Of a stretch of DNA of 47,872 nt, positions 1 to 47,872 are shown one piece after another. The DNA comes from an uncultured Alphaproteobacteria bacterium. Its GTDB lineage: Bacteria > Pseudomonadota > Alphaproteobacteria > Micavibrionales > CSBR16-224. The notes below the pieces were generated by a model. That model saw nothing but the letters and a program-made list of their open reading frames with translations. It made no database searches and was not told the DNA's origin. The stretch lies in NCBI GenBank assembly GCA_937941575.1, contig CALDHH010000001.1:1-47872 (forward strand), in the 5' to 3' direction. The position numbers and the translations under genes are program-made. The first letter of the stretch is position 1; every line of letters starts with the position of its first letter.

Positions 1-717
1 GTCAATATTCTTAATTGCAAAGCCATTATTATTTAGCATTTTTACAAATTTTGCTAATCTCTTATATGCTTCGCGCATTGGTGATAGGTCAGTTATCTGT
101 GAGCCAATATGAACAGTAATACCAGTTAGGTTTATATTTGGCAGTGATTTAGCCAATTCACAAATTGGATAGGCTTTATTGATATCAATCCCAAATTTAT
201 CTTCTTTGGACCCTGTGGCAATTTTTTCATGAGTATCGGCCACAACATCTGGGTTTATTCTTAAACCAACATTCACTTGTTTGTTTAATTTTACAGCTAG
301 GCTAGATACAAAAGTTAGCTCTTCCACTGATTCAACATTTAATTGTAAGATACCAGCATTGATAACTGTTGTTAATTCTGTCCCGGATTTACCGACTCCT
401 GAATATACTATCTTCTCTAACTCAATTCCTGCTCTCTGAGCCCGAAGGAATTCACCTCCAGATACAATATCAGCACCAGAGCCAAGTTTTTTTAATGTTT
501 TTAATACCGCAATATTACTATTTGATTTACAGGCATAACAAATCAGCAAATCTGAATCAGGGAGGATTTTGTCAAAAGCATGTCTATATGCCATATAATT
601 ATCTTCTAATGATTTGGAAGAATAACAATAGAATGGGGTTCCAACTTCTTTGGCTATATCAGCAATATTTACGCCCTCTACGTGAAGTACATTATCTTTA
701 TACTTGAAATTATCCAT
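1..717 (-). CDS. lysA: Diaminopimelate decarboxylase, N-terminal 239 codons; the gene runs off the left edge
   Basis: Absent from the ORF track because there is no stop in the window. My minus-strand translation from the ATG at 717-715 gives MDNFKYKDNVLHVEGVNIADIAKEVGTPFYCYS...LICYACKSNSNIAVLKTLKKLGSGADIVSGGE...GLRINPDV...HEKIATGSKEDKFGI...GITVHIGSQI. This is the PLP-dependent Orn/DAP/Arg decarboxylase pattern, including the PLP lysine in YACKSN. Confidence 0.9.
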   Translation of the reverse strand, partial: MDNFKYKDNVLHVEGVNIADIAKEVGTPFYCYSSKSLEDNYMAYRHAFDKILPDSDLLICYACKSNSNIAVLKTLKKLGSGADIVSGGEFLRAQRAGIELEKIVYSGVGKSGTELTTVINAGILQLNVESVEELTFVSSLAVKLNKQVNVGLRINPDVVADTHEKIATGSKEDKFGIDINKAYPICELAKSLPNINLTGITVHIGSQITDLSPMREAYKRLAKFVKMLNNNGFAIKNID

Positions 718-724
718 TATGTTC

Positions 725-880
725 TCATTTCATATCTGTGTTTGGATTTGGGTAAGTTCTTGGGAATTTTGATTGCTCTGAAACTGGGTATGAAACATCA
801 CGTGGCTTTGTACCACATGCTCCAATTATAGAAGTAATAAATAATACTATTGTAATTTTTTTTATTATTGTTACTTTCAT
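725..880 (-). CDS. Small lipoprotein (51 aa) immediately upstream of lysA
   Basis: My translation is MKVTIIKKITIVLFITSIIGACGTKPRDVSYPVSEQSKFPRTYPNPNTDMK. It has a signal peptide with lipobox IIGAC. It is too short for the ORF track. A small lipoprotein gene before lysA (LppL/LptM-like position) is common in proteobacteria. Confidence 0.55.
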   Translation of the reverse strand: MKVTIIKKITIVLFITSIIGACGTKPRDVSYPVSEQSKFPRTYPNPNTDMK

Positions 881-916
881 CAATATGTCTTTCAAAATTT
901 TAAAGGTTTAGCAATC

Positions 917-1483
917 ATGATAAAATATTTCCCATATATTGCAGTTATATTCGTTATTGCATCAATAATATTAATTATTATATCGAATACAAGCATAAAT
1001 GAAAAACAATTAACAAGTAATGTAGAATTAACAGCAGAATTAAAAGCGTTTGAATTCGAAGCAAAGCCAATATCCAATGATTTTACCTTTTATAACAAAG
1101 ACGGTAAAGAGCTTAGATTATCAGATTATAAAGGTAATGTTATATTATTAAATCTTTGGGCAACATGGTGTGCACCATGTGTAGCCGAGATGCCATCCTT
1201 AGATAAGTTAAAAGAGTTAATGGCTAATGAGAAAGTTCAAGTGATTGCAGTATCGGTTGGTAAGGATAATGTAGATAAGATAAAATTATTTTATAAAAAA
1301 CATGAGATTACTAATCTAGAAATATTTCATGATAAAGATAAAACAATTTATAATACTATTCGTTTCCATGGATTACCAACCTCGATATTAATTGATAAAG
1401 AAGGTAATGAAATTGGCAGATTAAATGGCGATGCCAATTGGTCATCGGATGAAGCAGTATCATTTATTAATAGTTATTTATAG
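917..1483 (+). CDS. Membrane-anchored thioredoxin-fold thiol:disulfide oxidoreductase (TlpA/ResA-like)
   Basis: N-terminal TM helix, CxxC active site in LWATWCAPCVAEMP, and redoxin-fold length. Confidence 0.8.
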   Translation: MIKYFPYIAVIFVIASIILIIISNTSINEKQLTSNVELTAELKAFEFEAKPISNDFTFYNKDGKELRLSDYKGNVILLNLWATWCAPCVAEMPSLDKLKELMANEKVQVIAVSVGKDNVDKIKLFYKKHEITNLEIFHDKDKTIYNTIRFHGLPTSILIDKEGNEIGRLNGDANWSSDEAVSFINSYL

Positions 1484-1492
1484 AGGTTCATA

Positions 1493-2947
1493 ATGTCAGA
1501 TAAAATCGCTTTACCAACTAAAAAAGCAGACATAACAGATACGACAACACTAGCAGAAGATCAGATTGAAGATATGAGCGTAAGCTCTGAACCAGAAGCA
1601 CCGCAAGGTATCATTGAGTTTGAAACAGAAATAGATATCAAAGAAGAAGCATCAGATATTTTCTTTAAATGGCAAGAATGGTTAACTCCAGAGTTTTTAT
1701 TGCAGATGGGTATAATTTTAATTGCCTTAACCATCACTTATATAATTGCTACTGCTCTGCGGATAAGATTTAGAAGCTATGTGGCTTCACTTAATTTAAA
1801 AGAGGCAAGAAAAATTGGCTATACCATGATAAACGGTGTACCAAAAATGATATTCCCGTTTATATCGGTTATTGCTCTATTTATATGTGTCTTAATTACA
1901 TCGGCTCTAGAATTCGAACATCATCTTATAATGATTAGTGTGAGTTTGTTATTAGCTAAACTAATTGCTATTTTTGCCACGTCATTCATCAACTCAAAAG
2001 CAATTGCAAGATGGGTATCAATGATAATTTGGGGTATTGCAGCCTTACATATTATGGGATGGTACGAGACAACAGTTGATCTTTTATCTGGGGTTAATTT
2101 CAGCTTAGGCCAAGGTAAAGTATCTTTATTTACGATTATCAAAGGAAGTTTCTACTTTATGATATTCCTTTGGGCTGCAAAGATATTATCAGGAGCTTTG
2201 GAAAAGAAAATAAAATCAATTGAAGAGTTAACTCCGTCATTAAAGGTTTTATTCAGCAAGATCTTAAAATCAATATTAATCTTTTTTGCAATATTATTTG
2301 GGCTGGATTCTGTTGGGGTTGATTTATCATCTTTTGCAATATTTGGTGGTGCAATTGGTGTCGGTATCGGTTTTGGTCTACAAAAAGTAGTATCAAACTT
2401 CATTAGTGGAATTATATTATTATTAGATAGATCAATTAAACCAGGGGATGTGATTGCAGTTAATATTGATGGAATATCTACCTTTGGCTGGGTTAATACT
2501 TTGGGCGCGAGATATGTATCAATTATTAGGCGAGATGGTAAAGAGCATTTAATTCCAAATGAATTATTGATTACTGAAAAAGTGGAGAATTGGTCATTTA
2601 GTAATAATGATATCAGATTATCAATTAATATCGGTGTGTCATATAATTCGGATCTTAGAAAAGTATTAAATCTATGTCTAGAAGCGGCAGAAGAAGAACC
2701 AAGGGTAAAAGCATTTCCAGAGCCTGTAGTCAGAGTAATTGGATTTGGTGATAGCTCGGTTGATATTGAAATCAGAGGTTGGATAAATGATCCAGTCAAT
2801 GGTATTGGTAATATAAGATCAGATGTTCTATTAAGTGTCTGGGATAAATTTCAAGAAAATAATATTGAAATACCATTCCCACAGCGTGATTTAAACATTA
2901 AATCAATATCAGATGAAGTCCTAAAGATGATAAATAAAGAAAAATAA
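1493..2947 (+). CDS. MscS-family mechanosensitive ion channel with an acidic N-terminal extension
   Basis: Several TM helices are followed by GAIGVGIGFGLQKVVSNFISGIILLLDRSIKPGDVI (MscS pore helix and start of the beta domain), then a C-terminal alpha/beta domain. Confidence 0.85.
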   Translation: MSDKIALPTKKADITDTTTLAEDQIEDMSVSSEPEAPQGIIEFETEIDIKEEASDIFFKWQEWLTPEFLLQMGIILIALTITYIIATALRIRFRSYVASLNLKEARKIGYTMINGVPKMIFPFISVIALFICVLITSALEFEHHLIMISVSLLLAKLIAIFATSFINSKAIARWVSMIIWGIAALHIMGWYETTVDLLSGVNFSLGQGKVSLFTIIKGSFYFMIFLWAAKILSGALEKKIKSIEELTPSLKVLFSKILKSILIFFAILFGLDSVGVDLSSFAIFGGAIGVGIGFGLQKVVSNFISGIILLLDRSIKPGDVIAVNIDGISTFGWVNTLGARYVSIIRRDGKEHLIPNELLITEKVENWSFSNNDIRLSINIGVSYNSDLRKVLNLCLEAAEEEPRVKAFPEPVVRVIGFGDSSVDIEIRGWINDPVNGIGNIRSDVLLSVWDKFQENNIEIPFPQRDLNIKSISDEVLKMINKEK

Positions 2948-2950
2948 AGA

Positions 2951-3217
2951 TTAATCTTTATCGTTAATATTGACGGTTAAGATATGTTTTTTACGTTCAA
3001 TATCAATTATATAAAGTTTTTTATTACCATCATTAATTATAATTTGATCTTCATTTGTTGTAATCTTTTCTAAATCATGGATTATTGAGATATCAATTTC
3101 AGACTTGTCGATTTTCTTTACTGATTTAGATTTTTTTGTAACTCCATAAACTACAGCGCCTAAGCCAACAAAGATTAAAACTGTCATTATGGAGATTAAT
3201 AGAACTATGCCGCGCAT
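2951..3217 (-). CDS. Hypothetical small membrane-anchored protein (88 aa)
   Basis: N-terminal TM helix MRGIVLLISIMTVLIFVGLGAVVYGV, an AAGGAAG Shine-Dalgarno before the ATG, and no recognisable domain. Confidence 0.5.
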   Translation of the reverse strand: MRGIVLLISIMTVLIFVGLGAVVYGVTKKSKSVKKIDKSEIDISIIHDLEKITTNEDQIIINDGNKKLYIIDIERKKHILTVNINDKD

Positions 3218-3342
3218 TATTTCTTCCTTTGATTCTGTATAACTTATTTTTCAGAAGATATAGATATTTCAAAATAAAACCAAGTATTTTATATTGCATA
3301 AACTGACTTGGTTTTATTGTAAAATCGCGATAGAGTGTAAAA

Positions 3343-4329
3343 ATGGACAAAGAAAACGTAAATATATCAGAAGTTGAAGCTGGACAAAGAGTCGATAAGA
3401 TTCTTAAAGATAGTTTCCAAAATCTATCAAGAGCAAGATTACAGGATTTAATTAAATCAGGTGATATTACTTGCAATGGTAAAAAAACAAAACCTTCTTA
3501 TAAGGTGAAACTGGGTGAATTATTAGAAATTAATATTCCAGAGCCAATTGCTGATATTCCTGAACCTCAAGATATCCCGTTAGATATAGTATATGAAGAT
3601 GATGATTTACTTGTAATCAATAAAGCAGTTGGAATGGTTGTACATCCAGCCGCAGGAAATTGGGATAAAACATTGGTGAATGCATTATTATTCCATTGTG
3701 GTGATAATCTATCTGGTATCGGCGGGGTAAAAAGACCCGGTATTGTGCATAGATTAGATAAAGATACATCTGGATTAATGATAGTTGCCAAAAATGATAA
3801 AGCTCACCAATCTTTGTCGAAACAATTGGAAGTTAGAAGTCTAACTAGAATATATCACGCAATTGTTTGGGGTTTGCCCAACCCAACTTCTGGAGTGATT
3901 GAAGGCAATATCATCAGAAGTAAGACCAATCGTAAAAAAATGACGATGATTGATAAAGGTGGCAAGACTGCAATTACTAATTATAAATTGATTAGAAATT
4001 TAAATACTAAACTATCTTTGATTGAATGTAAGCTAGAGACTGGCAGAACTCATCAAATTAGAGTGCATATGGCAGCAAAACAAAACTGGCTGGTTGGTGA
4101 CAAGCTTTATGGTCGTACAACAAGTGTTAAATCATTACGAAAAAATATAAATACTACTTGTCTTAATCAAGAGGTGATGGATAGAATACTTGTATTCCCA
4201 AGACAGGCTTTACATGCAACTGAGATTGCATTTGTCCATCCAAGTACGGATGAAATAATGAATTTTAAATCAGAACTTGCAGATGATATGCAAGAATTAT
4301 TAACTATAATAGAAAATGGAATTTTATAA
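3343..4329 (+). CDS. rluD: RluA-family 23S rRNA pseudouridine synthase, RluD-like
   Basis: N-terminal S4-like RNA-binding region (RVDKIL...SRARLQDLIKSGDITCNGK), catalytic motif HRLDKDTSGLMIVAKN, and GRTHQIRVH. Confidence 0.85.
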   Translation: MDKENVNISEVEAGQRVDKILKDSFQNLSRARLQDLIKSGDITCNGKKTKPSYKVKLGELLEINIPEPIADIPEPQDIPLDIVYEDDDLLVINKAVGMVVHPAAGNWDKTLVNALLFHCGDNLSGIGGVKRPGIVHRLDKDTSGLMIVAKNDKAHQSLSKQLEVRSLTRIYHAIVWGLPNPTSGVIEGNIIRSKTNRKKMTMIDKGGKTAITNYKLIRNLNTKLSLIECKLETGRTHQIRVHMAAKQNWLVGDKLYGRTTSVKSLRKNINTTCLNQEVMDRILVFPRQALHATEIAFVHPSTDEIMNFKSELADDMQELLTIIENGIL

Positions 4330-5459
4330 TGGAAATTATTATTGCTCTAGGATTGGTGGTATTAGCATCAATTATTATCATGTATGCCTGCGAATCATTT
4401 GAGGATTCTGCCGATTATCTTGGTCGAAATATGAAACCAGGTATTAAGGGTGCTACAATTAATGCAATTGGATCATCTTTGCCTGAATTATTCACTACGA
4501 TGGCATTATTGTTTATCTACCATGATGAAGGTGGTTTTGCCGCAGGTATTGCAACAACTGCTGGCTCTGCTGTGTTTAATGCAATTGTAATTCCGATGCT
4601 TTGTATATTTGTTATTCGCTATAAAGGTGTTGTGGTTGATAATAATGTTGCAAAAGCAAAAAGAGTTTATAAAAGAGTAACCGAAGTTGCGATTGATAAG
4701 CCTAGCGTTCTGCGTGATGGTCTATTCCTTTTATTTGCAGAAATCGTATTGATTGTATTCTTGGGCGGAACTGAGATGGCTTGGTGGATGGGTGGAGCAT
4801 TAATTGTTGTCTATTTATGCTATTTTGCTTTTCTTATGCGTGGATTTAGCAATGGCAGCATTGATGAACCAGAAGATGATGATGACGAATATGATGATGG
4901 CGAAGATAAACCATCAAAATTAAAAGCATTGCTTACATTTGATTTTAACCATCTCTTTTATAATGGTGTATCGTTTAATAATAAAAGAGCTTGGGTTGTG
5001 TTATCATTTTCAGTAACTGTGATTGGTTTTGCATGTGTAATATTGGCGGAAGCAGTAATGATGAGCGCCAGAGCATTAGGCGTACCAGCATTCTTTACAG
5101 CTATAATATTAGCAGCCGCAGCATCATCAGTTCCAGATACGATCCTATCAATGAAAGACGCAGTTAAAGGTCAATATGATGATGCAATATCTAATGCATT
5201 GGGTAGTAACATATTTGATATTACAGTGGCTTTAGGTCTACCATTAATGATTTATGGTTTATTATACGGCAATGTAAGCTTGGGTAGTAATGAAGATATT
5301 CAATTCTTGCGCATAGTATTAGTTGCAACCACGGTTTGTGTATTGGCAATATTTTTACTTCAGAAAAAATTGAATATTAGAACCGCTTATGCTTTTGGTG
5401 CAATCTACCTATCTTGGCTTGGTTATGTTATTTACAAAGGGCTTCAAACTATGGCTTAA
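4329..5459 (+). CDS. Na+/Ca2+ exchanger (CaCA family, YrbG-like) membrane protein
   Basis: Two alpha-repeat signatures (GSSLPELFTT and ASSVPDTILS), about 10 hydrophobic helices, and a central acidic loop EPEDDDDEYDDGED. The start overlaps the rluD stop (TAATG). Confidence 0.8.
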   Translation: MEIIIALGLVVLASIIIMYACESFEDSADYLGRNMKPGIKGATINAIGSSLPELFTTMALLFIYHDEGGFAAGIATTAGSAVFNAIVIPMLCIFVIRYKGVVVDNNVAKAKRVYKRVTEVAIDKPSVLRDGLFLLFAEIVLIVFLGGTEMAWWMGGALIVVYLCYFAFLMRGFSNGSIDEPEDDDDEYDDGEDKPSKLKALLTFDFNHLFYNGVSFNNKRAWVVLSFSVTVIGFACVILAEAVMMSARALGVPAFFTAIILAAAASSVPDTILSMKDAVKGQYDDAISNALGSNIFDITVALGLPLMIYGLLYGNVSLGSNEDIQFLRIVLVATTVCVLAIFLLQKKLNIRTAYAFGAIYLSWLGYVIYKGLQTMA

Positions 5460-5489
5460 TGGAATATCTTTTAAATAGTACAATAATTA

Positions 5490-5525
5490 AGGCTTCTATT
5501 GATAATCCAATAGAGGCCTTTTTTA
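5490..5525 (+). terminator. Rho-independent terminator after the CaCA gene
   Basis: The stem aggcttctattg / caatagaggcct is followed by a T-run (tttttt). Confidence 0.6.
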
Positions 5526-5619
5526 TAAATTTAACATTGCTTATAATTTAGGGGCAATATATTATTGTGATAGAAGTTAAGTTATTAATTAATGAATTTA
5601 AATCTTATAGGAGTTTAAA

Positions 5620-6210
5620 ATGGCAATTAGTCTAGCTAAAGGTTCCAAAGTTAATATATTAGAAGAATATAAAAACTTAAATAATATTATTGTTGCATTG
5701 GGTTGGGAAGCACCAGACGATATTGGTGGAGTAACTTTGGATTTGGATGCATCAGCATTCCTTTTAAACCGAGATAATAGAGTAAGATTTGATAATGATT
5801 TTATATTTTATAATGAATTAAGCGGAGAAAATGGATCTGTTGTGCATAAAGGCGATAGTGAAGAAGGTGGAAGCGGTGGCGATGATGAAGAAATTCATAT
5901 ATCTCTGCGTGATCTGCCTTTGGACGTTATGAAAGTTTCATTTGCGGTTAGTATCCATGATGCCAAAGATAAAAGGCAAGATTTTTCAATGGTTAAAAAT
6001 GCGTATATCCGAGTTATCAATAAAGATAATAACCAAGAAATTGCAAGATTTGATTTAACCGAATATGAAGATCCAATGCTGGCAGGTATTATAATTGGTG
6101 AGATGGAACGTGACCTTGATACTTGGCAATTTAAAGCTTTGGGAGAATCTGTCGAAGACGGATTATTCAGAATTGCATATAATTACGGCGTTAATATTGC
6201 CCCTATGTAA
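5620..6210 (+). CDS. terD: TerD-domain stress protein (calcium-binding TerD/TerE/TerZ family)
   Basis: End-to-end resemblance to canonical TerD: MAISLAKGSKVNI..., LGWE...DLDASAFLLN...DFIFYN...GSVVHKGDSEEGGSGGDDEEI (Ca-binding acidic loop), VSFAVSIHDA, AYIRVIN..EIARFDL, and GVNI at the C-terminus. SD AGGAG precedes the start. Confidence 0.92.
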   Translation: MAISLAKGSKVNILEEYKNLNNIIVALGWEAPDDIGGVTLDLDASAFLLNRDNRVRFDNDFIFYNELSGENGSVVHKGDSEEGGSGGDDEEIHISLRDLPLDVMKVSFAVSIHDAKDKRQDFSMVKNAYIRVINKDNNQEIARFDLTEYEDPMLAGIIIGEMERDLDTWQFKALGESVEDGLFRIAYNYGVNIAPM

Positions 6211-6212
6211 TC

Positions 6213-6241
6213 TTGACATATAGGTAGTATTCTGTTATCTT
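6213..6241 (+). promoter_or_regulatory. Putative sigma70-type promoter for the paralog pair
   Basis: TTGACA (6213-6218), a 17-nt spacer, then TATCTT (6236-6241), starting 3 nt after the terD stop. Confidence 0.35.
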
Positions 6242-6272
6242 CTTTTCAAAACAAAGAGAAGGTTATTAGACA

Positions 6273-6881
6273 TTGTCAAAAAAGCTAACTAACAAACAAA
6301 AAGAAAATATAAAGTCAGTTGTTAAAAAATGGAATACTGATGCTAATAAATCTAGCTCAAATCTTAGTAAGCTGGTGATCGGATCAACAGGTGCGAATGC
6401 TGGTGTTGGTATAATTGATTTGGCCCTTTTTGGTGGATCATTTACTGCCATAAACGGTTTACACGCTTTACTTTGTGGTTATTTTACGAAAAATGAATTG
6501 GCCAAAAAAGATTTTACCAATTCCGCCAGACAGAGAGTATCGGCAAGGAATCTATATAAGATTATTTTATTAGAAATGGATAAAAAAGCTGAAGAATTAG
6601 TAGGGGAATTCGAAGCCACATTAACCCCCTCAGATAGAAAAGAAGCGATCTTAAAAGAGCTGAAAGCAATAGCAGAAGAATCCAATATGCTATCTCCAAT
6701 GTTTGATATCGAAGCAGGAATATTACCCGATGATAAAAATGATAGATATCACTTTAACTCAGTGGCTTTATCAAGAGCAGTAAAGAAGAAAAACCTGAAG
6801 CCAAATCTAGATGGATTCTTGATACAAGAAAAAAATAGGAAAAATATGAGATCTTTAAATAAGAATGGCTTTGGAACTTAA
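6273..6881 (+). CDS. Hypothetical protein with a glycine-rich hydrophobic hairpin, paralog 1 of a tandem pair
   Basis: TTG start with GAAGG about 10 nt upstream. Lys-rich N-terminus SKKLTNKQKENIKSVVKKWN, hydrophobic hairpin LVIGSTGANAGVGIIDLALFGGSFTAINGLHALLCGYF, a helical C-terminal domain, and the ending LNKNGFGT. About 60% identical and collinear with the next ORF. Confidence 0.6.
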   Translation: MSKKLTNKQKENIKSVVKKWNTDANKSSSNLSKLVIGSTGANAGVGIIDLALFGGSFTAINGLHALLCGYFTKNELAKKDFTNSARQRVSARNLYKIILLEMDKKAEELVGEFEATLTPSDRKEAILKELKAIAEESNMLSPMFDIEAGILPDDKNDRYHFNSVALSRAVKKKNLKPNLDGFLIQEKNRKNMRSLNKNGFGT

Positions 6882-6944
6882 GCCTAATGGATAGATATTA
6901 CCTGCTGTGTTAAAAATTATTTGGAATTATTTAAGGAAATTACA

Positions 6945-7553
6945 GTGTCAAAAAAGCTAACTAAAGATCAAAAAGAAAATATCAAAGCTGTCGTTAAAAA
7001 ATGGAACTCATATTCTACTAAGTCTAGATCAGGGATAAATAAGCTATTTATTGGGGCAACAGGTACAAATGTTGGGCTTGGTTTGATTGATATAGCACTT
7101 TTTGGCGGCTCGTTTACTGTTTTGAATTGTGTATCTGCTATATGGCTTGGTTATTTTACTAAAGATGAATTTTCTAAGACAGAATTTACAAATTCTGCTT
7201 GGCAATTAATATCAGCAAGAGAGCTATATATGAGAATTTTGCTGGAAATGGATAAAGAAGTTGCTAAATTAACTAGTGAATTTAATATTATAGGAATAGG
7301 AAGAGATAGAAAAATAGAAATTATAAAAGAATTAGAAGAGATATCAGAGGAATCTAATGCTCTATCACCAATGTTCGATATCAAGTCTAGATCAATACCA
7401 GAGAATAAAGAAAATAAATACCATTTCCACTCGGTAGATTTATTAAGATTAGTAAAAAAGAAAAACCTAGAGTCAAATCTAGACGGATTCTTGGCACAAG
7501 AAAAAACTAGACAAAACATGAAATCCTTAAATAAAAATGGTTTTGGTACTTGA
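6945..7553 (+). CDS. Hypothetical protein with a glycine-rich hydrophobic hairpin, paralog 2 of a tandem pair
   Basis: The track ORF starts at TTG 6921, but the homologous start is GTG 6945 (V/M-SKKLTKDQKENIKAVVKKWN), matching the start context of paralog 1 (tgtcaaaaaagctaacta). Same architecture and the same C-terminus LNKNGFGT. Confidence 0.6.
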   Translation: MSKKLTKDQKENIKAVVKKWNSYSTKSRSGINKLFIGATGTNVGLGLIDIALFGGSFTVLNCVSAIWLGYFTKDEFSKTEFTNSAWQLISARELYMRILLEMDKEVAKLTSEFNIIGIGRDRKIEIIKELEEISEESNALSPMFDIKSRSIPENKENKYHFHSVDLLRLVKKKNLESNLDGFLAQEKTRQNMKSLNKNGFGT

Positions 7554-7734
7554 GATAATTTTAAAAGTAAATTTTATTTAGATGATACATCAAGATTATT
7601 CAAACAGATATTAAATGAACCCCCCGCTGCAAAAGCCCAGAAAAAACTGGCCTATAAAAACATCTTAGCTTTAAATTACAAATAATATCGTCTATAGATA
7701 TATAGATATAAATTATAAGATAGTTATAGAGCAG

Positions 7735-8835
7735 ATGAACAAAGTTTTAAAATTTTTGGCAAGACCAGACATATTTTTTTATACATTAATATGGCTGATG
7801 TTCTTATTGGTTATGGGGACGGTCACTCAAAAAACAATTGGCCTATATCAGGCTCAAGAAAGATTTTTTTCTTCAAATATCCTATGGCTATTCGGGGTGC
7901 TACCAACACCGGGCGGCATGCCAACAATGGCAATTGTCTTTATTGGTTTGACTTCAAAGCTATTAATCGAAGAATGGAATATAAGAAAGCTTGGAACAAT
8001 CACGGTTCATATTGGGGCAATGCTTTTATTATTGGGAGGTTTTATAACTGGCATATATTCACAAGAAGGAAATATGGTGATTAAAGAAGGTGATAGTGCT
8101 GGTTTTATATCAGATTACTATGATGTTGAATTTGCGATATCAAATGCGGAGACTGGCAAAGAAATATTCATTCATGATTTCTCAAAAGATAAAGCCATCA
8201 AATTAATAAAGACTGATATTGCGGAATTTAAAATCATTCAATATTTTGATAATTGTAGCTTGCTAAAAAGAACGGGTGAGATTGATGAGAATCTAAGAGC
8301 AATGGCGACCATATTCTCTTTTCAAAAAGCTCCATTAGACAAACAAGCAGAAAATAATACGGTTTGTATTCAATATAGAATTGAAGGTGAAGAAGATAAT
8401 GATGGGATATATCAGATATTCGAAGATATGCCGATTATTCAAACTTTCACCAAAAATGATATTAAATACCATATCGAAATTAGAAAAAAGAGAACTTACC
8501 TACCATTTGCAATCGAACTAATAGATTTTGAAAAGCAATCATATGGTGGAATTAATATGGCAAAATCATATTCATCAGATGTTATTTTAAAAGATAATGG
8601 TATTGAATGGAAAAGCTTAATTTCAATGAATGAGCCATTGCGTTACAAAGGATATGTTTTTTATCAATCATCTTTCTTTGTTAATCAAAGGGGCGAAGAA
8701 GTGACTGTTTTAGCAGTCGTGCATAATATTGGCAGAATGTTCCCTTATATCTCAAGCATAATTTTAACCTTGGGCCTGTTAATCCATATCCTGCAATCTG
8801 TTCCTGCAATGATCAGGAGAAGAAATGCCAAGTAA
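7735..8835 (+). CDS. ccsB: Cytochrome c biogenesis system II protein, ResB/Ccs1 family (short form)
   Basis: N-terminal TM helices with a conserved His (TVHIGAMLLLLGG), a large soluble segment, a C-terminal ...SYSSDVILKDNG...MNEPLRYKGYVFYQSSF... motif, and a last TM helix. It overlaps ccsA by 11 nt. Confidence 0.75.
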   Translation: MNKVLKFLARPDIFFYTLIWLMFLLVMGTVTQKTIGLYQAQERFFSSNILWLFGVLPTPGGMPTMAIVFIGLTSKLLIEEWNIRKLGTITVHIGAMLLLLGGFITGIYSQEGNMVIKEGDSAGFISDYYDVEFAISNAETGKEIFIHDFSKDKAIKLIKTDIAEFKIIQYFDNCSLLKRTGEIDENLRAMATIFSFQKAPLDKQAENNTVCIQYRIEGEEDNDGIYQIFEDMPIIQTFTKNDIKYHIEIRKKRTYLPFAIELIDFEKQSYGGINMAKSYSSDVILKDNGIEWKSLISMNEPLRYKGYVFYQSSFFVNQRGEEVTVLAVVHNIGRMFPYISSIILTLGLLIHILQSVPAMIRRRNAK

Positions 8836-10666
8836 ATTATTTTCTCTATTATCATTCATTTTATTTATATTGCTATCTATCCCAGCAATGGCAGATAATA
8901 AGCCATTTATAATCGATACTATTCCAATTCAACATGAAGGTAGGATAAAACCATTATCTACATATTCTGAAGTGTTACTGCTAAAAACCTATGGCAAAAA
9001 AAGCTTTAATGAAATGTCATCAGAACAGTTCTTAACGGAATTATTATTGGATAGTAAAAATGCTTTAAAAAGACCTATATTCAATATCGCTAATCCAGAT
9101 ATAGTTCATTTATTGGGTTTAGAATATGATAGTAATCATAAGTATAATTTTATTGAATTATTGCAATCAATGTCCAGCAGAATGGAAATGATTAATAAGT
9201 TAAACGAGCTAGACCCTGCAAAGCTTACAGGATCACAAAGTCAGTTATTAAATCTATATATAAATTTGATGGAATATTTTGAGATCGCAAGGTCTTTATC
9301 TTTGGTAAAATATGAGTTTGAAATTAATAATATCGAAGTCTCAGAATTGCTTAATGTTAATATGGGAGATAAATTAAATTATCTCGATATGATCCAAAGA
9401 AAGGCTAGGTATAAACAGGTATTTCATAAATTAAGAGAATATTCTAAACCTGCCCAAGATGATATATTAAAAATAGGCGAAAAACTTCGGGTATTAAGTC
9501 GTGATAAAAATGCTAAAATATTCAGAGTAATGCCAGCGCAAGGAGTAAGAAAAGATAATACTTGGTTCTCGCCATGGGAAGTAATGAATATGGGAGAAGG
9601 AACCCCAGAGACTGCAAAATTAATATCCCTTTGGACTGATCTTGCTGTTGCTTATCGAGTTAAAGATGAAGAACTTTGGAATAAATCATATCTTGAAATT
9701 ATAGGCATTACATCGAAATATATTGACCCAAATAAAACTTATTTTGAGAAAATATATAATAGCTTTGATTTGTTTAAAATAAGTACTGGCTTATATCTAA
9801 TCGCATTGCTTTTAATCGGCTTATACGCATTCTCAGGTAAGTTAGTTATTTTAAAAGTAAGCAATGTAATAATAATGTCTGCTTTAATAATACATGGTTT
9901 GGGCTTGCTATCTCGTATGTATATTATGGGCAGACCACCTGTGACCACATTATATGAATCAATATTATTTGTTGGCTTTATCTCGGTATTATTCAGCATG
10001 TTATTAGAATATAGAAATAAGAATAGCATCGGTAGCTTAATTGCAGCATTCACAGGAAGCTTCTTTTTATTCTTAAGCATTAAATATGTTGGTGACGGTG
10101 ATAGCCTCGGTGTATTAGTCGCTGTTTTGAACACTAATTTCTGGCTTGCAACCCATGTTGTAACCATAACAATTGGTTACGGGGCTTGTTTTGTGGCTGG
10201 CTTATTAGCTCATATATATTTAATCCAGAAAAGTTTTAATTTCCAAGATAAGATAAGCCATAATTCGACATTTAATAACATGATTGGAGTTAGCTTGATT
10301 GCTTTATTTTTCTCAATCTTGGGAACGATATTAGGTGGTATTTGGGCGGATCAATCATGGGGTAGATTCTGGGGCTGGGATCCAAAAGAAAATGGAGCAA
10401 TGTTTATCTGCCTTTGGTTAATTACCCTATTACATGGAAAATTAGCAGGACAGTTAAAACCAATTATATTTGCCTATGGTATGGTTCTAACTAATATTGT
10501 TGTTGTTTTGGCTTGGTTCGGGGTTAATCTGCTTGGGATAGGTCTTCATTCATATGGGTTTATTGATTCTGTTGCTACAAATATTGTATTATTCATTATT
10601 ATTGAGTTATCATTTATAATATTTATTATCTCTGCCAGACAATTAAGGAAGAAGAATGAAGTATAA
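8825..10666 (+). CDS. ccsA: Cytochrome c biogenesis system II haem-handling protein CcsA/ResC with a long N-terminal periplasmic extension
   Basis: Trp-rich WWD motif WGRFWGWDPKENGA, flanking His residues (ATHVVTITIGYG, TLLHGKLAG), and multiple TM helices. A signal peptide plus about a 330-aa extra N-terminal domain precede the core. Confidence 0.85.
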   Translation: MPSKLFSLLSFILFILLSIPAMADNKPFIIDTIPIQHEGRIKPLSTYSEVLLLKTYGKKSFNEMSSEQFLTELLLDSKNALKRPIFNIANPDIVHLLGLEYDSNHKYNFIELLQSMSSRMEMINKLNELDPAKLTGSQSQLLNLYINLMEYFEIARSLSLVKYEFEINNIEVSELLNVNMGDKLNYLDMIQRKARYKQVFHKLREYSKPAQDDILKIGEKLRVLSRDKNAKIFRVMPAQGVRKDNTWFSPWEVMNMGEGTPETAKLISLWTDLAVAYRVKDEELWNKSYLEIIGITSKYIDPNKTYFEKIYNSFDLFKISTGLYLIALLLIGLYAFSGKLVILKVSNVIIMSALIIHGLGLLSRMYIMGRPPVTTLYESILFVGFISVLFSMLLEYRNKNSIGSLIAAFTGSFFLFLSIKYVGDGDSLGVLVAVLNTNFWLATHVVTITIGYGACFVAGLLAHIYLIQKSFNFQDKISHNSTFNNMIGVSLIALFFSILGTILGGIWADQSWGRFWGWDPKENGAMFICLWLITLLHGKLAGQLKPIIFAYGMVLTNIVVVLAWFGVNLLGIGLHSYGFIDSVATNIVLFIIIELSFIIFIISARQLRKKNEV

Positions 10667-11204
10667 AATCATTGTTATATTAGTAATTCTAATTTCCTCT
10701 GTAATTATTGTTAATTACGATAAAAATATATTCTCAACTAATGATACTAGGTTAGAGCAAGTAAAATTTAACAAGATGGATGCAGTTGATTTTCCATTTA
10801 AAGATTTAAGCGGTGATAATTTCCATCTATTTGATATTAAAGATAAAACAATATTACTTCATTTTTGGGCTTCTTGGTGCGGAATCTGTAAGGTTGAATT
10901 TCCAGCTTTACTAGATTTGGTTCATAAAGATCCCAATCTAGTATTCTTGGCAGTAGCAACCGATGATGAAATTGAAGATGCTGTAAAATTCTTATCAGTC
11001 ATGACGAGAAGACATCCAGATAAAGTTAATAATGGCCGAGTATATTTAACTTGGGATAGAGATAGTGAGATTTCAATTAAAACTTATAATGTTAAAAGAG
11101 TGCCAGAAACCTTTGTAATTAATAAAGATTTTAAAATTTTTGATAAAATAATTGGTAACCAAGATTGGTATAGCAAGGAAATCAGAGACAGATTAAAGGA
11201 ATGA
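10656..11204 (+). CDS. Thioredoxin-fold thiol:disulfide oxidoreductase (ResA/CcsX/TlpA-like)
   Basis: N-terminal anchor and CxxC in FWASWCGICKVEFP. It overlaps ccsA by 11 nt, consistent with an apocytochrome-reducing partner. Confidence 0.75.
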   Translation: MKYKIIVILVILISSVIIVNYDKNIFSTNDTRLEQVKFNKMDAVDFPFKDLSGDNFHLFDIKDKTILLHFWASWCGICKVEFPALLDLVHKDPNLVFLAVATDDEIEDAVKFLSVMTRRHPDKVNNGRVYLTWDRDSEISIKTYNVKRVPETFVINKDFKIFDKIIGNQDWYSKEIRDRLKE

Positions 11205-11208
11205 GAAT

Positions 11209-12063
11209 ATGAAAGTACAAAATTTTTTTGACAAAGATACAAATACATTTACCTATATCTTAATTGATGAAGATACAAATAAATGCGCAATTCTTGATTC
11301 TGTTTTAGATTACAACCAATCTAGCGGAGAAGTGACAACAGATTCAGCTGATAAGATAATTGATTATATAAAAGATAACAAATTAGAACTTGAATGGATA
11401 TTAGAAAGCCATATCCATGCTGATCACCTAACCGCATCAAAATATTTAAAAGATAAACTTGGCGGTAAAACAGCAATTAGCTCAGGCATTATTGAAGTCC
11501 TAAAAACCTGGATACCAATATTTAATGCAGCTAGTAGTATAAAAGCGGATGGTTCTCAATTTGATAAGCTATTTAATGATGGTGATATATTTAAAATTGG
11601 TAATTCAAAGATTGAAGTGGTTCATACAATAGGGCACACGCCTGCTTGTGCCTCGTACAAATTTAATGATGGAATATTCGTTGGTGACACTATCTTTGCA
11701 CCGAATCTTGGCTCAGCAAGAGCAGATTTTCCAGGAGGGGATGCAAAGGAATTGTACAAATCGATTAAAAAAATATTATCTTTGCCAGATAGTACAAAAA
11801 TATATCTATGTCATGATTATCCAAAAGAAGGTATTGAGCCAAAATTTAGCACCACAGTAGGCGAAGAAAACGCAGAAAATATAATGATAAATAATAAGGT
11901 AACAGAGGCTGAATTTATCCAAAAAAGAGAAGCTAGAGATAAGCAATTGCAAACGCCTAAACTATTATATCCTGCGATCCAAGTTAACCTAAGAGCGGGA
12001 GATATACCAGAGCCAGAAGCAAACGGGGTTTCTTATATAAAAATCCCAATAAGGTTCAAATAA
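11209..12063 (+). CDS. MBL-fold metallohydrolase, glyoxalase II / persulfide dioxygenase (ETHE1)-like
   Basis: HIHADH metal motif, GHTPAC, GDTIF, ARADFPGG (the RxDF motif typical of persulfide dioxygenases), and CHDY. Confidence 0.7.
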   Translation: MKVQNFFDKDTNTFTYILIDEDTNKCAILDSVLDYNQSSGEVTTDSADKIIDYIKDNKLELEWILESHIHADHLTASKYLKDKLGGKTAISSGIIEVLKTWIPIFNAASSIKADGSQFDKLFNDGDIFKIGNSKIEVVHTIGHTPACASYKFNDGIFVGDTIFAPNLGSARADFPGGDAKELYKSIKKILSLPDSTKIYLCHDYPKEGIEPKFSTTVGEENAENIMINNKVTEAEFIQKREARDKQLQTPKLLYPAIQVNLRAGDIPEPEANGVSYIKIPIRFK

Positions 12064-12165
12064 ACTTAATTTTAAAAGTAATTGCTATTTTTTAATAGTA
12101 ACTTAAGAGGATATATAATAAAATTAAGTATATCTATTACTTAACCTTAAAAGGGCCTATTTATC

Positions 12166-13053
12166 ATGAATAAAACTTTCATCTCTCTTACACTTGTATC
12201 TATTATTGCTTTATCTTCAAATGGAGCTTTTGCAGAAGATAGCAAAGCTTTTAGCGGTAAATTAGGAAATGTTGCATCTGGTGCAGAAGTTCAGAGTCAA
12301 AAGATACTCAAAGCATTACCAAATCCTGCCATGGATATGGACGGTAATCTTGAAGATAGATTATTATTTGAACAAATGATGGCTGATGAAGAAACGAAAA
12401 GGTTAAAAGAGGAAAGCGGTACTATCTTTGGGCATTCAAATAAGGCTATGGAAGAAGCAAAAGCAAAAGCAAAGACAGAAGAGGTTGTTGAAATAGTAGA
12501 AGAAAAAAAAGAATTAACTCCAGAAGAATTGAAGAAGCAAAGATATGAAGCTTATTTAAAAAAGCGCGAAGATGATAAATTAAAAGCAATGGCAGCTGAA
12601 AAGAAAAAGAGCTTTGCAGATAGAATTAATGAGCAGAGATCTAAAGATAGCAGAAGTAAAAGATCACAAGCAAAATACGATGCAGAGAAAAAGAAAGCGG
12701 AACGCTCAAAGGCAGTTCTAGATCAAGTAATTAGAGAAGAGCTTGGTGGGACATCAGCACTTGAACCAGAAAAGAAATTATCATGGTCGGAGCGCCGTAA
12801 AGAACAAAAAAGACGTGGAAGCTTAACTGCTAGACAAAAAGCAAAAGAAGATCTTGAGAATAAAAGATTAGCAAAAGAAAAAGAAGCAGCAAGAAAATCT
12901 ATACAATTGCTAAAAGCAACGCAAGGTGGTGCTTATGGAACAACTGATCAGGCGGTAGCTGCAGAAGAGACTAGACCTAAAACTAAGCTTGAACTGTTCA
13001 AAGAAAAACGTCGTAAGAAAATTGAAGAAATGCGAGCTAAGCGTAATAAATAA
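12166..13053 (+). CDS. Secreted Lys/Glu-rich low-complexity protein, function unknown
   Basis: Signal peptide MNKTFISLTLVSIIALSSNGAFA, followed by about 260 aa dominated by K, E, R and A (predicted charged helix). Confidence 0.55.
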   Translation: MNKTFISLTLVSIIALSSNGAFAEDSKAFSGKLGNVASGAEVQSQKILKALPNPAMDMDGNLEDRLLFEQMMADEETKRLKEESGTIFGHSNKAMEEAKAKAKTEEVVEIVEEKKELTPEELKKQRYEAYLKKREDDKLKAMAAEKKKSFADRINEQRSKDSRSKRSQAKYDAEKKKAERSKAVLDQVIREELGGTSALEPEKKLSWSERRKEQKRRGSLTARQKAKEDLENKRLAKEKEAARKSIQLLKATQGGAYGTTDQAVAAEETRPKTKLELFKEKRRKKIEEMRAKRNK

Positions 13054-13160
13054 GCAATTTATAAATTAACCCAATTATTGCTATATGATTTGATTTGTAT
13101 CCATAGTTTTGTTAATAATGGTCTTCAAAGTAAAAATATTGAATCATAAGGAATAATATA

Positions 13161-14558
13161 ATGTCAGATAAATTTGATGTCATCGTAATTGGTGGTGGGC
13201 CAGGCGGATATGTTGCTGCAATTCGTGCAAGCCAATTGGGTATGAAAACCGCTCTTATCGAAGATAAACATCTTGGTGGGATCTGCCTTAACTGGGGTTG
13301 TATACCGACTAAGGCATTATTAAAATGTTCTGAAATAAATCATTTACTACATAATTTAGATGCTTATGGGTTCTCGGTTGATAATATTCAATATGATCTA
13401 AAAAAGATTGTCGATAGATCACGTAAGGTTTCTAGCCGCTTAAGCTCAGGTATTGCTCACCTAATGAAGAAAAATAAGGTAACAGTATTTGATGGTTTTG
13501 GGTCGCTGGCAGGTAAAGAATTAGTATCCGTTACTAAAGATAATAAAGAAATTGCTAAATTAAGCTCAAAAAATATCATTATTGCGACAGGTGCAAGAGC
13601 CAGAAAATTACCAAATTTAGAGCCAGATGGAAAATTAATTTGGACTTATATGCAAGCATTAGTCCCAGAAGATATGCCAAAATCAATGTTAGTAATGGGT
13701 TCTGGTGCGATTGGGATTGAGTTTGCTAGTTTCTATTTAAATATGGGCGTTGATGTAACTGTTGTTGAGGTTATGGATAGAATAGTGCCGGTTGAAGATG
13801 AGGAAATTTCAAAGATTGCCCATAAGCAATTTGAAAAACAGGGTATGAAAATTATCACTGGAGCTATGGTTAAGAAATTTGATAAAGGCTCCAATAGCGT
13901 GACTGTTACAATTGAAAGGAATGGTAAACCAGAGCAAATAACAGTAGATAGGGTAATATCTGCGGTTGGAGTTGTCGGTAATACTGAAAATCTAGGTTTA
14001 GAAAAAACAAAAGTAAAAGTGGATAGAGGTCATATCCTAATAAATGAATGGATGGAGACAGGTGAGAAGGGGGTTTATGCAATTGGTGATGTTGCTGGTG
14101 CTCCTTGTTTGGCTCATAAAGCTAGTCATGAAGCAATAATCTGTATTGAAAAAATTACTAATCAAAAAGATGTTCACCCTTTAAATAAGCTTTCAATTCC
14201 GGGATGTACATATTGTACTCCACAAATCGCATCTGTTGGTTTAACTGAGAAAGCTGCATTAGAGCAAGGCTATAAACTAAAAATAGGGCGTTTCCCATTT
14301 ATGGCCAATGGTAAAGCAATTGCCATGGGTGAAGAAGATGGTTTAGTTAAAACAATCTTTGATGCAAAAACGGGTGAGCTATTAGGAGCTCATATGATTG
14401 GTGCAGAAGTAACAGAAATGATTCAAGGCTACACGGTTGCCAAAACTCTAGAGACGACGGAAGTTGAATTGATGCATACGGTATTCCCACATCCAACTCT
14501 ATCTGAAATGATGCATGAATCTGTGCTTGATGCTTACGGTAAAGCAATCCATTTCTAA
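13161..14558 (+). CDS. lpdA: Dihydrolipoyl dehydrogenase (E3)
   Basis: FAD motif VIGGGPGGYVAA, redox disulfide GGICLNWGCIPTK, NAD motif GSGAIGIEFA, and C-terminal HPTLSE with the catalytic His. Confidence 0.92.
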   Translation: MSDKFDVIVIGGGPGGYVAAIRASQLGMKTALIEDKHLGGICLNWGCIPTKALLKCSEINHLLHNLDAYGFSVDNIQYDLKKIVDRSRKVSSRLSSGIAHLMKKNKVTVFDGFGSLAGKELVSVTKDNKEIAKLSSKNIIIATGARARKLPNLEPDGKLIWTYMQALVPEDMPKSMLVMGSGAIGIEFASFYLNMGVDVTVVEVMDRIVPVEDEEISKIAHKQFEKQGMKIITGAMVKKFDKGSNSVTVTIERNGKPEQITVDRVISAVGVVGNTENLGLEKTKVKVDRGHILINEWMETGEKGVYAIGDVAGAPCLAHKASHEAIICIEKITNQKDVHPLNKLSIPGCTYCTPQIASVGLTEKAALEQGYKLKIGRFPFMANGKAIAMGEEDGLVKTIFDAKTGELLGAHMIGAEVTEMIQGYTVAKTLETTEVELMHTVFPHPTLSEMMHESVLDAYGKAIHF

Positions 14559-14629
14559 TTGGTGAATCTAATTTTGTATAATATTTATGCTGAATATTAA
14601 ATTTATTATATAAAATAAGGATAAATATT

Positions 14630-14713
14630 ATGCTAGATAGCTTTATTATAGTCTTCAGAGAATATGTTGAAGCATTTTTATTGGTGACAATGACATATGC
14701 CTATTCTTGTTAA
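14630..14713 (+). pseudogene. 27-codon remnant resembling the N-terminus of an FTR1/EfeU-type iron permease
   Basis: AAGGA SD plus ATG gives MLDSFIIVFREYVEAFLLVTMTYAYSC then a stop. This is the typical first helix of FTR1 permeases with the RExxE motif (here REYVE), and nothing of the remaining ~250 aa follows. Confidence 0.25.
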
Positions 14714-14734
14714 TAAAGGTAACTCTATAGATGC

Positions 14735-15145
14735 CTAAATTAGCTCCGCTGTTATCATCATTCCAGATGTAACACTATACCCAAATCCATAACCGCCGCC
14801 TCTTTTACTTGTACCAACTAGGCGATGTCTGTGGGCTCCACGTAATATTGGGGTGATGTTAATTACTCTATATCCTTGTTCAGCAAGCTCATTGCAGGTA
14901 TTTTCTACATCAATTGTTAATTGATCGGAGTTAATTTCAGTTTCAGATGAGGCACCAGTAGGGATAGCTTCTTCAACAAATTCATAAATTGGTTTATCAA
15001 TCTCAATTTTTGTTGGGTTTAGGAAGCCTTTAAGCTTAAAAGCTTTCTCAGTACCAACTTTTTTCCTTGTCCTTTTTATCTCATATGATTCGGACATGGA
15101 TGCGTATATATGAACAGTTTTATATTTTTGCTTTGCTTCGGACAT
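14735..15145 (-). CDS. Hypothetical protein (136 aa)
   Basis: Clean ORF with no recognised domain. The C-terminal part is ...ELAEQGYRVINITPILRG...SKRGGGYGFGYSVTSGMMITAELI. Confidence 0.45.
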   Translation of the reverse strand: MSEAKQKYKTVHIYASMSESYEIKRTRKKVGTEKAFKLKGFLNPTKIEIDKPIYEFVEEAIPTGASSETEINSDQLTIDVENTCNELAEQGYRVINITPILRGAHRHRLVGTSKRGGGYGFGYSVTSGMMITAELI

Positions 15146-15256
15146 TGTAATTTATCTTTTTTATATAGCTAATGATTAAACTTAAAGCTTCTCTATATCA
15201 TGTGAATAACACAAATATATTAGAGAAATATCTATAAAAAGAATAACAGTTTAAAT

Positions 15257-16315
<1,059 letters not shown>

Positions 16316-16326
16316 CTAATATAATA

Positions 16327-16358
16327 ACACAAAAGGGAAAGACTAAGCTTTCCCCTTT
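16327..16358 (-). terminator. Hairpin with a U-rich tail between rpmA and obg (partial terminator or attenuator)
   Basis: On the minus strand, gggaaag-cuuagu-cuuuccc is followed by uuuugug. Confidence 0.4.
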
Positions 16359-16387
16359 AAATCTTAACTTATTAAAAGCTAAAAAGC

Positions 16388-16654
16388 TTATTTTACGTCA
16401 TTCGCAGGAATTACTGATACGAATGTACGGCCTTTAAAGCCCTTATGGAATTTTACAAAACCATGATCAGTTGCGAATAATGTGTGATCTTTACCCATTC
16501 CAACATTTTTATCTGCATAGAATTTTGTTCCTCTTTGACGAACAAGGATGTTTCCAGATAATACAGCTTCTCCACCATATTTTTTTACACCAAGTCTACG
16601 ACCAGCCGAATCACGACCGTTATTAGAACTACCACCTGCTTTTTTATGAGCCAT
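16388..16654 (-). CDS. rpmA: 50S ribosomal protein L27
   Basis: [29 protein letters not shown]...RQRGTKF. Confidence 0.97.
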
Positions 16655-16686
16655 TTTGTTATCCTTTTTTCTTTAAAACTTAAAAA

Positions 16687-17013
16687 TTAAGCTGCTTTTA
16701 TATCTTTGATACGCAAGATTGTTATATCTTGACGATGACCTTTTTTACGACGGTAATTTTGACGACGCTTCTTTTTAAATACGATAATCTTTGGCCCTCT
16801 AGCTTGAGCAACAACTTCCGCAGTTACTGTTGCACCTTTAACCAATGGAGTACCCATTTTCGATTTTCCAAGTTCACCGACCATTAAAACTTCGTCTAAT
16901 GTGATCTTATCACCTTCTTTAACGTCAAGTTTTTCAACTTTGATTACGTTATCTTTGGCTACTCTATATTGTTTTCCGCCTGTACGAATTACTGCAAACA
17001 TATCATCATTCAC
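16687..17013 (-). CDS. rplU: 50S ribosomal protein L21
   Basis: [14 protein letters not shown]...[17 protein letters not shown]. The likely start may be the internal MFAVI Met. Confidence 0.95.
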
Positions 17014-17131
17014 TATTCTTAATTAATTTTAAATTACCAATCATGATTCTTATACTAATAAAAATTACGATCTACGAGTGGGCAATATACCCTTTATTTT
17101 ATATAAGTCAACATTATAATTGCATTTTTAA

Positions 17132-17175
17132 TAAAAAAAAAGCCCTTGTGAAACTTATCATACAAGGGCTTTTTT
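17132..17175. terminator. Bidirectional rho-independent terminator
   Basis: A9, stem agcccttgt, an 11-12 nt loop, stem acaagggct, then T5. On the minus strand it ends the transcript coming from bcp. Confidence 0.6.
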
Positions 17176-17354
17176 AGAAAGGGTGGGTAATCAAGCTTTG
17201 GGTTTCTCTTAGGGGAGTTTAACTTGTCTCGATTACCCTCGGTTTCTTTTGATTTGGGGGACCAAAAGACCGAATCTTAATTTAGTTATTTTATTATCTG
17301 GGCAAACTTTGACATAAAGGAAGCGCTATTGCAAGTTATTTTTAAAACTTTTAA

Positions 17355-17837
17355 TTATGCAGCTATAGTTTTGTCTAATTCTTGTATAGTTTTCAATACG
17401 TTGGATACGTGATCTTTTACTTTCACTTTTCTCCAAATTTCAATTATTTTACCAGAATCATTAATTAAAAGAGTAGTTCTCTCGATTCCCATATATTTTT
17501 TACCGTACATAGATTTCTCTACATATACTCCATAAGCTTCGCAGATTTTAACTTCTTCATCACTTATCAATGTAAGGGGAAGGTCATATTTAGCTTTAAA
17601 CTTATCATGTTTTTTCACAGAGTCTTTTGAAACCCCAATAATTTTTGTATTAAGTTTTTCAAATTCTTTTAAATGTTCAGTGAAGTCTAACGCTTCTTGG
17701 GTGCAACCGGATGTATCGTCTTTTGGGTAGAAGTATAAGACAACCATCTGCCCCCTTAAATCTTTTAATGAGATCTCTCCATCTCCATCAGTTTTTGCTG
17801 TGAATTCTGGAGCTTGGTCATTTATGTTTAAAATCAT
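17355..17837 (-). CDS. bcp: Peroxiredoxin, Bcp/PrxQ type
   Basis: YFYPKDDTSGCTQEA peroxidatic Cys motif in a 160-aa AhpC/TSA fold. Confidence 0.9.
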   Translation of the reverse strand: MILNINDQAPEFTAKTDGDGEISLKDLRGQMVVLYFYPKDDTSGCTQEALDFTEHLKEFEKLNTKIIGVSKDSVKKHDKFKAKYDLPLTLISDEEVKICEAYGVYVEKSMYGKKYMGIERTTLLINDSGKIIEIWRKVKVKDHVSNVLKTIQELDKTIAA

Positions 17838-17850
17838 TATTAAATATCCT

Positions 17851-18582
17851 TTATTCTATTACGTTTATAATTCCTGCAAATTTTTTGTTTTTTGCAATTA
17901 GTTTCAAATTTTCCTTTGATAGGCTGCCATTTTTTACACTTATATAATGGTAGCTATCTATTTTAGATAGTCTGGTTATTAAGTTTTCAAGGCTATCGAT
18001 CAATTCCCCGTCTTTATATAATTCAAAGACAGGAGTAGAGGTTATTGCTCTTATCTTGGCAATCTGCTCATTGCTTAACGCCATCCAGTTATTTATACCG
18101 CCAATGACAATATTATATTCTTCTTCTGCTTTAGTAAGAGTACTGATTTCTTCCATAAAGGTGTAATATTCTTCTATATCTTTAGAATCAATATTTAGGT
18201 TTAATCTAATAGAGGTAATGCTGTTACCAAGCATTTTCCATGTTTTGGCATTCTCTTTGATCTTGCTTAAGATAAGTTCCTGATCTCTTACACCATTTAT
18301 ATCATATACTAAGGTCAGCATTCTTTGAGCAAATAGATGGGCTTCATCTGGATTAGGGGTGAATTTAATAGAATCATCAGCTTCTTTTTCAAAACTACCT
18401 TGATAAACATAGACAGAATCATCTGATTCTGGCGCATTTTTAAAATTACCCTTTAAGTATTGAATACCGATATAATAGCTTCGGTCCTGATTCTTACCAA
18501 AATCCATTTTCTTAGAGAAATGTATAATTGAGCCACCAATTAAAACACATAAGACAACGCCGAATATTTCTTTTATTTTCAT
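17851..18582 (-). CDS. Hypothetical membrane-anchored or secreted protein (243 aa), co-oriented 13 nt upstream of bcp
   Basis: N-terminal hydrophobic helix IFGVVLCVLIGGSIIHF and no domain I can name. Confidence 0.5.
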   Translation of the reverse strand: MKIKEIFGVVLCVLIGGSIIHFSKKMDFGKNQDRSYYIGIQYLKGNFKNAPESDDSVYVYQGSFEKEADDSIKFTPNPDEAHLFAQRMLTLVYDINGVRDQELILSKIKENAKTWKMLGNSITSIRLNLNIDSKDIEEYYTFMEEISTLTKAEEEYNIVIGGINNWMALSNEQIAKIRAITSTPVFELYKDGELIDSLENLITRLSKIDSYHYISVKNGSLSKENLKLIAKNKKFAGIINVIE

Positions 18583-18711
18583 ATTACTAAGTCCTTAATA
18601 AATATATAATTTCAATTAATTTTATAATATAAAAAAAAGTAATTTTCAAGACACTCATTATTGTGTATTATATATAAATTAATAAATAGTTCGGATATGT
18701 AAAAATAAATC

Positions 18712-18740
18712 TTGACATAAGCGAATGGCTTGTGTATAAA
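18712..18740 (+). promoter_or_regulatory. Near-consensus sigma70 promoter of the TelA-like operon
   Basis: TTGACA (18712-18717), a 17-nt spacer, then TATAAA (18735-18740). About a 110-120 nt AT-rich leader follows before the AAGGAG SD and ATG at 18861. Confidence 0.5.
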
Positions 18741-18860
18741 GTTATTCAAGTAAGGTTAAATGATTTATATTTCTAACACCGAATTGTTATAAAAATAAAT
18801 TTAACTATGGTGAATATAAATTAACTAAAATATATAAATAAGCATTAAGGAGCATATATA

Positions 18861-20384
18861 ATGTCAGACGATGATAGAAAAGTTGAAATTCAAGAAGAAA
18901 TTACTAAAGTAAAAGAAGAACGTCGTGAAAGAGGAGATCTAAGCGTTGAAGTAAAGGATGTAGAACTTCCTGATGCTACGGATGTCTTGGGTAATGATAT
19001 TGAAGATGACGGTAAGCCTTTAACTAGACAGGAACGTGCTGAAGCTGCTTCGTCAACTGATTTAAAACCTTACGCAGAAGAGACGGGTAAAAACAAAGAA
19101 ATATATGATGCCTTGATTAGCCATCTGCATAATTTTCCAGATGATATTGATTCAGTTACTGAATTTGGTTCAAAGCCAGATGATGAACTTGCAACTACAT
19201 CAGAGATTTTACAAGAGCAAATGGGTGACTTTACAACTATCATGGAAAATGCAGCTAAATCTTTAGAAGATTTCAAGCAAACAAAAGATGATAAACATTC
19301 AAAAGAACTTGATGAGAAATTCAAGTTATTTAGTAAAGAGAAAGCAGAAGAGCTTGCAAAAATTGGTACATCACATGCGAAGGGTTTCTTTAGTAAGTTT
19401 TTGAACAAGGCTGGTCTTCAAGGTAGTAGTGAAAAATTACAATATGAAATCACTCAAGGTATTGAAGATACAATTCCATTAGTTGAAATTAAAATGAAGT
19501 ATTTAAAACATGATATGGAATCTATTTTGGCTTCAATGGACCCAATGAATGATAATTTAAATGAACTTGCGAAAGCAACATTGAGAGCAATTCAGCAGAT
19601 CAATTACTTTGAAAAAGCCGGAGAAGAATTATTAGAGAGATATACAAAAGTTGTTGATACTGAGGATACAATGGAAATGGGTTATATCCAAGAAGCTCAA
19701 CATTTAAACGATGGTAGAGCTGCTGATGTTGAACAAGCTATGAATATGTTGCAAAGAAGATTAACTGATTTAGCTAAAAGTAGACTTAAAAATCAGGATA
19801 GGCTTACAAAGCTTAAATTGAACAGAAGTGATCTGAAAAACATGGAATATACTATCAAGAATATTAAAGCGAATGAACTACCAGGCTTTAGACAGAACTT
19901 GACAGAAATGAAGCGTAACTTGGCTACTCTAACAATGGCTACAAGATTAGAAGAAGCACAAGATGTTATACAAGAAATAGAACAAAGAAATCATGAGATT
20001 GCTTTGGGTACTCATGAAGCTGTTCAAAACCAAGCTGAAAGAGCCCTTGATTCTATGGATGATGTTTTGGAAAGATCAAGAGAAACTCTTGCTGCTGCTG
20101 AAGATTCTGGTCAAGATAAAGAAGAAAGAAATGCTGCTCTTGAAGAATATAGAGGCAAGTTTAAAGATGCTACTCAAGATCTTATTGATGCTGAAAAAGA
20201 TGCTGAAAGCAGAGGGTCCCTTGGAAGCGCAGATGATACAGAAGAGAGAAAAAGAAGACAAGAAAAGTTCAATGAAAAATCTGCTAATAATAAATCAAAA
20301 GGTAATGCAGATGTCTTGGATGATGTTTTGGGCAAAAGCGAAGTTGCTCAACCAAAGAAAAAGGCTCCTGGAAGATCTAGGTAG
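18861..20384 (+). CDS. Divergent TelA-like (toxic anion resistance family) protein with acidic N- and C-terminal tails
   Basis: By eye against remembered TelA members (B. subtilis YceH/YaaN, RK2 KlaB): N-terminal ...SVTEFGSKPDDELATTSEILQEQ (family FG..aQ....S..mL), GFFSKFLNKAGL...KLQYEITQGIEDTI, LKHDMESILA...NLNELAKATLRAIQQINYFEKAGEELLE, and LQRRLTDLAKSRL..N...L. The core is all-helical. Not verified by HMM. Confidence 0.5.
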   Translation: MSDDDRKVEIQEEITKVKEERRERGDLSVEVKDVELPDATDVLGNDIEDDGKPLTRQERAEAASSTDLKPYAEETGKNKEIYDALISHLHNFPDDIDSVTEFGSKPDDELATTSEILQEQMGDFTTIMENAAKSLEDFKQTKDDKHSKELDEKFKLFSKEKAEELAKIGTSHAKGFFSKFLNKAGLQGSSEKLQYEITQGIEDTIPLVEIKMKYLKHDMESILASMDPMNDNLNELAKATLRAIQQINYFEKAGEELLERYTKVVDTEDTMEMGYIQEAQHLNDGRAADVEQAMNMLQRRLTDLAKSRLKNQDRLTKLKLNRSDLKNMEYTIKNIKANELPGFRQNLTEMKRNLATLTMATRLEEAQDVIQEIEQRNHEIALGTHEAVQNQAERALDSMDDVLERSRETLAAAEDSGQDKEERNAALEEYRGKFKDATQDLIDAEKDAESRGSLGSADDTEERKRRQEKFNEKSANNKSKGNADVLDDVLGKSEVAQPKKKAPGRSR

Positions 20385-20400
20385 TTTAGATTATTAATTT

Positions 20401-20434
20401 AAATGGCTGGTAATATTCATAATATCAGCCATTT
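20401..20434 (+). terminator. Long hairpin after the TelA-like gene (attenuator or partial terminator)
   Basis: aaatggctg / cagccattt (9 bp) plus an inner atatt / aatat stem, followed by a weak T-rich tail. The next gene starts 64 nt later. Confidence 0.4.
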
Positions 20435-20497
20435 ATTTTAATTTACAATAAAGTTTATGTTAAAATTTAATCTTGATAAAAGATTTAGGAGATAAAA

Positions 20498-21742
20498 ATG
20501 GGTATGTTAGATAAATTCCGCAGTGGTGAAGATGATAAAAGTGAAAAAAAGAATGATGGTGAAAGTATATTTAATTCAAGTTTTGACTTAAAAGATGATT
20601 ACCAAAGCTTCTATGCAGAAATTATGCGTTCAAGCGTATTTGATTTTAGAAATCCTATTTTGAGACAGCAAGCGGATGATAATATTGTTGAAGTACAACG
20701 TGTTGCGACTAAACTTGATGATAAAGATAAAAATGGTAATGACCAATGGGTTTTAACTGACCATATCGTTTATGATTTTAATGGTAAGGAACTTAGGAAT
20801 ACTGAGCCAGTTCTTGAAGGTGGTGAAACAATAAGCTTCCATGCTGTATTACTTAAAATGGGTTTATTTGAAGCTGAAAATCAGGCAAGAGAAGATTCAA
20901 GCCCAGAAGAAGTGATTGAAAAGCGTAAAGCAATAGGGGATGAATATTTTGTTAAATCTGCCTATATAGAAAATTTTGTTTTTGATGAGAATTTTATTCC
21001 TACTAAATTAGAAAAAGGTCAGATCATCACAAAAGGTATCTTTATTCATTTAGATTTAATAGAAGCAGAACAAATACGTAATGCAAATGAAGAAGACCCA
21101 AAATCTGTTCGTAACATGGAAAAAGGTGTTGCATTAGAAAGTTTTAATAAAATTGCAAAATCAAGAACGAATTTAGATGATATGCTTACTAAAGTAGTTG
21201 CCCTACAGCTTATGGATAAATTTGTTGGTCATATTGAGTTAGTAGAGCATAGTTTAAAAGAATTTATCGATAATTCAAAATCAGGTATTGATGCAACTGC
21301 AAATTCTTTTAAGCAATCAGCAAGTGCAGCATTAGAAGATGCGGATGATATCTTACCAAAATTGGCAAAAGAAGGTGTGGATACTAATCCTTTTGAGAAA
21401 TTTACAGCTCAGGTTGAATTATATATTTCTCTGATGTATTCAAAAGTGATGATGGATGATTTACGCCAAGGCAATCTAAATAATGCTTCAGAAAAACGTG
21501 ATTTGATAAAAGATGAAGTTAATAACGCGGAAGAACTATTTAGAAAAATGGGCGCAACTGATGGTGATGTAGATAGATTAAGAGGATTTGTTAATTCCCC
21601 AGAAGATTTAACAGTACCAAAAGAAATCTCAACATTTGTTGAAAGATATAAACAAAAAAGTAGCTTTGTAAAAAATGTAATGAAAAAAAGTCCAGCAAAG
21701 GCAAAAGTTCAGACAGTAATGAGCTCTGTTGCTGGTAAATAA
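20498..21742 (+). CDS. Hypothetical protein (414 aa), operon partner 2 of the TelA-like gene
   Basis: AGGAG SD. No TM helix or signal peptide. A beta-rich N-terminal module is followed by a long helical region and a Lys-rich tail. No recognisable family. Confidence 0.6.
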   Translation: MGMLDKFRSGEDDKSEKKNDGESIFNSSFDLKDDYQSFYAEIMRSSVFDFRNPILRQQADDNIVEVQRVATKLDDKDKNGNDQWVLTDHIVYDFNGKELRNTEPVLEGGETISFHAVLLKMGLFEAENQAREDSSPEEVIEKRKAIGDEYFVKSAYIENFVFDENFIPTKLEKGQIITKGIFIHLDLIEAEQIRNANEEDPKSVRNMEKGVALESFNKIAKSRTNLDDMLTKVVALQLMDKFVGHIELVEHSLKEFIDNSKSGIDATANSFKQSASAALEDADDILPKLAKEGVDTNPFEKFTAQVELYISLMYSKVMMDDLRQGNLNNASEKRDLIKDEVNNAEELFRKMGATDGDVDRLRGFVNSPEDLTVPKEISTFVERYKQKSSFVKNVMKKSPAKAKVQTVMSSVAGK

Positions 21743-21771
21743 AGTTGCTTGATTATATTGGAGGAAATTAT

Positions 21772-22995
21772 ATGAGTTGGTTCTCAAAAAAAGATGTTGC
21801 TGTTGAAAATGCGAAAGAATTAAAAATATCTGATTTTTTCCCAGAAGAGATAAAAGATCTGGGAATTTCAGGGGATAAGAATTATTTTCCATCTGAAACT
21901 ATTGTTACTAATTCATATTATCTAGGTAATGATAAGAAGGTTTCTATATTTTTAACAATTGATATTACAGATGGTGATGCTATCGTAAAACTTGCTCATG
22001 TTAGGTCTCCTATGAATTCGGTAAAAGGAGAAGGTCCTATTATAGATACTGATTATGGAGATGTTGATGCGGTATTACAGGTTGCAGCAAAGTTTGAAGA
22101 ATTTGCCAGAGCAAAAGTAAAAGCAAAAGAATGGCTAAGAGTTGAAAAACCATCTGAGACCAAAAACTATAGAGAATATGCAACAGAACAAGGTATCTTA
22201 GTCGATACTATGGGTAGATTACATGATCGCAATAATATCTTTGATAATGCATGGTTTGATGAAAGCCAATTTCAAGCTGATTTTAACAAGCAAGCTCAAA
22301 TAGAAGAAAAAGCCAATAACCAAACTTGGGCAAATAGTATTATTGCTCAGAAATTGGAAGTATCTATTGCTGAAATAGCAACGAAGTTAGAGAATAATCC
22401 AGAAGATTATGAAGGATTTGAGGAGCTTAATAAGTATAAAGAGCACCTGACATTATCAGAATTTTCTAATTTGTTAGAAATTAAAGAAAAGTATTTTAAA
22501 AATATAGATAGTCTGAAATTGATGGAGAGTAAATTACTAGATGCTAATTATTGGTATTTATCAATATTAGATGATGCATCAAAAGGAAAAAATATAAGCT
22601 TTGATCTTCAAACTTTAGAAGTAAGTAAGGCTGAGATTTTTGAAATTGCAAGAGACTTGAAATTTAATGCAGAAGATAGAGCGATGCTTGAATCCTTAAT
22701 AATGAATAAGGAAGAAATTCGTATAAGACATTGTGATGTAGAATCTATTTACGCAAAGAGAATTACCCCATTGGTAGAAAAAGCAAAAGAAACCGTAAAA
22801 GCAAAAGAAGCTGCAGATTATACTGTAATGTTAGAAGAAGCCTATGCAAGGAATGCTCAGAAAGACGACGATCTTGCTAATAATAAGCTTGAAATTAAAT
22901 TAAAGGTAGAGCCAAGTGATGCTTCTAAGCTTGCTAGTCCTCCAAAGATTCCTAACAAGCCTAAAAATAAAACTGGCAGTACTGGTCCTGGTTAA
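21772..22995 (+). CDS. Hypothetical protein (~407 aa), operon partner 3 of the TelA-like gene
   Basis: The track ORF begins at TTG 21745, but ATG 21772 has a GGAGGA SD 7-8 nt upstream (MSWFSKKD...). Beta-rich N-terminal module, long helical region, and a Pro/Lys-rich tail PPKIPNKPKNKTGSTGPG. Confidence 0.6.
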   Translation: MSWFSKKDVAVENAKELKISDFFPEEIKDLGISGDKNYFPSETIVTNSYYLGNDKKVSIFLTIDITDGDAIVKLAHVRSPMNSVKGEGPIIDTDYGDVDAVLQVAAKFEEFARAKVKAKEWLRVEKPSETKNYREYATEQGILVDTMGRLHDRNNIFDNAWFDESQFQADFNKQAQIEEKANNQTWANSIIAQKLEVSIAEIATKLENNPEDYEGFEELNKYKEHLTLSEFSNLLEIKEKYFKNIDSLKLMESKLLDANYWYLSILDDASKGKNISFDLQTLEVSKAEIFEIARDLKFNAEDRAMLESLIMNKEEIRIRHCDVESIYAKRITPLVEKAKETVKAKEAADYTVMLEEAYARNAQKDDDLANNKLEIKLKVEPSDASKLASPPKIPNKPKNKTGSTGPG

Positions 22996-23010
22996 GGTTT
23001 AATATTATTC

Positions 23011-25398
23011 TTAAATTTGTTCGCCATATGGAACCCAGATATTTTTAACTTGGGTTGAATGCATTAGATATTCTTTTTCTAAATATTCATCTTCGTTAAA
23101 TAAATTGCGTTCCATGCCGTTATTTACCCAAGTTTGCTTTAGATTACCAATTGATAATTCTTCTGTAATTTGGCTAAGCTTTTTATCATTACTGAAACAC
23201 CATAGAGCATCAAGATTATCATGTTCTGCTAATGTTTTAATAAGATCACTATGATTACCAGTTACAATGTTAATTACGCCTGCTGGTAAATCAGAACATT
23301 CTAATATTTGATAGAAATCAGTTGCTGATAAGCTATATTGTTCAGATGGAATAATAATTGCTGTATTACCCATTGCGATCGCTGGCATTACCAATGATAT
23401 AAATCCAAGTAATGGGTTTTCATTTGGACAAATCATCCCAATTGCCCCAATTGATTCTTGCATTGCAATTGCGATTGCTTTCATTGGTGGAGTGTGAACT
23501 CTGCCTTCAAATTTATCACAATATGCGCCATAGCTGAATATACGTTTAATACTGGTTTCAACTTCTAACTTTGCATCTTTGGCAGAGCAACCAGTCATAT
23601 CAACAATACGTTTGGCAAATTCATCAGATCGCTTATCTAAATTCTCAGCAATATAATAAATTATTTGAGCCCGTAAGTGATGGGCAGAATTATTCCATGA
23701 TTTATAAGCTGATTTCGCAGCTTCCACAGCATTTCTGATATCTTTTCTGCTACCCAATCCAACTTCACCAACCAATAGACCTTTTGGATTTAATATATCC
23801 ATATTGTAATTACCATCGGGTCTTGCTTGTTTGCCACCAATATACATTTTAGCAGTTTCATCAATTTGATTATTATCTAATTTACCAGTTTTTGTAATTG
23901 TAGTTATTTCTTTGGCTGGTTTTAATTTTGATAGATATCTTGGTTTTAAATAAGCATACATACCTTCAAATCCACCTTCACGACCAAAACCAGATTCTTT
24001 GTAACCACCAAAGCCGCAAGAAGCATCAAATAAATTGGCACTATTAATCCAAACAACACCGGATTTGATTTTCGGGGCAACATCCAAAGCCATATTAATA
24101 TTATCTGACCAGATATTGGCAGCAAGCCCATATTTTGAATTATTGGCAAGTTCAACCGCTTCATCAGGAGATCTAAAGCTCTGTACAGTTAGGACTGGAC
24201 CAAATATTTCATTATTTACAATCGCAGATGAGCTATAAACATCAGTTAAGATAGTAGGGCGGTAATAACAACCTTTATCAGGGCAGTTTTCCAATTGAAT
24301 AATTGTCGCACCATCTTTAACCGCATCATTAACCATATCTGTAATACGCTTTAACTGTGTATCATTAACAACGGTTCCCATATCAATCGTTTTATCAAGG
24401 GGAGATCCCAAACGTAATTTATTCATTCTGGTGGTTAGTTTGGTGATTACTTTATCTTTAACGCCTTCTTGTACTAATAATCTTGAACCTGCGCAGCATA
24501 CTTCACCTTGGTTAAACCAGATACTATCGACAATACCTTCAACCGCAGAATCAATATCTGCATCATCGAAGATAATAAATGGTGATTTACCACCAAGCTC
24601 CAATGTTAATGTTTTACCAGTACCAGCAGTATTTTTACGGATAAGTTTACCAATCTCGGTTGAGCCAGTAAACGCAATCTTCTTAATGTCTTTATGTTCT
24701 GTAATTAAGCCACCTGTTACACCATCACCTTGGACGATATTGATAACTCCATCTGGAATACCGGCTTCAACACAGATCTCTGCGAATAATATTGATGTTA
24801 AAGGAGTCTCTTCGGCAGGTTTCAATATAACTGCATTACCAGCAGCAATTGCAGGTGCGATTTTCCAAGCCAACATTAAAAATGGGAAATTCCAAGGAAT
24901 GATTTGTCCAACAATTCCAATCGCTTCATAATCTTTAAATTCTTTATCTAATATTTGAGCCATACCTGCATGGTAATAAAAATGTCTAATTGCAGTTGGA
25001 ATATCGGCATCTCTAGTCTCACGGATTGACTTACCATTATCTAAGCTCTCTAATACAGCAAATAGTCTTGCATTTTTTTGAATTAATCTTGCAATTGCAT
25101 ATAGATATTTTGCTCTCTCGAAACAGCTTAAACCCTGCCAAGTCTTTAAACCTGCTTGAGCAGACGTAACTGCCATGTCAATTACTTCTTTATCAGCAGC
25201 CTTTGCTTTTCCTAAAATTTCACCATTCTCTGGGTTATTGATTTTAAACTCTTCGCCTGCATCAATCCATTTACCACCGATGAAATGTTTAAAACCTTTA
25301 CTATGGCTTTTTAACCATTTATCAGCTTCACTTCTATCTTCCATAGCAACACCATAATCCATTGTCTCGAAAATTTCTTTTACTTGGTTAGCACTCAT
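23011..25398 (-). CDS. Two-module aldehyde dehydrogenase: a complete ALDH plus a C-terminal truncated ALDH-like module
   Basis: Residues 1 to ~490 have FTGSTEIGK, ELGGKSP, catalytic EVCCAGSR and EIFGPV. Residues ~510-795 repeat the ALDH N-terminal, cofactor-binding part (YIGGK...PNENPLL...AMGNTAIIIPSE...GVINIVTG...) and stop before any catalytic Cys region. Confidence 0.85.
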   Translation of the reverse strand: MSANQVKEIFETMDYGVAMEDRSEADKWLKSHSKGFKHFIGGKWIDAGEEFKINNPENGEILGKAKAADKEVIDMAVTSAQAGLKTWQGLSCFERAKYLYAIARLIQKNARLFAVLESLDNGKSIRETRDADIPTAIRHFYYHAGMAQILDKEFKDYEAIGIVGQIIPWNFPFLMLAWKIAPAIAAGNAVILKPAEETPLTSILFAEICVEAGIPDGVINIVQGDGVTGGLITEHKDIKKIAFTGSTEIGKLIRKNTAGTGKTLTLELGGKSPFIIFDDADIDSAVEGIVDSIWFNQGEVCCAGSRLLVQEGVKDKVITKLTTRMNKLRLGSPLDKTIDMGTVVNDTQLKRITDMVNDAVKDGATIIQLENCPDKGCYYRPTILTDVYSSSAIVNNEIFGPVLTVQSFRSPDEAVELANNSKYGLAANIWSDNINMALDVAPKIKSGVVWINSANLFDASCGFGGYKESGFGREGGFEGMYAYLKPRYLSKLKPAKEITTITKTGKLDNNQIDETAKMYIGGKQARPDGNYNMDILNPKGLLVGEVGLGSRKDIRNAVEAAKSAYKSWNNSAHHLRAQIIYYIAENLDKRSDEFAKRIVDMTGCSAKDAKLEVETSIKRIFSYGAYCDKFEGRVHTPPMKAIAIAMQESIGAIGMICPNENPLLGFISLVMPAIAMGNTAIIIPSEQYSLSATDFYQILECSDLPAGVINIVTGNHSDLIKTLAEHDNLDALWCFSNDKKLSQITEELSIGNLKQTWVNNGMERNLFNEDEYLEKEYLMHSTQVKNIWVPYGEQI

Positions 25399-25409
25399 AA
25401 TAATTCCCC

Positions 25410-26387
25410 TTATCCGATTGGATGTCTGTTAGCTGCAGAATATCTGCCTGTTACAAAATGTTCTAATTGGCGTTCAATATCACCTAATAGGCTAGATGCA
25501 CCAATTCTAAATAAATCAGGCTGTAACCATTCATTACCAAGCTCTTCTTTCATCAAGAATTGGTAACCTAATATATCTTTTGCCTTGCTTATACCGCCTG
25601 CTGGTTTATATCCGATTTTAAAGCCTGTTTGCTCTAAATATTCACGCATCATACGAACCATTATCATTGAGACGTTTAAATTGGCATTTGTGCTTTCTTT
25701 ACCAGTGGATGTTTTAATAAAATCAGCCCCTGCCATCATTGAAATCATGCTAGCTTTGGCAACATTACGCATTGTTGCAAGTTCACCAGTTGCGATGATT
25801 GATTTTAAATGAGCATCACCACATGCTTCTCTATATGCTTTTACTTCATCATATAATGCTTGCCAGTTTTGGGTTAGGACATGTGATCTAGTAATTACAA
25901 TATCAATTTCTTTAGCACCTGCTTTAACCGAAGCTTTAATTTCAGCTAGTTTTGTGCTCATCGGTGATAAACCATGTGGGAAGCCTGTAGATACTGCGGC
26001 TACTGGAATATTTGTACCTTCTAAAGCTTTAACTGCGGTCTCTACCATTTCATGATAAACACAAATTGCACCAGTTGTTATATTTGGTAAGCCTAATTCT
26101 TCTAATAAATGCCTGCTAACTGGAAATTTGGCTTTGTTACAAAGTCTTTTTACTCGTTCAACCGTATCATCACCACTTAATGTAGTTAGATCAATACAAG
26201 TAACAGCTTTTAATAACCAAGCCGCTTGATTAGCTTTTTTAACAGCACGTCTAGTAGTAATAGTTTTAGTTCGGCGCTCAACAGCATTTAAGTTAACGTA
26301 GATATCATCAATCCAATCCAGATTAAGCTCTGTACCCTCGTTACGTTTATGAGCATGATTATCGCTTATTGTATGAAGTTCTACCAT
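25410..26387 (-). CDS. deoC: Deoxyribose-phosphate aldolase, long (eukaryote-like) form
   Basis: Class I aldolase TIM barrel with CIDLTTL, KSIIATGEL, and the Schiff-base Lys in ADFIKTSTGK. 325 aa. Confidence 0.85.
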   Translation of the reverse strand: MVELHTISDNHAHKRNEGTELNLDWIDDIYVNLNAVERRTKTITTRRAVKKANQAAWLLKAVTCIDLTTLSGDDTVERVKRLCNKAKFPVSRHLLEELGLPNITTGAICVYHEMVETAVKALEGTNIPVAAVSTGFPHGLSPMSTKLAEIKASVKAGAKEIDIVITRSHVLTQNWQALYDEVKAYREACGDAHLKSIIATGELATMRNVAKASMISMMAGADFIKTSTGKESTNANLNVSMIMVRMMREYLEQTGFKIGYKPAGGISKAKDILGYQFLMKEELGNEWLQPDLFRIGASSLLGDIERQLEHFVTGRYSAANRHPIG

Positions 26388-26599
26388 TAATTGTTCCTTT
26401 TAATTATTATGCTTGAATAATAAAGATAAATTTGCTTTTTTGCAAGAAAACGTTTATACGTAATTAATTATCGCTAAATCTAAATGAAACCGTATTGTTT
26501 ACTTGCATTGAAAAGTAATTTACGATTGATTTTATATGAGATAAAACAAGGCTATTTTATTTGAAAATGGCTAGATTAACAGAAATTAAGGTATTATGA

Positions 26600-27928
26600 A
26601 TGGGATTTGAAGTATTAGGGCTTGGCGATAAATTGTTAAAAGCTATAAATGAATCTGGCTATACAACACCAACTGAGATACAGAAACAAGCAATTCCGAT
26701 TACATTAATGTGCCGCGATGTATTAGGTATTGCCCAGACTGGTACTGGTAAAACAGCAGCCTTTACTCTGCCAATGATTGAAGTCTTAGCTGGCGGTAAA
26801 GCGAAAGCTAGAATGCCAAGATCATTAATCCTTGCACCAACTAGAGAGCTCGCAATTCAGATTGCTGATGAATTTGATAAACATGGTAAATATCATGATC
26901 TATCAAAAACTGTGCTTGTTGGTGGAACATCAATGTTTGATCAGGTAAGAGAACTTGAAAAAGGTGTGGATGTATTAATTGTAACTCCAGGGCGTTTCTT
27001 GGATTTATATGATAGAGGTAATATATTGCTGGCTGATATGAAGATATTGGTAATCGATGAAGCGGATAGGATGCTTGATATGGGATTTATTCCTGACTTG
27101 GAACGTATTGTTTCTTTATTGCCACCTTTGCGTCAAACTTTATTCTTCTCGGCTACTATGCCAGATGCAATTAAGAAGATTGCTGATAAATTCTTATCTA
27201 ATCCAAAACAGATAAAAGTTGCTAGACAATCCAGTACTACAGATAATGTTGAACAGTTTATAATGAACTTACATTACAAAGAAAAGCTAGATACTCTAAT
27301 TGAAATGGCATCATCAAAAGAAGTTGAGAATGCTTTTGTATTCTGTAACCGTAAAAAAGATATATCGGGTGTATGTAGGGGATTAGAGAAAGCAAGATTA
27401 AATGCAGGTGAAATGCATGGCGATATGGATCAGAAATCTAGGGTAGCCACATTAGATGCTTTTAAAACAGGTGAGATTAAGTTCTTGGTATGTAGTGATG
27501 TTGCAGCTCGTGGTATTGATGTTGATGGTGTATCTCATGTGTTTAACTATGATGTGCCAATGAATGCAGAAGATTATGTGCATAGAATTGGTAGAACGGG
27601 TAGAGCAGGTAATACGGGTAAGGCTTATATGTTTGTTACTAAGAGCGATACAAAGTTTTTAGATGGTATTCAAGATCTGACTAAGCAAAAATTAAATGAA
27701 TATAAACTTGGTAAAAACACTAGTGCTATTAGTAATAAGTCTGAAAGTGTAAGCAAGCCTAAAAAAGAATATTCAGATAATAAGCCTAAGAAGGAATATA
27801 TCGATAATAAACCTAAAAAAGAGCATTTGGATAAGAAAAGCAATAATAATCAAAATCCTAAACAAGAACCTCTAGCAGATAATAATGTAAAAGGTTTTGG
27901 TGATGATGTTCCTTTATTCTTCCGATAA
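26600..27928 (+). CDS. rhlE: DEAD-box ATP-dependent RNA helicase (RhlE-like) with a Lys-rich repeat tail
   Basis: Q motif TPTEIQ, AQTGTGKT, PTRELA, DEAD, SAT, and HRIGRTGRAG. Confidence 0.9.
   Translation: MGFEVLGLGDKLLKAINESGYTTPTEIQKQAIPITLMCRDVLGIAQTGTGKTAAFTLPMIEVLAGGKAKARMPRSLILAPTRELAIQIADEFDKHGKYHDLSKTVLVGGTSMFDQVRELEKGVDVLIVTPGRFLDLYDRGNILLADMKILVIDEADRMLDMGFIPDLERIVSLLPPLRQTLFFSATMPDAIKKIADKFLSNPKQIKVARQSSTTDNVEQFIMNLHYKEKLDTLIEMASSKEVENAFVFCNRKKDISGVCRGLEKARLNAGEMHGDMDQKSRVATLDAFKTGEIKFLVCSDVAARGIDVDGVSHVFNYDVPMNAEDYVHRIGRTGRAGNTGKAYMFVTKSDTKFLDGIQDLTKQKLNEYKLGKNTSAISNKSESVSKPKKEYSDNKPKKEYIDNKPKKEHLDKKSNNNQNPKQEPLADNNVKGFGDDVPLFFR
27755..27835 (+). repeat. Three tandem 27-nt (9-aa) repeats inside the helicase tail
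   Basis: KPKKEYSDN / KPKKEYIDN / KPKKEHLDK, read directly from the sequence. Confidence 0.8.
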
Positions 27929-27955
27929 ATAAATTATCAGAGATTAAGGTTAGCC

Positions 27956-30199
27956 ATGTTTCAGATAGAAAAAAATAATTACAAGTTAATAGACAATGTT
28001 AAACAAGCTCTATTAAGCTCTGTTTTTGTGGGCTTTTTATCTTTATCTAGCCCTGTATATGCTGAGAGCGTTAGCAATTCACCAGTGAAGTTTAGCTCAA
28101 ATAGTTTAGAACATGATGAGAAGGCTAATCGGATAACTGCAATAGGTGATGTGGAGCTTGAACAAGCAGGTCAGATTATCAAGGCAGATAAGATCGTATA
28201 TAATATAAATATCGATAATGTAATTGCATCAGGTAATGTTACTTTGCTTGATACCAATGGCGATGTCCATTTCTCTGAATATATAAGTTTAAAGAATGAA
28301 ATGAAAGATGGTTTTGCAAAAGAGGTAAGATCTAGGCTAAGCGATGGTTCAAATTTCTGGGCAAAAGAGATTGAGCATAAAGACGGTATTAAAACCACAA
28401 TGAAAGATGCCACTTACACACCTTGTAAGATATGCGAAGAGAATCCAGATAAAACCCCTCTATGGAGGCTTAAGGCAGCAGAAGCTACATTGGATGAGAC
28501 AACTAATGAAGTTAGGTATAAAGACGCTAAATTAGAACTATTTGGTGTACCTATTGCATATACTCCAATCTTTGTTCACTCAGGTCCTAATGTAAAAAGA
28601 AAAAGTGGATTTTTAAAACCAAAGGCTGGTTGGTCGAGTGAGCTTGGAACATTTGTAGAGAGTAGCTATTATTGGGATATAGCCGAGAATAAAGATGCCA
28701 CATTTAATATTGAGCCTACAACAAGACAGGGTGTATTAACCAAAGCACAATATAGGCATAGATTTAAAAATGGTAAGGTGAATTTAAATACATCGGTTGC
28801 CCTTAACTCAAATAGAACAGAAGAAGATGGTAGGATTGAAGAGAATAAAACCAGAGCAAATATATTTGCCGATGGCTTATTTGATTTGGATGATAAATGG
28901 CGGGCAGGTTTTGATGTGCAGAAGGCCACTGATAAATCTTATCTAAGGCTATATGATATAAGTAACGAGAATGTCTTGGAGAGCGAGATATACGCAGAGA
29001 GATTTTCAGGCCGTAATTATTCAAGGGTAAGTGCATTAAATTTCCAAGATATAAGAGAAGGCGTTAATGTAGAACAGCCAGATCTAGTTCCTAATATAGA
29101 ACATAGGATGATAGGTGAGCCAAACTCAGCCCTTGGTGGTAGATGGAGTGTTGATACAGGGCTTGTTAATCTAGTTAGAAGTGATGATGATCAAGATGTT
29201 ACAAGAGCAAGTTTAGATCTAGGCTGGCAGCGTGAATTCATTGCTCCGAAAATTGGTTTAAAGACAAGTATTAATGCCAATCTATTAAATGATTATTATT
29301 TAGTTAGAGATAGCGATGCAGCAAAGACAAATTCAGCATTAAGCAGTAATACCGAAGAGCTAAGAACAATTCCAAGGCTTCATATCAAATCAAGCTTACC
29401 AATGGTAAATAGCGGTAATAGGGTTCAAACAATTATCGAGCCAATCATGTCTGCAACAATTGCAGAGAGATTAGACGATAATGATCATGACATCCCAAAT
29501 GAAGATAGTATTGATACGTCATTAGAGGTAACTAATCTATTCGATTCAAATCGCTTTACTGGATCAGATAGGCAAGAGGATGGTAAACATGTAGCCTATG
29601 GTCTGAAAGCTGGGTTTTATGATTATAAGGGAAGCTATATAACTGGCTTAGTTGGTCAGAGCCATCAATTTAAAGAAAGCAATCTATTCCCAGATGGATC
29701 AGGCTTAGAAAATAAACAATCTGATATAGTAGCAGAGATTGATTCATCGATACTTGGGCATTTAGACTTAAATTACCGCGTACAGTTAGAACATGATAAT
29801 TTCAAAGCTAAGAAACATGAATTAAATGCAAAAGCTGCGATGGGTAGATTTACTGCTCATACAAGATATCTATTGGCAGATGCAGTAGAGGGAACCAATA
29901 TAACAGAGAGTAGGGAACAATTATTATTAGGTGGTGGTTACCGCATTAATGATGATTGGCGAGTAAGGGCAGCAGCTTTGCGTGATTTTGGTGATGATGA
30001 TCCCGGATTACGCTCAGCATCGGCGGAGCTTTCTTATATTGATGAATGTTTCACTTTCTCTTTATCAGGGATTAGAGATTTATCTAATGATTCAACAGGT
30101 AGCAGTGAGACAAAATTCTTGGCCAGAATAGGACTTAAGAATATCGGAGAAATTAGCTCTCCAGAATGGCTAGTTCGTGGTAACGATACAGACGAATAA
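27956..30199 (+). CDS. lptD: LPS-assembly outer membrane protein LptD
   Basis: Signal peptide, an N-terminal OstA/LptA-like jellyroll (ITAIGDVELEQAGQIIKADKIVYN...ASGNVTL), then a large beta-barrel. 747 aa. Confidence 0.85.
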   Translation: MFQIEKNNYKLIDNVKQALLSSVFVGFLSLSSPVYAESVSNSPVKFSSNSLEHDEKANRITAIGDVELEQAGQIIKADKIVYNINIDNVIASGNVTLLDTNGDVHFSEYISLKNEMKDGFAKEVRSRLSDGSNFWAKEIEHKDGIKTTMKDATYTPCKICEENPDKTPLWRLKAAEATLDETTNEVRYKDAKLELFGVPIAYTPIFVHSGPNVKRKSGFLKPKAGWSSELGTFVESSYYWDIAENKDATFNIEPTTRQGVLTKAQYRHRFKNGKVNLNTSVALNSNRTEEDGRIEENKTRANIFADGLFDLDDKWRAGFDVQKATDKSYLRLYDISNENVLESEIYAERFSGRNYSRVSALNFQDIREGVNVEQPDLVPNIEHRMIGEPNSALGGRWSVDTGLVNLVRSDDDQDVTRASLDLGWQREFIAPKIGLKTSINANLLNDYYLVRDSDAAKTNSALSSNTEELRTIPRLHIKSSLPMVNSGNRVQTIIEPIMSATIAERLDDNDHDIPNEDSIDTSLEVTNLFDSNRFTGSDRQEDGKHVAYGLKAGFYDYKGSYITGLVGQSHQFKESNLFPDGSGLENKQSDIVAEIDSSILGHLDLNYRVQLEHDNFKAKKHELNAKAAMGRFTAHTRYLLADAVEGTNITESREQLLLGGGYRINDDWRVRAAALRDFGDDDPGLRSASAELSYIDECFTFSLSGIRDLSNDSTGSSETKFLARIGLKNIGEISSPEWLVRGNDTDE

Positions 30200-30312
30200 T
30201 TTATAATATATCGGCCTGTTCTTAAATGAAACCTTAACCTTTACTTGTATGAAAAAGCAATTTATTATACGACATCAATTATTTAAAGACTTGTTTGGAA
30301 GTAGTTACAAAA

Positions 30313-32247
30313 ATGACCTTTGACATTAACCCAGAAATCCATATGTGGTTTGGTATTGCCCTAACCTTTTTAACATTTGTGTCTTTTGCCCGCGAAAAAT
30401 GGCCTCTGGAAATTACAGCTGTTGTCTTATTATCAGTATTGTTACTATTTGGTAATCTATTCCCATTATTGGATGAAACTGGCGATAACATGTTGAATGC
30501 AAAAACCTTACTAGTAGGTTTTGCCAATCCTTCCCTTGTTGCGGTGATTGCCTTATTGGTTATCGGGCAAGCCTTGGTACAGACGGCGGTATTAACCCCC
30601 ATTACCAATAAATTCCTACGCTTAAAAGATCGAATGGCAATATTAGGTTTGATATCTATCTTCTTTTTGGTGGTAACTGTATCGGCATTTATGAACAATA
30701 CGCCATTGGTAATTATTGCTATACCTATATTACAAGCCTTGGGCTCACGTATTGGAATATCATCAGCAAAGCTTATGATGCCTTTAAGTTTCGTTGCCAT
30801 CCTTGGTGGTATGACGACCCTTGTTGGTTCATCAACAAATATGTTGGTATCAACTGCGTTAAACGATCTTGGTTACGAAGAATTCAGCTTCTTTGATTTT
30901 ACAATACCAGGTGCAATGCTTGCAGGGGTTGGGATTGTATATGTTTGTTTTGTAATGCCGTATTTATTAACGGATAGATCTTCAATGTCAAAAGACTTAA
31001 AAGAAGAGAATAAAGAATTTATTGCCGAGCTTGATATCCATGAAGATAGTAAGTTAATTGGTGATACATTTACCGAAGATCACTTTGAAAAACTACCTGA
31101 GATATCAGTTAAAATGGTACAAAGAGATGGAGTTTTAATATTACCACCATTCGAAGATTATGAAATTGCTGCCAAGGATATTTTAATAGTTGCCGCTACA
31201 AAAGAAACTTTGTTTGATTTACTTGCAATTCATCCTGGATTCTTATTATCAGAAAAAGAAAAAAGCAATATTAGAAGTAAATCAATTGGTGCTGATATGT
31301 TGACATCGGCGATGGATGACATGTCAGAAGATTCTGTGCCAGAAGATAATCAAACAGAAAAAATTGAAGAGCCAGATACAACAGGTGAAAAAAGTCGAGT
31401 TTTATTGGAAATAATGATAACTCCAAATTCAAGATTAGTGGACAGATCAGTTGCTCAAATAGATTTTGAAAAGAATTACCATTGCATGGTTTTGGGGATT
31501 GAAAGACAGTCAAATGTTGTAAGGCGCCGAGTTCACCAAATGCGAATTGAATCTGGCGATGTTATGTTGGTGGCAGGGGATAGAGATGATCTTAGGCAGT
31601 TAAACGATTCAAAAGATATTATTGTACTTGCAGGAACTAGGATGGAGATACCAGAAACTGAAAAAGCTCCACATGCAGGAATTATATTCTTAACAACTAT
31701 TATCTGTGCCGCAACTGGTATATTGCCAATTGCTGTTGCCGCAGTTGTAGGGGCAGTATCAATGCTTGTATTTGGTTGTTTAAATGTAAGACAGATGGTA
31801 CGAGCTTTTGATCGGAAGATTTTCTTCCTTGTTGGCTCCGCCTTGGCTTTGGGTTCAACTTTGCAATCTACAGGTGGCGCAACATATCTTGCCAATTTAT
31901 TGTTAGAATTAGAAATTATCCAAGATCCATTTATGGCAGCATCTTTATTATTTATCATTGTGGCAATTGCAACCAATCTTCTAACTAATAATGCTTGTGC
32001 GATTTTGTTTACACCAATTGCGGTTAATTTAGCCCTTCAAATCGGGGTGGATCCAATGATCTTTGCAACAACTGTGGTCTTTGCTGCCAATTGTTCTTTT
32101 GCGTCACCAATTGGTTATCAAACAAATTTATTAGTAATGGGACCAGGGCATTATAAGTTTAATGATTTTGTTAAAGCTGGTATACCTCTTGTAATAGTTA
32201 TTTGGATAGCATATTGTTTCCTTGCGAAATTTTATTATCATTTATAG
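30313..32247 (+). CDS. SLC13/DASS-family permease with two central TrkA-C (RCK_C) domains
   Basis: Hydrophobic N- and C-terminal halves with hairpin motifs (SAFMNNTP, CSFASPIGYQTN) flank two RCK_C-like soluble repeats. ATG 30313 is preferred over the track TTG 30295. Confidence 0.8.
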   Translation: MTFDINPEIHMWFGIALTFLTFVSFAREKWPLEITAVVLLSVLLLFGNLFPLLDETGDNMLNAKTLLVGFANPSLVAVIALLVIGQALVQTAVLTPITNKFLRLKDRMAILGLISIFFLVVTVSAFMNNTPLVIIAIPILQALGSRIGISSAKLMMPLSFVAILGGMTTLVGSSTNMLVSTALNDLGYEEFSFFDFTIPGAMLAGVGIVYVCFVMPYLLTDRSSMSKDLKEENKEFIAELDIHEDSKLIGDTFTEDHFEKLPEISVKMVQRDGVLILPPFEDYEIAAKDILIVAATKETLFDLLAIHPGFLLSEKEKSNIRSKSIGADMLTSAMDDMSEDSVPEDNQTEKIEEPDTTGEKSRVLLEIMITPNSRLVDRSVAQIDFEKNYHCMVLGIERQSNVVRRRVHQMRIESGDVMLVAGDRDDLRQLNDSKDIIVLAGTRMEIPETEKAPHAGIIFLTTIICAATGILPIAVAAVVGAVSMLVFGCLNVRQMVRAFDRKIFFLVGSALALGSTLQSTGGATYLANLLLELEIIQDPFMAASLLFIIVAIATNLLTNNACAILFTPIAVNLALQIGVDPMIFATTVVFAANCSFASPIGYQTNLLVMGPGHYKFNDFVKAGIPLVIVIWIAYCFLAKFYYHL

Positions 32248-32266
32248 AAAGGATTAAATTAGTAAG

Positions 32267-32992
32267 ATGAGTTTTTCTAGCTACGATCCAGGTGGAAGAT
32301 ATAGAAGGCGTGGTCAAAACCGCAGAAATAAATTTTTAAAAGGAATGTTTTTCCTGATGATAATTTGTGGTGCATGTTATTGGCTCGGCGGTGAAATGGT
32401 AAAAGCAAGTGAACATGCTTTTAAACAACAAGCCTTCACATTAAAATCTGAGAGAGAGAATCTAGAAAAAGTTTTAACTGAGTTGCGAGCAAAAGTTCAG
32501 ACATCATCGGTTAGATTTAATCAATTAAAAGAAAAATACGATAATGAAGTACCAAAAGGCGATTTAAAACTTGTAACTGATTTAGCCAAGAAACAGCTTG
32601 ATGACGGTATTGATAGTAAAAGATTATTATTAGCAGTTAGAACTGCAAGACCACCAAGGAATTGTTCTGATCCAATCAGCAAAAGATTTATTGTAAAAAC
32701 AAAAGCATATAGAGGTCCTGTAAGCTATGTTGCTTTTGCAAGAGGTGCGGTTACAATAACTGGAGCTGGAAATGCTGCGGTTAATTCAAGCGGTAAGTTA
32801 GAATCATGGTTTGACCCAGGCAAGGAAGTTGCAATAAAATTTACTAGTCTTGGTGGCAAAGACGTCATCAAAAAATCCTTATTACCAATTCATCATTCAA
32901 TGATTATTGGCAAGAAAGAACATCGTTTTACTTTGGCTAAAGGCAATAGATCTTTTATCTCTGTAACTTCTGATAGTTGTGATTATCCTTAA
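32267..32992 (+). CDS. Hypothetical membrane-anchored protein with a coiled coil (241 aa)
   Basis: Arg-rich N-terminus, one TM helix (MFFLMIICGACYWLGG), a coiled coil, then a beta-rich C-terminal domain. Confidence 0.5.
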   Translation: MSFSSYDPGGRYRRRGQNRRNKFLKGMFFLMIICGACYWLGGEMVKASEHAFKQQAFTLKSERENLEKVLTELRAKVQTSSVRFNQLKEKYDNEVPKGDLKLVTDLAKKQLDDGIDSKRLLLAVRTARPPRNCSDPISKRFIVKTKAYRGPVSYVAFARGAVTITGAGNAAVNSSGKLESWFDPGKEVAIKFTSLGGKDVIKKSLLPIHHSMIIGKKEHRFTLAKGNRSFISVTSDSCDYP

Positions 32993-33097
32993 TTTTCAAA
33001 GGATATCTCTGGCACTAAACTACAATATTAAAAATTGGTAGTTTATATAGTATTAGATTCAAATAAACATAACAATAGAATACATATATCTTAAAAG

Positions 33098-33126
33098 TTG
33101 AGCTTTTAACTTTTATATGTTATAGT
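33098..33126 (+). promoter_or_regulatory. Putative sigma70 promoter for the 33.1-35.3 kb gene set
   Basis: TTGAGC (33098-33103), a 17-nt spacer, then TATAGT (33121-33126). An AAAGTT-N8-AACTTT inverted repeat overlaps the -35 element. Confidence 0.45.
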
Positions 33127-33150
33127 AGTTGTATTATTGGGAGTTAGTAA

Positions 33151-33495
33151 ATGCAAAAAGAAGATAAAATAGAAGAATTAGGAATTGAACTTATTAAGCT
33201 TATAAGTGGTAAAGATAAATCTGATAAACCATTTTATGCTTATGTAAGAATATTTTCTGAAAAATTAGAAGAGTTTACTAATTTAGATAATTCATATGAT
33301 TTGAAAAGTATTAATGTATCTGAATATGGAGAAATAATAAAATCTGGCTGGGGAAAAACCCCAAGTGAAGAAGTAAAAGAATATATGAAAGAAAATCATA
33401 ATTGCTTAGAAGAGTTCGAAGAAATATTCGAAGCAGAATTTTCAGAAAATATAAAAAAGACCGAAGATAGACTTAAAATAATAGAAGAAGGATAA
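33151..33495 (+). CDS. Small acidic hypothetical protein (114 aa)
   Basis: GGGAG SD, Glu-rich, no TM helix, no recognised family. Its stop lies 6 nt before the next start. Confidence 0.55.
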   Translation: MQKEDKIEELGIELIKLISGKDKSDKPFYAYVRIFSEKLEEFTNLDNSYDLKSINVSEYGEIIKSGWGKTPSEEVKEYMKENHNCLEEFEEIFEAEFSENIKKTEDRLKIIEEG

Positions 33496-33501
33496 TTATA
33501 T

Positions 33502-34623
33502 ATGAGTATCATAGCAGGCATGAATATTGCGGGAGATCTACCAGATTTAAATTCGGGTGTATCTATAGAAAAAACTGTAAATCAAGGAGTAACAAGTAAG
33601 GGTTCAAATAACGCCTTTAATAAATCAGTTGCATTACTTGTAGGCGGTACTGTTGCTATGCTTGCTTCTGCTCCTATAGCTATTTCTATTGGTCTGGGTG
33701 TAGGTCTTGCTGTTGGTACCGCTTTATGTGGTGCGGGTATGCTTACTACGATGGCAGGTTCTGTTGAAGCAGGGGTAGAGAATGCAAATAGTGAAAAAGA
33801 AATAATAAAAAAAATGGAGACTTTGAGAGAAGTTCAAATGGAAGGGTTTGTAAATTCAATTGATGAAAAATATGGGAAAAACGAATTAGTTACTGATTCT
33901 ACTGATTTATCAACTCTACTTATGGTTAGTGATAGCCATCTTAAAAAATTAGGACCAAAAATACAGTCTCAGATTATACAAATACAATCTTCGTTAATTA
34001 ATGATGCTTTTGCATTAAAGCAAGATATTGAAATAATAACACCAGAAAGCAACGAGCAAGCGATAGAAAAATTACCAGAGCTTATGGCGGCTAGAGATAA
34101 CCTTTTAGGTAATCGGGCAGTCAATATGTCTATGGGTGATGCGTTAATGAAAATAGGAAATGATTATAAGAATATTGAAGGCGGTGAAAAAGCAGGTTTC
34201 AGTGATAATGGAAAACTTACTGGAAAGCTTTATGGAGCTATGGCGGTTGCTGCTGGTGCTTCTCCTACACTCATGGTAGTCTCATTCGATACTTTTGTTA
34301 TGACTGTTACTGCAACTCTTTTAGCAGGGGGTTTTGTTCCTCTTACTAAAGGAATTGATGATTTAAAAGATTTAAAAATTAATAATCAATTTATTGATGG
34401 TATTAATGATAGAATATCAGAAGAACAGGATAATCCTGGAAATTCTAAATTTGAGACATTAACTTCATTTGATCCAGAGGATAAAATGAGAGTAAGAAGC
34501 AGTTATTTTGATGCCCAAGAATTAAATAATATTTCAATTTCTTCTTCTAAATTTGCAGTAGAATCAACGCAAGGTGATAGAGCAAAACCAGATGTAAAAG
34601 TCTCAAGAGACCTTAAATCTTAA
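33502..34623 (+). CDS. Hypothetical protein with two glycine-zipper hydrophobic hairpins (373 aa)
   Basis: VALLVGGTVAMLASAPIAISIGLGVGLAVGTALCGAGMLTTMAGSV and LYGAMAVAAGASPTLMVVSFDTFVMTVTATLLAGGFVPL are separated by about a 150-aa helical segment. No recognised family. Confidence 0.55.
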   Translation: MSIIAGMNIAGDLPDLNSGVSIEKTVNQGVTSKGSNNAFNKSVALLVGGTVAMLASAPIAISIGLGVGLAVGTALCGAGMLTTMAGSVEAGVENANSEKEIIKKMETLREVQMEGFVNSIDEKYGKNELVTDSTDLSTLLMVSDSHLKKLGPKIQSQIIQIQSSLINDAFALKQDIEIITPESNEQAIEKLPELMAARDNLLGNRAVNMSMGDALMKIGNDYKNIEGGEKAGFSDNGKLTGKLYGAMAVAAGASPTLMVVSFDTFVMTVTATLLAGGFVPLTKGIDDLKDLKINNQFIDGINDRISEEQDNPGNSKFETLTSFDPEDKMRVRSSYFDAQELNNISISSSKFAVESTQGDRAKPDVKVSRDLKS

Positions 34624-34682
34624 TAAGATTAGATTTACTCCGATGTTATAATCATATATAATGAACTCAACATTAATTTATA

Positions 34683-35282
34683 ATGGAGTTTAAAACTATG
34701 ATTATTAACAAAGGACTACAACAACTACTACAAGAAATAAAAGACCCAAGACGAGATATATTTTTAAAAATATATGAAGATCACAAAGAATTATTCCATC
34801 AGGCAAAAGGTTCATCTTATAACCACCAAACTTGGGATGGCGGATATGCAGATCATATCGCTGAAGTTCTACGGATTAATGATATTACCTATGATAGTTT
34901 ATCAAAACTACGGGAATTACCCTTTTCAAAAGATAGTGCAGCTATCGCTTTATTCTTACATGATATTGAAAAACCGTTCCGCTATGGAATAGGTACAGAT
35001 GATAGATGTGATAAATGGCATAAGATATTCAATGATAAATCGAAAGACTGGGAAAAAGTTAAATGGGATATAATTGCCGATTTACAAGCTAGATATGGTT
35101 TTGACCTAACTGATGACGAAATTAATGCGTTGAAATATACGCATGGAGAAGGCTTAGACCATCAAAAAGGAATTAGAGTAGCAAAGCCGCTCGCCGCACA
35201 TGTTCATCACTGTGACAATATAAGCGCTCGTATCTGGTATGATAAAGGTAGGGGGCTATCTATTGCGAATATAAAAAAATGA
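34683..35282 (+). CDS. HD-domain metal-dependent phosphohydrolase (about 195-199 aa)
   Basis: H...HD...H...D pattern: GGYADHIAEV, LFLHDIEKP, THGEG, HVHHCDNISA. ATG 34698 has a GGAG 9 nt upstream and may be the true start. Confidence 0.7.
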   Translation: MEFKTMIINKGLQQLLQEIKDPRRDIFLKIYEDHKELFHQAKGSSYNHQTWDGGYADHIAEVLRINDITYDSLSKLRELPFSKDSAAIALFLHDIEKPFRYGIGTDDRCDKWHKIFNDKSKDWEKVKWDIIADLQARYGFDLTDDEINALKYTHGEGLDHQKGIRVAKPLAAHVHHCDNISARIWYDKGRGLSIANIKK

Positions 35283-35359
35283 AGTAAGCCATAAGAGCTA
35301 CTTCATTAATTTATATATATTCAAATATTTTAGGTATAGGCTGTTATTTAACTTGGAAG

Positions 35360-35746
35360 TTATTTAACAGCAATACTACCATCATCAGCAACATAATACT
35401 GACCTTTAGACATGTTTTCGATTAACTTTTTACCAGCTTGTCTTTGGATTGCAAGGACGCTAACGCCGTGTTTTTTTGCCAAGCCTTGGTATTTTTCCAT
35501 TCTTTTGGAATTAATAGAAGTTACAAGTGCTGAGATGCTCGCAGAGTTTTTTACCGCGATTAATAAACCATCTGGCTTCTCACCAACTAAACCCCTTGCT
35601 TTTGCTTCTGCTAAGCTAATCTCTGTAACTTCTATATAAGATTTCAATTCTAAATTCTGTATAGTATTAACATTGATTGCATGGGCAGATGTTATAGCCA
35701 TGGTTGAGATTGCAATTGCAATTAAGCTTGTTTTTAATGTGTTCAT
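35360..35746 (-). CDS. ydbL: YdbL-like periplasmic protein (DUF1318)
   Basis: Signal peptide, then LAEAKARGLVGEKPDGLLIAV...INSKRMEKYQGLAKKHGVSV..IQRQAGKKLIENMSKGQYY, which matches E. coli YdbL closely. Confidence 0.85.
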   Translation of the reverse strand: MNTLKTSLIAIAISTMAITSAHAINVNTIQNLELKSYIEVTEISLAEAKARGLVGEKPDGLLIAVKNSASISALVTSINSKRMEKYQGLAKKHGVSVLAIQRQAGKKLIENMSKGQYYVADDGSIAVK

Positions 35747-35758
35747 TTTTATATTCCT

Positions 35759-35986
35759 TTAGTTTTCTAATCCAAATAGATCTGGATCATCTGCGAAGAT
35801 ATCTTCGATGTCTTTATCAATTTTAACTCTTACTTCTTGTTCAATTTTGATATTCAAATTGATTTCAATTGGCTTATCTGGGGCTTGTACTTTAACTGTT
35901 GGAGTACAATTTGTAATGAATCCCAATGTTCCAATAAGAAGTATTATTTTATAGATGCTTTTAATTTTCATTTTTTTTCGACTCAT
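35759..35986 (-). CDS. ynbE: YnbE-like lipoprotein
   Basis: Lipobox ITNC, then TPTVKVQAPDKPIEINLNIKIEQEVRVKIDKDIEDI, matching E. coli YnbE (CTPRIEVAAPKEPITINMNVKIEHE...DKDVE). It overlaps the ydbH 3' end. ATG 35971 is an alternative start. Confidence 0.85.
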   Translation of the reverse strand: MSRKKMKIKSIYKIILLIGTLGFITNCTPTVKVQAPDKPIEINLNIKIEQEVRVKIDKDIEDIFADDPDLFGLEN

Positions 35987-38522
35987 AGTTTTTAATCTGT
36001 TTATTTATTGTATCAGGAAGTTTGTAAGCACCCAAATTATATTTTATAACATTTTGTAAACTACCTTCTAATACAAGGTTTAATTTCACTTCTCTGCCAT
36101 CAAAGAAATCAGGATTATGACCGCTAGCTTTCAGCTCAATTTTTTGGCCAATGAGGTCATCATCGATTTTTAATTGCAGATCTTTATAATTAAAACTTTC
36201 CAATACAGTCCGCAGATAAGTTATATTTTCATTATCCGCATTTTTTAAAAATTCAGGCATTGAATCAACACTATATTCAATCAAGCCACCTTGTGGGGAG
36301 GTCAGCAAGCCATCATGCAAAGCAAATGATAGATCATCACGAATTGTAAGTGGGATTGTACCTGTAACAAATCCAGAAGCTGTAACCCCCTTTAATGTTG
36401 CAATTTCAAATATATTTTGTAGGTTTAAAGCATCAATTTCTAAAATTATTTCAGTATTCGGCTTGTCTAAATTCATTTTAAAAGGTCTAGACTTAATTGT
36501 GCCACCTGCGATCTCTAGCGATGCTTTATTCACAGTTAAATCCTTATCCTTTAATGAGATATTCATTAAAACATTACCAAATGGAAAATCTTCGCCAAAA
36601 GATTCAATTGAGATATCTTGTTTATTAATTGTAATAGGGGAGATATCGCTTATCTTGGCAACTGTATTTATGTTTTTTAAGGAAATGTCATCAGTATCGA
36701 TACTAAAACTCTTTAATAATAGATCACCTTTGCCATCAATTTTATTTTTATTCCAAGCAATATTACCTCGATAACCAAAGCTACCTTTGGCATTATTGAC
36801 CTTATTTTTTAGCATAGGTAGGAGATCATCTGGTTGGATATTATTATTAAAAGTAAACTCTTCTATATCCAGATTAACATCACCTTTATTAGATTTAACA
36901 TTATGTTTGCCATTGAAGCTAATATTGACTTTGTTTTTAATAACGGCCTTACCATTTAACTTGATCTGCTTATTTAAATCACCGGATAGCTTAATATTAC
37001 TATTGAATTTAGGTAGTTTAACATCAACACCATTTATCATTATATTATTTGCATTAATGGTACTATTAATCACCGCTAGGTTTTTTAAATCGCCTTTTAT
37101 ATTAAAACTATCACTATCAATTTTATATCTATCGTATTTTGCAAATAGATCTCCTGCATCTGTTTTAAAAGTAATTTTCTTAAATTCTATATCAGAATTA
37201 ATATCAATCTTTCCATTATATTTAATCTGGTCTTTACCATGATAAAGCTCAAGCCCGACTGGCAATTTTATCTGTATTTTTTCTTTATCTATTAGTTTAG
37301 CAATGATGGACGATTTACTTGATTTTATTGTGGTTTTTATAGTTTTGCCTTGGATAGAACCTACAAAATCAATATTATCATTTGACTTTAATTCAATGAT
37401 ATTATCTTTTTGGCTAAACTTAAATTTGGAAGAGATATTGGCTTTTTTGATATAATTCTGAATTGATAAATTATTGGTCTTTAAAGAAATATCGCCTGAC
37501 AACTCTTTCCAATCTTGTGCATTGGCAGTCATTTCTTGTAAGCCATTAATATTCAGCTTTAGATCAATATCTCCTGATAAATCTTTGGCAAATTCTTGTT
37601 TTATATTTTCTAAATTAGTAGCAATTAATTCTATTTTACCTTGTAATTTTAGCATCTCATCTTCTGCTTTAGCTAAATTAAGATCAATATTAAATGATGA
37701 ATTATCAGTTACCCCAGATGACTTTAATTGCTGTTCTTTATTATCACCATGATATTTAAGTTTAATATTTTCAAAAGGTATTTCTAATAAATTCAACTCT
37801 TTAAATTTCAAATCAGCCGATTGGGCGCTATTAGATAATAAGAACTGACCCGAGCTGTCTTTGACTTCTATCCCAAATAAATTAAGATCCAATTTCTTAA
37901 TATTCGAGACAATATTATATTCAAAATTATCTTTTACTTCACCAGATAGCTTAATATCAGTAGATAGGTTTTCATGATTATTCTTTACGGATGATTTTAT
38001 ATTAAATGAATTATCATCTGATTTTTCAATTAAGGAAGTTATATTAAATTTGAAATTGCCAAATTGGCTAAATAAACTTAAATTGCTATCTAATATTTGG
38101 ATAATATCAATTGGGATATTTAAAGGGGTCTTATCGCTATTTTCAGATTTAAAGCTAATGGTTTGATCAATTATTTTTATATTATCATTACTTAAATATG
38201 TGTTGATATCTGCCTTGGCTATTATTAGTTCCTTGATCTGCTTATTTTTATAGTCAGGGATTATTTTAATACGAGAGATTATGTCTTTATCAGTTATCTT
38301 GATATCATTAAATTCGATGGATTTAGTATTCAAGCTTAACTTCCCAATCTGAAATTCTGAAAAACCTCGTTTATGCAATTGGCTTTCAATTACGTTTTTA
38401 AGAATCATTGGGGCGGCAAATAGGACTATCCCTATCAATATAAAGACAAATATTAATGAATAGAAAATTCGCTTGGGAGCTTTATTCTTCTTTTTATCTT
38501 GATTATTCAAATCTTTATCCAT
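35961..38522 (-). CDS. ydbH: YdbH-like AsmA-family intermembrane lipid-transport protein
   Basis: 853 aa, N-terminal TM anchor, long beta-rich Asn/Lys/Ile-rich body, and the conserved ydbH-ynbE-ydbL gene order. Confidence 0.8.
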   Translation of the reverse strand: MDKDLNNQDKKKNKAPKRIFYSLIFVFILIGIVLFAAPMILKNVIESQLHKRGFSEFQIGKLSLNTKSIEFNDIKITDKDIISRIKIIPDYKNKQIKELIIAKADINTYLSNDNIKIIDQTISFKSENSDKTPLNIPIDIIQILDSNLSLFSQFGNFKFNITSLIEKSDDNSFNIKSSVKNNHENLSTDIKLSGEVKDNFEYNIVSNIKKLDLNLFGIEVKDSSGQFLLSNSAQSADLKFKELNLLEIPFENIKLKYHGDNKEQQLKSSGVTDNSSFNIDLNLAKAEDEMLKLQGKIELIATNLENIKQEFAKDLSGDIDLKLNINGLQEMTANAQDWKELSGDISLKTNNLSIQNYIKKANISSKFKFSQKDNIIELKSNDNIDFVGSIQGKTIKTTIKSSKSSIIAKLIDKEKIQIKLPVGLELYHGKDQIKYNGKIDINSDIEFKKITFKTDAGDLFAKYDRYKIDSDSFNIKGDLKNLAVINSTINANNIMINGVDVKLPKFNSNIKLSGDLNKQIKLNGKAVIKNKVNISFNGKHNVKSNKGDVNLDIEEFTFNNNIQPDDLLPMLKNKVNNAKGSFGYRGNIAWNKNKIDGKGDLLLKSFSIDTDDISLKNINTVAKISDISPITINKQDISIESFGEDFPFGNVLMNISLKDKDLTVNKASLEIAGGTIKSRPFKMNLDKPNTEIILEIDALNLQNIFEIATLKGVTASGFVTGTIPLTIRDDLSFALHDGLLTSPQGGLIEYSVDSMPEFLKNADNENITYLRTVLESFNYKDLQLKIDDDLIGQKIELKASGHNPDFFDGREVKLNLVLEGSLQNVIKYNLGAYKLPDTINKQIKNYESKKNEN

Positions 38523-38639
38523 CTTTATTTATGCTATGCCTTATTATAATGAAATTATTGCTACTATTTTTTATTGTCATTATACAAATAATGTTTCATA
38601 TTCCGAGAGTAAAATTAAATTAACTATGGAGAATTACAA

Positions 38640-39053
38640 ATGTTTATAAGCCCAGCCTTCGCATCAGACGCGGTAGAAGCAGCATCAGAACCAAATGCTT
38701 TGATATCTTTCATTCCTTTATTGATAGTATTTGTTATTTTTTATCTAATGGTGATCAAGCCACAGAATAAAAGAATTAAAGATCATAGAGGAATGGTATC
38801 CAACCTTAGAAAAGGCGATAAAATCGTAACTCAAGGTGGGTTGTTAGCTGTTGTTAAAAAACTTGTTGGTGAAGATGAAGTGTTATTAGAGCTAAGCAAA
38901 GGCGTTGAAGTAACTGCTTTAAGAAATTCAATAATGTCGACAAGATCACTATCTGCGCCAGAGCCAGAAGATGCAAAAGTTAAAGCAAAAGCTAAGACTG
39001 ATGTAAAACCTGCTCCTAAAGCAAAGACAAAGGCAAAAGCAGTTAAAAAATAG
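38640..39053 (+). CDS. yajC: Preprotein translocase subunit YajC with a Lys/Ala-rich C-terminal tail
   Basis: LIPLLIVFVIFYLMVIKPQNKRIKDHRGMVSNLRKGDKIVTQGGLLAVV, plus the tail KVKAKAKTDVKPAPKAKTKAKAVKK. Confidence 0.9.
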   Translation: MFISPAFASDAVEAASEPNALISFIPLLIVFVIFYLMVIKPQNKRIKDHRGMVSNLRKGDKIVTQGGLLAVVKKLVGEDEVLLELSKGVEVTALRNSIMSTRSLSAPEPEDAKVKAKAKTDVKPAPKAKTKAKAVKK

Positions 39054-39089
39054 ATTAAGTTTTTTAGTTATTTAATATAGAGAGTAGTC

Positions 39090-40631
39090 ATGGTTCATTT
39101 CGAAAAATGGAAAATTATTTTATGTGCGCTAGTTGTTGTGTTTGGCTTTGCTTATGCTTTACCAAATATCATTAATGTCGATAAATTACCAAGCTTTATG
39201 CCACAAGATAAAGTTAGCTTAGGTTTAGATTTACAAGGTGGCTCGCACTTATTAGTCGAAGTAGATACAAATATAGTATTTAAAGAGCGATTTGAATCAA
39301 TGGAAGATGGCATACGCTCAGAATTCCGTGCAGAGAAAATTGGCTATACTGGTCTTAATGCTGGAATGGAAAGCTTGAAATTTAAATTGCGTGATTTGGA
39401 AGATAGAGAAGATGCATATAGTATTGCCAAAACTATCGAAGAAGATCTTGAAATAAATATTGAAGATAATGGTGAGTTTACAATTAGCTTTTTACCACAA
39501 GGCGTTACTAAGATTAAAAACCAAGTGATTGCCCAATCAATGGAAATTATCCGTAGGCGTATTGATGAAACTGGAACAAAAGAGCCAGTAATTCAACAGC
39601 AAGGGTTAAATAGGGTAGTTGTACAATTACCAGGAGTTGAGAACCCAGAGGAAGTTAAAAGATTAATTGGTAAAACTGCAAAAATGTCATTCCATATGGT
39701 TGATGATGCAGCATCTAATACTGGTAAAACATCACCAAGTTCGAAGAAGCTACCTTTAGCAGAAGATAATACTCAGACAATTACGATTAAAAAAAGATCT
39801 CTATTAACTGGTGACATGTTGGTTAATTCACAACCTTCATTCCAAGATGGTCGTCCAGTGGTTAGTTTTAAATTTAACGCAGTTGGTGCAAAAAGATTTT
39901 GTGATGTTACTCGTAAAAATGTGGGACGCCCATTTGCAATTGTATTGGATAGTGAGGTTATTAGTTATCCAAATATAAATGATGCAATTTGTGGTGGTGC
40001 TGGAATAATTTCTGGTGGTTTCTCAGTCGAAGAAGCAAATGATCTATCATTATTATTGCGTGCTGGTGCATTACCTGCTCCATTAAAATTTGTTGAAGAA
40101 CGCACGGTTGGTCCAAGCCTAGGTGCGGATTCAGTTGCTGCGGGTAAAATTGCAAGCTTAGTTGGTATGGCTTTGATATTAGTATTTATGTTCTTAAGCT
40201 ATGGCCTATTTGGTTTATTTGCCAATGTTGCTTTGATTATCAATATGATTTTAATCTTTGCTTTATTATCAAGTTTGGGTGCAACATTAACTCTACCTGG
40301 TATTGCTGGTATCGTCCTAACAATCGGTATGGCAGTTGATGCGAATGTATTAGTGTTTGAAAGAATAAAAGAAGAAATCAGAGCCAGAAGAACTCCAATC
40401 TCTGCAATAGATTCTGGTTATTCACAAGCATTATCAACAATTGTTGATGCGAGTATTACAACCTTAATTGCTGCATTCTTATTATATAGTTTCGGATCAG
40501 GTCCAGTTAAAGGGTTTGCTGTTACATTGGGAATTGGGATCATGACTTCAATGTTCTCAGCGATTATGTTGACACGTTTGATGGTCGTTTTTTGGTTAAA
40601 GAAAAATAAACCAAAAACTCTATCTTTATAA
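39090..40631 (+). CDS. secD: Protein translocase subunit SecD
   Basis: LGLDLQGGSHLL, a periplasmic P1 domain, and C-terminal TM helices with GIAGIVLTIGMAVDANVLVFERIKEE. Confidence 0.93.
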   Translation: MVHFEKWKIILCALVVVFGFAYALPNIINVDKLPSFMPQDKVSLGLDLQGGSHLLVEVDTNIVFKERFESMEDGIRSEFRAEKIGYTGLNAGMESLKFKLRDLEDREDAYSIAKTIEEDLEINIEDNGEFTISFLPQGVTKIKNQVIAQSMEIIRRRIDETGTKEPVIQQQGLNRVVVQLPGVENPEEVKRLIGKTAKMSFHMVDDAASNTGKTSPSSKKLPLAEDNTQTITIKKRSLLTGDMLVNSQPSFQDGRPVVSFKFNAVGAKRFCDVTRKNVGRPFAIVLDSEVISYPNINDAICGGAGIISGGFSVEEANDLSLLLRAGALPAPLKFVEERTVGPSLGADSVAAGKIASLVGMALILVFMFLSYGLFGLFANVALIINMILIFALLSSLGATLTLPGIAGIVLTIGMAVDANVLVFERIKEEIRARRTPISAIDSGYSQALSTIVDASITTLIAAFLLYSFGSGPVKGFAVTLGIGIMTSMFSAIMLTRLMVVFWLKKNKPKTLSL

Positions 40632-40653
40632 AATATTACAAGGATTTAATTAA

Positions 40654-41577
40654 ATGCTTAAATTAGTACCAAATGAAACAAACATAGATTTTCTGGCAAA
40701 GAAGAACTTGATGTTTGTAATCTCAATTATCTTAGTTGCAATTTCAATATTCTCTGGATTTAAAAATGGTTTAAATTTTGGAATTGATTTTACTGGTGGA
40801 ACCTTGGTTGAAATTAGAACCCAAGAGAAAATGGATATAACTGATTTACGTGCAAGATTAGACGGATTAGATATTGGTAACCCAACAATCCAGCAATTCG
40901 GTTCAGATAATGAAATATTAATCCGTATTCCAGAACAATCTAATGGTGAAGATGCACAAAAAATTGCAATGGCATCTGTCCGCGCAGAATTGGGCGATAA
41001 GGTTGAGTATAGACGAGTTGAGTTCGTTGGCCCACAAGTAGGTAAAGAATTAATCAGCGCAGGTGCTAAGGCATTCTTCTTTTCATTAGCTGGCATATTA
41101 ATCTATATCTGGTTACGTTTTGAATGGCAATTTGGTATTGCGGCTGTATTGGCTCTTGCTCATGATACATTCCTAACTATTGGTTTATTCTCAATTACCC
41201 AAATGGAATTTAACCTATCCACTGTGGCTGCTGTTTTAATGATTGCTGGTTATTCGATAAATGATACGGTTGTTGTATTTGATAGAGTGCGTGAGAATAT
41301 GCGAAAATTCGTTAAAAGACCGCTTAGCGAAGTTTTTAACCTATCTTTAAACCAAACATTGTCTAGAACAATCATGACATCGGTTACAACAATGCTTGCT
41401 TTAGTTGCTCTATGGGTATTTGGTGGTGAAGTAATCCGTGGATTTATTAATGCTTTGATCTTTGGTATTATAATTGGAACATATTCATCAATCTTTATTG
41501 CAACCCCTTTATTAAGCTTCATGAAATTACAAAGACGCGAAGTCAAACTAGCGGAAGAAGAAGCTGAAGCAGTTTAA
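40654..41577 (+). CDS. secF: Protein translocase subunit SecF
   Basis: GIDFTGGT, GPQVGKEL, GYSINDTVVVFDRVREN. Confidence 0.93.
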   Translation: MLKLVPNETNIDFLAKKNLMFVISIILVAISIFSGFKNGLNFGIDFTGGTLVEIRTQEKMDITDLRARLDGLDIGNPTIQQFGSDNEILIRIPEQSNGEDAQKIAMASVRAELGDKVEYRRVEFVGPQVGKELISAGAKAFFFSLAGILIYIWLRFEWQFGIAAVLALAHDTFLTIGLFSITQMEFNLSTVAAVLMIAGYSINDTVVVFDRVRENMRKFVKRPLSEVFNLSLNQTLSRTIMTSVTTMLALVALWVFGGEVIRGFINALIFGIIIGTYSSIFIATPLLSFMKLQRREVKLAEEEAEAV

Positions 41578-41580
41578 ATA

Positions 41581-41609
41581 AAAAAAGAGCTTTAGATAGC
41601 TCTTTTTTT
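41581..41609. terminator. Bidirectional rho-independent terminator between secF and the convergent small-protein pair
   Basis: A-run, agagct, a 6-nt loop, agctct, then T7. Confidence 0.65.
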
Positions 41610-41626
41610 GAAGTTTATTGATATTT

Positions 41627-42004
41627 CTACTTACTAGACTTTAAGCTTCTGTCTATATTAATCTTACCTGGTCTATTGTTATCAGTTAGCTTTTCTTCTG
41701 TATATTCTTTGTCTAATTTAAAAAACATAGTTTTCTCTCTAAAAGTAATTTCCTTAACAAAAGGGTATTGCTCTTTAACCTTTCTCTTTAGATCGGTAAA
41801 AGCAGAATCATTATCATTAACTTTTAAATAACCACGTAGGTTAATATTAACTTCAATATGTGCACGCTCTTGATTAAGAAGAATCGCAGAGGTAAGAGCA
41901 GATTCTAAATTGGGTAATACTTTTTCATTAAATATACCGCTTAATGCCTTTTGCCTAAACTCATCATAAGTTCTAGCTGTGTTCTTTTTAGACTTATTAT
42001 CCAT
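41627..42004 (-). CDS. Small hypothetical protein (125 aa), paralog A of a tandem pair
   Basis: Aligns with the upstream 102-aa ORF: IFNEKVLPNLES...NDNDSAFTDLKRKVKE versus YFNKLMPRVNSE...KETDSAFVELKKELME. Confidence 0.5.
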   Translation of the reverse strand: MDNKSKKNTARTYDEFRQKALSGIFNEKVLPNLESALTSAILLNQERAHIEVNINLRGYLKVNDNDSAFTDLKRKVKEQYPFVKEITFREKTMFFKLDKEYTEEKLTDNNRPGKINIDRSLKSSK

Positions 42005-42028
42005 TATTTTACCCTTAGAGTTAGAATA

Positions 42029-42337
42029 TTATGTTTTCAAATTAATAAATATATGCGGTTTACGAAGATTGGCAGCGGAGTGACATTGGACATCGGACAC
42101 TGTACCAGTTTCCATTAACTCTTTTTTTAATTCTACAAAAGCAGAATCTGTTTCTTTTATCTGCATCTTACTTGTATCTATTTCATCAATATTTTGGCAG
42201 ATAATAAGCACGCCCTTACGACTATATTTTATGGCTGCATTAACTTCAGAATTAACTCTCGGCATAAGTTTATTAAAATATTTTTTTAGAATCTCTTGCC
42301 TTTTATCGTCAGTTTCTTTTGAAATAGATTTGCTCAT
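42029..42337 (-). CDS. Small hypothetical protein (102 aa), paralog B of a tandem pair
   Basis: See the previous entry. Lys-rich N-terminus and no recognised family. Confidence 0.5.
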   Translation of the reverse strand: MSKSISKETDDKRQEILKKYFNKLMPRVNSEVNAAIKYSRKGVLIICQNIDEIDTSKMQIKETDSAFVELKKELMETGTVSDVQCHSAANLRKPHIFINLKT

Positions 42338-42379
42338 TATAAAGTCCTTTTTAAATATTGTTTTTATTTTAACCAGGTT

Positions 42380-42408
42380 AACATATTTTATTAAATTCTG
42401 TATGTCAA
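42380..42408 (-). promoter_or_regulatory. Putative sigma70 promoter for the small paralog pair
   Basis: On the minus strand: TTGACA (42408-42403), a 17-nt spacer, then TATGTT (42385-42380). Confidence 0.4.
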
Positions 42409-42410
42409 CA

Positions 42411-42447
42411 AGAAAGGAGAATAAAATTAATTATCCTCCTTTTTTTA
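42411..42447. terminator. Hairpin downstream of sodB
   Basis: aaaggag / ctccttt plus an inner ataa / ttat stem. The T-run is strong on the plus strand and the U-tail is weaker on the minus (sodB) strand. Confidence 0.35.
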
Positions 42448-42468
42448 AACTATATAGTTAGTTTAAGA

Positions 42469-43056
42469 TTATAGATTGCTATTTGCAAAATCCCAGTTAA
42501 CTAGGTTATCTAAGTAAGATGTAATGAAATCTGGACGACGGTTTTGGAAGTCTAGGTAATAAGCATGTTCCCAAACATCACAAACCAATACTGGCTTCAT
42601 ACCATCTGTTAATGGAGTTTCTGCGTTTAATGTTTTAACTATTTCTAATTTACCAGCTGTATTTACAACTAACCATACCCAACCGCTACCGAATTGACCA
42701 ATGCCGTTATTTACAAATTCAGTTTTGAAATTATCAAAGCTTCCGAAATCTGCGTTTATTTTATCTGCAATTGCTCCGGTTGGCTGATTGCCACCTTTTG
42801 GTGATAGGCATTTCCAGAAAAAGCTATGATTGTAATGTTGACCGATATTATTGAATAATGGTCCTAGACCTTGTTTTTTTGCTTCAATAACAACTTCTTC
42901 AATTGATTTGCCTTCTAAGCCAGTTCCAACGATCATTTCATTGGCTTTACCAATATATGCATTATGATGTTTACCATGGTGGTAATCTAATGTCTCAGAC
43001 GACATATGTGGTGCTAATGCTGATTTATCGAATTCTAATTCTGGTAATGTAAACAT
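42469..43056 (-). CDS. sodB: Fe-type superoxide dismutase
   Basis: MFTLPELEFDKSALAPHMS..LDYHHGKHH, GQHYNHSFFW (Gln at the Fe-type position), and DVWEHAYYLD. The start is taken at the internal Met, which has a GAAGGA SD. The track ORF extends to 43092. Confidence 0.92.
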   Translation of the reverse strand: MFTLPELEFDKSALAPHMSSETLDYHHGKHHNAYIGKANEMIVGTGLEGKSIEEVVIEAKKQGLGPLFNNIGQHYNHSFFWKCLSPKGGNQPTGAIADKINADFGSFDNFKTEFVNNGIGQFGSGWVWLVVNTAGKLEIVKTLNAETPLTDGMKPVLVCDVWEHAYYLDFQNRRPDFITSYLDNLVNWDFANSNL

Positions 43057-43158
43057 TGTGTTTCCTTCTGTTTTTAATTGTGCTTGTGTCATTTTATTTC
43101 CCCTTTAAAAATTTGCATTGGTAAATGATAATGAATAATCAGTTTATATCAAGAGTGA

Positions 43159-44187
43159 TTATTTAGATAGGCTATTATTATCATTATTGTGATGGGTCAG
43201 CATCATACTGAACCGTCTTGTATATAAATTTTCCCCTGCCAATTTCTTCTCTATTGGTAGGGTGCAAGTTATACTAGTTCTCTCATTAGATAATTCAAGT
43301 TTTGTTCGGATCTCAATTCTATTCTCACCAATATTTTTTGCCTTTAATTTACCTTGGTTAGAAGCAAAACACTTCAATTTCTTTAGGTCTTTAATCTCAT
43401 CGGTAATTGTAAAGCCAATTACAGGTTCTCTATTATCAGTATAATTATCAATTGGTAATATATCATATGCTGGCAGTGGCTTTGAATGTAATATAGTGCT
43501 TAATCTTTCTATATCAGAATATTCATTTCCTATTTGCAATCTAGGTATTCTTAGGAAATTAGAATTCTCATGGATTAAGCTAGCATCAAGAGTAAAGCCA
43601 CTTAAATCAGGGTAGTTTTTAATAATATTATCTGTTTTTAAGCTATATTCACCAAATGGATAGGCTATTAATTTAGGCTCTGAATTCAGATTATCTCTAT
43701 ATTCATAGATTATCTTATTCAGTTCTGTATTTAATGAAATACCAATATCAATTGATTTGTTTTTATCCAGTTTTTTAATATCTGACCAATCCATATAATG
43801 ATTAGATGAATTTAAATTACTATTCTTAATGAATATCGTGAAAGGTAGCTTCTTATCTTTTAATATTGGCGCAATAATATTCTTAATATATTTCTCTTCG
43901 CCATCAATACTTATACCAATGGTTTTACCAGCTAGATTATCTTTATTCTCTAAGCTTTTGATTATCTCTTTAATGGGTAAAATATTATAATTATTCATTG
44001 ATAGTAAGTTTATATGAGCTTTAAACTCATTTAAGCCAATATTATTATCTTCACCAATGTTTTTATAAGCAAGGATTAGGGCGTAATTACTGTCCTCTTC
44101 TATATCAGCACTTGAAGTTCTTACTTGTAAGTGGCTGAATAATATTAAAATTATTATTATATTTTTAATCAATTTTTCGGACTCCAC
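43159..44187 (-). CDS. Secreted NodB-homology (polysaccharide deacetylase-like) protein with degenerate catalytic motifs
   Basis: Overall deacetylase pattern (LILAYKNIG...FKAHINLL...YNILPIKEI...KTIGISIDGEEKY...PILKDKKLPFTIFI...MDWSDIKKL). TFDDG is replaced by SIDGE, and the HS/TxxH position reads IGISLNTE. GTG start. Confidence 0.55.
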   Translation of the reverse strand: MESEKLIKNIIIILILFSHLQVRTSSADIEEDSNYALILAYKNIGEDNNIGLNEFKAHINLLSMNNYNILPIKEIIKSLENKDNLAGKTIGISIDGEEKYIKNIIAPILKDKKLPFTIFIKNSNLNSSNHYMDWSDIKKLDKNKSIDIGISLNTELNKIIYEYRDNLNSEPKLIAYPFGEYSLKTDNIIKNYPDLSGFTLDASLIHENSNFLRIPRLQIGNEYSDIERLSTILHSKPLPAYDILPIDNYTDNREPVIGFTITDEIKDLKKLKCFASNQGKLKAKNIGENRIEIRTKLELSNERTSITCTLPIEKKLAGENLYTRRFSMMLTHHNNDNNSLSK

Positions 44188-44248
44188 AAATTTGAATTAT
44201 TCCTATATCTTATAGATATATAATCAAATAATAAATAGGAGTAATAAA

Positions 44249-44839
44249 ATGAATAAATCAGTAAATGAAGAAGCTTTGGATATTTTGTTTAGAAAAGCTA
44301 GAACTTATAATAATTGGCAATCAAGGCCAGTTGAAGATGATAAGTTAAAAGCAATTTATGATTTAATGAAAATGGCTCCAACTGGTGCGAATTGTTGTCC
44401 TTTGCGAATTGTATTTGTTAAATCAGATGCAGAGAAAGAAAGATTAAAACCAACATTAATGGGCGCAAATGTTGATAAAACTATGCAAGCTCCTGTAACT
44501 GCTATTCTAGCTTACGATATGGAATTTCATAATGAATTGCCATTTTTATTCCCACATACTGACGCAAAATCTTGGTATGAAGGTAAAGATGCGGCGATTA
44601 AATCAACTGCTGAATTAAACGGATCACTACAAGCGGGCTATTTTATGTTGGCTGCAAGATCATTGGGACTGGATTGTGGTCCAATGGCTGGATTTAATTC
44701 AAAGAAAGTAGATGAAGCATTTTTAAAAGATACAAAATATAAATCATATATCCTTTGTAATTTAGGTTATGGCGATGATGAGGGAATGTTTGATAGATTA
44801 CCAAGATTTGATTTTGATAAGGTTTGTAAAATATGCTGA
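44249..44839 (+). CDS. rutE: Nitroreductase-family protein, RutE-like (malonic semialdehyde reductase type)
   Basis: Near-collinear with E. coli RutE at the same 196-aa length: LFRKARTYNNWQSRPV, MKMAPTGANCCPLRIVFV, ERLKP, APVTAILAYD, LPFLFPH.DAKSW, GLDCGPMAGF, LGYGD, RLPRFDF. Confidence 0.8.
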   Translation: MNKSVNEEALDILFRKARTYNNWQSRPVEDDKLKAIYDLMKMAPTGANCCPLRIVFVKSDAEKERLKPTLMGANVDKTMQAPVTAILAYDMEFHNELPFLFPHTDAKSWYEGKDAAIKSTAELNGSLQAGYFMLAARSLGLDCGPMAGFNSKKVDEAFLKDTKYKSYILCNLGYGDDEGMFDRLPRFDFDKVCKIC

Positions 44840-45489
44840 TCCTATCTTTGGATAGCTCACAATCGAATTGCTCAGTATCCTTATTAAAAGATGATAAAGT
44901 AATTGAAACTTCACTAAATAGCACCCCAAGAGAACAATCTCAGCTATTGGTGCCAATGATTCAGTCAATGCTTGAAAATTATGATTCAGAGCTTAAAGAT
45001 GTAGATTTATTTACTGTTACTACAGGGCCTGGAAGTTTTACGGGTATTAGAATTGGGCTAGCCACCATGCGTGGCTTTTCAATTGCATTGGATAAGCCTT
45101 TAATGGGTATACCGACTTTTGACGTCTATTTTGATGCTTATTCAGAAAAGAATAGGGAATTATTAGTAGTCCTAGAATCTTTAAGAAAAGAGCTATTCTT
45201 TCAATATTATAATTCAGATGGTTCTTATAAATATCCTGCTGTTAATAGCTTGACGGAAGATTTACAATTTGATGTAGCTAGTGATGTAATAATTGCTGGT
45301 AATGCAGTTAATAAATTTGATAATTCTTTAGAGGAAGTACAAGTAAATCTATCTGAATGTCTTGGGATAATGGCTTATAAGAAATATATTAAAGGTGATT
45401 GTAATATCGAAGGTTATCCAGCCATTCCTTATTATATGCGTGATCCGGATGTAACAACATCTAATAAAAAGATAAGGCAGATAAAGTAA
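44833..45489 (+). CDS. tsaB: tRNA t6A37 biosynthesis protein TsaB (YeaZ)
   Basis: MLILSLDSS..NCSVSLL and GPGSFTGIRIGLATMRG. It overlaps the previous gene by 7 nt. Confidence 0.85.
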   Translation: MLILSLDSSQSNCSVSLLKDDKVIETSLNSTPREQSQLLVPMIQSMLENYDSELKDVDLFTVTTGPGSFTGIRIGLATMRGFSIALDKPLMGIPTFDVYFDAYSEKNRELLVVLESLRKELFFQYYNSDGSYKYPAVNSLTEDLQFDVASDVIIAGNAVNKFDNSLEEVQVNLSECLGIMAYKKYIKGDCNIEGYPAIPYYMRDPDVTTSNKKIRQIK

Positions 45490-45570
45490 TTATAAGTATA
45501 AGTTAAGTAATTATTCACCAAGTATTGCTATAATAAATTTGTGTGTGATATTGAAATTAAGGATGTAATA

Positions 45571-45969
45571 ATGGATTCTAAATTTAATAACATAAATGTG
45601 CTTTCTTGTACTGCTGATATTGTATCAGCCCATGTTTCATATAATAAAATTGATGTTGATGATATTAGTTCATTGATAAAAGAAGTGTTTCAAACGCTTG
45701 ATGAACTGCATCATGAATTTGATTTGGATAAGATAAGGTTAAAACCTTATGTTCCAATATCTGAATCAATTATGCCAGATTACCTAGTTTGTCTGGAAGA
45801 TGGTAAAGAGCTTAAAATGCTAAAAAGATATTTAAAGACCACCCATAATTTAAGCCCAGATGAATATCGTAAGAAATGGGGATTGCCGAACGATTACCCA
45901 ATGGTTGCACCAAATTACGCCAAGAAGAGAAGTCAATTGGCAAAAGACAGTGGCTTGGGTAAAGATTAG
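45571..45969 (+). CDS. mucR: MucR/Ros-family transcriptional regulator with altered zinc-ligand positions
   Basis: TADIVSAHVSYN and CLEDGKELKMLKRYLKTTHNLSPDEYRKKWGLPNDYPMVAPNYAKKRSQLAKDSGLG. The start is taken at ATG 45571 (AAGGA SD) rather than the track GTG 45541. Confidence 0.85.
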   Translation: MDSKFNNINVLSCTADIVSAHVSYNKIDVDDISSLIKEVFQTLDELHHEFDLDKIRLKPYVPISESIMPDYLVCLEDGKELKMLKRYLKTTHNLSPDEYRKKWGLPNDYPMVAPNYAKKRSQLAKDSGLGKD

Positions 45970-45970
45970 A

Positions 45971-46606
45971 TTATCTTGGGATATTATTAAAGTTATCATA
46001 GGCAGTTAAAGAACGACCATATGTAGTAATCCAGCATAATATTCCAAATATTGCAGTAATAACTACAAAATAACTTGGCAATAAGCAGATCAGGATCAAA
46101 TATATAATTGTCTCAGTACCTTCAACAAGACCGTCAGCATGAAAGAAAGATTTTTTACCATTTTTTATAGTTTTTAGATTTATCTTCTCGGCAATTATTC
46201 CATAACATAGGAATGAGGTACCGGTACCAATGAATGAGAATATTATAAAACTCGCAGCTAATATAACACTAGTATCTCCATCATTAATATATTCTCCCAA
46301 AGCAAAAGAAAAAATTATTCCAGAATAGAATATAAAATCTAAAACAATATCTAAATATGCTCCAAAATCAGATGTTTGATTGGTTATTCTGGCGAATACC
46401 CCATCAAGACCATCAATTATTCTATTTAATATAATGAATGCTAATGCGATGTGATATACTTGGAAAATCATTGCTACACAAGCAATTAAGCCCATAGAAA
46501 AGCCAAAACAAGTAATGTTATTTGGTGATATTGGTAAGTTCTTAATAGCTTTAACAAATAGGTTAAGTGGCATATCAACATATTTTCTTATATGGGCATC
46601 AATCAT
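45971..46606 (-). CDS. CDP-alcohol phosphatidyltransferase family membrane protein
   Basis: DGLDGVFAR-x8-G-x3-D-x3-D motif (DGLDGVFARITNQTSDFGAYLDIVLD) and 5-6 TM helices. Confidence 0.8.
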   Translation of the reverse strand: MIDAHIRKYVDMPLNLFVKAIKNLPISPNNITCFGFSMGLIACVAMIFQVYHIALAFIILNRIIDGLDGVFARITNQTSDFGAYLDIVLDFIFYSGIIFSFALGEYINDGDTSVILAASFIIFSFIGTGTSFLCYGIIAEKINLKTIKNGKKSFFHADGLVEGTETIIYLILICLLPSYFVVITAIFGILCWITTYGRSLTAYDNFNNIPR

Positions 46607-46681
46607 TTTTCTTCTTTCTTATTTATTATTGGGATATAATGCATTATTAACTCCTAATATCAATGGTTTTTAAGGTCTCAT

Positions 46682-47407
46682 ATGTATGTTTTTATAATTA
46701 TGCTCTTATCCTTCTTCTTTATCAATTCAGCCTATGCTATTGATTTAGAAGATATAATTAAACGCTCAAATCAGGCTGTATATTTTAAAGGCGATAGTTT
46801 TAAATCTAAAATAGAAATTATAAATAAAATAAAGAATGGCAGTGAAAGCAATCTTGAGTTTTTATTTATAAGAAAAGATAATAAAGACGACATTAAGCAG
46901 AAATTATATATTGAGTTCTTAAGCCCAATTGATATGACTGAGACTAAGCTTTTAGTTGATAATTATAGAGTTAAAACATATTTTCCATCTTTTGAGATGG
47001 TAAAAGATTTAAATTTCCAAGATAAACATAAGAGTTTTTTTGGCAGTAGTTTCTCTTATGAAGATATAATTGGATTTAACCCAGAGAATTATAGAAAAGA
47101 ATTACTTAAAAACACAGACCGTCAATATATAATAAAATTAACCCCAAAGGTTCCAGAGGGTAATTTAAAATATTTTATATCCTATATTGATAATATAAAT
47201 TTAATGCCTAAGAAAATGGTGTTTTTTGATAATGACGGTAAAATATACCGCAAGAAAACGATTGAAACTATTAAGGCAATAGATGGTTATAGAACTGCAA
47301 CTGAAATCAAGGTAATTGATTATAATAAAAAACAAACAAGCTTTCTATATTTGAGTAATGTTGAATATGACCAAGATTTTCCTGATAATCTGTTTCAATT
47401 AAAGTAA
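46682..47407 (+). CDS. LolA-like outer membrane lipoprotein-sorting family protein
   Basis: Signal peptide and the pattern typical of this family (...FSYEDI..., size about 240 aa, beta-rich). Assigned by resemblance only. Confidence 0.55.
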   Translation: MYVFIIMLLSFFFINSAYAIDLEDIIKRSNQAVYFKGDSFKSKIEIINKIKNGSESNLEFLFIRKDNKDDIKQKLYIEFLSPIDMTETKLLVDNYRVKTYFPSFEMVKDLNFQDKHKSFFGSSFSYEDIIGFNPENYRKELLKNTDRQYIIKLTPKVPEGNLKYFISYIDNINLMPKKMVFFDNDGKIYRKKTIETIKAIDGYRTATEIKVIDYNKKQTSFLYLSNVEYDQDFPDNLFQLK

Positions 47408-47492
47408 ACTATTATATTGCTTACTTAATTTGATGTTAAGTCATCTTGGATTAATATTATTATAGAGTTACTTTTGATTGGAAAAAAACTAT

Positions 47493-47872
47493 ATGAGAAA
47501 TCTTAAAATTGGAATATCGGCTAGTTTCTATCATAAAGGCTCAGTCCATCAACATAAAACAATGGTTTTTGCCGAAGAGGGGCTACTCCAATGGCTCGGG
47601 CAAGCTGGTGTAATGCCTTACCTAATCCCAAGATTTGCAGGCGGTATATCAATTAAAGAGTTTTTAAGTGATTTAGATGGAGTTATTTTAAGTGGTGGAG
47701 CCGATATATCACCAAAATCATATGGTGAAGAAGCATTAAAGCCAGAATGGGCAGGGGATTTTGAACGAGATCAATATGATCTGGAAGTTTTTAACACCGC
47801 CATAGAGATGAATAAACCAATATTGGGCATATGCCGTGGTCATCAATTAATCAATGTCGCAATGGGTGGCAC
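47493..47872 (+). CDS. Class I glutamine amidotransferase-like, peptidase C26 / gamma-glutamyl-GABA hydrolase (PuuD-like); N-terminal part, runs off the right edge
   Basis: My translation is MRNLKIGISAS...GVILSGGADISPKSYGEE...RDQYDLEVFNTAIEMNKPILGICRGHQLINVAMGG, with the nucleophile Cys in GICRGHQ. Confidence 0.8.
   Translation, partial: MRNLKIGISASFYHKGSVHQHKTMVFAEEGLLQWLGQAGVMPYLIPRFAGGISIKEFLSDLDGVILSGGADISPKSYGEEALKPEWAGDFERDQYDLEVFNTAIEMNKPILGICRGHQLINVAMGG

Follow-up and report, generated by a model that had tools for sequence, protein, structure and literature searches.

Organization of the locus

The window analyzed here is a stretch of 47,872 nucleotides from an uncultured alphaproteobacterium of the order Micavibrionales. 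Its forward strand carries the three co-oriented genes of the module: gene 1 (18861..20384), encoding a protein of 507 aa, gene 2 (20498..21742; 414 aa) and gene 3 (21772..22995; 407 aa). Gene 1 is preceded by a promoter and a long leader and is separated from gene 2 by a hairpin. Genes 2 and 3 follow each other closely, with 29 nt between the stop of the former and the start of the latter, and have AGGAG and GGAGG 6 and 7 nt upstream of their respective starts, which agrees with the spacing of about 30 nt and the good Shine-Dalgarno sites of the original prediction. The start of gene 3 is the ATG at 21772, with its GGAGG; the TTG at 21745 returned by the ORF finder was rejected. Beyond the module, on the reverse strand, lie the genes for a double-length aldehyde dehydrogenase (ALDH; 23011-25398) and the deoxyribose-phosphate aldolase DeoC (25410-26387), both identified with Pfam and NCBIfam and used as synteny anchors.

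Proteins encoded by the module

Gene 1 does not match the Pfam TelA model directly, even at E<=1. The exhaustive phmmer search with its product among 1.84 billion representative proteins returned three relatives, two of which match Pfam TelA (PF05816) with 68 and 45 bits (cut-off 30). The same model is matched, over nearly all of its length, by 10 of the 12 syntenic orthologues of gene 1, the best of which covers positions 9-327 of the 332 in the TelA profile. Gene 1 in turn matches the profile of these ten orthologues over its full length (81 bits, E 3e-27). Since the orthologues match TelA and gene 1 matches their profile, its product is assigned by transitive evidence to the poorly understood TelA family of toxic-anion resistance, as a highly divergent member. 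The family membership first read by eye is therefore upheld through the syntenic orthologues, although not by a direct search. The protein is acidic, with long N- and C-terminal acidic extensions and a basic Pro-rich tail, and is predicted to be all-helical, the AF2 model having long helices throughout (pLDDT 53.7).

The product of gene 2 has a short N-terminus of aromatic-basic character and an alpha/beta N-domain; towards the C-terminus it has a helical bundle and a basic tail. Its homologues follow the TelA-like gene in related genomes, and in one related locus (L002) the gene after TelA shares 35% identity with it (E 8e-58). The third gene of the same locus matches gene 3 by BLASTP (E 3e-5). 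The profile comparison with hhalign aligns the gene-3 group with the gene-2 family over 311 columns (probability 98.2%, E 4.3e-14), and the gene-2 family with the third genes of the main clade over the N-domain (probability 95.8%). These alignments place genes 2 and 3 in one uncharacterized family, as divergent paralogues rather than separate unknowns, gene 3 being a fast-evolving copy. The two partners had been described as uncharacterized, and this holds: neither gene has a match in Pfam, NCBIfam, PADLOC or PHROGs, nor a sequence match in the PDB, as expected from their placement outside recognizable families. As read from the sequences, the N-termini of the gene-2/gene-3 family mostly begin with M-x-[WFL]-[WF] and continue into a stretch rich in Lys and Asp.

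All three proteins are acidic (pI 4.85-5.0) and end in basic, Pro/Lys/Gly-rich tails, as read from their sequences. None of them contains a hydrophobic segment, the Kyte-Doolittle maxima over 19-residue windows being 0.27, 0.94 and 1.23, and none has a TM segment or signal peptide, as had been claimed for genes 2 and 3. The module has no gene for a membrane protein, and in domain searches none of the members proved to carry a nuclease, NTPase, protease or other effector domain. The AF2 models are poor because the alignments held only four sequences; that of gene 2 reaches a pLDDT of 51.7, its confident part being the helical bundle at residues ~231-393. Foldseek searches with these low-confidence models gave nothing at E<0.04 and returned generic helical bundles only.

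Micavibrio is a genus of epibiotic predators, and the relatives of the module are labelled Micavibrio, Bdellovibrionales and Rhodospirillales in their record titles. The three proteins could accordingly be factors of predation or host interaction, possibly exported, including a multi-component alpha-helical pore-forming toxin of the ClyA type. The tandem of three helical proteins, the basic tails as candidate export signals and the presence of ClyA, AhlC, NheA, YaxAB and XaxAB among the Foldseek matches of both models would fit such a role. However, the toxin matches lack significance (E 0.3-3, TM 0.1-0.25) and were obtained with low-confidence models. The proteins show neither a hydrophobic head nor a beta-tongue, their Kyte-Doolittle maximum not exceeding 1.23; they have no signal peptide and, in the annotation of the window, no secretion gene nearby, which makes such a role very improbable.

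Promoter and leader

A sigma-70-type promoter (18712..18740, forward strand) can be read directly upstream of gene 1, with the -35 box TTGACA at 18712-18717, a spacer of 17 nt and the -10 box TATAAA at 18735-18740. The near-consensus promoter of the original prediction is thus present. By itself it does not rise above chance, because a generic scan finds 22 sigma-70-like sites against 22.5 in shuffled sequence. The evidence above chance is its conservation: wherever a related locus includes upstream DNA, the pattern TTGACA-17-TA(A/G)nTT/TATAnA precedes the TelA-like orthologue, and the genomes concerned span 33-59% GC.

The 5' leader between the -10 box and the ATG of gene 1 is ~120 nt long (18741..18860, forward strand), in line with the length of more than 100 nt first noted. 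Its Shine-Dalgarno site, AAGGAG (18847-18852), lies 8 nt upstream of the start. The leader does not fold beyond chance (z = -0.19) and has no match in Rfam. In the main clade, the -10 box is followed by the box cGATTA(A/G)GAAAAATA, which in the window is matched only loosely by gtaaggttaaat around 18751-18762 (by eye, at 8 of 11 positions).

A conserved terminator between genes 1 and 2

The long hairpin described between gene 1 and gene 2 (20401-20434, forward strand) has a 13-bp stem followed by AUUUUAAUUU, and its T-rich tail occupies 20435-20444, so that the whole element (20401..20444) resembles an intrinsic terminator. The 113-nt spacer between the two genes, which includes the hairpin, folds with -23.7 kcal/mol (z = -3.95), a stability reached by none of 200 shuffled sequences. 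Each of the 20 loci examined has a stem-loop with a U-run at the equivalent position (z -2.5 to -6.4). Among 16 aligned loci, compensatory double changes occur in 9 of the 14 hairpin pairs. Folding and covariation together point to a conserved intrinsic terminator, which the simple terminator scan missed because its stem has few G-C pairs.

Given such a terminator, the module would be either one operon with attenuation or a pair of transcription units. The three genes are indeed co-oriented, as in the three-gene operon first proposed, but the plain single operon is not retained. Expression of genes 2 and 3 would depend either on read-through or on a promoter of their own, associated with the TTTATGAATA box. 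This box is found downstream of the terminator in most loci, and intergenic alignment places a degenerate counterpart, GTTTATGTTAAAA, at 20453..20465 on the forward strand of the window. In 19 related loci, TATGAATA occurs once per locus and is confined to the intergenic position between genes 1 and 2.

The reverse complement, TATTCATA, appears within the hairpin loop of the window (20414-20421), where it could be due to chance in AT-rich DNA.

Distribution and evolution

The module is found at ~23 independent loci in alphaproteobacterial MAGs labelled Micavibrio or Rhodospirillales, and the same chromosomal spot holds it in ~20 uncultured Micavibrio-like bacteria. The TelA-like gene is followed by one to three paralogues of the gene-2 family per genome, the slot of gene 3 varying between zero and two copies. 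Wherever a related locus includes the upstream DNA, the TelA-like gene stands directly upstream of a gene-2 homologue; the co-occurrence of the trio elsewhere is thereby borne out. No copy was found in the viral contigs, phage records and plasmids searched. The module is well supported as chromosomal, vertically inherited and specific to one lineage.

Genes 1 and 2 share 22-35% identity with their relatives, whereas ALDH shares ~60% and DeoC ~75%. The dN/dS values are 0.06-0.33 for genes 1-3 and 0.02-0.04 for ALDH. The three genes are under purifying selection, yet they change at a far higher rate than the genes beside them.

This contrast in rates, with dN/dS values 3-10 times that of ALDH, would fit a conflict or defence system in which the TelA-like protein and its partners detect invading elements or toxins and stop them, by analogy with the action against phages or xenobiotics that has been proposed for Ter/TelA systems. 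The variable number of paralogues, the TerD gene elsewhere in the window and the framing of Ter/TelA as a conflict system in the literature (PMC7824862) go in the same direction. On the other hand, the position on the chromosome is fixed and inheritance vertical in all loci, unlike in defence islands, and dN/dS stays well under 1. PADLOC has no match for the module, none of the viral contigs, phage records and plasmids searched carries a copy, and effector domains are missing from every member. The fast evolution of coiled-coil-rich proteins, moreover, needs no conflict. A defence role is considered unlikely.

Wherever a related locus extends downstream, its ALDH and DeoC genes are convergent with the module, and in the window the stop codons of gene 3 and ALDH are only 15 nt apart. 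This arrangement could reflect a partnership, for instance one in which the module regulates or organizes the catabolism of deoxyribose and aldehydes. Convergent genes, however, belong to separate transcripts; the pair evolves at rates very unlike those of the module, and the trio has no metabolic or DNA-binding domain. The adjacency can be plain ancestral synteny inside one order, and a metabolic partnership has hardly any likelihood. The pair serves as a synteny anchor and is at most a putative member of the module.

A full-length TerD gene is located at 5620-6210, in a separate gene cluster 12.6 kb upstream of the module. The known TelA companions XpaC, TelB, TerB and TerC are absent from the operon, as first stated, but with TerD in the window, Ter-system genes are not wholly missing from the genome neighbourhood. 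Within ~5 kb of the relatives' modules no TerD-like gene was detected, and the module has no linked TerB, TerC, vWA/TerF or nucleotide-metabolism genes.

Proposed function

The module is real and conserved, and its role is read by analogy. The tentatively favoured reading is that of a soluble TelA-like scaffold beneath the inner membrane, modulated by its partners and active in the homeostasis of the envelope or membrane under stress. The strong, conserved sigma-70 promoter drives gene 1, and the terminator would pass only part of the transcription to genes 2 and 3; with such partial termination, the TelA-like protein is expected in excess over its partners. The soluble, all-helical protein would oligomerize and assemble beneath the inner membrane. 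The less abundant partners, with their MxWFxKK-like aromatic-basic N-terminus, alpha/beta domain, helical bundle and basic Pro/Lys tail, may act as adaptors or modulators that bring the scaffold to the membrane or hold it in check at that site, much like the modulation of TelA by XpaC in Firmicutes.

We infer the part played in stress and at the envelope from other TelA proteins, because the structure models are too poor to test function. To our knowledge, no biochemical function of TelA has been described, and likeness to TelA therefore tells little of mechanism. TelA has been grouped with components that form structures beneath the membrane (PMC7824862), and agents that act on the envelope elicit a response of TelA/YaaN and XpaC (PMC12791056). 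In E. faecium, the XpaC phenotype (daptomycin binding, phospholipid microdomains) requires intact TelA (PMC6811118); the modulation of TelA at the membrane by an operon partner thus has a precedent.

Several of the same features would suit lineage-specific structural or cytoskeletal proteins, such as a polar or division-site scaffold, unrelated to stress and kept for the cell architecture of Micavibrio-like bacteria. The long helices, the acidic, low-complexity tails and the strict vertical inheritance at one locus agree with this idea. The conserved near-consensus promoter suggests abundant constitutive expression, and an internal terminator is typical where an operon needs one structural subunit in excess. 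However, no known cytoskeletal family is matched and the TelA family is otherwise tied to stress or resistance phenotypes. As both explanations invoke a scaffold, they overlap and differ mainly in the physiological role; a purely architectural one seems improbable.

Comparison with known systems

The membrane-remodelling proteins PspA, Vipp1 (IM30) and ESCRT-III are soluble and helical and form assemblies on the inner membrane; the likeness to the module is one of resemblance only. The membrane-binding N-terminal helix of PspA/Vipp1 begins with MGIFSRF or MGLFDRL, and this amphipathic MG[IL]F start resembles, as a short motif, the M-x-[WFL]-[WF]-x-K of most gene-2/gene-3 members. The partners, unlike PspA/Vipp1, carry an extra alpha/beta N-domain. 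The PspA_IM30 profile, among the Pfam models scanned, has no match in the module proteins, and an ESCRT-III filament appears in Foldseek only as a non-significant hit (rank 46, E 1.1).

The major vault protein (MVP) was reportedly linked to the TelA family by sequence analysis (Suprenant et al. 2007, cited in PMC3762200). Such a relation would fit TelA-like proteins as oligomerizing scaffolds. MVP is, however, eukaryotic and much larger, and its vault repeats and shoulder domain were not detected in the module proteins.

The Ter stress-response system consists of TerZABCDEF with TelA as accessory component. The window shares TerD with this system, but at a distance from the module and with TerB, TerC and vWA/TerF unlinked to it. 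Within the Ter network, TelA is regarded as a structural component beneath the membrane (PMC7824862).

The TelA/KlaB family (PF05816) includes RK2 kilA-telAB, Rhodobacter TelA, Listeria TelA (lmo1967) and Bacillus YaaN and YceH. As in TelA, the product of gene 1 is soluble, ~400-500 aa long, all-helical and encoded next to a few dedicated partners. It differs in lying below detection by the Pfam model, with three relatives among the 1.84 billion representatives, in its acidic terminal extensions and basic tail, and in having partners other than XpaC, KlaA/TelB or Ter proteins. Gene 1 also has no known resistance phenotype.

XpaC is a membrane protein whose gene lies upstream of telA. The XpaC-TelA (YaaN) pair of Firmicutes likewise combines a TelA-family gene with a dedicated partner of uncharacterized biochemistry, whereas the partners of the present module are soluble, downstream and duplicated, and match neither XpaC nor any other Pfam model. 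In Listeria, the XpaC-TelA cluster is induced by garvicin KS, an envelope-acting bacteriocin (PMC12791056). Of the systems compared, XpaC-TelA provides the best functional analogy for the module.

Organization of the TelA-like module

The module comprises a TelA-like gene followed by one to three paralogous partner genes. Its composition, conservation and likely expression logic are established by the loci compared below, and its conservation goes beyond what could be known from the window sequence alone. The kind of module is known and poorly understood; its function is what we infer.

In the window the module lies on the forward strand. A promoter can be read in the sequence (TTGACA at 18712-18717, a 17-nt spacer and TATAAA at 18735-18740) and is followed by a leader of about 120 nt, gene 1 (18861-20384, 507 aa), gene 2 (20498-21742, 414 aa) and gene 3 (21772-22995). 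Translation of gene 3 truly begins at the ATG at 21772, which is preceded by GGAGG. The spacer between genes 1 and 2 contains a hairpin (20401-20434) with a 13-bp stem, followed by AUUUUAAUUU, and 29 nt separate genes 2 and 3. The promoter, leader, genes and hairpin of the original prediction are thus all found where it had placed them. The trio is flanked by genes for Bcp, a 243-aa ORF without family, an aldehyde dehydrogenase (ALDH) and a deoxyribose-phosphate aldolase (DeoC). The 243-aa ORF (17851-18582, reverse strand) is divergent from gene 1 and encodes an N-terminal hydrophobic helix; it matches no family and lacks homologues in all related loci, and an identical copy is present on the Logan contig L001.

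Each gene of the trio encodes an acidic protein (pI about 4.9-5.0), and the proteins are cytoplasmic and soluble. The maximal Kyte-Doolittle values over 19-residue windows are 0.27, 0.94 and 1.23 for genes 1, 2 and 3, respectively, and no hydrophobic segment is observed, as had been predicted for genes 2 and 3 in terms of the absence of TM helices. An exported predation factor or a ClyA-like toxin is an improbable reading of the module, with specific evidence against it. Foldseek comparisons of the low-confidence models do list ClyA, AhlC, NheA and YaxAB, without significance (E 0.3-3, TM<=0.25), and neither the hydrophobic head nor the beta-tongue by which ClyA-family toxins insert into the membrane was found (maximal Kyte-Doolittle value 1.23).

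Assignment of gene 1 to the TelA family

Gene 1 gives no match to the Pfam TelA model (PF05816, gathering score 30 bits) even at E<=1, and its orthologue in the compared locus L007 likewise has no PF05816 match at E<=1. Searches of gene 1 against Pfam, NCBIfam, PADLOC and PHROGs returned nothing significant. A word-indexed homologue search yielded no match among 8000 candidates, a list probably saturated by low-complexity words. Three relatives of about 24% identity were retrieved when 1.84 billion representative proteins were searched exhaustively with phmmer, and two of these relatives pass the Pfam TelA cut-off of 30 bits (68 and 45 bits) over nearly the whole profile.

PF05816 is matched by 10 of the 12 syntenic orthologues; the best match, at 68 bits, covers positions 9-327 of 332. 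When a profile was built from those ten orthologues without gene 1, the latter reached 81.3 bits against it (E 3e-27, positions 22-459 of 468). Its chromosomal position is orthologous to that of the TelA-like relatives. It also has the all-alpha, soluble character used as a TelA criterion (about 350-500 aa, no TM helix), its AlphaFold2 (AF2) model being made wholly of long helices at low confidence. The TelA call made by eye was right, since the orthologues match TelA and gene 1 matches the orthologue profile; a direct Pfam match was not obtained. Gene 1 is, judged by transitive homology and not by its own profile match, a TelA-family protein, and few known members of the family diverge as strongly.

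Genes 2 and 3 and their family

For genes 2 and 3 and about 25 homologues, the models of Pfam, NCBIfam, PADLOC and PHROGs and the sequences of the PDB gave no match; profile searches of the PDB likewise returned nothing. When the family scan was repeated on less divergent orthologues, the sole assignment was TelA, for gene 1. Weak LPD16 matches (E 0.015-0.19) were treated as noise because they come from four closely related gene-2 homologues. The word-indexed search with gene 2 returned gene 2 alone, and that database seems poor in these metagenome-assembled proteins; the 13-sequence profile of the gene-2 family returned three proteins from it.

BLAST detects no similarity between genes 2 and 3. 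Profile alignment by hhalign joins the gene-3 group to the gene-2 family (probability 98.2%, E 4e-14, 311 columns), and the third genes of the main clade, the main group among the relatives, align to the same family with a probability of 95.8% and share the N-domain. Local iterative searches also unite gene 2, the gene-3 group and the main-clade third genes. On this profile evidence, genes 2 and 3 are paralogues within a single undescribed family, which counts at least 40 sequences in about 23 loci. The original prediction of two uncharacterised partners is therefore retained as regards the lack of family matches in the libraries searched and is revised to one paralogous family. The partners are not cryptic copies of TelA, because the gene-2 family, when aligned by hhalign with the TelA-like family, reaches a probability of 0.9%.

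The family is defined here by an alpha/beta N-domain, a C-terminal bundle motif and a place directly after the TelA-like gene, features found in the genes assigned to it. According to a 13-member alignment and AF2, its architecture consists of a short aromatic-basic N-terminus, the alpha/beta domain, a helical bundle and a basic tail. In this alignment W84, E158, F162, P168 and F182 of the N-domain are invariant (gene 2 numbering), and the C-terminal helical bundle carries a D359/R383/Y384 motif. The AF2 models, computed from 4-sequence alignments, have pLDDT values of 53.7 (gene 1) and 51.7 (gene 2); the bundle (residues ~231-393) is the sole confidently modelled part of gene 2. Foldseek searches with these low-confidence models gave no significant match.

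The N-termini of the partners may resemble the N-terminal motif of PspA/Vipp1. No PspA_IM30 or Snf7 Pfam match was obtained, and Foldseek detected no significant ESCRT-III fold with the low-confidence models, which make this a weak test of the fold. A lineage-specific cytoskeletal scaffold, to which the long helices of gene 1 could also belong, is a less likely alternative with specific evidence against it.

Conservation and distribution of the module

The same gene order is found on the contigs of the three gene 1 relatives, in nine loci from GTDB species genomes and in ten metagenome loci. It consists of the TelA-like gene, a gene-2 homologue, zero to two further paralogues and a convergent double-length ALDH with DeoC. 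The TelA-like gene directly precedes the gene-2 homologue in all loci with upstream DNA, and co-occurrence of the three genes is seen in other genomes. Two additional paralogues follow the gene-2 homologue in the compared loci L002 (3807-6504) and L010 (7150-9359); L011 (7221-7248) has none, and 26 nt separate its gene-2 homologue from the called ALDH ORF.

In the window ALDH (23011-25398, reverse strand) encodes 795 aa with two ALDH stretches, and DeoC (25410-26387, reverse strand) passes the NCBIfam deoxyribose-phosphate aldolase cut-off. The stop codons of gene 3 and ALDH are 15 nt apart, and no terminator-like site was found between them. The ALDH-DeoC pair is convergent to the module in all related genomes and is 60-75% identical. 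A functional link between the pair and the module is an improbable reading of this constant neighbourhood; specific evidence stands against it, and the two evolve at different rates. Identity between the window and its relatives is about 60% for ALDH and 75% for DeoC, 22-24% for gene 1 and 23-35% for gene 2; for gene 3 an alignment is hardly possible. Among close pairs, the dN/dS values of the three genes are 0.06-0.33 versus 0.02-0.04 for ALDH, and gene 3 has the highest value in three of the four pairs. The three genes are real, constrained and quickly evolving.

The relatives are labelled Micavibrio sp., Rhodospirillales, Rhodospirillaceae, Alphaproteobacteria and 'Bdellovibrionales'. In the NCBI taxonomy Micavibrio belongs to the Bdellovibrionota, and in that of GTDB to the Alphaproteobacteria. 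With a GC content of 33% versus 40-59% in the relatives the window is an outlier, and it is about equidistant from all of them (ALDH ~60% identical). When one genome per GTDB species was scanned for the gene-2 family, with an alignment led by the gene 2 of the window, whose peptide fits the scanned pattern, the closest locus had 26% identity. Among the sequences searched, an identical gene 1 turned up on a single other contig, from the Logan run ERR9287630. The species genomes scanned seem to include no representative of the source lineage of the window.

No similar module was found on plasmids, phage records or viral contigs, and its syntenic position is fixed; an origin from a mobile element or phage was rejected on these grounds. 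None of the three proteins matches PADLOC-DB 2.0, the collection used to recognize known anti-phage defence. A role in conflict or defence, with which fast evolution could agree, is likewise a less likely alternative with specific evidence against it.

Control of expression

In the AT-rich DNA of the window a generic promoter scan performs no better than on shuffled sequence, and therefore the case for the promoter and the hairpin rests on conservation. All loci with upstream DNA have a TTGACA-17-TA(A/G)nTT promoter, including those of up to 59% GC. In main-clade loci the -35 box is immediately followed by TTATG(T/A)(C/A)AT, and a leader box, cGATTA(A/G)GAAAAATA, lies 8-10 nt after the -10 of the TelA-like gene promoter (for example, L008 4270-4285 and L009 3290-3303). 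The counterpart in the window is loose (gtaaggttaaat, ~18751-18762). A riboswitch or RNA motif in the leader was rejected on Rfam and fold tests.

The 113-nt spacer between genes 1 and 2, with its hairpin, folds at -23.7 kcal/mol (z = -3.95 versus shuffles). A stem-loop with a U-run follows gene 1 in 20/20 loci examined, and compensatory changes occur in 9 of 14 hairpin pairs (16 loci aligned). The hairpin is a conserved intrinsic terminator. It implies that gene 1 is expressed in larger amounts than genes 2 and 3; alternatively, these two have a regulated start of their own.

About 14-19 nt past the terminator T-tract lies a TTTATGAATA box, which each of 19 related loci carries exactly once, only at this place (for example, L008 5842 and L012 5544, in the gene 1 to gene 2 intergenic region of L007-L026). 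In the window a degenerate copy lies at 20453-20465, and the hairpin loop (20414-20421) contains the reverse complement of the box. TTATGAA is common to the box and the promoter spacer. The box may act as an operator or as an atypical promoter element, or a very short upstream ORF may begin there. As a sigma-70 -10 element it was rejected, no acceptable -35 being seen by eye at 16-18 nt in the intergenic alignment. In the candidate short ORF (AUG AAU ...) neither the length nor the sequence of the peptide is conserved.

Proposed function

TelA proteins are widespread and have been tied repeatedly to tolerance of tellurite, bacteriocins, daptomycin and cell-wall antibiotics. To our knowledge, their biochemical role has been unknown for decades. 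No relevant literature was found that ties Micavibrio to TelA or to tellurite. TelA has been placed among the structural components that lie beneath the membrane (PMC7824862), garvicin KS, an envelope-acting bacteriocin, induces xpaC-telA (PMC12791056), and the phenotype of E. faecium XpaC needs intact TelA and affects phospholipid microdomains (PMC6811118). Because of these reports, the TelA-like protein may form a scaffold under the membrane, which the paralogous partners would recruit or restrain in the service of envelope homeostasis.

A fuller reading, which we consider rather improbable, is that of an undescribed TelA-scaffold machine restricted to Micavibrio-like Alphaproteobacteria. 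The family of genes 2 and 3, in one to three copies, would time or place membrane assembly, the promoter, a TTATGAAT-type operator and the internal attenuator would set expression, and the lineage need could be, for example, the epibiotic predatory cycle. If true, this machine would offer, for the first time, defined protein partners with which to study how TelA proteins work. The conserved expression control hints at the relative amounts of the TelA-like protein and its partners. Should the partners bind it, they would form a tractable soluble pair for structural and interaction studies, with which to test whether partner-modulated membrane assembly is the general logic of TelA clusters. The module also adds a family that matches nothing in Pfam, NCBIfam, PADLOC, PHROGs or PDB sequences, in hosts that are mostly uncultured.

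Comparison with known TelA and Ter systems

The known TelA companions, said in the original prediction to be absent, do not adjoin gene 1; the window does encode TerD, 12.6 kb away. The full-length TerD-domain protein (5620-6210, forward strand; Pfam E 1.4e-57) is preceded by a Na/Ca exchanger (4329-5459, forward strand). After it, two paralogous ORFs of about 200 aa stand in tandem (6273-6881 and 6921-7553, forward strand; 255 bits mutually); each has a hydrophobic segment rich in Gly, and neither matches a family. Positions 4329-7553 (forward strand) may represent a small cluster centred on TerD, at a distance of 12.6 kb from the TelA-like gene. Elsewhere in the window, System II cytochrome c biogenesis genes (ResB-like, 7735-8835; CcsA-like, 8825-10666) are directly followed by an ORF of the thioredoxin/AhpC-TSA fold (10656-11204). 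A second such ORF (917-1483) lies ~6 kb upstream, and an MscS-type channel is encoded at 1493-2947.

Genes 2 and 3 and their homologues do not match the Pfam models of XpaC, KlaA/TelB, TerB, TerC or TerD. In the kilA-telAB, xpaC-telA and yceCDEFGH/Ter systems the partners are XpaC, KlaA/TelB, TerB, TerC and TerD, whereas none of these adjoins gene 1. The module is a clean natural variant, in which a TelA-like protein has long been locked evolutionarily to one soluble partner family.
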